From NCBI RefSeq assembly GCF_000172995.2, contig NC_014735.1:150001-182000 (forward strand): a stretch of 32,000 nt of DNA, read 5' to 3'. Positions 1 through 32,000 of the stretch are shown here, piece after piece. Numbering within the stretch: the first letter of the stretch is position 1; the number at the start of each line of letters is the position of its first letter. The position numbers were made by a program, and so were the translations under genes. Origin of the DNA: Halogeometricum borinquense DSM 11551 (lineage in GTDB: Archaea; Halobacteriota; Halobacteria; Halobacteriales; Haloferacaceae). The notes under the pieces were generated by a model. The model saw nothing but the letters and a program-made list of their open reading frames with translations. It was not told the origin of the DNA and made no database searches.

Positions 1-2
1 TA

Positions 3-1061
3 ACCGGGCAGACGAACAACGGTGGCGGCGGAAACGACGAAACATACGAGGTTGGATACGGCGACTTTCAGACGACGATACGTAGTACCGACCTTCCGGA
101 GAAACTCTACGTCTACTGTGTTCAGTCTGGATGGTCGAACTGGCCATCTCTTATGGACGCGTTCGAGTCGAAGTACGGCGTTCCGCTCAACGACGACGAC
201 CGGTCCTCCGGAGAGGCGCTCAAACACATGCGGTCGCACGCGCAGAACGCCGACCACTCCGCCTACAACGGCGGCTACACGTACGGTATCATCGCCATGA
301 ACGAGGGGTTCACCACCGGATACAAACCCGCTAATTGGGATAAAGTCCCCGAGAAACTGAAAACAGACAACGGCCACATGACTGCCACGCGGCGGATGAC
401 TACGGCCGTCACCTATCGAAAGGATATCTATGAGGAGCGCGGGCTGAAAGAACCGGAAACGTGGGACGATCTTCTGCATCCGGATATCGTCCAAGACTTG
501 GCACTTCAGACGCCGACTGCTGCGGTCGGTCTCGCAACGGCGCTGTCAGTCAACAACGCCCGCGGCGGTTCGCTCGACGATCTGCAACCAGTTATCGACT
601 ACTACGAGGAAATCAAAAGCGGCGGTGCCGAGTTCACCGATAACTTCCTCGCGCAGTTCACGAAGGGCGAGTATGCGACGTTCCTCCGCTACGATTACTC
701 GGGACTGAACCTCAAGTACAACAACGACGACATCGACGAGGAGAAAGTCGGCGTCGCTCTCCTCAAGGGCACTGACGGTTCGAAGGGTGCGTTCAACCAG
801 CCCTACGGATTCGGTATGTTGAAGGGGGCACCGAATCCCGAGGCCTGCAAACTGTTCATGGACTACGTTCTCTCGACGGAGGGACAGCGGAAGTTCCTCG
901 ACGCGTATGTGCGTCCGATTCGCGCCCCCGAATTAGAGATGCCCGACGAGTTCCCAGACCAGTCCACGTACGACGAGACGGAGTTCCAAGTCGATTATAC
1001 GACCCTCGTGGAAAAACAGGAATCTCTCATCAACGAGATCGAGCGTGCTGTGGGTCTCTAG
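3..1061 (+). CDS. ABC transporter substrate-binding protein (family-1 SBP, PotD/AfuA-like), 5'-truncated by the window edge
   Basis: Frame 3 is open from nt 3, with no stop before the listed Met at 153. The translation ...LYVYCVQSGWSNWPSLMDAFESKYGVPLN... runs straight into the listed ORF. The product is acidic and is followed directly by two permease genes and an ATPase gene. Confidence 0.8.
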   Translation, partial: TGQTNNGGGGNDETYEVGYGDFQTTIRSTDLPEKLYVYCVQSGWSNWPSLMDAFESKYGVPLNDDDRSSGEALKHMRSHAQNADHSAYNGGYTYGIIAMNEGFTTGYKPANWDKVPEKLKTDNGHMTATRRMTTAVTYRKDIYEERGLKEPETWDDLLHPDIVQDLALQTPTAAVGLATALSVNNARGGSLDDLQPVIDYYEEIKSGGAEFTDNFLAQFTKGEYATFLRYDYSGLNLKYNNDDIDEEKVGVALLKGTDGSKGAFNQPYGFGMLKGAPNPEACKLFMDYVLSTEGQRKFLDAYVRPIRAPELEMPDEFPDQSTYDETEFQVDYTTLVEKQESLINEIERAVGL

Positions 1062-2026
1062 TGATGAGTACGCGACGTATCGCCCGTTCGTACGTTGGCG
1101 ACGCTCTCGGGAGGGCCGTCGCCGTCCTCGAACCCTTCCTGAGCCGTTTGCCCCAGCCAATTCGGGGGGTCGTCCTCCCGCAAACCGAACGCGAGCGTGA
1201 GCGACGCCGGATCGTCGGTCTCTGCGCCCCGTTTCTACTACTGGCGGCCGTTGCGGGTCTGTATCCGCTCGCAGAGATGGTTCGTATCAGCGTTTCGGAG
1301 GCGAAGTACGTCTCCGAGGGGTTCTCACTGGACGCGTATCACCAGTTGGTGACGAACCCATATCTCAGAGCGTCGGCGTTCAACACGCTGTGGTTCTCGC
1401 TAGGCACGACTGTCGTGAGTCTCGGCGTCGCAACCGCGACGGCACACGCCTTAGAGAAATACGACCTTCCGTTCGAGGGAACTCTCGTGACGCTGCTGTC
1501 GTTTCCGGTGAGCCTTCCGGGTATCGTCGCGGCGTTCATGATTATCGTACTCCTCGGGAACACGGGACTGCTTACGAACGCCGCCGCATGGTTCTCCGGT
1601 CAAAGTGCTATCGACCTCGCCGTTGCCACGGGAGTCGTTGGTCTATTCGTTGCGTATTGCTATTCGATGATTCCGCGAGCGCTCCTATTGCTTCGCGGGA
1701 GTTACGCCGAAGTGAACACGCGCGCCGAGGAGGCGGCCCGGTCGCTCGGCGCGTCGCCCGCTCGGACGTTCTATCACGTCACTCTTCCGCAGGTCAAGCC
1801 GGGGCTTATCGGTGCGTTCATCCTGACGTTTAGAACGGCGCTCGCAATCTTCGGGACGGTCCTCATCCTGCAAGCGATGCGAGTGTGGACGTACGAGATC
1901 GACTACGCGCTCTCGAACGGGTTCGATATCCAACTGGCGGCGGCGATGGCGACAGTGTGGTTCGTGTTCGTTCTTGGGTTCACGGTCTTCGGCCTCCGGT
2001 ACACGAGCGCGGAGGTTGGGCTATGA
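1061..2026 (+). CDS. ABC transporter permease (binding-protein-dependent transport, inner-membrane component)
   Basis: 321-aa ORF with multiple hydrophobic helices. GTG at 1061 overlaps the upstream TAG by 1 nt; ATG at 1064 is an alternative start. It sits between the SBP gene and a second permease gene. Confidence 0.85.
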   Translation: MMSTRRIARSYVGDALGRAVAVLEPFLSRLPQPIRGVVLPQTERERERRRIVGLCAPFLLLAAVAGLYPLAEMVRISVSEAKYVSEGFSLDAYHQLVTNPYLRASAFNTLWFSLGTTVVSLGVATATAHALEKYDLPFEGTLVTLLSFPVSLPGIVAAFMIIVLLGNTGLLTNAAAWFSGQSAIDLAVATGVVGLFVAYCYSMIPRALLLLRGSYAEVNTRAEEAARSLGASPARTFYHVTLPQVKPGLIGAFILTFRTALAIFGTVLILQAMRVWTYEIDYALSNGFDIQLAAAMATVWFVFVLGFTVFGLRYTSAEVGL

Positions 2027-2919
2027 GTTCCCGGATGAACCGTGGTCGGTCCGTCTCGGCGCTCGTCGGACGACCGATAGTGCGGTTAGTGTTCGCGCTG
2101 ACGCTCCTGTTTCTGATCTTCCCCATCGTCGTCACCTTCGTGGCTTCGTTTGCTCGCGAGTGGACTGGCGTGCTCCCGAGTGGGTTCGTCACACTCGCCC
2201 ACTGGGAACAAGTACTCGGTCTCGCCGGCTACCAGGACGCCGCGAACTACTCGCTCCGCTTGGGCGATGTTTTGAAGACGGCGCAGCACGACCCGATTGG
2301 AGCGCTGAGTGCGAGTCCTTTGTTCCGAAGCGTCCTTTTGGCGCTGGGTGGCGTTGCGATCAACCTCGTCGTCGGCGTCCCGATAGCGTACGCCGTCGCA
2401 CGGTATCGGTTCCGTGGCCGAGAGTGGCTCAACGCACTCGCGGTTCTCCCTCTCGCGCCGGGGATTATCCTCGGCGTGGCGTTCCTGCGCGCCTATCCGG
2501 AACTTTCGGGGACGGACTTCGGTCTCATCATCGGCTACTCGCTGTTGAAAGCACCGTTCATGGTGTTAGCTGTTCAGTCGAGTTTTGAGGCGATGCCACT
2601 GCGCCAACTCGAAGAGAGTGCCCGGTCGCTCGGCGCGTCGTGGTTAGAAACGTTCTTGTTCGTCATCGTGCCGAACGCAAAGCGCGGAATCGTTTCTGGC
2701 GCGATTATCTGCTGGGCGCTCGCCGCCGCCGAGTTCAACTTCTCGTACGTCGTGTTCTCGCGCGGTGCGAGACCGCTCGCGTTGTTCCTGAAGGCGAATA
2801 TCTCGAATAGTTCCTTCCTGACCACTTCTGCCGCGGTGTCGGTATTTTTCCTTCTCGTCGCAGGCGTGACGCTCGCACTCCAGCTAGTGGGAACCCGCGG
2901 ATTCACTACAAGGCAATAA
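2023..2919 (+). CDS. ABC transporter permease, second subunit
   Basis: The listed ORF starts at 1885, but the ATG at 2023 (MSSRMNRGRS...) overlaps the upstream TGA as ATGA, which is typical translational coupling. The product is polytopic and hydrophobic and contains an EAA-like loop (LEESARSLGASWLETF). Confidence 0.85.
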   Translation: MSSRMNRGRSVSALVGRPIVRLVFALTLLFLIFPIVVTFVASFAREWTGVLPSGFVTLAHWEQVLGLAGYQDAANYSLRLGDVLKTAQHDPIGALSASPLFRSVLLALGGVAINLVVGVPIAYAVARYRFRGREWLNALAVLPLAPGIILGVAFLRAYPELSGTDFGLIIGYSLLKAPFMVLAVQSSFEAMPLRQLEESARSLGASWLETFLFVIVPNAKRGIVSGAIICWALAAAEFNFSYVVFSRGARPLALFLKANISNSSFLTTSAAVSVFFLLVAGVTLALQLVGTRGFTTRQ

Positions 2920-2921
2920 CG

Positions 2922-3668
2922 ATGTCTACGATCACCATCGACGACCTGACGAAACGCTTCGGGGAGACGACGGCTATCGACGGTGTCTCTCTCAGCATCG
3001 ACGACGGCGAGATTCTCGGTATCGTCGGTCCCTCCGGCTGTGGGAAGACGACGACGCTCCGGACGATAGGCGGATTCGAGACGCCAACATCCGGTCGTAT
3101 CCTGTTCGATGATGACGACGTGACGCGAGTCCCGCCGGAGCGACGAAACGTCGGACTGGTCTTTCAGTCGTACGCCCTCTTTGACAACATGACCGTTCGG
3201 GAGAACGTGCAGTTCGGACCGAAGATGCAGGGCGTCCCGCGGCAGGAACGACGCGATAGGGCGGACCGCCTGCTCTCGATGCTCGGCATCGGTGATCTCT
3301 CCGACCGCGACCCCAGTACCCTCTCCGGCGGACAACAACAGCGGGTGGGGCTGGCCCGAGCGCTGGCGGTCGAACCGCGTATTCTCCTCCTCGATGAACC
3401 GATGACCGGTCTCGATGCGCAACTGAAGCGCCGACTCCGAGACGAGATCGGGAGTCTGCTGACGGAACTTGACGTGACCGCCCTCTACGTCACCCACGAT
3501 CAAGTTGAAGCGATGGAGATGTGCGACCGAATCGCCGTGATGAATGACGGCCACGTCGAACAACTCGGGTCGCCGCGGGAGGTCTATGAGTCACCCGCGA
3601 CACAGTTCGTCTCCGAGTTCATCTCGCTCGACTATCCGGAGTTCGCGTTCGTAGAGGAGACGGGGTAA
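2922..3668 (+). CDS. ABC transporter ATP-binding protein (PotA/FbpC/CysA-like), short form without a C-terminal regulatory domain
   Basis: Walker A GPSGCGKTT, Q-loop FQSYALF, signature LSGGQQQRV, Walker B LLLDEP and H-loop VTHD are all present. At 248 aa it ends soon after the H-loop. Confidence 0.93.
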   Translation: MSTITIDDLTKRFGETTAIDGVSLSIDDGEILGIVGPSGCGKTTTLRTIGGFETPTSGRILFDDDDVTRVPPERRNVGLVFQSYALFDNMTVRENVQFGPKMQGVPRQERRDRADRLLSMLGIGDLSDRDPSTLSGGQQQRVGLARALAVEPRILLLDEPMTGLDAQLKRRLRDEIGSLLTELDVTALYVTHDQVEAMEMCDRIAVMNDGHVEQLGSPREVYESPATQFVSEFISLDYPEFAFVEETG

Positions 3669-3719
3669 CCTGTCGGCTGTGACCGGCACACGGACCTCAT
3701 CGTGCTAGCGGTGGTTCAA

Positions 3720-4080
3720 CTCTTTTCTTGCCCGGTGTCCACTGCCTACTGATCGTCTCACTGGGGACGCTTAGAGATTCCATTCACTGTGTTTCTTCTC
3801 TCACTATGTTCCCTTTACCCATTCTTCGGATGTCTTCATCTCCTGTGTTCTGCACGTCCGTTCTGTACTTCAGTTCGTTATGTGCCTCCTCTCTGTACGT
3901 TCTCCGGATGGATTCGTTGCTTACGTTCTGTAGTTGTGTTCTCAAATTCTGTTCATTGTGTTCATTCTATACATGTGTTCATTGGGTGTATTCATTAGTT
4001 GTGTTCATTATGTCTGTTCTTTGGTTGTATTGGGTGTCTCCAACCATTGGCTGTGTTTGATACATGGGTCCTTTCTACTA
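3720..4080. repeat. A-poor, T-rich non-coding tract with degenerate tandem 'TGTGTTCATT' / 'ATTGGGTGT' motifs
   Basis: A hand count of 180 nt (3781-3960) gives about 12% A; T is about 45% over the first 60 nt (3781-3840), both on the plus strand. 'GTTCATT' or 'ATTCATT' starts recur at ~3951, 3960, 3976, 3989 and 4002, spaced 9-16 nt. 'ATTGGGTGT' occurs at ~3980 and ~4029. The tract lies between two convergent gene ends. Confidence 0.6.
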
Positions 4081-4203
4081 TTCGCAGGTCTCTCTGCTGC
4101 ACTGCACGCGTAACCACGCAGTTTTTGTATTCCGGAGCGGTTCACAGTCCACGCTGTCCCGACCCGGCGAGAACTGGATCGGACGGCGCATAATCTTCCC
4201 GCG

Positions 4204-4494
4204 TTAGTTATTGAATCCGCCGCGGAAGTCGGAGATAACATAGCCGTCGTCTTCTTTAACCTCATCGACGCATGCTCCTTTCTCGTGATAGCCGTCATCG
4301 AGATTGCGGTCGTAGAAATCAGTCTTCCGGAAGTTGGAGTTGGTTTCTCTAGGATGGTAGCTCCCTCCGTCGTGCTCCTGGAGGGCCTTCTCTATTCCGG
4401 GGCGAAGACCAGTGAAAACAGCGTTACTCTGCAGGAACGTCCCCGAGTACGGCCAGGGCGCCGATACTATCGGTCGCGAAGAACACGGCCCCAT
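4204..4494 (-). CDS. small acidic hypothetical protein (uncertain; possibly a gene remnant)
   Basis: The C-terminal ~70 aa (LRPGIEKALQEHDGGSYHPRETNSNFRKTDFYDRNLDDGYHEKGACVDEVKEDDGYVISDF...) look haloarchaeal. The only in-frame ATG/GTG/TTG is at 4494, which lies 71 nt inside the upstream PQQ-like gene. Confidence 0.3.
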   Translation of the reverse strand: MGPCSSRPIVSAPWPYSGTFLQSNAVFTGLRPGIEKALQEHDGGSYHPRETNSNFRKTDFYDRNLDDGYHEKGACVDEVKEDDGYVISDFRGGFNN

Positions 4495-5665
4495 CGGCGA
4501 GTATCGGTCGGATTGTCAGCGCGTGGTATCCATCTAACGCATAGTTCCAACGCACGTCTCCTGTCTCGCGGTCGAACGCGGTTACCGTCTTGCCGTATGT
4601 GGAGGAAACGGACTCGGGTTTGTCGACTATGGAGATTACCGTCTCGATCCCGACGCATACGCCAAATGCCGAATCATCGTGCGCCGAATCGTCGTACTGC
4701 CACTGCGTCGTTCCAGTCTCAATGTCGACCGCGAAAAGGCCCCTCTCGTAGGTCGCCACGAACGCGGTACCCCCGTCCGCGGCGATCGTCGTCAGGCTTC
4801 CCAGCTCATCGCTGACCAACTCGATCTCACTGCGTCGGTCTCCTGTCTCCCGGTCGTGGACGACGAGCGTGTTCCCGTCCACGACGAGAACGCCCTGATC
4901 AGTCGCCACCGGATCCCCGTCCGACGGATCTTCGAGTGCTGTCGTCCAGCGGATCGTTCCGTCGTCGAGAGCCAGTGCTACGAGGCTGTCCACACCGTCG
5001 ACCCGCCCGATAGTGTAGACAGTTCCGTCGTAGATTGCGGGCGTGTTCAATTGTCCTGTTATTTCGCCTGTTTCCCAGCGCCGTTGCCCGTCTTCCGCTT
5101 GGAAAGCCTTGAGACCGTCGCTATACGGGACTATCACCGTTCCCGATCGTTCGTCCGCAGCGAGCAGTTCAGCGGAGGATCCCAACCCACTCGGTTCCAA
5201 CCCCGCAAGCGAACGCTGCCAAACGATATCACCGTTCTGTGGGTCAAGGGCGACGAGCCTTGAATCATGTGCCACGATGAAGCGTCCGCCAACGAGGACC
5301 CGTCCGTTACTATCCTTCCCTCCGAGCGTTGTTCGCCACTGTTCGCTGCCGTCCTGTGCGTCGAGGGCGATGGCACTTCCTTCCTTGCTGGGAGCGAAAT
5401 TCGTGGTATAGACGGTACCATCGGCGATCACGGGCTCCCACTGTGTGAACGCCTCCGAGGTCCACACCAGGTTTCCTCGCGACGGTGCGGAGACGTCCGA
5501 CGCGAATGTGTTGGCTGCGTCGGCCCCGTGCTGTGTCCAGGACCCCTCGGGGACCTCCGGCAATGGCGTGTCCGCCCTGCCTGACGAAAAGGTCGACAGG
5601 CATCCCGAAAGTGCTGCTGTCCCGGCGCAAAATGTCGTTAAAAACGCTCGTCGGTCCATACTCAT
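4424..5665 (-). CDS. PQQ-like beta-propeller repeat lipoprotein (BamB/PQQ-enzyme-repeat family) with Tat signal
   Basis: N-terminus MSMDRRAFLTTFCAGTAALSGC has a twin-arginine motif plus a lipobox. Repeated motifs follow (G.VY...dG.l.AlDa.tG...W, e.g. GTVYTTN, LVALDPQNGDIVWQ, VYTIGRVD, GTIRWTT). The start overlaps the upstream gene's stop as ATGA. Confidence 0.85.
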   Translation of the reverse strand: MSMDRRAFLTTFCAGTAALSGCLSTFSSGRADTPLPEVPEGSWTQHGADAANTFASDVSAPSRGNLVWTSEAFTQWEPVIADGTVYTTNFAPSKEGSAIALDAQDGSEQWRTTLGGKDSNGRVLVGGRFIVAHDSRLVALDPQNGDIVWQRSLAGLEPSGLGSSAELLAADERSGTVIVPYSDGLKAFQAEDGQRRWETGEITGQLNTPAIYDGTVYTIGRVDGVDSLVALALDDGTIRWTTALEDPSDGDPVATDQGVLVVDGNTLVVHDRETGDRRSEIELVSDELGSLTTIAADGGTAFVATYERGLFAVDIETGTTQWQYDDSAHDDSAFGVCVGIETVISIVDKPESVSSTYGKTVTAFDRETGDVRWNYALDGYHALTIRPILADGAVFFATDSIGALAVLGDVPAE

Positions 5666-6108
5666 CTTTCAAATGTCATTCTAATATGCTTTCTCAAATA
5701 GCACGAGAGAGAATTATTGCGCTGTCCAGATTCAGTCTGACCGAACGGGTATATTGGCCAACAGTGCGTTAATTCCCCACGAGTGCACGCACCGGCGTAC
5801 CACATGCAGGGGTATGACCCGTTTTCCACGATGTCGTCCCATGCATCGCGATCATCCGTGCCGTTCTCAAGGGTCGTATTATAGATGTCTTCCGAGTATT
5901 TGTTCAACTCCATCTTACACGTTTCTTTCATCGACCCGTCCCACTGTGGACTCTCCGTCCCTCTGTTGAACTCTTCGATGAGATCTGTGGACGTATCGTT
6001 GGCGTTTTTCCAGTTGTCCTCGACAAACCTCTTGTATGTGAAGTGAATCAAGCCCTGCGTGTACAGCACCTGCAGTCCGATCACACCGGTGTGGAGGGGA
6101 TGAGACAT
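5662..6108 (-). pseudogene. zinc-dependent phospholipase C-like domain protein, C-terminal portion only (N-terminal half missing or frameshifted)
   Basis: In the ORF frame, the sequence ...TTFHFLQDMSHPLHTG...LIHFTYKRFVED matches the H-x-L-x-D-x3-P-x-H ... H-x2-Y-x2-F-V-D pattern of the Zn_dep_PLPC family (B. cereus PLC LHYLGDVNQPMH...HSKYENFVD). The listed Met at 6108 lies between the Asp and His ligands. Protein-like upstream sequence continues in another frame up to ~6290. Confidence 0.5.
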
Positions 6109-6430
6109 GTCCTGTAGGAAGTGGAACGTCGTCCCACTTCCTGCATATAGGTGTAGTTTCCGACATCAGCCTTCTCCCAGTGACTTTGTGCGTCCCTTGG
6201 CGCCGCACCTTCAACTTCGACTTCGATGTGGCCAAACCCTGCCGGCAGGAGTGCAGCGAGGATTGGAAACGCTTTGATTTTTCTCGTCCTATAACATACA
6301 TCTAGTGGGGGCTACCCCGGCGGTGTTCACCGCTCGCCTCCACGTTGCCGGTTAATCGTTTTTGCAATTTTCCCAAATAAGTGTGAGGGAGATCCCCATC
6401 TCAAATCAATCTAACAAAATGTATTCGAAA

Positions 6431-6465
6431 TAACTATAATGTCGAACAGTTGACTGTATATATAA
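6431..6465 (+). promoter_or_regulatory. candidate TATA-box region for the first ABC-2 operon
   Basis: AT-rich 'TAACTATAAT' (6431-6440) and 'TATATATAA' (6457-6465) lie 14-48 nt upstream of the ATG at 6479. This suits a short-leader or leaderless haloarchaeal promoter; which element is used is unclear. Confidence 0.35.
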
Positions 6466-6478
6466 GGCCCTTCCAGAG

Positions 6479-7420
6479 ATGTTCAACAACTGGTATCCAA
6501 TAGCAAAGCATGAATTTAGCGAGGTCGTCAAAAGCCGTCTTGTGTGGCTTCTCACTGTTCCGATTGTCCTTGACGGGTTGCTGAATGTACTCACAAGTCA
6601 AACTGCAATACAACACCTTGGGAACCTCCGATACATTGCCTCGTTTCAACGGGGTATGGGACTCGTAATCCCCATTGCCTGCATTATTTTAGGAGCGCGG
6701 GCCGTGGGCGGAGCCCGCGGAAAGGGATTCCTAACAAATACGGCACTGCAACCCGTCTCACGAGGAGATGTTCTTGTTGGGAAAGCCGCGGGCCGGACCA
6801 GTGGACTGCTCGTTCCGCTCTCGACAGGGCTTGCTCTCGGATACATACATGGTGCGATGAATGGGGACATACCTCCGTTGCTTCCCACAATTGGATTCTG
6901 GCTCGCAAATATCGTCTATTTAGGTTCCCTCATGTTCGCGATGATCGGGCTATCTGCCTTCTTCAAGGAAGCACTTGCGCCTGCTGGCTTTGCTTTCATA
7001 CTTGGTGGCGGAACGTTCCTCTTCTACGATGAACTACTCCCCATCCCACTCAAAGCAATTTACGGTGTCACAAAAGCTAGCCCTAGCACCAGTGGGGTTA
7101 GCATGACTTGGGAACAGCCAGATGCTCCACTAGGGCTCGTAGCATTTTTGAGCCGTCTCCCACCCACAAATGCGCATCAGGCCCTCACAAATTGGCCGCT
7201 TGGGCTTCCAAACTCTGATTCATTATCGATATTCGTCATTAGACAACTTGAACCAGATTTTATCGCTCCAAGCGTGGTGATACTTGGGGATGCCTACGGT
7301 GGGCAACCGGTCCCATTCTACCTTCATCCACTCGTGAGCGGGGTCGTCTTACTCGTATTTTCAACTGCTGTCTTCGCGCTCGGCTACTACACATTCAATA
7401 ACACTGATTTCAACCAATAA
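6479..7420 (+). CDS. ABC-2 family transporter permease (NosY-like)
   Basis: 313-aa polytopic protein. The N-terminus (IAKHEFSEVVKSRLVWLLTVPIVL) matches the usual ABC-2 permease start. Its stop abuts or overlaps the ATPase gene start at 7420. Confidence 0.8.
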   Translation: MFNNWYPIAKHEFSEVVKSRLVWLLTVPIVLDGLLNVLTSQTAIQHLGNLRYIASFQRGMGLVIPIACIILGARAVGGARGKGFLTNTALQPVSRGDVLVGKAAGRTSGLLVPLSTGLALGYIHGAMNGDIPPLLPTIGFWLANIVYLGSLMFAMIGLSAFFKEALAPAGFAFILGGGTFLFYDELLPIPLKAIYGVTKASPSTSGVSMTWEQPDAPLGLVAFLSRLPPTNAHQALTNWPLGLPNSDSLSIFVIRQLEPDFIAPSVVILGDAYGGQPVPFYLHPLVSGVVLLVFSTAVFALGYYTFNNTDFNQ

Positions 7421-8322
7421 TGACTAACGCTATCACGACCACGGATCTTGCAAAGGATTATGGAAATATTCGTGCCGTTGATGCGATAAATCTCGCAATT
7501 GAGCGCGGAACTGTCTTTGGATTTCTTGGACCGAACGGTTCCGGGAAATCCACCACAATTGGAATGCTACTAGGACTCATACATCCAACGGGGGGAACAG
7601 CAGCACTTGCAGGTCACGACCCTCAAGAGGATCCCGTGTCAGTCCGCTCAAACGTCGGCGTTCTTCCTGAGGGCTTTACACCCTATCCATCACTGACTGG
7701 CCGTGAGCACCTTACCTACATCGCGGAACTCCGGGGAGAAGAGATTGACCCCGAAGCGGCGCTTTCAGAGGTCGGCTTGAAGGACGCACAGGACCGTGCT
7801 GCGACAGCGTATTCAAAAGGGATGACGCAACGTCTCGGGCTAGCGATGGCGCTCATCGGCCGTCCACCCATCCTTGTTTTGGACGAACCATTCACTGGAT
7901 TGGATCCAGATGGGGCACAACTGGTTCGAGATATCGTAATGCGAGAGCGTGAGCGAGGGACGACGATTCTCTTCTCGAGTCACATTCTTGGGCAAGTTGG
8001 GATGCTCTGCGATGAAATTGGGATTCTCTCACAGGGAAGACTTGTCACGGAAGGATCATTGACTGAACTGCAGTCACAGGGGGACTTACTGACTCACACC
8101 CAACTCGAAATCGCAACCCACTCCGACAGCGCGGTAGAGGTCTTAACAGACGCAGAATCAGTCCAAGAAGTAACAAAGAAGGACAAAACGGTTGTGGTAG
8201 AACACGACTCGAACACGTCCCACTTAGCCCTTGTCCGCCAACTCGAGGCAAACGGAATCACAGCCGTTAACGCAACAGTCCAAGCTCCAACTGTTGAAGA
8301 TATTTACCGTGAGTTTACATAA
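7420..8322 (+). CDS. ABC transporter ATP-binding protein (ABC-2 / NosF-CcmA-like subfamily)
   Basis: Walker A GPNGSGKST, signature YSKGMTQRLGLA, Walker B VLDEPFTGLD and H-loop SSH are present. The product is 300 aa. Confidence 0.93.
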   Translation: MTNAITTTDLAKDYGNIRAVDAINLAIERGTVFGFLGPNGSGKSTTIGMLLGLIHPTGGTAALAGHDPQEDPVSVRSNVGVLPEGFTPYPSLTGREHLTYIAELRGEEIDPEAALSEVGLKDAQDRAATAYSKGMTQRLGLAMALIGRPPILVLDEPFTGLDPDGAQLVRDIVMRERERGTTILFSSHILGQVGMLCDEIGILSQGRLVTEGSLTELQSQGDLLTHTQLEIATHSDSAVEVLTDAESVQEVTKKDKTVVVEHDSNTSHLALVRQLEANGITAVNATVQAPTVEDIYREFT

Positions 8323-8360
8323 CGGCGATTGCCCACGTCAAATGCTGTTACTCATATCCT

Positions 8361-9149
8361 TCATTCACTCTTTTTGACTAGTTTATGTACTTTGCTCCCC
8401 GCTTGATGCTGGTTGAAGAGTTGCCGTGCCTTCTTTACTGCACCTGTTTTTGAGTTCTCGATGAGTCCATGGAGTCCTCCATTTTCACGATGAACACTCA
8501 ACCAAAATTTTTGTGAACCAACGATAATCAGTCCAAATTGCGGTAACCTTGGTGATATATTGATCTCCACAGAGTGATTGTCCATCTTCTCATACTCTGA
8601 CTCATATTTTTCTTCCATTATTTTTATAATATCACTGTGAATAAGAAGTTCAATTGAATTACCTTTTTCTACTCTTTGACATAGGAACTGGAGCTGTTGT
8701 GGAAATAAGACAGGCAGCATAGCCTGAATTGGCTCACCATCTGGTACCGATGAAATATCCTTAAACGGAGTTGCTGGTGCACGTTGATTTGCCAACGTTA
8801 CTTCAGAACCATGAAGTAAACTCATTCCAAGTTCTGATTTCTCTGGAAGGACAGAAAGTAATTTACTCGAATTAGAGAGCGTTTTATATGTTTGAGAGAT
8901 ACTGTCAAATTGTCTGTAAGCAAGTTTTCCAAACCGCGTGAACTCACAGCGACTACCACGACGAAGCAGAATATTTTCTGCTTCAAGCTCTCTGATTGCA
9001 CGGTCTATCGTCGATCGAGAGACGGTTAATTGATCGTAGAGATCCCTCTTATCTTTGACACCATTATCAACCTGTTCTAAAAGTCGGTGCCGGGAGAGAA
9101 TTACTTGCAATGGGGACAAATGGGACGCAGTTTTCATAACCAGCCACAT
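8361..9149 (-). CDS. winged-helix transcriptional regulator with a DUF1724-like C-terminal domain
   Basis: 262 aa. The N-terminal HTH-like segment is KRDLYDQLTVSRSTIDRAIRELEAENILLRRG. Length and C-terminal layout fit archaeal ArsR/DUF1724 regulators. An alternative start is Met5 at 9137. Confidence 0.65.
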   Translation of the reverse strand: MWLVMKTASHLSPLQVILSRHRLLEQVDNGVKDKRDLYDQLTVSRSTIDRAIRELEAENILLRRGSRCEFTRFGKLAYRQFDSISQTYKTLSNSSKLLSVLPEKSELGMSLLHGSEVTLANQRAPATPFKDISSVPDGEPIQAMLPVLFPQQLQFLCQRVEKGNSIELLIHSDIIKIMEEKYESEYEKMDNHSVEINISPRLPQFGLIIVGSQKFWLSVHRENGGLHGLIENSKTGAVKKARQLFNQHQAGSKVHKLVKKSE

Positions 9150-9281
9150 ATTCCAATCATAGTGTATTATTATTTGCTGTTTTTGAGATTAGATATTAGT
9201 AGCTGTGACCTCAGTTGATTCGTCATCCTGCGCGGCACGGAGCAACATCGGAAGCGAGTGGCGCATATCCACTATGCTAAC

Positions 9282-9941
9282 TCCAGTCCAACTGGAATTC
9301 TGAACGCAAGCTACCATATTCAATCCTTACAAAAATACTATTGTAATGGTAAACTAGATAACACGACCAACGTCCACGTACCCCACGATCTGGCTTGCTC
9401 GATTTTACTCGCAGACATGCCGCAAGCTCAGCATACGACGGTTAGGGATGTTTCCGCAAGAACTCCATTAGTAAACAAACACGGTATCGGTGACAAACGT
9501 CGCTTCGACCCTCCACACCCCATGTATTTTTCAAATCCGATGCTAATAGGGCAGAGGTATTCACATATATGTCCATTATACCGTCGTATTGTGGGGCTAT
9601 AATAGTATAAATACTAATTTGTAACCAGATATTGTCAGGATACAGTGATATAGATGGAAAATATATCTAAAGGAGAATAGTATCTGCATCTTCTATTTTC
9701 TAACTGTAGATTGCTACAATATAGTCATAGATAGCGTTTTAGTAATGGCGGACCACAATAGGATTCGTCAGATACGATGTCGAAAACGCTGATAGCATCG
9801 ACGTGTGTGAAGTCGTTGTTGAGGCGATGTGTATTCGGCCGAGTATGATACTGACCGCTCGTCACTCTATCTCGAACGCTCTCTGGCCGGCGGCATCGAC
9901 TGCGTGAGTTCAGAGAGCATGTCCGTCGCAAAACTCGTGAT
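9282..9941. repeat. direct repeat copy A (~660 bp); contains a detached copy of the last 75 nt of the gene at 15110-15748
   Basis: It aligns by eye with 14524-15184 at an offset of 5,242-5,243 bp. The last 205 bp (9737-9941) differ at a single position (9847). The remainder is roughly 80-85% identical with small indels. Confidence 0.9.
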
Positions 9942-10008
9942 GCCAATCTAAACAATTCCGTCTCTAGTGTAGAAAGATATATACTTATCAGAACCAGTCT
10001 ATTATTTA

Positions 10009-11991
10009 GTGAACAAATCCAAGTTAGTCTCGTGGCTTGGTAACGCCAGCAGTAGCGTTCGAAGAGTTCAAGCTCTCATACAGCGCGAATTTTGGCTACT
10101 TGTTCGATTGAAGTGGCTCTGGATCGTTACTCCCGTTGTTGTATTGGTAGGTAATTCATTTATTACTCCCTTTGGTAATGAAGTCACAGTGACTGGTGGA
10201 TGGATTGCCGTAGCGGCATCAGAAACAGCAGTTGCCTTTGCTTCGTATTTTGCCGTTCCTGTGGCGTTTCGAAGTATAATTCACAGTCGTCAATCAGGAA
10301 ATATCCGAATCACTGCTGGAACGCCACTAACGCGCAGTGAGATTATCATTGGAACTGCCTTCGGGCGAGGACTCGCACTCTTCTGTCCTGTGCTGATGGG
10401 TGTGGTAGGTACTGCTATCTTAGGCTGGAACCATTATGGGACATTACCGGTCTTTCTACTCATTGGGTACACTGTCGTAACAGCCCTCTTTATACTTGCA
10501 GTAGTCGCTACCATCACTGCCATCTCAGCGGTTGTTGAATCCACTGTTCATGCAGTTGCTTGTAGTACTGTCTGCGTAATTGTGATGGCGTATTGGACAG
10601 ATATTGTCGCGGCAATCCACCAATTTATAACTTCTCAGAATGTCTCTATCGGACAACCTCCCCAGTCAGTCATTCTCCTTGTCGCCCGACGTCTCACCCC
10701 GATTAACTCATTTTTTGTTGTGGTGAATACACTAACTGGTGTTGGAAATACAGACAGTAATTTCGTAGATTCAATACAGTATGGGTTGCAGGGTGAGGCT
10801 GGCTATCATGTTGGAGCATTATTTGGATCTGGATATCCTATCGTCTTGTCGCCGTGGGTTTCGGTACTAATTCTTATTGCGTGGATTATAGTTCCAATCG
10901 CATTTGCATCAGCAGTCTTTAGTCGTCTTGATTTGCCAGTTCAGTCTGATAAGTTTCGGAACATATTTAGTGAATCTGTCCCTCGAATCTTCCGTCGTAC
11001 TTCGTACCGTCTTGGATTTATTCCATTTCGGGTCGTGGAGTTCGTAATGGGTGCGGTTAATTCCGACCCAACGTCTGAGTCGTGGCTCCCGATAGCACGT
11101 CGAGAATTCACTGATATCCTCCGTTCACTCGCGGCACCGCTCCTTTTTGGGCTTGTGGTTATGGCATATCTCTACTCCCTTACAACGATATCTCCAAATA
11201 TATCCTCCCAAATCGGACAGCAACTTCCAGCAGCTGTTGGTCAACAGGCAGTGACTATCTTTGGACTCGTTGGACCAGTTTTCCTCGGATACCGCTCGAT
11301 CGCAGAAGAACGTGAATCAGGCACGATTCGCTATACTGCGGGGCTCCCTCCCTCTCGAACAAGTGTCTTAATTGGTAAAGGTGCTGGACTCTGGTTCGCA
11401 CTCTCAGTTATAATCGGCTATGCACTTATTGTGTGCTTCGCCATTGGGTCAATACAGACAGGATCATTCCCAAGTGTTGCTTTTTCAGGTACACTAGTTG
11501 CAACAATTATGTACATTGGAACAAATACGGCTATCGTGGTCGCACTGTCAAGTTTCTTCTCCCGAGGTGTTGCCGCCGTGTCGGCAGCGATAGTCTACCT
11601 GTTCTTTGTTTTGTTCTGGAGCGGAATTCATCCTATTATTTGGGACTCAATCTTTGGATATTCATATATTATACAACCACCTCCACCAGATAGCTTATAC
11701 TTCCTTACTCGACGACTCTCCCCAAGACAGGCAGTGACTGTCTTGTGGAATTGGGCAATAGGAGTCGGCAACTCTGGGTCTAGCTACACCATGGTATTAC
11801 ATATTGAAAACGCCGTTACGAGCCCAAATCTGAACGCGCTCACACACTCATTAGTCGTGGACGTATCATACTCAGATGGTCAAGTTCCGATTATTCTATC
11901 ACCCGTAGCATCGGTGGGAACCCTTGCTGTATGGGGGATTATTCCATTTGCGCTCGCGTTGCGTCGATTCCAAACAAGTGACCTTACATAA
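10009..11991 (+). CDS. fused tandem ABC-2 family permease (two permease modules in one 660-aa polypeptide)
   Basis: The ABC-2 N-terminal motif occurs twice (RVQALIQREFWLLVRLKW near the N-terminus and LPIARREFTDILRSLAAPLL mid-protein), each followed by about six hydrophobic helices. The start is a GTG at 10009, with no early ATG. An ATPase gene follows 6 nt downstream. Confidence 0.8.
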   Translation: MNKSKLVSWLGNASSSVRRVQALIQREFWLLVRLKWLWIVTPVVVLVGNSFITPFGNEVTVTGGWIAVAASETAVAFASYFAVPVAFRSIIHSRQSGNIRITAGTPLTRSEIIIGTAFGRGLALFCPVLMGVVGTAILGWNHYGTLPVFLLIGYTVVTALFILAVVATITAISAVVESTVHAVACSTVCVIVMAYWTDIVAAIHQFITSQNVSIGQPPQSVILLVARRLTPINSFFVVVNTLTGVGNTDSNFVDSIQYGLQGEAGYHVGALFGSGYPIVLSPWVSVLILIAWIIVPIAFASAVFSRLDLPVQSDKFRNIFSESVPRIFRRTSYRLGFIPFRVVEFVMGAVNSDPTSESWLPIARREFTDILRSLAAPLLFGLVVMAYLYSLTTISPNISSQIGQQLPAAVGQQAVTIFGLVGPVFLGYRSIAEERESGTIRYTAGLPPSRTSVLIGKGAGLWFALSVIIGYALIVCFAIGSIQTGSFPSVAFSGTLVATIMYIGTNTAIVVALSSFFSRGVAAVSAAIVYLFFVLFWSGIHPIIWDSIFGYSYIIQPPPPDSLYFLTRRLSPRQAVTVLWNWAIGVGNSGSSYTMVLHIENAVTSPNLNALTHSLVVDVSYSDGQVPIILSPVASVGTLAVWGIIPFALALRRFQTSDLT

Positions 11992-11997
11992 CACATC

Positions 11998-12900
11998 ATG
12001 ACCGCTATTGACATCACCAACTTCACGAAAGAGTACAAATCAACAACAGCCGTCGATGGCCTTAACCTCAGCGTCAAAGAGGGTGAAGTTTACGGGTTTC
12101 TCGGCCCAAACGGAGCAGGTAAGTCGACAACAATTGATGCCCTAATGAACTACATTCAACCAACTAGTGGACAAATAGAGATATTTGGATTAGATGCACG
12201 TGAGGATGCATCACAAGTTCATAGCCGTGTTGGAATTCTCCCGGACCAATTCGACGTGTATGCGCGCTTAACCGGACGTCAACATATCGAGTTTGTTGCC
12301 AATACTAAAGGAGTGGACATTAATACCGATACCCTACTTAATCGGGTTGGACTCGAGGATGCAAAGGATTCGCCTGCTCAGAGCTACTCAAAAGGTATGC
12401 AGCAACGGCTCGGATTAGCGATGGCACTTGTCGGAGACCCAGACCTTCTTATTCTTGATGAACCATTCTCAGGATTAGACCCATTTGGAACACAACTGGT
12501 CCGTGACATCGTTATGACACAGACCAACCGTGGTACAACAGTCTTCTTTTCGAGTCATGTTCTTGAGCAAGTCGAACGTGTCTGTGGCCGTATTGGGTTG
12601 TTGGACGATGGCCAATTAGTAGCAGAAGGCAAGCCACGAGAAATTCGCGCAAGTGCAGATGTCAAACCACGGCTCGTCGTCGCACTTGCGCAGCCGAAAA
12701 AGGGACTTACTGAGGTCCAAGACATTGATTCCGTTTCTGACGTTAATATTGATGGGGACGGCTATTTGAGTGTGGTCAGCGAGTCAGCACACGTCTTCAC
12801 AACAGTTCTAAATCGGCTTGATAGCACTAACGAGATACAGTGGTTTGATGTTGAATTCGGAACTATCGAGGATGCTTTCATTGAAAATACCAATTCATAA
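11998..12900 (+). CDS. ABC transporter ATP-binding protein, paralogue of 7420-8322
   Basis: Walker A GPNGAGKST, signature YSKGMQQRLGLA, Walker B ILDEPFSGLD and H-loop SSH are present. It is also 300 aa and shares blocks with the first ATPase (e.g. QLVRDIVM, YSKGM.QRLGLAMAL). Confidence 0.93.
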   Translation: MTAIDITNFTKEYKSTTAVDGLNLSVKEGEVYGFLGPNGAGKSTTIDALMNYIQPTSGQIEIFGLDAREDASQVHSRVGILPDQFDVYARLTGRQHIEFVANTKGVDINTDTLLNRVGLEDAKDSPAQSYSKGMQQRLGLAMALVGDPDLLILDEPFSGLDPFGTQLVRDIVMTQTNRGTTVFFSSHVLEQVERVCGRIGLLDDGQLVAEGKPREIRASADVKPRLVVALAQPKKGLTEVQDIDSVSDVNIDGDGYLSVVSESAHVFTTVLNRLDSTNEIQWFDVEFGTIEDAFIENTNS

Positions 12901-13021
12901 TAATTGATATTGGTTCCGCAGTAAAAATAGAGAGCCAGAGTGGAGTGGTAGTCTAGTTCATAATTTCCCAATCATCGATTGCTACACACTGCTACTTGCT
13001 CGATCAGTTATTGTTACAATA

Positions 13022-13046
13022 AGGAGGTTTATTATCTCCTACTTTT
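13022..13046 (+). terminator. hairpin plus T-run downstream of the second ABC-2 operon (candidate terminator)
   Basis: AGGAG (13022-13026) and CTCCT (13036-13040) form a 5-bp stem around a 9-nt loop, followed by TTTT at 13043-13046. This lies ~120 nt after the stop at 12900. The signal is weak. Confidence 0.25.
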
Positions 13047-13062
13047 CAAAGACTGTTAAGAC

Positions 13063-13852
13063 TATGCATCATCACTCGCATTCATTTCCCAATGAGGCGT
13101 TTTACTCTCCTTTGGATTGAGTGAGAATGGCCCAAAGTTATATGCAATATCTACTTCATCGTCATCATATGTGTGGACGTACTCTCCATTAATGTTGTAA
13201 CTACCAGTGTATTGATCTCGGTTTATTGCTTTTATTTCGGTACTGAAGGCGGCATTGACACTTTGATCAGTACCATCTGTGGGTGTTCGTTTTTCGTCAA
13301 ATTCTACTCTTACTCCAAACCTTTCATTTCCTCGTATTCAATTCGATCATTTTCATATTTTACATTCTCTCGGCTCTCATCAACTGCCTGCCAATAGTCT
13401 TGAGACCAAGATATAGCCGCTGAGTCTTTTGATCCAACTTTTTGAGTGAAGTCACCAGCGTCGTTATTCCATTCACTGAGATTCCATGAGATTGTGGCGT
13501 CATAAACCGGTGGAATATTCTTTTCAGGATTACCCTCTTCAATTTCATTTAGACTCAACCAAAGATCGGTTTTATTATCCTCACTTGGACTTCCATATCT
13601 ATCCGTACTCACATCTCCCTCTTTAAACGAAGGAACGCCTCGGGCCATATGATATTTCATGTTGTGCTTATCCATGAACGCTTTTGCTTCGTCAATTTTG
13701 TGTTGCCAAAGTAATTTTCGCACCTGACGAATTGGAACATCATACTCCGATTCGTTGGACTCGGCTGTAACAACGGGGAGGGTTGAGATACTACAAATTG
13801 CTGCGCCTGTTCGATACAGGAACTTCCGACGGGTATGGGTCTTTTGACTCAT
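13063..13852 (-). pseudogene. Tat-signal secreted protein of unknown function, apparently interrupted by a frameshift near 13300-13330
   Basis: The likely start is the ATG at 13852 (MSQKTHTRRKFLYRTGAAICSISTLPVVTAE, a twin-arginine signal). The frame stops at 13310. An ~85-codon acidic continuation without a start codon (…VEFDEKRTPTDGTDQSVNAAFSTEIKAINRDQYTGSYNINGEYVHTYDDDEVDIAYNFGPFSLNPKESKTPHWEMNASDDA) is open in another frame from ~13338, overlapping the end of the first frame, down to the stop at 13063-13065. Confidence 0.55.
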
Positions 13853-13928
13853 ACATTCCAAGATAATGTTCACTACCCTATAATAGTTATGAGAAAACAA
13901 ATAATTCTGACACTTCTGCAATCAGAGA

Positions 13929-14351
13929 CTAATGACCGACTGTTACAACATGTATGTGTGTGTTATTTTCATCTTTTTTTATTTCTATTACTATGATATT
14001 CGATCTATGGTCTGAATCCACTCTCCAGATCCCATCCTTAGATTTCAAACCATCTGACTCAACAATATACTTATAATCACTAGCAGGTACAACATCTTCT
14101 TTGCGGATCTGTTCATTCGGATCTACTGAGAAGGTAGACTCGTACACCACTTCGGAATTCTTTCCTTCGTTTTTGAGAATCACGTCAATAACCTGTTGAG
14201 TAGTTGTTTCGTTACGTATTAGAATTGATTGAGATGAATTTAACTCAGATGTACCTATACAGCCGGAAATCCCGACTATAGAACTAGCTGTTAATAAAAT
14301 CAGCCTTCTCCTACTAATCCCGTTGCACATATTGTATTTGAATTTGCTCAT
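13929..14351 (-). CDS. small secreted lipoprotein of unknown function (Tat-like signal plus lipobox)
   Basis: The signal is MSKFKYNMCNGISRRRLILLTASSIVGISGC. The mature part is ~110 aa, beta-rich and Ig-like, with a His-rich C-terminus (THIHVVTVGH). It lies 7 nt upstream of the next minus-strand gene. Confidence 0.7.
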   Translation of the reverse strand: MSKFKYNMCNGISRRRLILLTASSIVGISGCIGTSELNSSQSILIRNETTTQQVIDVILKNEGKNSEVVYESTFSVDPNEQIRKEDVVPASDYKYIVESDGLKSKDGIWRVDSDHRSNIIVIEIKKDENNTHIHVVTVGH

Positions 14352-14523
14352 GTTGTGAATAATAACACCAAATATCTGGAGATAACTAAGTGTGTCGGCT
14401 CTAGGGATCTGTTGAATTATTCAGACAATCGACGTATGCGTCGTGGACATCTATAATTAGATCCCAACTACTTTGTCTGAACCAAGCTACAAAAGCTGTC
14501 TGTAGGTGAGGATAAGATCCGAT

Positions 14524-15184
14524 TCCAGTCCAACTGGAATTCTGAACGCAAGCTACTATATTCTATCTTTACAAGAATAATACTGTAATGGTGGAATAGA
14601 TAACACGATCAACGTCCACGTATCCACGATCCGGATTGTCTGATTTCACTCGCTGGCACGCCGCAAGCCCAGAACACGACGGTTGGGGAGGTCTCCAGGA
14701 GAACTACATTAGTAAACAAACACGGTATCGGTGACAAATTTCGCTTCGACCCTCCACACCCCATGTATCTTTCCAAACACGATGATAATTTGGCCGAATT
14801 ATTCACACATATACCGATTACACCGCCGTATTGCGGGATTATAATAGTATAAATACTAATTTAGAACCGAATATTGTCAGAATACAGTGATATGGGTAGA
14901 AAATCTATCTAGAAAAGAATTAGTATCTACAACTTCTATTTTCTAATTGTAGACTGCCATAATATAGTCATGAATCGCGTTTTAGTAATGGCGGACCACA
15001 ATAGGATTCGTCAGATACGATGTCGAAAACGCTGATAGCATCGACGTGTGTGAAGTCGTTGTTGAGGCGATGTGTATTCGGCCGAGTATAATACTGACCG
15101 CTCGTCACTCTATCTCGAACGCTCTCTGGCCGGCGGCATCGACTGCGTGAGTTCAGAGAGCATGTCCGTCGCAAAACTCGTGAT
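14524..15184. repeat. direct repeat copy B (~661 bp), contiguous with the intact gene at 15110-15748
   Basis: See copy A. The left edge begins in a palindrome (GATTCCAGT-CCA-ACTGGAATT, 14521-14541). The right 75 nt are the true 3' end of the gene at 15110-15748. Confidence 0.9.
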
Positions 15185-15748
15185 ACGTTCGTGGTCTTCG
15201 ACTGCTGTTCGGAGTGTTTCGTAGTACGCTCGTTTGTTGAGGGACGTGAACGGGTACACCGCACGGCACAGGACATGCTCATCTAGGCTTCCGGTGATCC
15301 GAAACTGACTCCACTCGGTGCGTTCCGATAGCGCGGGTTTGACACGTTTTGCACGCCGTTCGAACCGGTTTCGAAACTGTTGGTGGAGTGTTTCGGCCGA
15401 GAAATCAGCACTCCCCGTTTCGCAGTCCTCTAAATGAAGTTCGAACTGCAACGTCCCGGTCGTATACTGTTCTGCGGTGGGGTGGTGTTCGAAGTGAAGG
15501 TCGAGGCCGTATTCGCGTCCAGATCGCCAGACGTGTGGCTGCAGTCGTCCCCACGGCTTTCCGGAGTCGCTCCACTCCCACGTTCGATCACCGGTTTCCG
15601 GAGGGTACGTATCCAAATAGTCGCTCCACTCGTGCTGGAAGACTTCTCGAACGAACTGATCGATATCGTCTTTGGTGCCGATATTTACGACTTCCCCGTC
15701 GGCACTATCTCTGTGTTTACGTCCCTCTTCCTCTCTCCGAATAGGCAT
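15110..15748 (-). CDS. conserved-looking acidic hypothetical protein (212 aa)
   Basis: The ORF is G+C-rich with haloarchaeal composition. A TATA-like element lies ~28 nt upstream of the ATG. No family was recognised. Confidence 0.7.
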   Translation of the reverse strand: MPIRREEEGRKHRDSADGEVVNIGTKDDIDQFVREVFQHEWSDYLDTYPPETGDRTWEWSDSGKPWGRLQPHVWRSGREYGLDLHFEHHPTAEQYTTGTLQFELHLEDCETGSADFSAETLHQQFRNRFERRAKRVKPALSERTEWSQFRITGSLDEHVLCRAVYPFTSLNKRAYYETLRTAVEDHERITSFATDMLSELTQSMPPARERSR

Positions 15749-15771
15749 GCCACTAATTCACTTCTTCTATC

Positions 15772-15780
15772 ATATAAATA
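15772..15780 (-). promoter_or_regulatory. TATA-box candidate for the gene at 15110-15748 (leaderless spacing)
   Basis: Plus-strand 'ATATAAATA' (minus-strand TATTTATAT) is centred ~28 nt upstream of the ATG at 15748. Confidence 0.45.
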
Positions 15781-15793
15781 CACATACATTATA

Positions 15794-15819
15794 GTGTAAC
15801 AACCATACCTTTGTTACAC
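15794..15819. promoter_or_regulatory. perfect 9-bp inverted repeat GTGTAACAA-N8-TTGTTACAC in the divergent intergenic region
   Basis: Read directly at 15794-15802 and 15811-15819. It lies between the gene at 15110-15748 and cetZ. The geometry suits a dimeric transcription-factor operator. Confidence 0.4.
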
Positions 15820-15984
15820 CAATCTTGCGGCAATGTATCTGCTATGAGAACATGTCTCTCTCAGTACATAGTTTGTGCGATGATCGATAGCTGACGCACG
15901 TCTCGAAAAATCAGAGACGACAGGCTAAGAACTCGGCTGAAGTGCCGGACAAATTCAGAAGATTGAACAGAGCACCTGGTATAT

Positions 15985-17172
15985 ATGTCATCCATGCGTC
16001 TCGTGTTGCTCGGTATCGGTCAGGCCGGTGGGAAGATTGTTGACCGGTTTCTCGAATATGAACGACAGACCGAGCAGGACTTCATCGAAGGAGCAGTCGC
16101 GTTCAACACTGCACGCGCTGATCTCAAAGAACTGTCTCACGTTCCTGAACACCATCGCCAGCTATTCGGGGAGGTTGATGCCAAAGGCCACGGCGTCGGT
16201 GCGGACACTGAGTTCGCCGCCGACCTCGCTGAGCAAGACGCACAACAACTCATCCGGTCGCTAGACGATATCCCGACCTCTCGGGCCGATGCGTTCCTCG
16301 TCGTCGCGGGATTGGGCGGTGGAACGGGGAGCGGTGCCGCTCCGGTACTCGCCAACGAACTCGACCGAATCTACGAAAAACCCGTCTACGGACTCGGAGT
16401 TCTCCCCGCTTCCGAGGAAGAGGATGTCTTCGCGTACAACGCCGTCCGGTCGTTCCGGACACTTGTCAATCACGTTGATAACCTCCTCTTGTTCGACAAC
16501 GATACGTGGCTCAAATCCGGCGAGGAAGTCACGGAAGCGCACGACCGTCTCAACGGCGAATTAGTCCGTCGGCTTTCGGTGCTATTCAACGCGGGCGAAG
16601 TTACCGACGAGAACGTGGTCGCCGAGAGCGTCATCGATTCGAGCGAAATCATCAACACGCTCCGTGGCGGTGGCGTTTCGACGATTGGCCACGCATCGAG
16701 TACGCTGCCAACCGACGACTCGTCGGGCTTCAGCCTCGGTAACCTGTTTGGCTCGTCTGACAACGAACCCGACGAAATCGAGGCGATGAATCGAATCACC
16801 ACTGCGGCACGGAAAGCGACGCGCGGACGGCTGACGCTTCCCTGTGACGTCTCGAGTTCTCAACGAGCGCTCGTGGTTACGAGTGGTCCGCCCCAGTGGC
16901 TGAGTCGAAAAGGTATCGAGCAGAGCAGACAGTGGATCGAAGAGGAGACCGAAAGCATGGAGATTCGTGGCGGTGACGACCCGCGCTCCGATTCAGACCG
17001 GGTTTCGGTGACAGTGCTGTTCGCTGGCGTGACGGACATCCCTCGAATCGAACAGTTGCGAGAACGGGCGCTTAAAGCGGCCGAGTCGAGTGGTGACTCC
17101 GACGACCTCTCGGAGACGGAACTCGATGATTTCGCTGATAGTTCAGTCGATGGCTCGGATCTGAAGCGCTAA
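15985..17172 (+). CDS. cetZ: CetZ, archaeal tubulin/FtsZ-superfamily cell-shape protein
   Basis: N-terminal LLGIGQAGGKIVDRF, tubulin signature GLGGGTGSGAAPVLA, and DNLLLFDNDTW with NAGEV closely follow the recalled Haloferax CetZ1 pattern rather than FtsZ. An alternative start is the ATG at 15994 (MRLVLLGIGQAGG). Confidence 0.9.
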   Translation: MSSMRLVLLGIGQAGGKIVDRFLEYERQTEQDFIEGAVAFNTARADLKELSHVPEHHRQLFGEVDAKGHGVGADTEFAADLAEQDAQQLIRSLDDIPTSRADAFLVVAGLGGGTGSGAAPVLANELDRIYEKPVYGLGVLPASEEEDVFAYNAVRSFRTLVNHVDNLLLFDNDTWLKSGEEVTEAHDRLNGELVRRLSVLFNAGEVTDENVVAESVIDSSEIINTLRGGGVSTIGHASSTLPTDDSSGFSLGNLFGSSDNEPDEIEAMNRITTAARKATRGRLTLPCDVSSSQRALVVTSGPPQWLSRKGIEQSRQWIEEETESMEIRGGDDPRSDSDRVSVTVLFAGVTDIPRIEQLRERALKAAESSGDSDDLSETELDDFADSSVDGSDLKR

Positions 17173-17193
17173 CGATCTGAAACGCTGATTCTC

Positions 17194-18210
17194 TTACTGG
17201 GGTGCGCTCACGTTCACCCAGAGGTGATTCTCACGGTATGCGTTGTCTATCGTCGGATTCTCTGGGGCTGATCCTTTGTAGAGCAGATAGGTGAGTCTGA
17301 GTCGGTCACCGGTCATCGAAGGTGAGACTGTCGTTTTCGTCGACCACGTACTGTTCGCCCCGACTGTTTGCGTGTATCGGTGTAACTCGGTTCGCTCCCG
17401 TACTACCGTTGCGTTATTCTGCCTTTCGACGCGATGGAGTTGTGCTACTACGGTGTACTGCACTTCTCGCCCTTCGTGGTTTCCGATGCCGATGTGCAGT
17501 GGCTTTGCCTCGCCGCGGATGAACTCCGTCGGATATTCGTCGGCTACCAAGTCGCCTGACTCGTCTTCGGTGAGCAAGTACAACTCGGAGAACTGCTCTC
17601 CCGGCGGTGGCACGAAAATTGCATATCCGGTACTCCCGGCGGCGAGAAGGATGCTGACTACCAGCAACACGTTCAGTGCTGCATCCGCCCGCGAGTCTGG
17701 CGCAAACAGTTCCGCTTTCGCGTCGGTGATCCAGCGCTCGTACGGGACGACGAACCGATCGGTTTCGTTGAGCGCCTGACGACGGCGTGATGCGACGAAT
17801 GTGAGGATGACTGTGAACGCGCTGACGATGGCCACGATGGGGATGAGGCGCATTCCCCACGGAGTGAAATTGAGTAGTAGGCCGATTAGCGGGACGACAG
17901 CGATGCTGAGACCGAACGAGAGCGCAACCCGCTCGATGCCGTCGATGCCACTTTCGATCTCCGTCTCGTTGTCGTCCATCCTTGTGGAGCGCTCGGCTGC
18001 TTCGGGAAAGAGCGCGGCAACGAGCGCGTATCCGGGGATGAACAACAGATACGGGAGGCCGAGGATGATTCGAATCGGCGTCCCCTTGATGACAGGAATA
18101 GTCGCCGCTGCGACCGTCAAGACGACGAGTACGAGGACTGCCCCGAGGTCTGCCGGGAGAGTTCGGAGTGGCCTCGGGAGGAGGAGCCGCCAATCCATGT
18201 CTCGACTCAT
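17194..18210 (-). CDS. DUF1616-family membrane protein
   Basis: The N-terminal segment is PADLGAVLVLVVLTVAAATIPVIKGTPIRIILGLPYLLFIPGYALVAALFPE. It has four or five TM helices and then a soluble beta-rich C-terminal domain, the typical DUF1616 layout. Confidence 0.7.
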   Translation of the reverse strand: MSRDMDWRLLLPRPLRTLPADLGAVLVLVVLTVAAATIPVIKGTPIRIILGLPYLLFIPGYALVAALFPEAAERSTRMDDNETEIESGIDGIERVALSFGLSIAVVPLIGLLLNFTPWGMRLIPIVAIVSAFTVILTFVASRRRQALNETDRFVVPYERWITDAKAELFAPDSRADAALNVLLVVSILLAAGSTGYAIFVPPPGEQFSELYLLTEDESGDLVADEYPTEFIRGEAKPLHIGIGNHEGREVQYTVVAQLHRVERQNNATVVRERTELHRYTQTVGANSTWSTKTTVSPSMTGDRLRLTYLLYKGSAPENPTIDNAYRENHLWVNVSAPQ

Positions 18211-18235
18211 TTGCTACGTCTCAGTCAACGTCCCA

Positions 18236-20446
18236 CTAAAATTGGTCGGTCTGATCGACTACCTGCTGTGCAACTTCGAGCAGCTCCAAAGCGCGGTCTC
18301 TCTGCACTGGCTCAGGTGCGTACGCCGCTTGCTCGTAGGCACTCGTGAGTTCGGTGAATATGGCGCTCACGTCTTCGGACGCCTCCGCCCGGACGTGCTC
18401 TAACAGTTCCCAGTGCGTCAGCGATTTTTCAACGCCGAGCGAGTCGGTCATCTTGGTCCGTATCGTCTCGTAGGTTGCAATGACCGCCTCGTCGGTCGCA
18501 CCGCGCGCTAACTGTGGTTCGACGACCGCAGCCAGTTCGGCATCCACCGCAGCAGATTCAGTGGCGTCTGCCGTGGCGGTTGTCGTGATCTCTTCTGTCT
18601 CTGCTGCGGCTATCTCAGACGACACGCTCTGTTTCTGATCGCGTTTCCGACTCAGCAGGTCGAGTATGCGTGTCGGAAGCAACTCGAGCGCTTCAGCCGC
18701 TACGATTCCGCTCGTCCCTAACACAGCCAGCAGGCCGACGATTGCGATGAACCCAGTCGGTGCGTTCCACCACGACGTTCCTGTTCCTGTGTGCTCACCG
18801 CTCGGAACAGTCAATTCGACTGCGTCGGTACTGGGTTCGAGATTTCCACCGTTCGGATCGTAGGCCGCTGTGACAGTGACAGAACCGTTCGCTTCTTCGA
18901 GGCCGATTGTCGATTGAACCATCCCACGTGCGTCCGTCGAGAGCGTCTTAACCGTCGTTCCGCCGACTCGAATCTGTATCTGTTGGCTACTGACTGGCTG
19001 TCCAGAGTCAGTCGTGAGTTGCCCGCTGATCTGCGCGGCCGAGTTCGTAACGTTCGTCGCTGACAGCGAGAGATTCGTCTCCGTTGACCGGATTTGAACG
19101 GCCGTTCGGTTCTGCGCGCTACTGATCGCTCGGTCGGTGAGTGCAACCGCCGCATTCGCTGTTTGCGTTCCGACCGCGAGACTGGCGGGAACGGGGAGTG
19201 GTACGCTGAAGGTTCCGTTTGCCGTCGTCGTGACCGTTCTGGACCGCTCTCCGAGCGAGACACGGACGGGGACGTTTGCCACGTCGCGTCCGGCGGCACT
19301 AACTCGGCCAGTAAACCGAACTATCTCCCCGTATCGGGCGGTTTCATCCGACCGACTCACCGTCACGGAAGCGTTCGTCTGTCTCACCGAGAGACCGACG
19401 GTCGTCTCCGACCGGCCGTAAAGCGACGTTCGGGCTGGTCGGTACATAACGCGCACTCGGTCGCTATCGAGCGACAGCAACGTCGGTCGATAGACGAGGT
19501 CGAAACGGCCCTCAGCGTCGGTTTGAGTTCGTAACAGTTGCTCGCCAACCAAAACGTTAATCGCTCGATTTGCGACTGCCTTCGACTCATTTGTGGCCAG
19601 CCGTCCGTCTAATCGAGTCGGTGACCCGAAGCTAGCGGTCGTCCGATTCGCACTGATCTGTAACGTCGTTTCGACGAACTCCAACTCACGAATCTGCTCC
19701 GATGTCTCCGTCGTGTTTTCTACAACCACCTCGATGGTCTGGCTTCCTTCGTCGAGGTCGAGTGAAGTTCGATCCGTTAGCTGTTGGTACTGGCCTTGCA
19801 GTTGTCCGCCGGTTCGATTCACAGCGACCGCGTCGGCTACCAGTTCGCGCGCCAGGGATCGAGCTTTCGAGGTGTTACCGCTCTCACGCGCTCGCTCGTA
19901 CTTCGATTTGGTCTCGCGGAAGTCGTTGACTGCCTCAATGTAGGAACGCTGTTGGGTTCGCGTCTTGTTGAACTCCGCCAGCGTCTCTTCGCTGTCTCCA
20001 CGCTCACCGGACTCCTGAACGACTGTCGCGTACTTCGAGGCCCAGTCCGGGTATGATTCATCGAGCCGAGAGCACGCAACGCGCTCTGCCACTCGGGTCT
20101 GTTCTGTACAGTCGATGAGCGTTTCTGAGATTCGCCCGGAGAGCCATTCTCGAATCGTGGATAGGTCTCCGCTGCCGGACGCGCTATCCGGGTTGGCGTG
20201 CTGTATCGTGGAGTTGTTCGAAGTCGTCGGCGCGTCTGTCGGTGTTGCGACCTGACTCACGCTCGGCGCGGGAGCCGGGGCTGGACCGCCAGTTGAGACT
20301 CCCGCGACCCCGCCGACCGGTGCGACGACAAGGCAGAACGCGATGAGGCCGATTGCGACTGATGCAGCACCCCCCTTGAGTGTCACTGTTGGTGAATACG
20401 CGAAGCGGATCGTAAAACATCTTGCGCACTCTCGTTCGGATGCCAT
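18236..20446 (-). CDS. large membrane-anchored surface protein with Ig-like (carboxypeptidase-regulatory-like) repeats and a cytoplasmic C-terminal DUF4129-like domain
   Basis: The start at 20446 (MASERE...) or a GTG at ~20385 is preferred over the listed 20524, which would overlap the divergent DUF58 gene. Order of elements: N-terminal TM, an Ala/Pro/Thr linker, three repeats of the form G.L.T..G.PV....I.V......T.TDA.G.F, a TM (GFIAIVGLLAVLGTSGIVAA), then ...SLTHWELLEHVRAEASEDVSAIFTELTSAYEQAAYAPEPV. Confidence 0.7.
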   Translation of the reverse strand: MASERECARCFTIRFAYSPTVTLKGGAASVAIGLIAFCLVVAPVGGVAGVSTGGPAPAPAPSVSQVATPTDAPTTSNNSTIQHANPDSASGSGDLSTIREWLSGRISETLIDCTEQTRVAERVACSRLDESYPDWASKYATVVQESGERGDSEETLAEFNKTRTQQRSYIEAVNDFRETKSKYERARESGNTSKARSLARELVADAVAVNRTGGQLQGQYQQLTDRTSLDLDEGSQTIEVVVENTTETSEQIRELEFVETTLQISANRTTASFGSPTRLDGRLATNESKAVANRAINVLVGEQLLRTQTDAEGRFDLVYRPTLLSLDSDRVRVMYRPARTSLYGRSETTVGLSVRQTNASVTVSRSDETARYGEIVRFTGRVSAAGRDVANVPVRVSLGERSRTVTTTANGTFSVPLPVPASLAVGTQTANAAVALTDRAISSAQNRTAVQIRSTETNLSLSATNVTNSAAQISGQLTTDSGQPVSSQQIQIRVGGTTVKTLSTDARGMVQSTIGLEEANGSVTVTAAYDPNGGNLEPSTDAVELTVPSGEHTGTGTSWWNAPTGFIAIVGLLAVLGTSGIVAAEALELLPTRILDLLSRKRDQKQSVSSEIAAAETEEITTTATADATESAAVDAELAAVVEPQLARGATDEAVIATYETIRTKMTDSLGVEKSLTHWELLEHVRAEASEDVSAIFTELTSAYEQAAYAPEPVQRDRALELLEVAQQVVDQTDQF

Positions 20447-20511
20447 CTGTCGTCGTCGGTTAACTCGAACGGGCACACTTTTGTGCTCCAGACCGAAGTG
20501 ACCACAGACAG

Positions 20512-21954
20512 ATGCGGCCGACAAACCGGTTTTGGGGCGCGGTGGGTACAGGCGGACTGCTCTGCGTACTCGCTGGCATTTTTGCCGATCCGCTCTTGCT
20601 CGGCGCTGCTGCGCTCATCGCTGGAACTGTTCTCATGAGTCAGTACCGGTTCACGAATGAACTACTGACTGTCTCGAGTGCGATGTCGGTCGAACAACAC
20701 CTCTCGCGCACCCACGTACTCACCGACGAACCGGTTCTGTTAACTCTTCGCGCGGATCTCCCGGTGGAAACACTGCTCGATGTCACTATCTCACCGTCAC
20801 TGCCGCTCATCGCAACGTCTGTCTCTCCGGATGAACGGACGGTATCTGTCGCGGACGGGCAGGTGACACGGCAGTCGTACCAACTGACCGTCCCGACGGC
20901 TGGTGTTGCACGGTTTTCCCCACCGGAGGTGACCGTGACTGGCCCAGCCGGATGCTTCGAGGAGACGTTCTCGGTCGCAGTCGAAGAAACGCTGACCGTT
21001 GAACCACGAGCACCGCGCCGAATTCACGTCGGACAGGGCGGAAACAGGGTTTCGACTAGTTTCGGCGAACACGAGTCCGGGCAGCGTGGGTCCGGTCTGG
21101 AACCCGCCGAGATACGGCGGTACGTCTACGGAGACGACATCAGCCGGATCGATTGGAAGGCGACGGCACGACTCAACCATCCCCACATCCGTGATTACGA
21201 GATGCCGACCGTACGGCAGACAGCACTCATCGTCGATCATCGGGCATCGACGGCGGACGGGACGCCCGGCGAGACAAAGCTCGATTTCCTGCGGGAGATT
21301 GCGCTCGCGTTCGTCAACAGCGCGGATTCGTTGGACGACCCTATCGGTCTCTACACTGTCGGTGACGAGGGAACGACGAATACGGCACCACCGAGAGCGA
21401 GCGAAAGGCAGTATCGGTCGATTCGTTCGACGCTTCGTAATCTGGAACCGACGACTGGTGAGAGCGGGGCCGCTGACGCAAAACCGGGACAAGCGGCGAT
21501 ATCGCGCCGCACTGCAACAACTCTCTCCGAGGATAACACCGCATTTGGGGAGACGCTTCGACCGTATTTCGGTGCGACCAACCGATACGCCGACCGATTT
21601 GCTGACCGACCACTGTTTTCGACGACGCAATCCCGTCTCGGCCGGTTGCAGGGTGCCGTGTGGAGTGTCGTGCTGACTGACGATACGAATCGGAGCGAAC
21701 TGTACGAATCGATCAAAGCCGTGCGTCGAACTGAGGGCCGCGTCCTCGTGTTTATCACGCCGTCGGCACTGTTCGATTCCACACTGGGCAATATCGAGGC
21801 AGCCTACGCCGAATACCGTGAGTTCGAGTCGTTCCGCAAGCGCCTCAACAAACTCGACGGCGTTACCGCGTTCGAGGTCGCTCACGAAACCAGACTGGAA
21901 TCGATCCGGCAGTCAGGGCCGAGCAGTCAGCGACGCTCGGAGGGGTGGGGCTGA
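20512..21954 (+). CDS. DUF58 domain protein (VWA-like partner of MoxR ATPases)
   Basis: Two N-terminal TM helices are followed by the family signature EIRRYVYGDDISRIDWKATARLNHPHIRDYE. A MoxR gene lies in the same cluster. Confidence 0.85.
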   Translation: MRPTNRFWGAVGTGGLLCVLAGIFADPLLLGAAALIAGTVLMSQYRFTNELLTVSSAMSVEQHLSRTHVLTDEPVLLTLRADLPVETLLDVTISPSLPLIATSVSPDERTVSVADGQVTRQSYQLTVPTAGVARFSPPEVTVTGPAGCFEETFSVAVEETLTVEPRAPRRIHVGQGGNRVSTSFGEHESGQRGSGLEPAEIRRYVYGDDISRIDWKATARLNHPHIRDYEMPTVRQTALIVDHRASTADGTPGETKLDFLREIALAFVNSADSLDDPIGLYTVGDEGTTNTAPPRASERQYRSIRSTLRNLEPTTGESGAADAKPGQAAISRRTATTLSEDNTAFGETLRPYFGATNRYADRFADRPLFSTTQSRLGRLQGAVWSVVLTDDTNRSELYESIKAVRRTEGRVLVFITPSALFDSTLGNIEAAYAEYREFESFRKRLNKLDGVTAFEVAHETRLESIRQSGPSSQRRSEGWG

Positions 21955-22427
21955 TGGCTGAGTCTCTCCCATCGTCGCCCGCCTCTCCGGCGTCTCTTGT
22001 CACTGGGTTTGGATTCGTTGCAGTCGCCGTCGGGTTGGTCGGCTCCGGTGGTCTGTTCGGTCTTCTGCTCTCTGTTCTCGTCGGTATCGCGGTGGCGTGG
22101 ACACCGAGAGTGTTCGCTGTCGCGTTCGGGGCCGTTTGTCTCGCCGCGCTGAGTTCCGACCCCCTGACAGGGGCGAATCTGCTTTCGGGTCTCGGCTTCT
22201 TCGGCCTTCTCCTCGGCGCTTCGACACAGGAGGCGACGTGGCGTCGCGCTCTCATTCTGAATATTGCCGCGTGCGCGATTCTGCTCTCCGTCCTCGCCGT
22301 CAGTTGGCAACTGACGACCAACCTGTGGTTGCTCGGCGCGATACTCTGCTGTCTGTGTGCCGTCGCTTTTTATACGATCCACCGCTATCAGCGAATTAGT
22401 ATGGGATTGGTTGAGGGGTCGGCATGA
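21945..22427 (+). CDS. small polytopic membrane protein, unknown function
   Basis: About 157-160 aa with four or five hydrophobic helices. GTG at 21945 or ATG at 21954 overlaps the DUF58 stop, and its own stop overlaps the next ATG as ATGA. Confidence 0.6.
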   Translation: MGLMAESLPSSPASPASLVTGFGFVAVAVGLVGSGGLFGLLLSVLVGIAVAWTPRVFAVAFGAVCLAALSSDPLTGANLLSGLGFFGLLLGASTQEATWRRALILNIAACAILLSVLAVSWQLTTNLWLLGAILCCLCAVAFYTIHRYQRISMGLVEGSA

Positions 22428-23335
22428 GTTCGGTGACCGAAACGGATGTGGACGACGAGTCTCCGCTGCACGATGAGTCGCCGGCCGACCGTGAGACGCT
22501 TCGTGGACGAATCGAGGTGTTGCGTGAGGAGAATCGACGACTCCGTGAGGAATATCTCCGCGCTCGGCAGGCGCAGTACCGGCGGACCGCAATCGGAATG
22601 GCCGCTATCGGCTTGTGTGCGTTGGCGGGGGCGGCAGTCCTCCCTGCGTTGCGGACGACGCTATTAGTCCTCGCAGGCACTGGCGGGTTCGGTGCGAGTC
22701 TGCTGTACTACCTCACGCCCGACCAACTTGTTCCCGTATCGGTCGGTCAGTCGGTGTTTACCGCACACGACCGGCACGCCTCCAGTCTGGTCGATGAACT
22801 CGGACTGCAGGATACGACGGTGTATGTTCCACGTGTCCGTGACCAAGAAGCGGTCTCGCCGGAGCAGATACGCCTTTTTATTCCGCAAGCGCGCGGGTGG
22901 GAGCTTCCATCAGATGACGCGTTGGCCGCGACGTTCGTCGAACCTGACGATGAGATGCGGCGGGGGATCTCGCTCGAACCGACTGGCGTCTCGCTGCTCT
23001 CGGAGTTTGCAGACGCGGCAAACACGAACCCTTCTGAGCCTGCTGATCTCGCCGACCAACTCTGCGAAGCCGTCGTCGAGCAGTTCGAACTCTCGACGTA
23101 CGCCGATGCGGAAGTCGATACCGCGACGAACCGCGTATCGGTCCGGGCGGGTCACTCGGCGTACGGCGAGTTGACGGCGTTCGACCATCCACTCGTGTCA
23201 GTCATCGGCGTGGGACTGGCTCGGGGACTCGGCGCGTCCGTCGAAACTGAGTCGGTCGAATCAGTCGATTCCGACGAGTACCTCATCTCGTACCGCTACC
23301 GGACGATTGACTCGGCTTCGACAAAACAGGGCTAA
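22424..23335 (+). CDS. hypothetical membrane protein with an N-terminal acidic/coiled-coil segment
   Basis: 303 aa. LRGRIEVLREENRRLREEYLRARQAQ (coiled coil) is followed by two TM helices and an acidic soluble domain. It is translationally coupled to the upstream gene. Confidence 0.65.
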   Translation: MSSVTETDVDDESPLHDESPADRETLRGRIEVLREENRRLREEYLRARQAQYRRTAIGMAAIGLCALAGAAVLPALRTTLLVLAGTGGFGASLLYYLTPDQLVPVSVGQSVFTAHDRHASSLVDELGLQDTTVYVPRVRDQEAVSPEQIRLFIPQARGWELPSDDALAATFVEPDDEMRRGISLEPTGVSLLSEFADAANTNPSEPADLADQLCEAVVEQFELSTYADAEVDTATNRVSVRAGHSAYGELTAFDHPLVSVIGVGLARGLGASVETESVESVDSDEYLISYRYRTIDSASTKQG

Positions 23336-24336
23336 TCCTTCTGTTTGGTACGGCCGCCATCACCGACTGCGGGAGCTTGTGCGGTCACGTCGCCCCGACT
23401 CGGCGGCGTCGTCGTGTCTAAGATGCCTTCGATGATTGCTTCGGGTTCGACGTCACCAATTTCGGCGTCGGTGCTGAGCACGAGACGGTGTGCGAGCGCC
23501 GACACCGCGAGTGTCTTCACGTCGTCAGGGATTACGTAGTGTCGGCCTTCGATTGCCGCGTGGGCTTTGGCCGCCTGTAGCAGGTGGAGGCTCCCACGCG
23601 GAGAGATTCCGTGACTCACGTCGGGCGTCTCTTGGGTTCCTTCGGCAATATCGAGAACGTAATCGCGGACTGGCTCGGCGACGTGGACGTTTTTGACCTT
23701 GGTGCGGGCCGAGGCGATGTCTTCAGCAGAGAGTACTTGTTCGAGATCGTCGGGGCCGAGATTCGGTTCGTAATTAAATCGGTCAAGGATCTCGGCCTGT
23801 TTGTCCCGGGAGGGAATGTCGATGGCGATCTTGAACTGGAAGCGATCACGCTGGGCTTCGGGGAGACCGAACGTCCCCTCCATCTCGATTGGGTTCTGCG
23901 TGGCGACCACCATGAACGGTGTCGGCAGGTTGAGTGTCTCGCCCTCGATTGTGACCTGCGTCTCCTGCATCGCTTCGAGCAGTGCGCTCTGCGTTTTCGG
24001 CGTCGCGCGGTTAATCTCGTCCGCGATGACGAGATTCGAGAACACGGGTCCGCGTTCTAACTCAAAAGCGCCGGTGTCCTCGCGGTATATTTTCGTCCCC
24101 GTAATGTCTGCGGGGAGTAAGTCCGGCGTCATCTGGATCCGTCGTCCTTGCAGTCCAGTCGTTTGGGCGAATGCGGCGGCTAACGTCGTCTTCGCGACGC
24201 CGGGGACACCTTCGAGAAGTAAGTGGCTCTGCGTGAGAAGTGAGATTGTGAGCCGCTTGAGGGCGTCCTCCTGCCCAATGAGAACTCGCGCCGCCTCCGT
24301 CTGGAGGGTTGAGTAAAGCTCCGCTGGGTCAGTCAT
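23332..24336 (-). CDS. MoxR-family AAA+ ATPase
   Basis: Walker A GVPGVAKTT, Walker B VIADEINRATPKTQSALLEAM, sensor region ATQNPIEMEGTFGLPEAQRDRF. The 334-aa length is typical. Confidence 0.93.
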   Translation of the reverse strand: MTDPAELYSTLQTEAARVLIGQEDALKRLTISLLTQSHLLLEGVPGVAKTTLAAAFAQTTGLQGRRIQMTPDLLPADITGTKIYREDTGAFELERGPVFSNLVIADEINRATPKTQSALLEAMQETQVTIEGETLNLPTPFMVVATQNPIEMEGTFGLPEAQRDRFQFKIAIDIPSRDKQAEILDRFNYEPNLGPDDLEQVLSAEDIASARTKVKNVHVAEPVRDYVLDIAEGTQETPDVSHGISPRGSLHLLQAAKAHAAIEGRHYVIPDDVKTLAVSALAHRLVLSTDAEIGDVEPEAIIEGILDTTTPPSRGDVTAQAPAVGDGGRTKQKD

Positions 24337-25381
24337 CTTCTGATAAATTGGTCTCTTCTGGCATAACTCCTGTCATTACACGGCCTAGCTCCGTCTCGTC
24401 CCAGTCGGGGTGCTGGGACGCAAGATATGCTCTCAGCGCATCTGCGTCTACTGGTGTCGACTCCGTTTTGCGGTCGAACACGCCAACGAGTTGCCGTGGT
24501 CGGAACACGATGACACCAACGAGTATGAGCGCTATCGCACCAAATCCAACTTGTGCGATTGGTGTGCGTTGAAGCCAGAGTACGAACCCGGCGAGCGGAG
24601 GTATCTGCTCTGTGTGGCTATAGTCGGCGACGACCCGGTCGTGTGATTCGAGAAGTCCAGTCACGAAGGCACGATTCCCCTCGCGTTCGAGCATTGCGTT
24701 GATGAACATCGAGGGGTCGCTGACGACGACTATCGTGCCGTCGCCAACGGACTCCTGCGTGGCGATGGGGCGCGATCCCAACGCCTCGCTATCATCGAGT
24801 TGGTAGTTTCGGTTGCTATCGACATAGGAGAACTCAGAACTCCGTGCAAGCACGGTTGTACCGTTCGCACGGAGCGCGCTTCCGTGGTTAAGCGTCAGCG
24901 TCTGGTCCGTGTTGAGGAACGTTGCGTTCGGTGTGGTGGTCGCCTCGCTAAAGTTCGGCGTCGTGGCGTACTGCTGTTCATCACGGAGCAGACGACCGTC
25001 GATGCGAACGTCGGAGTCGAGCGCTGAAAGAAGGGGGTTCGTATGCGGCCCGAAGTCGTCGGCAACGACGACCGTTCCGCCCTGTTCGACGAACTCCCGG
25101 ACTCGTTGTGCTTCCGCGCGTGTGTAAGCTTGATCTGGTGACAGAATGATCGAGACGGTATTGTTCGGCTCTCGGTACGCCGTTTCGAGTTCGGTCGCCA
25201 CGCTAAATGTGGCTCCAGTCTCCGATGCGACCGGTTGTACGTCCGCCGCACCGTTCCACGCTGAGTTGTACGCGCTGAACGATGCTGAACTGGTCGCCGC
25301 ACCGATGCCGAGACTCAGGACGACGACCACCGCGAGTCCGATGACGGCGATTCGGGCGTACTGCCCGATGCGATCAGCCAT
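24329..25381 (-). CDS. DUF4350-like membrane-anchored protein (MoxR-cluster component)
   Basis: The ATG at 25381 (MADRIGQYARIAVIGLAVVVVL...) lies 2 nt after the upstream gene's stop and is preferred over the listed 25486. It has an N-terminal TM, a segment VSIILSPDQAYTRAEAQRVREFVEQGGTVVVADDFG, and a C-terminal TM. It overlaps the MoxR start by 8 nt. Confidence 0.65.
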   Translation of the reverse strand: MADRIGQYARIAVIGLAVVVVLSLGIGAATSSASFSAYNSAWNGAADVQPVASETGATFSVATELETAYREPNNTVSIILSPDQAYTRAEAQRVREFVEQGGTVVVADDFGPHTNPLLSALDSDVRIDGRLLRDEQQYATTPNFSEATTTPNATFLNTDQTLTLNHGSALRANGTTVLARSSEFSYVDSNRNYQLDDSEALGSRPIATQESVGDGTIVVVSDPSMFINAMLEREGNRAFVTGLLESHDRVVADYSHTEQIPPLAGFVLWLQRTPIAQVGFGAIALILVGVIVFRPRQLVGVFDRKTESTPVDADALRAYLASQHPDWDETELGRVMTGVMPEETNLSEDD

Positions 25382-25383
25382 CG

Positions 25384-25659
25384 TTACAGCACCCCCGGCG
25401 GAAGGATTTCGAGGATTCGTTGGACGACCACGTACGCGAATCCGATCAGCCCGGCGAGAATTATCCACCGGAGTCGTCGCCGCCACCGCGGCGTGATCCG
25501 GAAGGGTGCAGTGAGTTCGACGTTGACCAGAAACGCGATCAGCGAGACGACGAAGAACAGTTCGAGAGAAAGACTCTCAAGAAGCGTCAGTACGACTGCG
25601 ACGGCGAGCATCGAAGCGACTTGCGCGTGGACAAACTGGTGCCGCTTCGAGAGTGGCAT
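25384..25659 (-). CDS. small membrane protein (91 aa, about three TM helices), first gene of the DUF4350-MoxR operon
   Basis: The ORF is hydrophobic with an RWRRRLRW loop and sits tightly against the downstream gene. Confidence 0.55.
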   Translation of the reverse strand: MPLSKRHQFVHAQVASMLAVAVVLTLLESLSLELFFVVSLIAFLVNVELTAPFRITPRWRRRLRWIILAGLIGFAYVVVQRILEILPPGVL

Positions 25660-25702
25660 GGTTCCTATTGGTGGGTACGGCGTTTTGAAGCCATCGGGTT
25701 TG

Positions 25703-26194
25703 TTATTTCGGTCGCTCCAGCGTCTGCAACACTTTGAGCGAGAGTTCGTCGCCGGTCAGTTTTCCCGCTTGGAACTGCTCGTACCACGAAACGTTGGCGT
25801 GCCACGTGCCGAACGGCGTGTCGGCGTCTTGCAGTACTGTCGCATCTAGTCGTTCGACATCCCACTCGGTATCTACCTGCCGGAAGAATCCGCCCGCAAT
25901 CATCCCGATTTCACCACCGAGTTCCTGATACGACGACTTCTTGCTGAGATAGCGGAGTGATACCGCTGTCTTGTCGCCGTTTAATGTTAGTCTCTTGACT
26001 GTTACATTTCGTTCGGTGATGTATGATCGGAACGCGGCCAGACGTCGCTCGTTGTTTGTCGGCGTCGAGGTCGCTTCTTCAGTGGTCGTTTCGCCGTCGG
26101 TGTTTTCTTCCGTAGCGGGCGCAGACGCACCACATCCCGCAATACTGGCGCAGCCACAAGTTCCGAGGCCGACGAGAAACGCACGGCGCTTCAT
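25703..26194 (-). CDS. Tat/lipobox lipoprotein of unknown function
   Basis: The signal MKRRAFLVGLGTCGCASIAGC is followed by a Thr/Glu-rich linker and a ~110-aa acidic domain. Confidence 0.7.
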   Translation of the reverse strand: MKRRAFLVGLGTCGCASIAGCGASAPATEENTDGETTTEEATSTPTNNERRLAAFRSYITERNVTVKRLTLNGDKTAVSLRYLSKKSSYQELGGEIGMIAGGFFRQVDTEWDVERLDATVLQDADTPFGTWHANVSWYEQFQAGKLTGDELSLKVLQTLERPK

Positions 26195-26383
26195 TTGTTT
26201 TGGTATTACAATACTGACGTATCAAATTTTCCGTCGGGGTACTTAACTAGCAACACCGAATTCATCGTCCGTAGGACATCACTGAATATTCTGACGACGC
26301 CGGGGAGACCCATTCTCTGTCTCGGTTTGGTTATTCTTTGAAAACATTCTGAAAAATAACATCGGGTTAACATATTCCGAAGT

Positions 26384-26390
26384 ATTATAT
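26384..26390 (+). promoter_or_regulatory. TATA-box candidate for the giant ORF (leaderless spacing)
   Basis: 'TATTATA' is centred ~27 nt upstream of the ATG at 26414. That ATG is the first one after an in-frame TAA at 26369-26371. Confidence 0.45.
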
Positions 26391-26413
26391 CCCTCGTTGT
26401 GTTTCACAGAACC

Positions 26414-29400
26414 ATGAGGCTCGGGAATAGCAACCGCACCAAACTGATAAGTCTGGTGCTAGTGGGAGTCGTGGTCTTCTCCACAGTCGTCGGACCTGTG
26501 TCCGCGGCTTCCGCGTTGTCAGGTGAACAGGATTCTACTCACAGTGTCGCCGTTCCGGGGAGTGGAACGGCGCCGCTTTCCGTGAGTGATGATCTCAAGA
26601 TAAATGCGACAGAGAATATCTCAGTCTGGCAGTATAGTCTGTTGCCGCTACGAGCGCAGACATTTAGTACGCCAGATGTGTCCGACGTTCAGAAACCCGC
26701 ACACTCGATTGAGAGTACTTCTGTGAGGATTAAGACGGGAGACCTATCCACATCGCTGGATAAACAACAGTTCCACGTTTTCACACGCGGGGAACCGATC
26801 ACGTCGAAGTTCTTCCAAGACGGGTATCAGGACGTCATCGACGATGAGCGCGTTCAGACAGTCGCTATCCGACTGAAAGAGGGTGCCGAGAAACCCGATT
26901 CGATCGAGCATATCAGTCGATACATCACTGACAGCGAGAACACGCATGCTCGAATTATCAATGACACGACGGGTGAACCCGGTAAGAACTACTTCCGATT
27001 TACACCCCAGAAATCCGGTCAGTACGTCTTTGCAGTGGCGATAGTCGAGAACGGGAGCCAACCTGACCATCCCGGCCTCGTTCAGATTTCTGACGGTGAT
27101 CTCGAAGCCAAGAGCAACATTACCATTGTTGGCTTTAATCACTACATCGTGCGTGAGGGTGCGTCCTCGGTCAGTCATCAACCGGTCGCCGCTACCGGCA
27201 GCAATGTCTCGGTACACGTGGACGCCTCGCAGAACCTCAGCGCGTCCGACGTGTCTCATACCGTTCTCTTGCTCAACGAAACCGAAATCAGCGACCAAAG
27301 CCAGGAAATTCGAGTCAACGGGACGGAAATCGAGGCTATCGAATCTTCTGTCTCTGGTGTTGAAGGCGTCGTCGATATCGAGGATGGTACGAACATCCTC
27401 GGAAGCGAACTTCCCAAAGGCCAGTACAACGGAAATACGAACGTTATCTCGCTGCTCGAACGGCTGACTGATAATTCGACGAACGTCACTTCGACCGGCG
27501 ATACGACGCTGTACTCGTCGTTGACCAGTACCGTTGGTGGCCCGACGGAGACTGTCTCGCTGCAAACGAACGAGAATTTCTCGACCGGCGAGTACTCGAT
27601 TATTCACTTTGCAACGGCGCAGGACAGCACCGAAACCATCACGTCCGAAAGCACGATCAAACTCGTCGAAGGCGTCCAACTGAACCTCGCGGCGAACAAC
27701 ACGACGGTTCGGCAGGGGACGCCAGTCACGTTCACGGTGACCAACGAAGAGGATGAGCCGGTTGCCAACGCCAACGTGACCTACGCTGGCGAGACCTACA
27801 CGACGGGCGCTGACGGAACCGTGACGTTCTCCCCGAAGGAGTCCGCCACGGCAACCGTCAGTAAGGAACCGGTCGGTGACACGGCCTATATCGGTGACAG
27901 CGTCGCTCTCTCCGTTGTGGCTCCCGCGTTCGAGCTGACCGAGTTCGATCTCTCCACGACGGAACTGTCGAGCGACGAGACGCTGGTCGTCAACGGTACC
28001 GTTCAGAACGTCGGTGACTTCGAGGGCTACTTCACCTTCGAACTCAAGCGCGACGGACAGATCATCGACGAGCAGACGGTTCAGGTCGCTCCCGGGCAGA
28101 CCGCTGCTGCCTCCTTCGATGTGACGTTCGACCAGACCGGCCAGTTCGATATCGGTCTCAACAGTCTGGCTCCGAAGACGGTGACTGTCACTGGTATTCC
28201 GGACATCGAGTACTCCAACTTCGATGTCAGCTCGACCGACGTTGACCTCGGTGACAGTGTCACGGTGTCCGCGACCGTCGAAAACAACGGCTCCGGTCCG
28301 GGCGAATACAACGCCTCGTTCGTCAAGAACGGCGATATCACCGACTACCAGAACGGAACGCTCGGCGCTGGTGAGTCGAAGACCATCTCGTTCACCAAGA
28401 CGCTCGCGCCCGGCACGTACGACCTCGGAATTGCCGGACTCGGTCCCGCGACGGTGACCGTTAACGCACCGGCGAACCTCGAATACTCGAACTTCGAGGT
28501 GTCTCCGGATACCGTCGCACTGGGCGAGTCCATCACCGCGAACGCGACGGTCGAAAATACCGGTGGTCAGGCTGGCTCCTTCCTCGTCGCCTTCGCTGTC
28601 GATGACGAGGTTCTGGAGACGAGAAACGTCTCCTTGGACAGCGGCGAGACCACGAATGTCTCGTTCACCGCGGACAGTCTCGGTATCGGCGACCACACGG
28701 TTCGCATCGGCTCGCTCGATGCGAAGACCGTGACCGTCTCCGCTCCCGACCTCGCGGCGACCGTGACGAACACGCCGTCGGAGGTCTCTGAGGGCGTCGT
28801 TCCGGTCGAAGCGACGGTCTCGAACGTCGGGAACGCCGAGGTGACCGATGCGACGGTTGTCCTCGACGCACAGCCTGAAGGCGGGTCCAACTACACTCAA
28901 CTGACGAACGAGAGCGTGACGCTCTCGCCCGGCAGTTCGACGACGGTGACTGCTGAACTCACCCGTGCGGAAGCACGGAACTACACCGTTCGCGTCCGTG
29001 CCGATGCGGACGATCAGTTCACCGAACCGGACGAACAGAACAACATTGACGAACAGTTGGTCACTGGTGGTCCGCTTATCACCGGGACCATCAACACGTC
29101 TGACGGCGACGCGGCGGCCGACGACGTCGTGTACAGCTTCGTCCTCGACGGACTGAACGTGACCGCTGTGAACGGTGCCGTGACCAACGACAACGGGACG
29201 TTCTACGTCCCCGCGAACGCGACGACCGAACAGAACGTCGGCTACCGGCAGCTCAACCTCTCAGCTAGCCAAGCCGATGATCCGGTGTTCGAACGCGACG
29301 GTTCGCCGGACATCTACGCGCTGACGACGGTCCCCGCCGTGACGAACGTCTCGAACATCGGGACGTTCGACCTGCCGAACGCCGGTGTGCTGAACGTCAC

Positions 29401-32000
29401 GGTCGTAGACCAAGACGGCGACCCTGTCGAGGGAGCAACTGTCACTGTCGTCCATCGGAACAACGACGCGATCACGGGTATCACCGAATCGACGACGGCG
29501 CAAGGAACACCCATCTTCAGTGAAGGCGGTGAGACCGGCATCGAGGTTCGCGGTGATGTCGGTGTCATCGTCGAACCACCGGAAGAAGACCGGTTCTCTG
29601 AGGGTCCGTACACGCGCAACGTCACTGTCAGCGAGAACGGCAAAGATCTCGTCATCCATCTCGCCGAAGGCGCTGATCTGAAGCCCGACCTCGATATCGA
29701 GCGACAACAGCGCTTCGGCGACAACGTCACAGCGAACGTGACGGTCTCGAATGACGGTCTCGTGGATGTCGATAACGCAACTGTTGACCTCCGGATTCGG
29801 AGTGCATCCGGTGAGACGAAGACGCTCACCAAGCACACAGGCTTCGTCGCCAACCGGACCGACAGTGCGAACGAGACGGAACTCTCGTTCGACTTCACCG
29901 ACTTCGCTGAGGACAACCTGCTCGGCGACCTTGCGGACGGCAACGCCCGCGTGACGGTTATCGTTGACCCGAACAACGAAATCACCGAGACGGACGAAGG
30001 CAACAACATCGCAGTCAACTCGACGCTCGTCCGGTACGCTGACGCCGACGTTCGGGTCTTCGTCCCGAAAAACACGCTGGCCAGTACGCCCACCAACACG
30101 GTCGTATTCGTGAAGAACAACGGTACGGCACCGATTCTGAACGCGACGGCCGCGGTTGACTACGGTGATGGCAGTAACACGACGGTCGATCTGGGTCGTA
30201 TCAACGCCTCGCAGACCAACACCACGCGAGCGCCTCACACCTACAACAGTGGTGGCGATTACACGGTGACTGCGACGGTTGACGACGCAGTACCGTTCGA
30301 CAACAACGAGGCAGCGAAGACGATTGAGGTCAAAGCGTTCGATCTGAACCTCGACGCGGAGGACATCTCGGTCCCGACTGACGCGACGAACGGGACGACG
30401 TTCACCGCGACGGCACGGTTCCAGACGAACTACCCGACGACGGTGAATGCGACGCTCGAACTCCCGGACGGCCTCGAACTGGTCGCTTCGGAGAACGCGA
30501 GCAAAGATGTCCCAGCATCCGCTACCGGTGGGACCGCTGCGTGGAAGGTCCGAGTCAACACGACTGAGGATGTCTCCGACGCGCAGGTGAACGTCACGAC
30601 GAAGGCACACGGCCAAACGTCGTCGGCGAGCACCACTCTGAACCTCTCGGTGCCGAAGATCCGCCTCACGGACACCAACGCGACGACGCTTTCGTCGGGT
30701 TCGGACAACGTGACGGTTGATCTGTCCAGTGCGACGACCTACGACCACACGGTGAACGTCACCGTGCAGGCTGGTTCACAGGGACGGACCCTCGCAGGCC
30801 TCGAATATCTGTTCACCTACCCGTACGGGTGCGTCGAGCAGACGACGAGCCAGATGATGGGTGCGCTTCGGACGGACCAGTACTACCGCAGTGGCGACAT
30901 CCCGAACAACTACAACCGGCAACGGGCGAACGACACTATCGAAATCGGTGTCGAAAAGCTCGGCACGAACCAAGCGTCCTCGCTCATCTGGCCTGATCTC
31001 GCACAGAACGAGGACGGCTCTTGGAGCATGTACGGCGGCGCCTTCTACGACGAGGGCGACCTCTACTACACGACCGCCGCGCTGCAGGGCGTGACGTCGG
31101 TTGCAAACGACGAAGTGCAAGGGACCCGCGCTGAGGTCTCAGACGATATCCAGACGGTCAACGCAAGTCGTTCGATCGAGTGGCTCTCCGACCACCAGCG
31201 CGCTGATGGCTCCGTCCCCGCGACGGATTACTTCCTCCGCGACCAGTTCTCCTCGACGGGGTACACGATGGTCGCGTTCGACCGCGCAGAGCCACACCTC
31301 AACTCGAGTGCTACGCAGACCGCCGAGGACTTCCGCGTCGATGCGGCAGTCTTCCTCATCGAGAACCAGAACAGCGACGGTAGCTGGGCGAGCGACCGAA
31401 GTCAGTCCGACATCAGCCAGAAACCGCAGGCGACTGCACTCGCGCTCCGCGGCCTCGCAACGGTCAACGAGAGCGCTGCACTCCGTCAGCGTGTGAATCA
31501 ACAAACCGATACCGACCTGTCCACTGCCATCGATAACGGTTCGCAGTGGCTGATCGACAACCAGAACGCCGATGGCTCGTGGGACGCCTATCGGAACTCC
31601 TTCTTCTGGAGTTCTAACGGCGAAGTCACGCGGGCGACGGGTCACTCGATCCTTGCACTGAACGAGACGCAGGGCGTGACGACCCAAGGAACCTCGGACG
31701 CAGCCGACTCTGTCGAGGATGCCACCGACTACCTCGTTGGCGTCTACGACAGTGACGGCTCGTTCGGTAACACCCGTGCGACGGGTGTGGCAATCAACGC
31801 GCTGACCACCGCGGACCAGCGCGGTGTCACTCCGCAGACCGTCGATGTGACGGTTGGCGGCGTGACGAAGACCGCATCGGTCGATAGTTCGACGACGACC
31901 GATACGGTCACCTTCTCGACCAGTGAACTTCAGCAGTTCCGCGACGAGGGAACTGGTAAAATCGAGTTAGAGGCACAGAACTCCGACAGCCTCGTCGTCA
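26414..32000 (+). CDS. giant secreted CARDB/PKD-repeat protein with an alpha-2-macroglobulin-type thioester domain (3'-truncated by the window edge; at least 1,862 aa)
   Basis: I translated frame 2 by hand from the ATG at 26414 to nt 31999 and found no stop. Frame was checked at 27929, 30830, 31001 and 31982. Elements in order: Sec signal MRLGNSNRTKLISLVLVGVVVFSTVVGPVSA|AS; CARDB-like repeats (EYSNFDVSSTDVDLGDSVTVSATVENNGSG..., ...DPNNEITETDEGNN); a PKD-like motif VDYGDGSNTT...HTYNSGGDYTVTATVDD; then LEYLFTYPYGCVEQTTSQMMG and repeated DGSW motifs. The ORF is not in the supplied track, presumably because it has no stop in the window. Confidence 0.9.
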   Translation, partial: MRLGNSNRTKLISLVLVGVVVFSTVVGPVSAASALSGEQDSTHSVAVPGSGTAPLSVSDDLKINATENISVWQYSLLPLRAQTFSTPDVSDVQKPAHSIESTSVRIKTGDLSTSLDKQQFHVFTRGEPITSKFFQDGYQDVIDDERVQTVAIRLKEGAEKPDSIEHISRYITDSENTHARIINDTTGEPGKNYFRFTPQKSGQYVFAVAIVENGSQPDHPGLVQISDGDLEAKSNITIVGFNHYIVREGASSVSHQPVAATGSNVSVHVDASQNLSASDVSHTVLLLNETEISDQSQEIRVNGTEIEAIESSVSGVEGVVDIEDGTNILGSELPKGQYNGNTNVISLLERLTDNSTNVTSTGDTTLYSSLTSTVGGPTETVSLQTNENFSTGEYSIIHFATAQDSTETITSESTIKLVEGVQLNLAANNTTVRQGTPVTFTVTNEEDEPVANANVTYAGETYTTGADGTVTFSPKESATATVSKEPVGDTAYIGDSVALSVVAPAFELTEFDLSTTELSSDETLVVNGTVQNVGDFEGYFTFELKRDGQIIDEQTVQVAPGQTAAASFDVTFDQTGQFDIGLNSLAPKTVTVTGIPDIEYSNFDVSSTDVDLGDSVTVSATVENNGSGPGEYNASFVKNGDITDYQNGTLGAGESKTISFTKTLAPGTYDLGIAGLGPATVTVNAPANLEYSNFEVSPDTVALGESITANATVENTGGQAGSFLVAFAVDDEVLETRNVSLDSGETTNVSFTADSLGIGDHTVRIGSLDAKTVTVSAPDLAATVTNTPSEVSEGVVPVEATVSNVGNAEVTDATVVLDAQPEGGSNYTQLTNESVTLSPGSSTTVTAELTRAEARNYTVRVRADADDQFTEPDEQNNIDEQLVTGGPLITGTINTSDGDAAADDVVYSFVLDGLNVTAVNGAVTNDNGTFYVPANATTEQNVGYRQLNLSASQADDPVFERDGSPDIYALTTVPAVTNVSNIGTFDLPNAGVLNVTVVDQDGDPVEGATVTVVHRNNDAITGITESTTAQGTPIFSEGGETGIEVRGDVGVIVEPPEEDRFSEGPYTRNVTVSENGKDLVIHLAEGADLKPDLDIERQQRFGDNVTANVTVSNDGLVDVDNATVDLRIRSASGETKTLTKHTGFVANRTDSANETELSFDFTDFAEDNLLGDLADGNARVTVIVDPNNEITETDEGNNIAVNSTLVRYADADVRVFVPKNTLASTPTNTVVFVKNNGTAPILNATAAVDYGDGSNTTVDLGRINASQTNTTRAPHTYNSGGDYTVTATVDDAVPFDNNEAAKTIEVKAFDLNLDAEDISVPTDATNGTTFTATARFQTNYPTTVNATLELPDGLELVASENASKDVPASATGGTAAWKVRVNTTEDVSDAQVNVTTKAHGQTSSASTTLNLSVPKIRLTDTNATTLSSGSDNVTVDLSSATTYDHTVNVTVQAGSQGRTLAGLEYLFTYPYGCVEQTTSQMMGALRTDQYYRSGDIPNNYNRQRANDTIEIGVEKLGTNQASSLIWPDLAQNEDGSWSMYGGAFYDEGDLYYTTAALQGVTSVANDEVQGTRAEVSDDIQTVNASRSIEWLSDHQRADGSVPATDYFLRDQFSSTGYTMVAFDRAEPHLNSSATQTAEDFRVDAAVFLIENQNSDGSWASDRSQSDISQKPQATALALRGLATVNESAALRQRVNQQTDTDLSTAIDNGSQWLIDNQNADGSWDAYRNSFFWSSNGEVTRATGHSILALNETQGVTTQGTSDAADSVEDATDYLVGVYDSDGSFGNTRATGVAINALTTADQRGVTPQTVDVTVGGVTKTASVDSSTTTDTVTFSTSELQQFRDEGTGKIELEAQNSDSLVV
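30827..30841 (+). other. predicted thioester motif G-C-V-E-Q (Cys1473/Gln1476 of the giant ORF)
   Basis: Codons ggg tgc gtc gag cag at 30827-30841 lie in the context YPYGCVEQTTS. This matches the CxEQ thioester signature of A2M/complement-family proteins (GCGEQ in human A2M, CLEQ in E. coli ECAM). Confidence 0.7.

Follow-up and report, generated by a model that had tools for sequence, protein, structure and literature searches.

Results

Organization of the locus

The stretch of DNA analyzed here (the window, 32 kb) is part of plasmid pHBOR01, a megaplasmid of Halogeometricum borinquense DSM 11551. It contains a low-GC hypervariable island in which two copies, A and B, of a sequence referred to below as R lie in direct orientation on either side of a four-gene cassette; further strain-specific indels occur near the island. 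The main features, in window coordinates, are:

4792-5702: end of a 148-aa gene and first ~290 codons of a PQQ beta-propeller gene; replaced in wsp4-type strains
5700-15800: low-GC hypervariable island, 46% G+C against 59% in the flanks, enclosing both repeats, the cassette and the neighboring modules
6479-8322, plus strand: ABC-2 permease 1 and ATPase 1, 99-100% identical between DSM 11551 and wsp4
8361-9149, minus strand: regulator gene g, encoding an HVO_A0261_N/FilR1-type transcription regulator; linked to the distal end of copy A in every strain
9281-9297: 17-bp palindrome TTCCAGTTGGACTGGA(G) at the distal edge of copy A
9282-9941: repeat copy A (R_A); distal part 9282-9733 (A-type), proximal part 9734-9941 near-identical to copy B
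9867-9941, minus strand: orphan duplicate of the last 24 codons and stop of gene a; no ORF continues upstream
9941-9942: junction J1, where homology ends sharply and the orphan fragment meets the region upstream of the fused permease gene
10009-11991, plus strand: fused double ABC-2 permease, 660 aa (Pfam)
11998-12900, plus strand: ABC ATPase 2, 300 aa, 45% identical to ATPase 1 (7420-8322)
13310-13921, minus strand: 203-aa gene for a secreted protein with a Tat signal (TRRKFL); missing at the wsp4 and ELS19 loci
13929-14351, minus strand: gene h, a 140-aa Tat lipoprotein (SRRRLIL...SGC) with a weak Ig_halo match
14523-14539: palindrome TTCCAGTTGGACTGGAA, the same as at copy A, at the distal edge of copy B
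14524-15184: repeat copy B (R_B); distal part 14524-14976 (B-type), proximal part 14977-15184; joined to intact gene a
15110-15748, minus strand: gene a, the "host gene," 212 aa, of a small family

The direct repeats had been noticed in an initial annotation made from the sequence alone, and their extent (~660 bp) and their offset of 5243 bp at the right end were recovered exactly by repeat search and MAFFT alignment; further left the offset is 5241-5242 bp because of single-base indels. The alignment also agrees with the annotated ends: copy B closes on the right with 75 nt (15110-15184) that form the final 24 codons and stop of an intact gene a, and copy A carries the same 75 nt as an orphan, diverging at 9942. 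The repeat is thus real over 660 bp, as annotated; what had been overlooked is that its identity falls into two tiers (Fisher p = 3.5e-12; overall identity 88.6%). The 208 gene-proximal columns (9734-9941 and 14977-15184) contain one mismatch (99.5% identity), and the other 459 alignment columns (~455 bp) contain 75 mismatches or gaps, including single-base indels (83.7% identity). The switch, from 99.5% to 82%, is abrupt and lies at alignment column 260/261. No third copy was found within the window.

R consists of the 3' end of gene a and its long non-coding downstream region. These ~0.66 kb include strongly conserved blocks, and the palindrome at the distal edge sits exactly where regulator-linked and h-linked copies stop being homologous. 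An RNA gene within the repeat was considered and rejected: Rfam gave no match at gathering thresholds in the window and none at E ≤ 1 over 14400-15300, no tRNA genes are present, RNAalifold on six R copies found 0 and 1 compensatory pairs on the two strands, and folding of the gene a 3' region was no stronger than that of shuffled controls (z = 0.59). Protein-coding function was likewise rejected, no ORF being kept in both copies, which differ by single-base indels; minus-strand ORFs of 104 and 76 aa over the near-identical part are an off-frame artefact.

Gene a has no sequence match in Pfam, NCBIfam or PDB. Its AlphaFold model is mediocre (pLDDT 66.7), and a Foldseek search of this model against PDB returned nothing at E ≤ 0.001. 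In relatives of ~425 aa, a PD-(D/E)XK nuclease domain precedes the homologous region. The C-terminus of gene a is native, since a 61%-identical homologue aligns with it through residue 201.

Between the copies, at 9942-14523, are the four genes (~4.6 kb) that the initial annotation had placed there: the fused ABC-2 permease, its ATPase and two genes for secreted proteins. No relatives of the fused permease were found outside the DSM 11551 and ELS19 cluster. The protein with the TRRKFL signal is likely to start further in, giving ~180 aa (13310-13852).

An assembly artefact as the source of this structure was ruled out by an independent Logan contig (run ERR481281), which matches window positions 9912-14553 at 100% and covers both cassette junctions. 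In the AOHT draft of DSM 11551 the 208-bp piece is flanked by single-N joins, a sign of repeat collapse.

Single repeats, hybrids and breakpoints in other strains

Four conspecific strains, including DSM 11551, were compared, and they present three structural haplotypes. The others are wsp4 (CP048739), its close relative GCA_040679015 (44 substitutions from wsp4 in 20.6 kb) and a strain called ELS19 here after its ELS19_ locus tags. No outgroup locus was found: the closest DUF1616-anchored loci, from Halogeometricum pallidum and others, show only 50-57% identity and lack synteny.

The search for strains with one repeat and no cassette, suggested by the initial annotation, was positive. In wsp4 and GCA_040679015 the order is gene a, a single full 662-bp repeat and the regulator; the cassette is missing. 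About 5 kb away, in a truncated PQQ gene, these strains have 990 bp comprising a partial B-type repeat and gene h in place of 4792-5702, without homology at the junctions. Gene h is always linked to the B-type distal repeat, and in wsp4 has moved with it into the PQQ gene. ELS19 has the orphan-fragment junction J1 in common with DSM 11551 and a different cassette content, with a truncated regulator copy, an IS5 element and an unrelated 198-aa gene in place of the 140-aa and 203-aa genes. The IS5 element is found only in this strain, away from the repeat ends. J1 is identical in DSM 11551 and ELS19 and missing from wsp4-type strains, which indicates one historical event; no microhomology was found at J1 or at the wsp4 replacement junctions.

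Hybrid repeats occur in both reciprocal polarities, and so the repeat copies do recombine. The wsp4_R1 copy is B-type to about column 480 and switches at about 480-500; ELS19_R1 begins as A-type, as far as column 540, and is B-type over columns 546-721. One repeat of ELS19 has lost 327 bp, and the strain has a patchwork repeat (A, B, wsp4-type and DSM-type in succession). Its first repeat is followed by a truncated regulator with the wsp4-type allele, and its second by a DSM-type regulator. At least seven repeat positions have breakpoints (columns 55, 109/436, 261, ~338, ~480-500, 540-546 and 722). The two wsp4 copies share strain-specific variants (94.9% identity over columns 341-480), which shows intragenomic conversion.

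Allelic divergence peaks at R and decays with distance from it. Gene a is 99% identical between strains; the 5' part of the regulator gene is unusually divergent, the wsp4 allele being ~8% from that of DSM 11551. Within the 208-bp segment, copies A and B differ by 0.5%, no more than strain differs from strain (0.5-1%), as would fit two haplotypes with a common conserved flank. The last ~120 bp of wsp4_R1 are ~17% different from both A and B, and so do not make it a clean B-to-A recombinant; together with the divergence in the regulator 5' part, this argues against wsp4 being simply a DSM-like genome that recently lost the cassette by pop-out.

Searches for a mobile element

Pfam searches found no integrase or transposase among the ORFs of 9282-15184 in DSM 11551, and all substantial ORFs of 4424-17172 gave only ABC-2 permeases, ABC ATPases, a wHTH regulator, a PQQ propeller, CetZ and proteins of no family. 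NCBIfam, PADLOC and PHROGs added no recombinase: the only PADLOC match was to a generic ABC ATPase, and PHROGs had no match. There are no terminal inverted repeats, the best candidates (20-21 nt at 80% complementarity) being at chance level. An insertion sequence, a composite transposon and a MITE were each rejected, for want of a transposase and terminal inverted repeats and on the size of the duplication, 660 bp. Also rejected was an origin from a mobile element, phage or plasmid, as collections of plasmids, phages and viral contigs gave no match.

An exact 20-mer of R that is invariant in six copies was absent from a species-genome collection in which H. borinquense itself seems to be absent or masked, so further copies of R in the DSM 11551 genome are possible. 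Three matches to R in metagenomes were all chance 23-mers. The same ends were not found in other genomes or replicons, and ELS19 has J1 but other cargo. These results point to the cassette being cargo rather than a self-mobile element.

Discussion

Origin of the repeats and cassette

The reading that we favor, at somewhat better than even odds (about 55%), is that this arrangement was produced by ordinary homologous recombination between copies of R, following one illegitimate junction, in a low-GC hypervariable island. Features in line with it are the long direct repeats, 208 bp of them with a single mismatch, the existence of an allele free of the cassette, and hybrid repeats with variable crossovers. 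The R copies would be the common left end of two alternative gene modules in a strain-variable island. In the lineage of DSM 11551 and ELS19, the module with the second ABC transporter (in DSM 11551, R_B, the 140-aa lipoprotein, the Tat protein and the ABC-2 exporter) would have come between gene a and the series R_A, regulator and first ABC transporter. Besides homology, this would have needed one illegitimate join, J1 (9941|9942). Possible routes are a Campbell-type single crossover of a circular intermediate inside the 208-bp near-identical segment, or an equivalent unequal exchange between two genome copies with different haplotypes in a polyploid cell; either would duplicate the last 75 nt of gene a and the next 133 nt. 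Later homologous recombination by the host and gene conversion between R copies could then have yielded single-repeat alleles, hybrids and module swaps, with no part played by an element-encoded recombinase. We infer a RadA-type pathway and this order of events, and DSM 11551 should still be able to loop the cassette out.

The drop from 99.5% to 82% identity may alternatively mark a tract left recently by gene conversion or repair synthesis. Taken further, this leads to a less likely alternative, in which no cassette was inserted and the single-repeat strains arose by deletion. Two copies of the distal ~450 bp of R would long have existed, one upstream of the regulator gene and one upstream of the 140-aa gene. 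Repair of a break close to copy A would have used copy B as template, with synthesis continuing past the older homology, across the 208 bp and 75 nt into gene a, and its end joined illegitimately at J1, beside a cassette that was already there. The abruptness with which 1 mismatch in 208 gives way to ~18% divergence at column 260/261 fits such a tract, as does the lack of microhomology at J1, and intragenomic conversion is seen in the wsp4 copies (94.9%, columns 341-480). Moreover, the linkages of B-type distal R with the 140-aa gene and of distal R with the regulator are found in both DSM 11551 and wsp4, so that the two distal copies are older than the strain split. What this model does not readily explain is ELS19, where the two regulator allele types look like tandem haplotypes rather than one conversion tract; its predicted precursor, with the permease upstream region abutting A-type distal R and no 208 bp between them, is in no genome.

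The initial annotation had explained the repeats by Campbell-type or site-specific insertion of a circular element, or as a tandem duplication junction. A recombination footprint with a duplicated gene end has held up, and the two more specific proposals have fared less well. Duplication in situ of a unit comprising R, divergent genes and an ABC-2 ATPase and permease, with subsequent divergence and J1 as the duplication junction, would account for the parallel layout of the two units (R, one or more genes on one strand, then a convergent ATPase-permease pair) and for the paralogy of their ATPases and permeases. It is improbable, however, since the proteins are only 45% (ATPases) and 27% (permeases) identical, as against 84-99.5% for the repeat DNA, and so modules and repeats cannot be of the same age; the genes between R and the ATPase are also unrelated (a regulator in one unit, the lipoprotein and Tat protein in the other), and the similarity is not the uniform one of a recent tandem duplication. 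The least probable of the readings considered is that a non-autonomous island integrated site-specifically at the gene a 3' end, with the 208 bp as attL and attR and a recombinase encoded elsewhere. It would be in keeping with the duplicated 3' end beside an intact gene, the near-identity of the proximal 208 bp and the cassette-free allele; but neither cassette nor island has an integrase, there is no tRNA, similarity continues for ~455 bp past the putative att site, and the repeat as a whole, 660 bp long and mostly ~84% identical, has crossovers without a fixed core. Breakpoints in the other strains are scattered rather than at the edges of the 208-bp segment, cassette content differs between DSM 11551 and ELS19 despite their common J1, and the element is in no other species or replicon searched.

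A very improbable reading is that R, rather than serving passively as homology, is a dedicated recombination module, used for integron-like shuffling of cassettes between genome copies and strains without a known recombinase. Cassettes of regulator with first ABC transporter, and of lipoprotein with second ABC transporter, would be swapped at the 17-bp palindrome, where the downstream modules differ. The neighboring gene a, with a domain that relatives carry fused to PD-(D/E)XK nucleases, might promote the breaks. If true, this would amount to integron-like cassette shuffling in a haloarchaeal megaplasmid.

Comparison with known systems

In pop-in/pop-out, host recombination acts between direct repeats flanking an insert, and loss leaves a single, possibly hybrid, repeat. 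The Campbell-type form of this is used for gene replacement in Haloferax volcanii (PMC3024317, PMC12186497). DSM 11551 is similar in having repeats of a few hundred base pairs around an insert, one on an intact gene and the other on a truncated copy, in the single and possibly hybrid repeat associated with loss, and in requiring no element-encoded recombinase. It differs in being natural rather than engineered, with a circular donor that is hypothetical, and in that the repeats are 84% identical over two thirds of their length, with later conversions and replacements.

Integrase-mediated islands and proviruses, such as tRNA-gene islands, typically duplicate the 3' end of the target gene and leave the gene intact. 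Here too a 3' end is duplicated, gene a is intact, and the insert carries an orphan fragment at its far end. Unlike such islands, this one has no integrase, a non-tRNA target, a repeat far longer than an att core and mostly diverged, variable breakpoints, and a cargo that is not a conserved element.

Strains of Haloquadratum walsbyi differ by repeat-bounded indels and deletion-coupled insertions (PMC3119063). Shared with these are direct repeats that bound a segment in the strain having it, against one copy in the strain lacking it, the setting in low-GC variable regions, and unrelated sequences at the same position without junction homology (990 bp in wsp4 versus 4792-5702). The Haloquadratum repeats are usually shorter than 20 bp, as against 660 bp in DSM 11551, a length that makes classical homologous recombination likelier than a short-repeat mechanism.

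Homologous replacement and mosaic recombination have been described between lineages of haloarchaea (PMC3542582), and gene conversion is reported to act efficiently between the genome copies of polyploid Haloferax (PMC11276520). The R copies, mosaics whose segments of some hundreds of base pairs belong to different allele types, and the divergence peak that fades away from R resemble the products of such exchange. That exchange is allelic, between species or genome copies; exchange between R copies, in contrast, also involves non-allelic copies on one replicon and changes gene content.

Implications

The event proposed here is of a known kind, and does not reveal a new kind of mobile element. 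R itself is a small non-coding region with an unusually deep peak of allelic divergence, and may merit study for a regulatory role. The locus offers a clean natural example of gene-content turnover in a haloarchaeal megaplasmid island, in which three haplotypes in four strains can be related through an illegitimate junction, exchange between 660-bp repeats, gene conversion, IS insertion and deletion-coupled insertion, and natural pop-out in a polyploid archaeon could be tested on it.

The repeat pair and its surroundings

A repeat search of positions 8000-17000 and of the whole window recovered one long direct-repeat pair, 9282-9941 (copy A) and 14524-15184 (copy B), which together with MAFFT alignment upholds the initial annotation on this point. 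The pair breaks up into four blocks without gaps, whose starts are spaced 5241-5243 bp apart, and there is no second comparable direct-repeat pair elsewhere in the 32-kb window. In the MAFFT alignment, similarity between the copies sets in and ends sharply at both edges; single-base indels distinguish the two. The right-hand 75 nt of copy B are the final 24 codons and stop of gene a (212-aa ORF, 15110-15748, minus strand). A 61%-identical homologue of gene a can be aligned through residue 201, so the C-terminus is native and copy A carries an orphan duplicate of the gene end, as had been proposed. The cassette between the copies has the contents first assigned to it.

Genes of the cassette
within 9942-14523: fused double ABC-2 permease
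within 9942-14523: ABC ATPase
within 9942-14523: Tat-signal protein (TRRKFL)
within 9942-14523: 140-aa Tat lipoprotein, gene h (SRRRLIL...SGC)

The repeats lie in a low-GC island (~5700-15800; 46% G+C vs 59% in the flanks) on a 362,194-bp record labelled “plasmid”, taken to be pHBOR01. Two ABC-2 exporter modules stand side by side there, at 6479-8322 (ABC1) and 10009-12900. An independent Logan contig from run ERR481281 is 100% identical to 9912-14553 and thus confirms both cassette junctions. A draft of the same strain (AOHT01000044, our L006) contains one 208-bp copy more than the window does; its single-N joins (L006 9635, 9844 and 15068) surround the 208-bp piece in copy A and fall inside copy B, and the extra copy is a collapsed-repeat scaffolding artefact of the draft, not of the window. 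Farther along, a ~30-nt motif beginning TCACCGCGAACGCGACGGTCGAAAA occurs four times within 28260-29756 (77-100% identity, 273-675 bp apart), inside the large minus-strand ORFs 26744-28900 and 29261-30748, where it probably encodes a repeated protein domain.

A feature absent from the earlier description is that repeat identity is two-tiered. The 208 alignment columns nearest gene a (9734-9941 / 14977-15184) hold a single mismatch between the copies, and the remaining 459 hold 75 mismatches or gaps (83.7% identity; Fisher p = 3.5e-12). At the far end, a 17-bp palindrome, TTCCAGTTGGACTGGAA (9281-9297 and 14523-14539), terminates each repeat copy in every strain, at the very point where copies linked to the regulator gene g cease to be homologous to those linked to h; it is a candidate operator of the wHTH regulator next to it, or may mark a boundary of recombination. 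Invariant blocks are present inside the region of deep divergence described below.

An RNA gene in the repeat is rejected: Rfam gave no family at gathering thresholds, nor any for copy B with its flanks when the limit was E<=1; no tRNA or tmRNA was found; and six aligned copies gave no covariation support for RNA structure on either strand. The copies have no ORF in common. The repeat has no match in plasmid and phage collections, viral contigs or one-genome-per-species contigs, and three metagenome matches were chance 23-mers. PADLOC returned only a generic ABC-ATPase match and PHROGs none, and in a set of 5.8 billion proteins no relative of the fused permease turned up beyond its own cluster. 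The family of gene a is very small, with 16 relatives at E<=1e-3 in a set of 1.84 billion representatives; the gene itself has no match in Pfam, NCBIfam or PDB, and its AlphaFold model (pLDDT 66.7) no significant Foldseek match. In relatives of ~425 aa the part homologous to gene a follows a PD-(D/E)XK nuclease domain (PF14281) on its C-terminal side; gene a is an orphan-like neighbour of the repeat, and the nuclease fusion occurs in distant relatives.

Haplotypes among strains

Three haplotypes were compared across four strains.

Gene order in the three haplotypes (R, repeat; R_A and R_B, copies A and B; a', orphan gene-a fragment; J1, junction 9941|9942; 1 and 2, ABC1 and cassette modules)
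H1 (DSM 11551): a, R_B, h, Tat protein, ATPase2, permease2, J1, a' fragment, R_A, g, ATPase1, permease1, 148-aa gene, PQQ gene
H2 (ELS19, GCA_004150395): a, full R, truncated regulator copy, IS5-family element, unrelated 198-aa gene, ATPase2, permease2, J1, 54 bp of a', R_A minus 327 bp (window 9561-9887), full regulator
H3 (wsp4, CP048739; GCA_040679015): a, one full 662-bp R, g, ATPase1, permease1

The H3 strains, which differ by 44 substitutions in 20.6 kb (SRR26441317 is the read set of the GCA_040679015 strain), have a single repeat and no cassette between gene a and g: this is the single-repeat, cassette-free allele that the initial annotation predicted. About 5 kb away they carry a partial B-type repeat (corresponding to window 14901-14524) with h. 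Here 912 bp (window 4792-5702), comprising the last part of the 148-aa gene together with ~290 codons from the start of the PQQ beta-propeller gene, which is thereby truncated, are swapped for 990 bp made up of that repeat and h (15955-16942 of wsp4 locus L003). Neither junction has homology, and the replacement is a deletion-coupled insertion. H3 also has a clean extra segment of 1151 bp (L003 14143-15293), encoding a 217-aa Tat-signal protein, at window 6361|6362, which DSM 11551 is without.

J1 is common to H1 and H2 and absent from H3, and even the two strains that carry J1 differ in what lies between their repeats. The strain designated ELS19, after its locus-tag prefix ELS19_, has flanks 99-100% identical to DSM 11551; its IS5-family element, with a frameshifted transposase, truncates the first regulator copy after ~76 codons (11584-12500 of the ELS19 locus, L041), and ~1.4 kb of unique DNA with the 198-aa gene follows. 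In wsp4 the locus occupies positions 3.01-3.04 Mb of one 3.99-Mb record (CP048739.1), and in DSM 11551 it is on the 362-kb plasmid; the wsp4 record is close in size to the summed DSM 11551 replicons, and the arrangement could reflect replicon fusion or an assembly choice.

Mosaic repeats and the divergence peak

Site-by-site comparison of six repeat copies revealed hybrids of both polarities. The first wsp4 copy is B-type through ~column 480 and then, over its last ~120 bp, about as far from A as from B (83% identity with either); it does not represent a clean, recent recombination product of the two copies in DSM 11551. The first ELS19 copy combines four parts: columns 55-540 are A-type and 546-721 B-type, 723 to ~1000 carry the wsp4 regulator-flank allele, and ~1017-1085 the DSM allele. 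B-then-other (wsp4) and A-then-B (ELS19) are the two products expected from exchange between the two repeat copies. The two wsp4 copies have common strain-specific variants (94.9% identity in columns 341-480), so that intragenomic conversion between them is indicated by their sequences. Breakpoints lie at columns 55, 109/436, 261, ~338, ~480-500, 540-546 and 722, with no single core.

DSM 11551 and wsp4 have ABC1 genes that are 99-100% identical; from there identity sinks toward the repeat through 97, 95.5, 91, 88 and 81%, and returns abruptly to 99% in the 208-bp segment. The sharp divergence peak covers the distal repeat and the regulator 5' end (window 8361-9733 vs L003 10770-12200; g occupies 8361-9149, minus strand), and this deep peak is confined to ~0.7 kb of non-coding DNA plus that 5' end. 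The 208-bp copies are 0.5% apart within DSM 11551, the same segment differs by 0.5-1% between strains, and gene a is 99% identical between strains.

Possible origins of the repeat-bounded cassette

The repeat, haplotype and mosaic data are consistent with a hypervariable island in which the host's homologous recombination worked on long repeats that had partly diverged. J1 is an illegitimate join that arose a single time, in the ancestor shared by DSM 11551 and ELS19. H1 and H2 could most simply have arisen by Campbell-type integration of a circular intermediate, through one crossover in the near-identical 208-bp segment, or, formally equivalent, by unequal exchange between two genome copies with alternative haplotypes; the latter is supported because ELS19 has two different regulator alleles in tandem. 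No usable outgroup was found to polarize the locus. In a serious alternative, two copies of the distal repeat existed beforehand, as the upstream regions of g and of h, and an over-extended repair tract added the rest, copying the 208-bp segment and 75 nt of gene a beside copy A: the abrupt identity switch at column 260/261 speaks for it.

Of the specific origins suggested initially, insertion of a site-specific mobile element fails, every defining feature tested having come out against it: the cassette and island ORFs of DSM 11551 include no integrase or transposase, and neither a tRNA nor a single breakpoint core marks the site. Plain tandem duplication is contradicted by a mismatch in age, the paired ATPases being 45% and the permeases 27% identical in protein, against 84-99.5% for the repeat DNA; taken singly, the two halves of the fused 660-aa permease show 21-27% identity to the 313-aa permease. 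The recombination footprint and the cassette-free allele thus stand, and the site-specific element does not. With directly oriented segments that are nearly identical over 208 bp, in a group of organisms whose recombination is known to be efficient (PMC11276520), it is a reasonable inference that DSM 11551 may still be able to loop out the cassette.

Relation to known processes

The DSM 11551 structure works as a natural counterpart of the pop-in/pop-out intermediates of Haloferax genetics. The 990-bp replacement in H3 is of the same kind as the deletion-coupled insertions known from comparison of Haloquadratum strains (PMC3119063), and the DSM 11551 structure groups with changes on record for haloarchaea: indels bounded by repeats, deletion-coupled insertions and mosaic homologous replacement (PMC3119063, PMC3542582). 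Least ordinary are the ~0.7-kb divergence peak, the invariant blocks, the position of the palindrome and the orphan-like gene a with its nuclease fusions in distant relatives; taken as a set, they give a small chance that the repeat is a purpose-built site for cassette exchange, though no tested result requires that. The locus introduces no new element, and is best regarded as a further instance of an already known process.

Follow-up and report, generated by a model that had tools for sequence, protein, structure and literature searches.

The window analysed here is a 32,000-nt stretch of haloarchaeal DNA, and its last 5.6 kb are occupied by a plus-strand gene which runs off the window edge. 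The features of the gene and of its surroundings are listed in Table 1. From the ATG at 26414 the frame is open to base 31999, giving 1,862 codons with no stop and one base over, and the nearest in-frame stop 5' of this ATG is a TAA at 26357. At the stop frequency given by base composition (0.032 per codon), the probability of 1,862 codons without a stop is about 2.6e-27. The GC content by codon position in this frame was 0.59/0.45/0.74. A sequence-only reading of the same DNA had claimed that the frame stays open from the ATG to the window edge; translation of 26414-31999 was performed and no in-frame stop was found. That reading had also noted the absence of the gene from the ORF track, and the list for this region does contain exactly the ORFs that it named. 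The list leaves out any ORF running off either end of its source; the gene, whose stop lies beyond the window, is absent for this reason alone. The ORF lister documents this behaviour, and no biological oddity is involved.

A GenBank protein of 1,852 aa from Halogeometricum borinquense, named "cell adhesion protein", is 98% identical to the product, and its locus (L005) is collinear with the window at 97-98% nucleotide identity. A Haloferax homologue is 48% identical, and the product has more than 100 homologues. By comparison with the 98% identical orthologue, the stop codon is expected about 18 codons past the window edge. The gene is real and about 1,880 codons long, and comes from a Halogeometricum borinquense-like haloarchaeon; the interval 26414-32000 contains its first 1,862 codons. 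As had been proposed, the plus strand carries a real gene, whose product is large, secreted, acidic and built of several domains; homology, domains, structural model and codon-position statistics agree on it.

Table 1. Features of the thioester protein gene and its surroundings (positions are those of the window; residues are those of the product)
Feature	Position	Strand	Basis and remarks
Conserved neighbouring module	17194..25659		recurs beside TED genes
DUF8159 gene, divergently transcribed	25703..26194	-	product resembles a Tat/lipobox lipoprotein (MKRRAFL...IAGC)
TATA-box-like element ttatat	26386..26391	+	23 nt 5' of ATG 26414; sequence reading
CDS of secreted A2M/TEP-like thioester protein	26414..32000	+	open frame, Pfam, homologues; 5' end complete, 3' end cut by window edge
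Sec-type signal peptide, residues 1-31	26414..26506	+	sequence; probable cleavage after VSA
N-terminal region, residues 32-504	26507..27925	+	no significant family match
Four consecutive CARDB Ig-like domains, residues about 505-884	27926..29065	+	Pfam; approximate boundaries
About 200 residues, 885-1085	29066..29668	+	weak transthyretin-like/CarboxypepD_reg and DUF7382 matches
Fifth CARDB and CARDB/PKD-like domain, residues about 1086-1305	29669..30328	+	Pfam; pairwise identities
MG-like beta-sandwich before CUB, residues about 1306-1412	30329..30649	+	AlphaFold strands 25-114; profile; Foldseek
First half of CUB-like domain, three strands, residues about 1413-1455	30650..30778	+	model, Foldseek
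Thioester-containing domain (TED), alpha/alpha toroid, residues about 1456-1799	30779..31810	+	Pfam, PDB profile, model
Thioester motif Cys-Val-Glu-Gln, residues 1473-1476	30830..30841	+	sequence; alignments
Second half of CUB-like domain, cut by window edge	31811..32000	+	model strands 510-574, terminal helix; orthologue C-terminus
Antisense shadow ORF, 718 aa	26744..28900	-	15% Arg; GC by codon position 0.73/0.44/0.57; no Pfam match
Antisense shadow ORF, 495 aa	29261..30748	-	19.6% Arg, 17.3% Val, pI 10.7; no Pfam match
Antisense shadow ORF, 182 aa	31139..31687	-	antisense frame shared with 718- and 495-aa ORFs; one sub-threshold Pfam hit
Short plus-strand ORFs, frame other than the gene's	27096-27467, 31101-31496	+	ORF list

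The intergenic region upstream of the ATG (219 bp) is AT-rich, with a GC content of 0.41, and no tRNA that could mark the low-GC island was present within the window. The spacing between the ttatat element and the ATG fits a leaderless haloarchaeal mRNA, and the element is a putative promoter on the pattern generally known for haloarchaea. The product begins with MRLGNSNRTK, followed by a 19-residue hydrophobic stretch and VSA/AS, an arrangement which makes the Sec signal suggested earlier plausible. In L005 the signal peptide is likewise encoded, in frame and 5' of the start given in GenBank. The annotated start of the near-identical orthologue cuts off the signal peptide, and hides the evidence for export. 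The N-termini of two further homologues (P0014 and P0024) resemble the signal peptide of the gene. The product has a pI of 4.1 and 60 N-glycosylation sequons, and the description of the protein as acidic was borne out (pI 4.12, 14% Asp+Glu).

Ahead of its C-terminal module the protein has a long stalk of Ig-like domains, of CARDB and related types. The CARDB family (PF07705) was matched by Pfam with an E-value of 3.6e-28 in five stretches, the best of which lies at residues 778-878, and six hand-delimited CARDB-like segments showed 25-45% pairwise identity. The earlier description of the protein as repeat-rich holds at the domain level, where the five CARDB stretches are found, but not at the DNA level, as the gene has no tandem repeats. 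For residues 1-499 only sub-threshold Pfam matches were obtained, and residues 32-504 gave one weak CarboxypepD_reg-like match, at 441-484. The GC3 of the corresponding DNA (0.59-0.65) is below that of the rest of the gene. All Pfam matches of residues 885-1085 fell below the curated cut-offs. A phmmer search of residues 1-1299 against the PDB returned no meaningful match, with one hit at chance level. In the Pfam analysis of the full product no MG1-MG6 domain and no bait region was detected, and CARDB, PKD-like and CarboxypepD_reg-like domains were found instead. An MG2 domain is present in 8 of 25 relatives. The N-terminal decorations differ strongly among family members (PKD, PQQ propeller, cohesin, MG2), with a constant C-terminal module.

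This C-terminal module is of the MG-like/CUB/TED type by which the alpha-2-macroglobulin/complement C3-C4/insect TEP superfamily is defined, and was identified by three approaches. The thioester domain family PF07678 was matched by the product at 39.6 bits (cut-off 22), and by all 25 family members scanned. A profile of 20 homologues searched against the PDB matched A2ML1 (2.5e-15), CD109 (5e-15) and human A2M (1.9e-12), the last in an alignment spanning profile positions 19-511 and A2M residues 795-1297, and also Salmonella and E. coli A2M (about 1e-10), TEP1 (4e-10) and C4 (7e-10). An AlphaFold model of the module, based on an alignment of 20 sequences, had a pLDDT of 85.1; an earlier run on a 5-sequence alignment, with a pLDDT of 54, was discarded. 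The model shows a sandwich (block-mean pLDDT about 88-96), 3 strands, 13 helices and 5 strands in that order, and in this predicted structure the TED is inserted in the CUB domain after an MG7-like domain. The best 50 Foldseek matches in the PDB were all A2M, C4b, A2ML1, CD109, C3b, C5 or TEP1, with E-values from 3e-22 to 1e-17 and about 600-650 alignment columns covering the whole module, at a sequence identity of 12-16%. The product is a large secreted haloarchaeal relative of the alpha-2-macroglobulin/complement/TEP proteins. The sequence-only reading was supported in its core, but the A2M-type thioester domain with its CVEQ motif (residues 1473-1476), which is the most informative feature of the protein, had been overlooked.

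In characterised members of the superfamily, an MG8/RBD/bMG10 domain shields the thioester. A shield of this type was not found at the C-terminus, where the about 80 residues that follow the TED are the second half of the CUB domain. The partner protein, downstream or fused (see below), has a first domain which was considered as the missing MG8/bMG10, and the idea was unsupported: one weak bMG10 hit (E 0.02-0.09) was obtained in one of ten members, together with two weak PF00207 hits. A scan of genome contigs with TED peptides recovered only remote loci of Verrucomicrobiota and Planctomycetota, and no haloarchaeal locus. The related loci compared below were located by looking up exact proteins, of which P0018 gave no locus.

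The thioester motif itself is strongly conserved. Its Cys, Glu and Gln are invariant in both alignments (A3 and A5), and the full-length family members retain the pattern P[YH]GC[VPIA]EQT. Cys1473 is the sole cysteine among the 1,862 residues, and the motif cysteine is likewise the only one in 22 of 51 family members. After export, Cys1473 and Gln1476 would be expected to form an internal thioester. This bond would stay shielded until a trigger, most likely proteolytic cleavage or a conformational change, and once exposed it could react with a nearby amine or hydroxyl group, resulting in covalent binding. Candidate targets are proteases (foreign or the cell's own), competitor cells and viruses. 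Taken as a whole, it is probable that this real gene encodes an exported protein with an Ig-like stalk and an MG/CUB/TED module, which acts in predicted thioester capture and is tethered by partner proteins.

The question of tethering arises from the C-terminus. A PGF-CTERM or transmembrane anchor had been expected there, and was not present: the sequence of the 98% identical orthologue continues for 18 residues beyond the window edge and closes with an acidic tail (...IGVESVQVVNEDEHTENN), and neither PGF-CTERM nor a transmembrane segment was found at the C-termini of the orthologues P0001, P0002 and P0006, which carry acidic tails instead. In the 98% identical strain a PGF-CTERM is carried by the protein encoded two genes downstream of the TED gene. 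As the downstream genes lie outside the window, their arrangement was taken from this strain (97-98% nucleotide identity) and from four other loci. The next gene in that strain encodes a 413-aa protein with a Dockerin_1 match (Pfam, E 1.7e-9), and the dockerin module of the partner or fused extension matched PDB dockerins at 2.5e-6. The TED protein of Halobacterium bonnevillei carries a C-terminal extension to which the 413-aa protein is 33% identical over its full mature length (E 4e-46). Nine further family members have similar extensions, roughly 400-450 aa long and in most cases of dockerin type by Pfam.

At five loci, the product of the gene after the dockerin gene has a domain of about 140 aa, homologous among the loci, with a PGF-CTERM or transmembrane anchor behind it. 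The best PDB matches of this domain were to the cohesin-like module of C. perfringens NagJ, over the full length but weak (E 0.14-0.4). A Pfam Cohesin match (1.8e-5) was obtained in one of the five members, and the 299-aa anchored protein showed no BLASTP similarity to P0022, a family member with a cohesin. In these sequence comparisons the N-terminal domain of the anchored protein looks weakly cohesin-like. Lacking a membrane anchor itself, the TED protein is probably attached to the surface by the products of the next two genes. The first tether would be the dockerin-bearing protein, which in other archaea is joined to the TED protein as its C-terminal part, and the second would be the PGF-CTERM- or transmembrane-anchored protein with its weakly cohesin-like N-terminal domain.

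On the other side of the gene, the DUF8159 gene adjoins the TED gene in most related loci, and is a fragment in L008. The block beyond it contains genes for DUF1616, a 762-aa DUF4129/MG4 protein, DUF58, DUF8163, DUF7982, a MoxR AAA+ ATPase, DUF4350 and DUF8044. The same block is also present in L005, L006 and L007, and a MoxR/DUF58/DUF4350/DUF4129 core was found in the distant locus L011. A functional link of this block with the TED genes is hypothetical. Secreted proteases are a second recurrent association: P0015 and P0037 are fusions of a TED protein with a subtilase (S8), an S8 gene adjoins the TED gene in L008, and giant proteins of S8 and trypsin type adjoin it in L009. A broader and quite speculative proposal, which we hold with low confidence, is that haloarchaea and some other archaea have a surface apparatus for covalent capture, in which a thioester warhead sits on a dockerin/cohesin-like PGF-CTERM anchor, with warhead and tether as separate polypeptides in Haloferacaceae. 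This apparatus would be linked to proteases and to the MoxR/DUF58/DUF4350/DUF4129 module, and would serve in a defence resembling complement or A2M, or in protection against self proteases. If this were true, the module might mature or assemble the apparatus, which would be an archaeal analogue of complement/A2M defence or a protection from the cell's own proteases.

Archaeal A2M homologues with a signal peptide, Ig domains, a TED and a CxEQ motif, encoded among other surface proteins and ABC/FtsX transporters, have been described by Makarova et al. (2021, Front Microbiol 12:721392, PMC8416519), with WP_050459478.1 of Haloferax gibbonsii as an example. The Haloferax orthologue P0002 likewise has CVEQ, and shares the C-terminal tail. 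A term search in part of the supplements of that paper found no Halogeometricum A2M homologue. The gene adds a Halogeometricum member to a class of proteins already described by comparative genomics. The main text of PMC8416519 makes no mention of dockerin, cohesin or MoxR; the split-off dockerin module, the conserved anchored downstream protein and the MoxR/DUF58 module beside TED genes go beyond it. The conserved dockerin/anchor set and the protease links lead to concrete hypotheses on how such proteins are deployed. Archaeal A2M/TEP-like proteins are little studied, and the GenBank label "cell adhesion protein" under-describes the orthologue. With a single cysteine each, this protein and the Haloferax orthologue are suited to a direct test of archaeal thioester chemistry.

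The protein resembles bacterial A2M (E. coli YfhM/ECAM and Salmonella SaA2M; PDB 4u48, 5a42) in being exported and composed of multiple Ig-like domains, with a CUB-inserted TED and CxEQ. Bacterial A2Ms are lipoproteins of the periplasm, often paired with PBP1C, in which MG1-MG10 and a bait region can be recognised, the C-terminal MG10 serving as a shield of the thioester. The protein described here has a CARDB-type stalk, no bait region or MG10 that could be found, nothing after the CUB domain and no PBP1C gene. The bacterial thioester motif is CLEQ, compared with CVEQ in this protein. With the eukaryotic thioester proteins (A2M, A2ML1, CD109, C3/C4, TEP1) it has in common the MG7-like/CUB/TED order and PxGCxEQ; unlike them it has no MG8/RBD, anaphylatoxin or C345C domain and, with its single cysteine, no disulphides, and its N-terminal two thirds are unrelated to theirs. 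The proposed tether is like the non-cellulosomal cohesin-dockerin pairs of C. perfringens (NagJ/NagH) and of ANME archaea (PMC9012536) in combining a type I dockerin with an anchored, weakly cohesin-like domain. It differs from these pairs in that the cargo is a thioester protein and not a glycoside hydrolase, the dockerin is on a separate polypeptide in this lineage and the cohesin assignment is weak. Thioester adhesins of Gram-positive bacteria (TIE adhesins such as Streptococcus Cpa and SfbI) use an Ig-like stalk and a Cys-Gln thioester warhead for covalent adhesion. The likeness to these is functional only, as their thioester domain has another fold and motif and no alpha/alpha toroid TED.

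Two functions may be considered for a reactive thioester at the cell surface. The protein might be a covalent adhesin or tagging factor, comparable to complement C3/TEP opsonins or Gram-positive thioester adhesins, with the Ig-like stalk presenting the TED for bonding to a surface, another cell or a virus. The long CARDB stalk and the GenBank name of the orthologue are in line with this function, although that name comes only from the CARDB domain label. Variable N-terminal decorations on a constant C-terminal module are what is expected of variable recognition with a fixed warhead, and roles in immunity and conflict were raised by Makarova et al. (PMC8416519). No convertase-like activator, anaphylatoxin domain or C345C domain was found, and the adhesin function is possible at somewhat less than even chances. 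The other function is protease inhibition by a "snap-trap" like that of bacterial A2M: a protease cuts the bait, the protein collapses around it and the protease is bound covalently by the thioester. Such an inhibitor, which would be a special case of the explanation preferred above, would guard the envelope against secreted proteases, whether foreign or the cell's own. The profile matches to Salmonella and E. coli A2M (about 1e-10) and the repeated linkage of TED genes to secreted proteases (the P0015 and P0037 fusions, the L008 and L009 neighbours) argue for it. On the other hand, neither a bait region nor an MG1-MG6 ring was recognised, no MG8/bMG10 domain follows the CUB domain, neither the window nor the L005 flanks showed a protease gene, and there is no gene for penicillin-binding protein 1C, the usual partner of bacterial A2M genes. 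We regard the inhibitor function as less likely than not.

It was also considered that the TED is non-reactive, and the protein either an ordinary surface glycoprotein or an enzyme resembling prenyltransferases or terpene cyclases. Homologue fragments are named [quoted passage not shown] in GenBank, and the top match in the PDB profile search was squalene-hopene cyclase (1e-22), for the helical repeats. Some bacterial A2M homologues lack the thioester. The invariant CxEQ, with a cysteine that is the sole one in 22 of 51 members, argues against a non-reactive domain. The cyclase similarity is confined to the repeat part of the TED, whereas the A2M-family matches span the MG-CUB-TED module, and the product is exported, away from isoprenoid substrates. 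The identity as a cyclase or prenyltransferase was rejected, since TIGR01787, TIGR03463 and TIGR01507 scored 18-24 bits, far below their cut-offs of 322-851, and no DxDD (D.DD) motif is present in the TED. A non-reactive TED is improbable, and predicted thioester capture by a tethered, exported protein is preferred.

The ORFs in other frames had been regarded as shadows of the gene, and the analysis agrees with this. The three long minus-strand ORFs share one common antisense frame, with the highest GC at codon position 1 (0.73-0.78), and contain 14-20% Arg and 12-17% Val; a Pfam search of the three at E<=0.1 gave a single sub-threshold match, in the 182-aa ORF. The alternative in which the genes are these ORFs (718, 495 and 182 aa) and the long plus frame arose by chance can be practically dismissed: they are long and are the sole long ORFs on the track, but have that one sub-threshold Pfam match compared with several for the plus frame, an arginine content and a pI (10.7 in the 495-aa ORF) atypical of a haloarchaeal proteome, and a position-1 GC peak which mirrors the sense GC3, whereas the plus-frame product has its more than 100 homologues and a confident predicted fold, and an open run of 1,862 codons would arise by chance with P about 3e-27. 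Since edge-truncated ORFs are silently dropped from such lists and antisense shadows stand in for them, genes at window edges need an explicit check.

Translation of the plus-strand frame from the ATG at 26414 to the end of the window gave 1,862 codons with no stop, as the sequence-only reading had claimed. From the base composition of the region, stops were expected at 3.2% of codons, giving a probability of about 2.6e-27 for an open run of this length. The closest in-frame stop upstream of the ATG is a TAA at 26357, and between the two there is only a GTG, at 26399. As that reading had also reported, the ORF list at 26414-32000 holds only the other-frame ORFs that it named. The list leaves out any ORF that runs off either end of its source and, as ORFs reaching the window edge are therefore unlisted, the 'missing gene' is an artefact of track building rather than a genomic feature. 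All three long minus-strand ORFs, previously considered shadows, do share one antisense frame and are rich in Arg (14-20%) and Val (12-17%); their GC is highest in the first codon position, a mirror image of the GC3 on the sense strand (0.74). A Pfam search of these three ORFs (E<=0.1) returned nothing except one sub-threshold match, in the 182-aa ORF; these ORFs are shadows. The earlier observation and its interpretation stand, and the omission has a technical cause. Within the gene, GC3 was 0.59-0.65 in the first 1.2 kb (26414-27613) versus 0.72-0.81 in the remainder, and GC was 0.51 across 26001-27000. The N-terminal part of the gene may have a different history from the rest.

The product is acidic, as anticipated (pI 4.1), with 60 NxS/T sequons and a single cysteine. 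Pfam matched CARDB in five stretches (E 3.6e-28) and also the A-macroglobulin thioester-containing domain (TED; PF07678, 39.6 bits, cut-off 22), where residues 1469-1478 form the thioester motif YPYGCVEQTT. Residues 1401-1862 were the query of an exhaustive HMMER search, which gave 117 cluster representatives (64 with E<1e-10); nearly all of the strong matches are 1.2-4 kaa long and have the TED close to the C-terminus. The motif P[YH]GC[VPIA]EQT was intact in the full-length homologues, and in 22 of 51 family members the motif Cys is the sole Cys. When a profile of 20 homologues was searched against the PDB, A2ML1 (2.5e-15), CD109 (5e-15), human A2M (1.9e-12, profile 19-511 aligned to residues 795-1297), Salmonella and E. 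coli A2M (~1e-10), TEP1 (4e-10) and C4 (7e-10) were matched; a squalene-hopene cyclase match was confined to the helical repeats. The AlphaFold model on the same alignment (pLDDT 85.1, pTM 0.68) opens with a beta-sandwich, continues with three strands, thirteen helices and five strands, and closes with a terminal helix. The predicted architecture is an MG-like domain and, after it, a CUB domain into which the TED is inserted. Every one of the best 50 Foldseek PDB matches was A2M, C4b, A2ML1, CD109, C3b, C5 or TEP1 (E 3e-22 to 1e-17, ~600-650 alignment columns), with TM-scores near 0.4, as expected for a three-domain query with variable domain orientation. From the Pfam, PDB profile and AlphaFold/Foldseek results, the C-terminal third is therefore a true A2M/complement/TEP module. 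No recognisable MG-type domains were found in the N-terminal two thirds, and no MG8/RBD after the CUB domain.

Archaeal A2M/TEP homologues have been described, mostly from Halobacteria and Methanomicrobia (Makarova et al. 2021, PMC8416519). The 27 proteins of that set, from 24 genomes, combine a signal peptide with Ig domains and a TED, and their CxEQ is intact; domain organisation is variable, and the neighbourhoods contain surface proteins, peptide transporters and endoproteases. The window protein belongs to this class, which is known computationally only, and the gene adds a member to a known, uncharacterised archaeal family. Full-text literature searches on haloarchaeal thioester proteins found no other paper. 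The main text of PMC8416519 mentions neither dockerin, cohesin nor MoxR, so that three points described below are incremental observations: the dockerin module on a separate protein, the conserved partner with its anchor, and the link to MoxR.

The GenBank orthologue from H. borinquense (P0001, 1,852 aa, 'cell adhesion protein', CP048739.1) was 98% identical to the window product over 1,834 residues. It runs 18 residues past the window edge and ends in ...IGVESVQVVNEDEHTENN, a C-terminal tail shared by the Haloferax orthologues; neither of the C-terminal anchors suggested for checking was found, as this end has no PGF-CTERM and no TM segment. The GenBank start of P0001 is a GTG equivalent to window 26498, which cuts off the signal peptide. 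The upstream peptide MRLGNSNRTKLISLVLVGVVVFSTVVGPVSA is in frame at the P0001 locus (L005) and resembles the N-termini of two other family members (P0014 and P0024), in keeping with the proposed signal peptide. The GenBank start of the Haloferax sp. S1W orthologue (P0002) also leaves out the signal peptide, and in both cases the annotation is probably truncated N-terminally (by the part equivalent to window 26414-26497). A ttatat element lies 23 nt upstream of the ATG (spacer GC 41%), a position presumably compatible with a leaderless mRNA, given haloarchaeal promoters. From the in-frame signal peptide in L005, its likeness to P0014 and P0024, and the ttatat element, we infer that translation starts at 26414. 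L005 is collinear with the window at 97-98% nucleotide identity, apart from a 3.27-kb IS-containing insertion (L005 6482-9751, ~ window 26249-26256) that carries an IS240-type transposase and lies some 160 bp upstream of the ATG of the TED gene. On the window side, the two flanking blastn alignments share 8 bp, a possible target-site duplication.

The first gene after the TED gene in L005 encodes a 413-aa signal-peptide protein with a C-terminal type I dockerin (E 1.7e-9), and the product of the second, 299 aa long, has a PGF-CTERM anchor. Over its mature length, the 413-aa protein matched the extension at the C-terminus of the Halobacterium bonnevillei TED protein (33% identity, E 4e-46); comparable extensions of roughly 400-450 aa, most of them matching Pfam Dockerin_1, occur in nine other family members. 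As the separate protein matches fused extensions, the two genes are related by fusion/fission, which ties both products together. The split order of TED gene, dockerin gene and downstream gene was also observed in Haloferax sp. S1W and two metagenomic contigs, the downstream product being an anchor-protein homologue in Haloferax sp. S1W and the first of these contigs. In all five loci compared, the gene after the dockerin module encodes a homologous ~140-aa N-terminal domain plus a PGF-CTERM or TM anchor. The best PDB match of this domain's profile was the cohesin-like module of C. perfringens NagJ, at full length and with an E of just 0.14-0.4, and one of the five anchor proteins matched Pfam Cohesin (1.8e-5). 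Judging from these sequence matches, tethering via the dockerin partner and the anchored protein is plausible.

On the favoured reading, the TED protein would be exported and glycosylated, with its Cys1473-Gln1476 thioester shielded at first and exposed by proteolysis or conformational change. The exposed thioester would bond covalently to a target, while the dockerin partner and anchored protein would hold the TED protein at the surface. The target might be a protease, which would be trapped, or a foreign surface, in tagging or adhesion; the data do not decide between the two. Proteases are recurrent near TED genes: subtilase S8 is fused to the TED protein in P0015 and P0037 (L011 7001-15898), and an S8 gene adjoins the TED gene in L008. 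In another locus (L009 1-13335), where the TED protein itself has cohesin and dockerin, two proteins are encoded beside it: one of 2,240 aa with S8, CARDB, cohesin and dockerin, the other of 2,659 aa with trypsin and dockerin. Some family members lie within cellulosome-like sets of secreted proteases.

The DUF1616-to-DUF8044 block, which lies beside the TED gene in the window, accompanies TED genes in L005-L007 as well. Its core of MoxR, DUF58, DUF4350 and DUF4129 adjoins the distantly related S8-fused TED gene in L011, and this module is missing at L008 and L009. The DUF4129 protein narrowly passed the Pfam cut-off for the macroglobulin MG4 domain (27.5 bits, cut-off 24.7); the match may reflect Ig-like similarity of a generic kind, or a true tie to the adjacent A2M-like gene. 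In the window and in L005-L007 the DUF8159 and TED genes are divergent neighbours; in L010 the DUF8159 gene is found downstream, and in L008 a 56-aa fragment of it is left. Three loci outside the window have a conserved FtsX-type permease gene, placed downstream of the TED gene at a distance of a few genes and adjoined by an ABC ATPase gene in L006 and L007.

Features of the window and of related TED loci
Feature	Position	Strand	Remarks
FilR1-type regulator	window 8361-9149	-	low-GC island
ABC-2 permease	window 10009-11991		660 aa; low-GC island
ABC ATPase	window 11998-12900		low-GC island
ORFs	window 13310-13921, 13929-14351, 15110-15748	- (all)	no significant Pfam match; low-GC island
CetZ-type tubulin gene	window 15985-17172	+	CetZ_C E 1.2e-68; edge of low-GC island
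MoxR-containing module	window 17194-25659		DUF1616, 762-aa DUF4129 protein, DUF58, DUF8163, DUF7982, MoxR AAA+ ATPase, DUF4350, DUF8044
DUF4129 protein	window 18236-20524	-	762 aa
DUF8159 gene	window 25703-26194	-	N-terminus twin-arginine/lipobox-like, MKRRAFLVGLGTCGCASIAGC
FtsX-type ABC permease	L005 23588-25559; L006 17305-20301; L007 18896-21877		~995 aa; CarboxypepD_reg/PEGA-like extracellular domains

No tRNA genes were found in the window. Elsewhere in it, GC fell to 0.39-0.46 across 8000-15000, versus 0.57-0.62 outside this island, with a GC3 of 0.39-0.42; the island was probably acquired horizontally.

Follow-up and report, generated by a model that had tools for sequence, protein, structure and literature searches.

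A complement/A2M-type thioester domain in a large exported protein of Halogeometricum borinquense

Thioester proteins play a central part both in the innate immunity of animals and in the defence of the bacterial envelope, and an archaeal branch bears on the origin of covalent-capture chemistry and on its role in cells that lack peptidoglycan. The locus described here raises the question of whether a haloarchaeal protein carries a true thioester domain (TED) of the alpha-2-macroglobulin (A2M) type, and, if so, whether it works as a protease trap or in some other way. The window, a 32,000-nucleotide stretch of the Halogeometricum borinquense DSM 11551 genome (NC_014735.1:150001-182000), ends within a long reading frame, for which an initial annotation had proposed an A2M-like thioester domain at 30740-32000, exposed on the cell surface. 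The gene and its export signal are:

26414..32000, plus strand: gene of the presumed thioester surface protein (frame open from 26360 to the window end, first ATG at 26414)
26414..26515, plus strand: predicted signal peptide of the Sec type, MRLGNSNRTKLISLVLVGVVVFSTVVGPVSAASA, identified by eye

The gene (frame 2) has 1862 codons inside the window and encodes 1880 residues at full length. The C-terminus is ...SLVVIGVESVQVVNEDEHTENN, the remaining 18 codons lying beyond the window end, and was taken in full from P0013 and P0171. P0171 and the H. borinquense DSM 11551 protein ADQ68667.1 have the same sequence as the window protein. The protein is acidic (14% D+E versus 5% K+R) and rich in glycosylation sequons (59 N-x-S/T). 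Cys1473 is the sole cysteine in 1862 residues, and the one-cysteine state is also found in the Haloferax orthologues and in most halophilic relatives (1200-3400 residues). The Haloferax orthologues have the same N-terminus; inspection of the signal peptide sequence revealed neither a lipobox cysteine nor a twin arginine.

The features of the thioester domain, all on the plus strand and the strings all in frame 2, are:

30800..31813, plus strand: TED, a 14-helix alpha/alpha toroid (aa 1463-1800; Pfam, family profile, AlphaFold, Foldseek)
30800..30868, plus strand: string LEYLFTYPYGCVEQTTSQMMGAL (aa 1463-1485)
30830..30841, plus strand: thioester motif C1473-V-E-Q1476 in YPYGCVEQTTS, invariant in alignments
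31007..31039, plus strand: string NEDGSWSMYGG
31193..31225, plus strand: string HQRADGSVPAT
31361..31396, plus strand: string ENQNSDGSWASD
31556..31591, plus strand: string DNQNADGSWDAY
31745..31771, plus strand: string YDSDGSFGN

The thioester context and the five hairpin motifs on which the initial annotation was built were thus all recovered, and its numbering of Cys1473 and Gln1476 is right, counted from the ATG at 26414. Its boundaries were less exact. The start at 30740 falls within the beta strands that precede the TED, the helical domain spanning about 30800-31813, and the gene runs 18 codons past the window end.

The TED protein carries a genuine complement/A2M-type thioester domain, matched much better than chance would allow. 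The Pfam family TED_complement matched it with an E-value of 4.3e-10 and 39.6 bits (cut-off 22), and in relatives profile positions 16-310 of 312 were matched. A family profile built from 22 sequences and searched against the PDB identified A2ML1 (1.4e-16), CD109 (2.1e-16), C4 (5e-15), and human A2M (1.6e-12), as well as TEP1 and the bacterial A2M YfhM; the A2M-family matches cover profile positions 13-376, including the thioester segment. The AlphaFold model of the region (pLDDT 83.4, pTM 0.70) has 14 helices that fit the alpha/alpha toroid foreseen in the initial annotation, with all five DGS motifs in or beside a turn at a helix end. This model superposes on A2M and complement structures: all of its top 50 Foldseek matches belong to the A2M or complement family (C4b, E 2e-21; human A2M, E 5e-21), and the alignments are colinear over about 600 columns.

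The cysteine, glutamate, and glutamine of the motif do not vary in two alignments, of 22 and 26 sequences; they occur in the Haloferax orthologues and in each of the full-length relatives that were inspected, and are kept in more than 60 divergent clusters of distant relatives. This invariance, together with the sole cysteine, argues for selection on the chemistry. No invariant or nearly invariant histidine was found in the aligned TED.

The toroid and its QxxDGSW repeats also recall squalene-hopene cyclases, to which the best raw profile E-value goes (3.5e-27), and the NCBI name of the Haloferax fragments is [quoted passage not shown]. That match is repeat-driven, however, and spans only profile positions 195-329, against 13-376 for the A2M family. 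An identity as squalene-hopene cyclase was rejected, because the weak match to SQHop_cyclase_C (18.9 bits) lies under its Pfam cut-off of 26.1, whereas TED_complement lies over its own; the cyclase-type model TIGR01787 likewise scored 24 bits against a cut-off of 322.7. The D-x-D-D motif was not found in aa 1440-1862, and no cyclase occurs among the top 50 Foldseek matches.

The TED is embedded in beta structure:

30380..30649, plus strand: beta-sandwich just ahead of the TED frame (aa 1323-1412; AlphaFold pLDDT >90 here)
30656..30772, plus strand: three beta strands ahead of the TED (aa 1415-1453; DSSP, model residues 136-174)
31835..32000, plus strand: beta strands after the TED, truncated by the window end (aa 1808 onward; DSSP, model residues 529-593)

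DSSP analysis of the model gave three strands before the TED and five after it, followed by a terminal helix, and the protein stops about 80 residues after the TED. The flanking strands are presumed, from topology only, to be the two halves of a CUB-like sandwich that holds the inserted TED: their Foldseek alignments to CUB-TED-CUB proteins are colinear, and no CUB match was detected around the TED at the sequence level, even with a profile. By position, the preceding beta-sandwich would be the counterpart of MG7 in A2M, C3, and C4. The Foldseek alignments to C4b, A2M, and C3b pass colinearly through it, and sequence searches found no MG7/PF00207 match, even with a 20-sequence profile.

Further upstream, the chain consists of the following domains:

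26516..27733, plus strand: N-terminal all-beta module of ~400 residues (local HMM search in relatives)
27947..29047, plus strand: CARDB-type Ig-like repeat array (Pfam CARDB)
29390..29506, plus strand: DUF7382/carboxypeptidase-regulatory-like beta-sandwich (Pfam fragment scan)
29885..30331, plus strand: two more CARDB/PKD-type Ig-like domains (CARDB 5.4e-5 and 1.5e-5; PKD_4 8.6e-5)

The Pfam classes found N-terminal to the TED are CARDB, PKD, and DUF7382, not MG. CARDB matched the whole protein in six stretches (E 3.6e-28), and individual fragments gave matches at aa 512-580, 695-753, and 778-878. DUF7382 matched at 1.4e-6 (28.5 bits; cut-off 27.4), and the same region gave a CarboxypepD_reg match (2.7e-4) and a weak match to the bacterial A2M domain bMG3 (E 0.028). 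The N-terminal module is common to some relatives (P0014, P0027, P0029, P0033, P0044, P0046, and P0047 in a local HMM search), and has neither a Pfam family nor a PDB sequence match. Its AlphaFold model is weak (pLDDT 59.7, with the first ~87 residues below 50). The best Foldseek matches of this low-confidence model were the MG1-MG6 beta chains of CVF, C3, and C4 (E 1e-7 to 4e-6), followed by E. coli A2M (E 7e-5), at a TM of about 0.14; a resemblance to MG1-MG6 chains is therefore suggestive only.

The TED protein is not a canonical A2M. Whole-protein and fragment scans with Pfam, as well as profile searches, detected no MG, bait, or receptor-binding domain, and no match to A2M_BRD, A2M, or ANATO was seen in Pfam at E-values up to 1 or in the fragment scans; the chain may still contain a bait of divergent sequence. 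The C-terminal MG8/RBD/MG10 portion that would follow the TED is absent from the same chain. The A2M-likeness originally proposed thus holds for the TED and its beta-strand frame, which are the only demonstrably A2M-like part. The protein has no lipoprotein anchor. Genes near it encode a small lipoprotein-like ORF, DUF4350, MoxR, DUF58, DUF4129, DUF1616, and CetZ; neither PBP1C nor any other transglycosylase/transpeptidase was found among these neighbours.

The next two genes after the TED gene lie beyond the window; their order was read from a sister strain and from Haloferax loci. The product of the first (gene 2) comprises a signal peptide, a macroglobulin-like domain, and a dockerin (Dockerin_1, E 1.7e-9 and 1.2e-12); that of the second (gene 3) comprises a signal peptide, probably a cohesin-like domain, and a PGF-CTERM lipid anchor (E 1.2e-7). 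In strain CP048739.1, gene 2 encodes 413 residues and overlaps the TED gene stop by 23 nt. The gene order is identical in Haloferax marisrubri, three other Haloferax loci likewise have a dockerin gene after the TED gene, and PGF-CTERM genes lie downstream in all Haloferax loci examined; in DSM 11551, ADQ68667 and ADQ68668 are neighbouring accessions, as would be expected if the order were the same there. The gene 2 part and the TED protein stand in a fusion/fission relationship, the 413-residue product being 32% identical (E 8e-33) to the fused region that follows the TED in the relative P0022, which also carries a Pfam Cohesin (3e-14) and a dockerin on one chain with the TED. The macroglobulin-like domain of gene 2 is a weak match (bMG10, E 0.02-0.09; PF00207 in 4 of 14 members, best 8e-4), with no significant match among PDB sequences. 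For gene 3, the connection with the fused cohesin would come from a single profile match, in which hhalign aligned its N-terminal domain with cohesin domains from the fused relatives (probability 73%, E 3e-5); searches for a cohesin identity by BLASTP and by profile against the PDB were negative. Relatives join this C-terminal core to heads of several kinds, among them subtilases, PQQ propellers, and cohesin, and this diversity argues against a fixed protease-trap design.

These findings suggest a split, surface-tethered covalent-capture complex of the TED protein and two partners. The TED protein lacks its own membrane anchor, and the surface exposure claimed in the initial annotation is therefore inferred from the neighbour genes outside the window. 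On balance, the protein is probably a secreted envelope protein, in which an Ig-like chain leads to a TED held in a CUB-like sandwich, and which serves covalent capture or adhesion at the cell surface in the manner of TEPs and complement, rather than as a caged protease trap of the canonical kind. Once the protein is exported, an internal beta-cysteinyl-gamma-glutamyl thioester would form between Cys1473 and Gln1476 and would stay shielded until a conformational trigger exposes the bond. The exposed thioester would then react with a nearby nucleophile and so tie the protein covalently to its target; as the TED has no conserved histidine, this nucleophile is probably an amine, the missing histidine being the sole basis for the assignment. 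Since relatives fuse the gene 2 part, and some also a Pfam cohesin, to the TED protein, a three-part assembly is likely, in which the TED protein would be joined to the MG-like/dockerin subunit and this subunit to the anchored protein with the cohesin-like domain. The MG-like subunit may take the place held by MG8/RBD/MG10 in A2M-family proteins. Split and fused dockerin/cohesin partners offer a concrete model for how the TED protein is held at the surface and possibly controlled. No trigger or bait for the TED protein was found. Shielding of a thioester without MG8 in the same chain counts against the capture-complex explanation.

A bolder, and unlikely, form of this idea is a split A2M-like machine composed of the thioester protein, an MG-like/dockerin subunit secreted on its own, and a cohesin protein with a lipid anchor. 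The detachable MG-like subunit would cover the thioester as MG8/RBD does, and its displacement, rather than bait cleavage, would arm the TED protein to tag foreign cells, viruses, or proteins covalently at the surface of the archaeon. If true, it would represent a modular, complement-like system in archaea.

It is also doubtful that the protein is a true protease trap like the bacterial A2Ms (ECAM/YfhM, SaA2M), in which cleavage of a bait by an attacking protease would lead to collapse around that protease and its cross-linking through the thioester, shielding the S-layer and envelope from foreign proteases. Haloarchaea secrete abundant subtilisin-like halolysins, and the TED is homologous to those of bacterial and human A2M. 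The absence of the catalytic histidine fits A2M-type amine reactivity, as known from A2M and C4A in contrast to C3 and C4B. The long N-terminal beta-sandwich chain, whose model is nearest to the C3/C4/CVF MG1-6 chains and E. coli A2M, points the same way, but this model is of low confidence; one relative has a borderline MG2 match (32.6 bits against a cut-off of 32.8), whereas no bait-region, MG, or receptor-binding Pfam domain was detected in the window protein itself. MG8/RBD in the same chain, a lipoprotein anchor, and a PBP1C partner are missing as well, and the fusion of the same TED core to subtilase domains and other unrelated heads is hard to square with a conserved cage.

Very unlikely is a toroid that forms no thioester, whether it acts only as a scaffold or in non-covalent binding or is left over from a terpenoid-cyclase or prenyltransferase fold: although C5 and some other eukaryotic family members lack the thioester, and the repeats do resemble those of cyclases, the motif is invariant across the divergent clusters, no second cysteine occurs in the protein, and the cyclase matches fail as described above.

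The surface-capture protein favoured here belongs to a family that sequence analysis brought to light in 2021, when Makarova, Wolf, Karamycheva, and Koonin (Front Microbiol 12:721392; PMC8416519) reported A2M homologues from archaea in which the TED has its CxEQ motif intact, so the initial annotation overestimated the novelty of the domain. Their exemplar was WP_050459478.1 of Haloferax gibbonsii ARA6, and they also described a signal peptide, architectures that vary, and a conserved gene downstream (arCOG14565), and placed the archaeal A2M genes in conflict-associated neighbourhoods. The WP_081457886.1 row in their Supplementary Figure S1C matches the window sequence (…ENASKDVPASATGGTAA…, RQRANDTIEIGVEKL…AQNEDGS…); the protein was therefore already known from sequence analysis, the same domain assignment was reached independently, and there is no difference in kind between that family and the protein described here. 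What is added here is the structural model with its fold search, the single-cysteine observation, the assignment of the downstream gene as that of a dockerin protein, homologous to the part that follows the TED in fused relatives, and a third gene with PGF-CTERM that is probably cohesin-like. The words dockerin, cohesin, and PGF are absent from the main text of PMC8416519. A literature search found no published biochemistry on any archaeal member. Halogeometricum and Haloferax are culturable.

Among known systems, the bacterial A2Ms (ECAM/YfhM and SaA2M; PDB 4u48, 4ziu, 4rtd, and 5a42) have a homologous TED with CxEQ (profile E about 3e-11); like the TED protein, they are large, exported, and rich in beta-sandwich domains, and have no catalytic histidine. 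They have Pfam-recognisable MG domains, a bait-region domain, a C-terminal MG10, and a lipoprotein anchor, and PBP1C is commonly encoded next to them. These hallmarks were not found in the TED protein, an MG-like domain being present only in the next gene, as a weak match.

The eukaryotic TEPs (C3/C4, A2M, A2ML1, CD109, and TEP1) are the best structural matches (Foldseek E 2e-21 to 1e-17), and are colinear with the TED protein through the beta-sandwich, the first half of the TED frame, the TED, and the second half of the frame. The family profile aligns across the whole TED of A2M and C4, and the Q-x-x-DGSWSMYG of the TED protein resembles HYDGSYSTFG of A2M. The TED protein differs in having no anaphylatoxin, C345C, or RBD/MG8 in its chain; the conserved catalytic histidine of C3, C4B, and TEP1 is missing from the archaeal TED, which, unlike that of eukaryotic TEPs, retains strong QW-like QxxDGSW repeats. 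The helical-hairpin fold class and the QxxDGxW repeat are common to the TED and to squalene-hopene cyclases and prenyltransferases.

The partner genes recall the cohesin-dockerin system of cellulosomes, in the Dockerin_1 domain of gene 2 and in the Cohesin and Dockerin on the TED chain of fused relatives. Here, however, there are no glycoside hydrolases, the anchor is a PGF-CTERM (archaeosortase) signal, and the domain of gene 3 is cohesin-like at the 73% level of hhalign. The TIE adhesins of Gram-positive bacteria (Cpa, SfbI) are unrelated in fold and family (Pfam PF08341, to which the TED protein has no match). These proteins bind their targets covalently through an internal Cys-Gln thioester, and the principle proposed for the TED protein, a Cys-Gln thioester at the cell surface that would bond covalently to a target, is the same.

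The window closes with a single 5.6-kb open reading frame on the + strand, which has no stop codon between 26360 and the end of the window and has its first ATG at 26414; a GTG five codons upstream of this ATG is a less likely start. The full thioester protein comprises 1880 amino acids, of which the last 18 are cut off by the window end, and is identical to ADQ68667.1 of H. borinquense DSM 11551, encoded on a 362-kb contig labeled a plasmid in the record; the window DNA itself had no match in the plasmid collection. All peptides quoted in the initial annotation are present in this translation, and its residue numbers for Cys1473 and Gln1476 are correct. The translated N-terminus is a typical predicted Sec signal peptide. 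The protein is acidic (14% D+E versus 5% K+R), carries 59 N-x-S/T sequons, and contains one cysteine in its entire length, Cys1473. The chain ends about 80 residues past the thioester domain (TED, aa 1463-1800), with neither a transmembrane segment nor a PGF-CTERM. Public gene calls begin downstream of ATG 26414 (window 26414-26500), giving 1852 aa (from an internal GTG) or 1777 aa (RefSeq), and therefore lose the signal peptide supplied by that ATG; Logan-derived calls take ATG 26414 and give 1880 aa. The public names are "CARDB domain-containing protein" or "cell adhesion protein".

Pfam searches of the thioester protein identified six CARDB stretches and a TED_complement match (E 4.3e-10; 39.6 bits, cut-off 22). 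PDB searches with the single sequence gave weak matches, and NCBIfam returned cyclase families alone, far below threshold. A family profile, built from 22 sequences and searched against the PDB, matched A2ML1 (1.4e-16), human A2M (positions 13-376, 1.6e-12), bacterial A2M/YfhM (3e-11), and C4 (profile positions 29-375), as well as CD109, cobra venom factor, and TEP1.

The last 601 residues were modeled with AlphaFold; the C-terminus was taken, in full, from a strain variant of 98% identity, and 25 homologues were included (mean pLDDT 83.4, pTM 0.70). From N to C, the model begins with a beta-sandwich and continues with three strands, then 14 helices, a further five strands, and a short helix. 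The top 50 Foldseek matches in the PDB were, without exception, C4b, A2M, A2ML1, CD109, C3b, C5, or TEP1, with E-values down to 2e-21 and alignments of about 600-650 columns that span nearly the whole query; the TM-scores of about 0.4 are expected if rigid superposition is limited to the helical domain. A squalene-cyclase/prenyltransferase identity was rejected. Squalene-hopene cyclase gave the best summed E-value with the family profile, yet only over positions 195-329, through repeated QxxDGSW units; the SQHop_cyclase_C match in Pfam lies below cut-off, the DxDD motif is absent from the thioester protein, and the top 50 Foldseek matches all belong to the A2M/complement family. A Gram-positive TIE-type thioester domain was also rejected, as the protein has no Pfam match to it. 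The QxxDGSW turns of archaeal TEDs (window 31007-31771) are strongly regular and score higher against the QW repeats of squalene-hopene cyclase than against animal TEDs, which accounts for the Haloferax fragments being named [quoted passage not shown] at NCBI.

A word-indexed protein search returned two close relatives only and missed most of the family, so that an exhaustive search was needed; the latter recovered 295 cluster representatives (E <=1e-3), including 46 with E-values below 1e-30. CVEQ is kept in the orthologues of Haloferax marisrubri, H. gibbonsii, H. prahovense, H. profundi, and Haloferax sp. Q22 (about 51% identity), and in a Methanoculleus formosensis relative (32% identity). 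Every full-length relative inspected carries [YF]P[YHN]xCxEQ, and the Cys, Glu, and Gln of CxEQ are invariant across the alignments. In most halophilic members (1200-3400 aa), the motif cysteine is the sole cysteine. The initial annotation had proposed an A2M-type thioester domain, to be checked by HMM searches, structure prediction, and Cys/Gln conservation in haloarchaeal homologues; Pfam, the family profile, the predicted model, Foldseek, and the conserved C, E, and Q all support that proposal. The same alignments contain no conserved histidine anywhere in the TED; mapping of the C3/C4B catalytic-His position was given up because the alignment is ambiguous in that loop. C4A and A2M differ from C3 and C4B in thioester reactivity, and, by analogy with this established contrast, the lack of a conserved TED histidine points to direct attack by amines.

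Fragment scans of the remainder of the thioester protein revealed the following domains:

aa 512-878, CARDB repeats
aa 993-1031, DUF7382/carboxypeptidase-regulatory-like domain
aa 1158-1306, CARDB/PKD domains

The first ~400 residues past the signal peptide form an N-terminal module that recurs in some relatives and has no Pfam or PDB sequence match. Its AlphaFold model is poor (pLDDT 59.7), and the best fold matches, to MG1-MG6 of CVF, C3, and C4 and to E. coli A2M, hint at a possible resemblance to those macroglobulin (MG) chains. Sequence searches, including those with profiles, did not detect a bait region, an MG7, an MG8/RBD, or an anaphylatoxin domain, and a 20-sequence profile of the pre-TED sandwich gave no PDB or Pfam support for an MG7 identity.

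Two genes follow the thioester gene beyond the window end, and were read in the chromosome of a sister H. borinquense strain (CP048739.1, 97-98% identical) and in Haloferax loci. Gene 2 (413 aa) overlaps the thioester-gene stop by 23 nt; its product has a signal peptide and carries Dockerin_1 (E 1.7e-9). The macroglobulin-type matches of the N-terminal domain of this product are weak (bMG10, 0.02-0.09; PF00207 in 4 of 14 family members) and fall short of sequence proof of MG8/MG10. Gene 3 encodes a signal peptide and an N-domain, followed by acidic linkers, Thr/Pro linkers, and a PGF-CTERM anchor. In P0022, a relative of the thioester protein, Cohesin, PKD, CARDB, TED, and Dockerin (Pfam) lie on one chain, and the gene 2 product matches the post-TED extension of such relatives (32% identity, E 8e-33). 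The gene 2 part is a separate gene in some genomes and fused to the TED protein in others. When the gene 3 N-domain was compared by hhalign with the cohesins of fused relatives, a match of moderate support (73% probability) emerged; neither BLASTP against P0022 nor a profile search of the PDB identified it as a cohesin. In other archaea (relatives P0015, P0034, P0016, P0020, and P0022), the CARDB-TED C-terminal core is fused to varied N-terminal heads, including subtilase (Peptidase_S8, E 6e-49 and 3e-57), InhA-like MAM, PQQ propellers, MG2/filamin, and cohesin; some of these relatives end in a dockerin, and some combine a protease and a TED on one chain.

The archaeal A2M homologues were described by Makarova et al. 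2021 (PMC8416519) as 27 proteins from 24 genomes, mainly of Halobacteria and Methanomicrobia, with signal peptides, variable architectures, Ig domains, and a TED whose CxEQ motif is intact; the gene downstream is conserved (arCOG14565), and a regulator (arCOG02808) is associated with them. The sequence of the thioester protein is present in Supplementary Figure S1C of that paper (row WP_081457886.1); hence, sequence analysis had already revealed both the family and this member. Dockerin, cohesin, and PGF-CTERM are not mentioned in its main text, which is extended in a small way by the comparison of split and fused partners and by the finding of a single cysteine. We found no experimental work on any archaeal member in the literature. 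The system is attractive and offers an easy experimental test, but will not surprise a specialist.

Upstream of the thioester gene, the window encodes a small lipoprotein-like ORF and the following genes, the last four of which form a cluster:

15985-17172 (+), CetZ tubulin-like gene (CetZ_C E 1.2e-68)
17194-18210 (minus), adjoining DUF1616 membrane protein gene (E 1.2e-123)
18236-20524 (minus), 762-aa exported/membrane protein with DUF4129 and a marginal match to Macroglobulin MG4 (27.5 bits, cut-off 24.7)
20512-21954, DUF58
23332-24336, MoxR
24329-25486, DUF4350

The initial annotation had named PBP1C as the usual neighbor of bacterial A2Ms; none of these upstream genes resembles it. In CP048739.1, the intergenic region on the promoter side of the thioester gene is interrupted at window 26249-26256 by a 3.3-kb insertion (L080 6481-9752), which contains a transposase of the IS240 family and an ORF of 210 aa and lies between flanks 97-98% identical to the window. 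Farther upstream, window 8000-16000 is a low-GC island (43-46%, versus about 59-61% elsewhere), containing:

8361-9149 (minus), FilR1/HVO_A0261-type regulator
10009-12900, ABC-2 permease and ATPase pairs (a further pair, 6479-8322, lies just upstream)
13310-15748 (minus), several ORFs with no Pfam match

The island, more than 10 kb from the thioester gene, may be related to the regulator/peptide-transporter genes of the loci in PMC8416519. An ABC uptake operon (solute-binding protein, two permeases, ATPase; 153-3668) and a PQQ-like beta-propeller protein (4424-5665) are unrelated to the thioester protein.

A non-covalent or relic domain is unlikely, because C, E, and Q are invariant. A canonical protease trap is also improbable: bait or cage elements are not detectable, and the heads that relatives join to the TED core differ widely, proteases included. 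For these two reasons, a complement/TEP-like tagging or adhesion role was ranked above trapping, and we lean toward a secreted protein that captures its targets covalently, in the manner of A2M, complement, and TEPs. In such a protein, Cys1473 and Gln1476 would form a thioester, shielded until triggered and reacting preferentially with amines, and attachment to the cell might be provided by the MG-like/dockerin subunit together with the PGF-CTERM protein and its cohesin-like domain. The thioester protein does not count as a canonical A2M: membership of the canonical bacterial A2Ms was rejected, as the searches detected neither MG, bait, or MG10 domains nor a lipobox or PBP1C.
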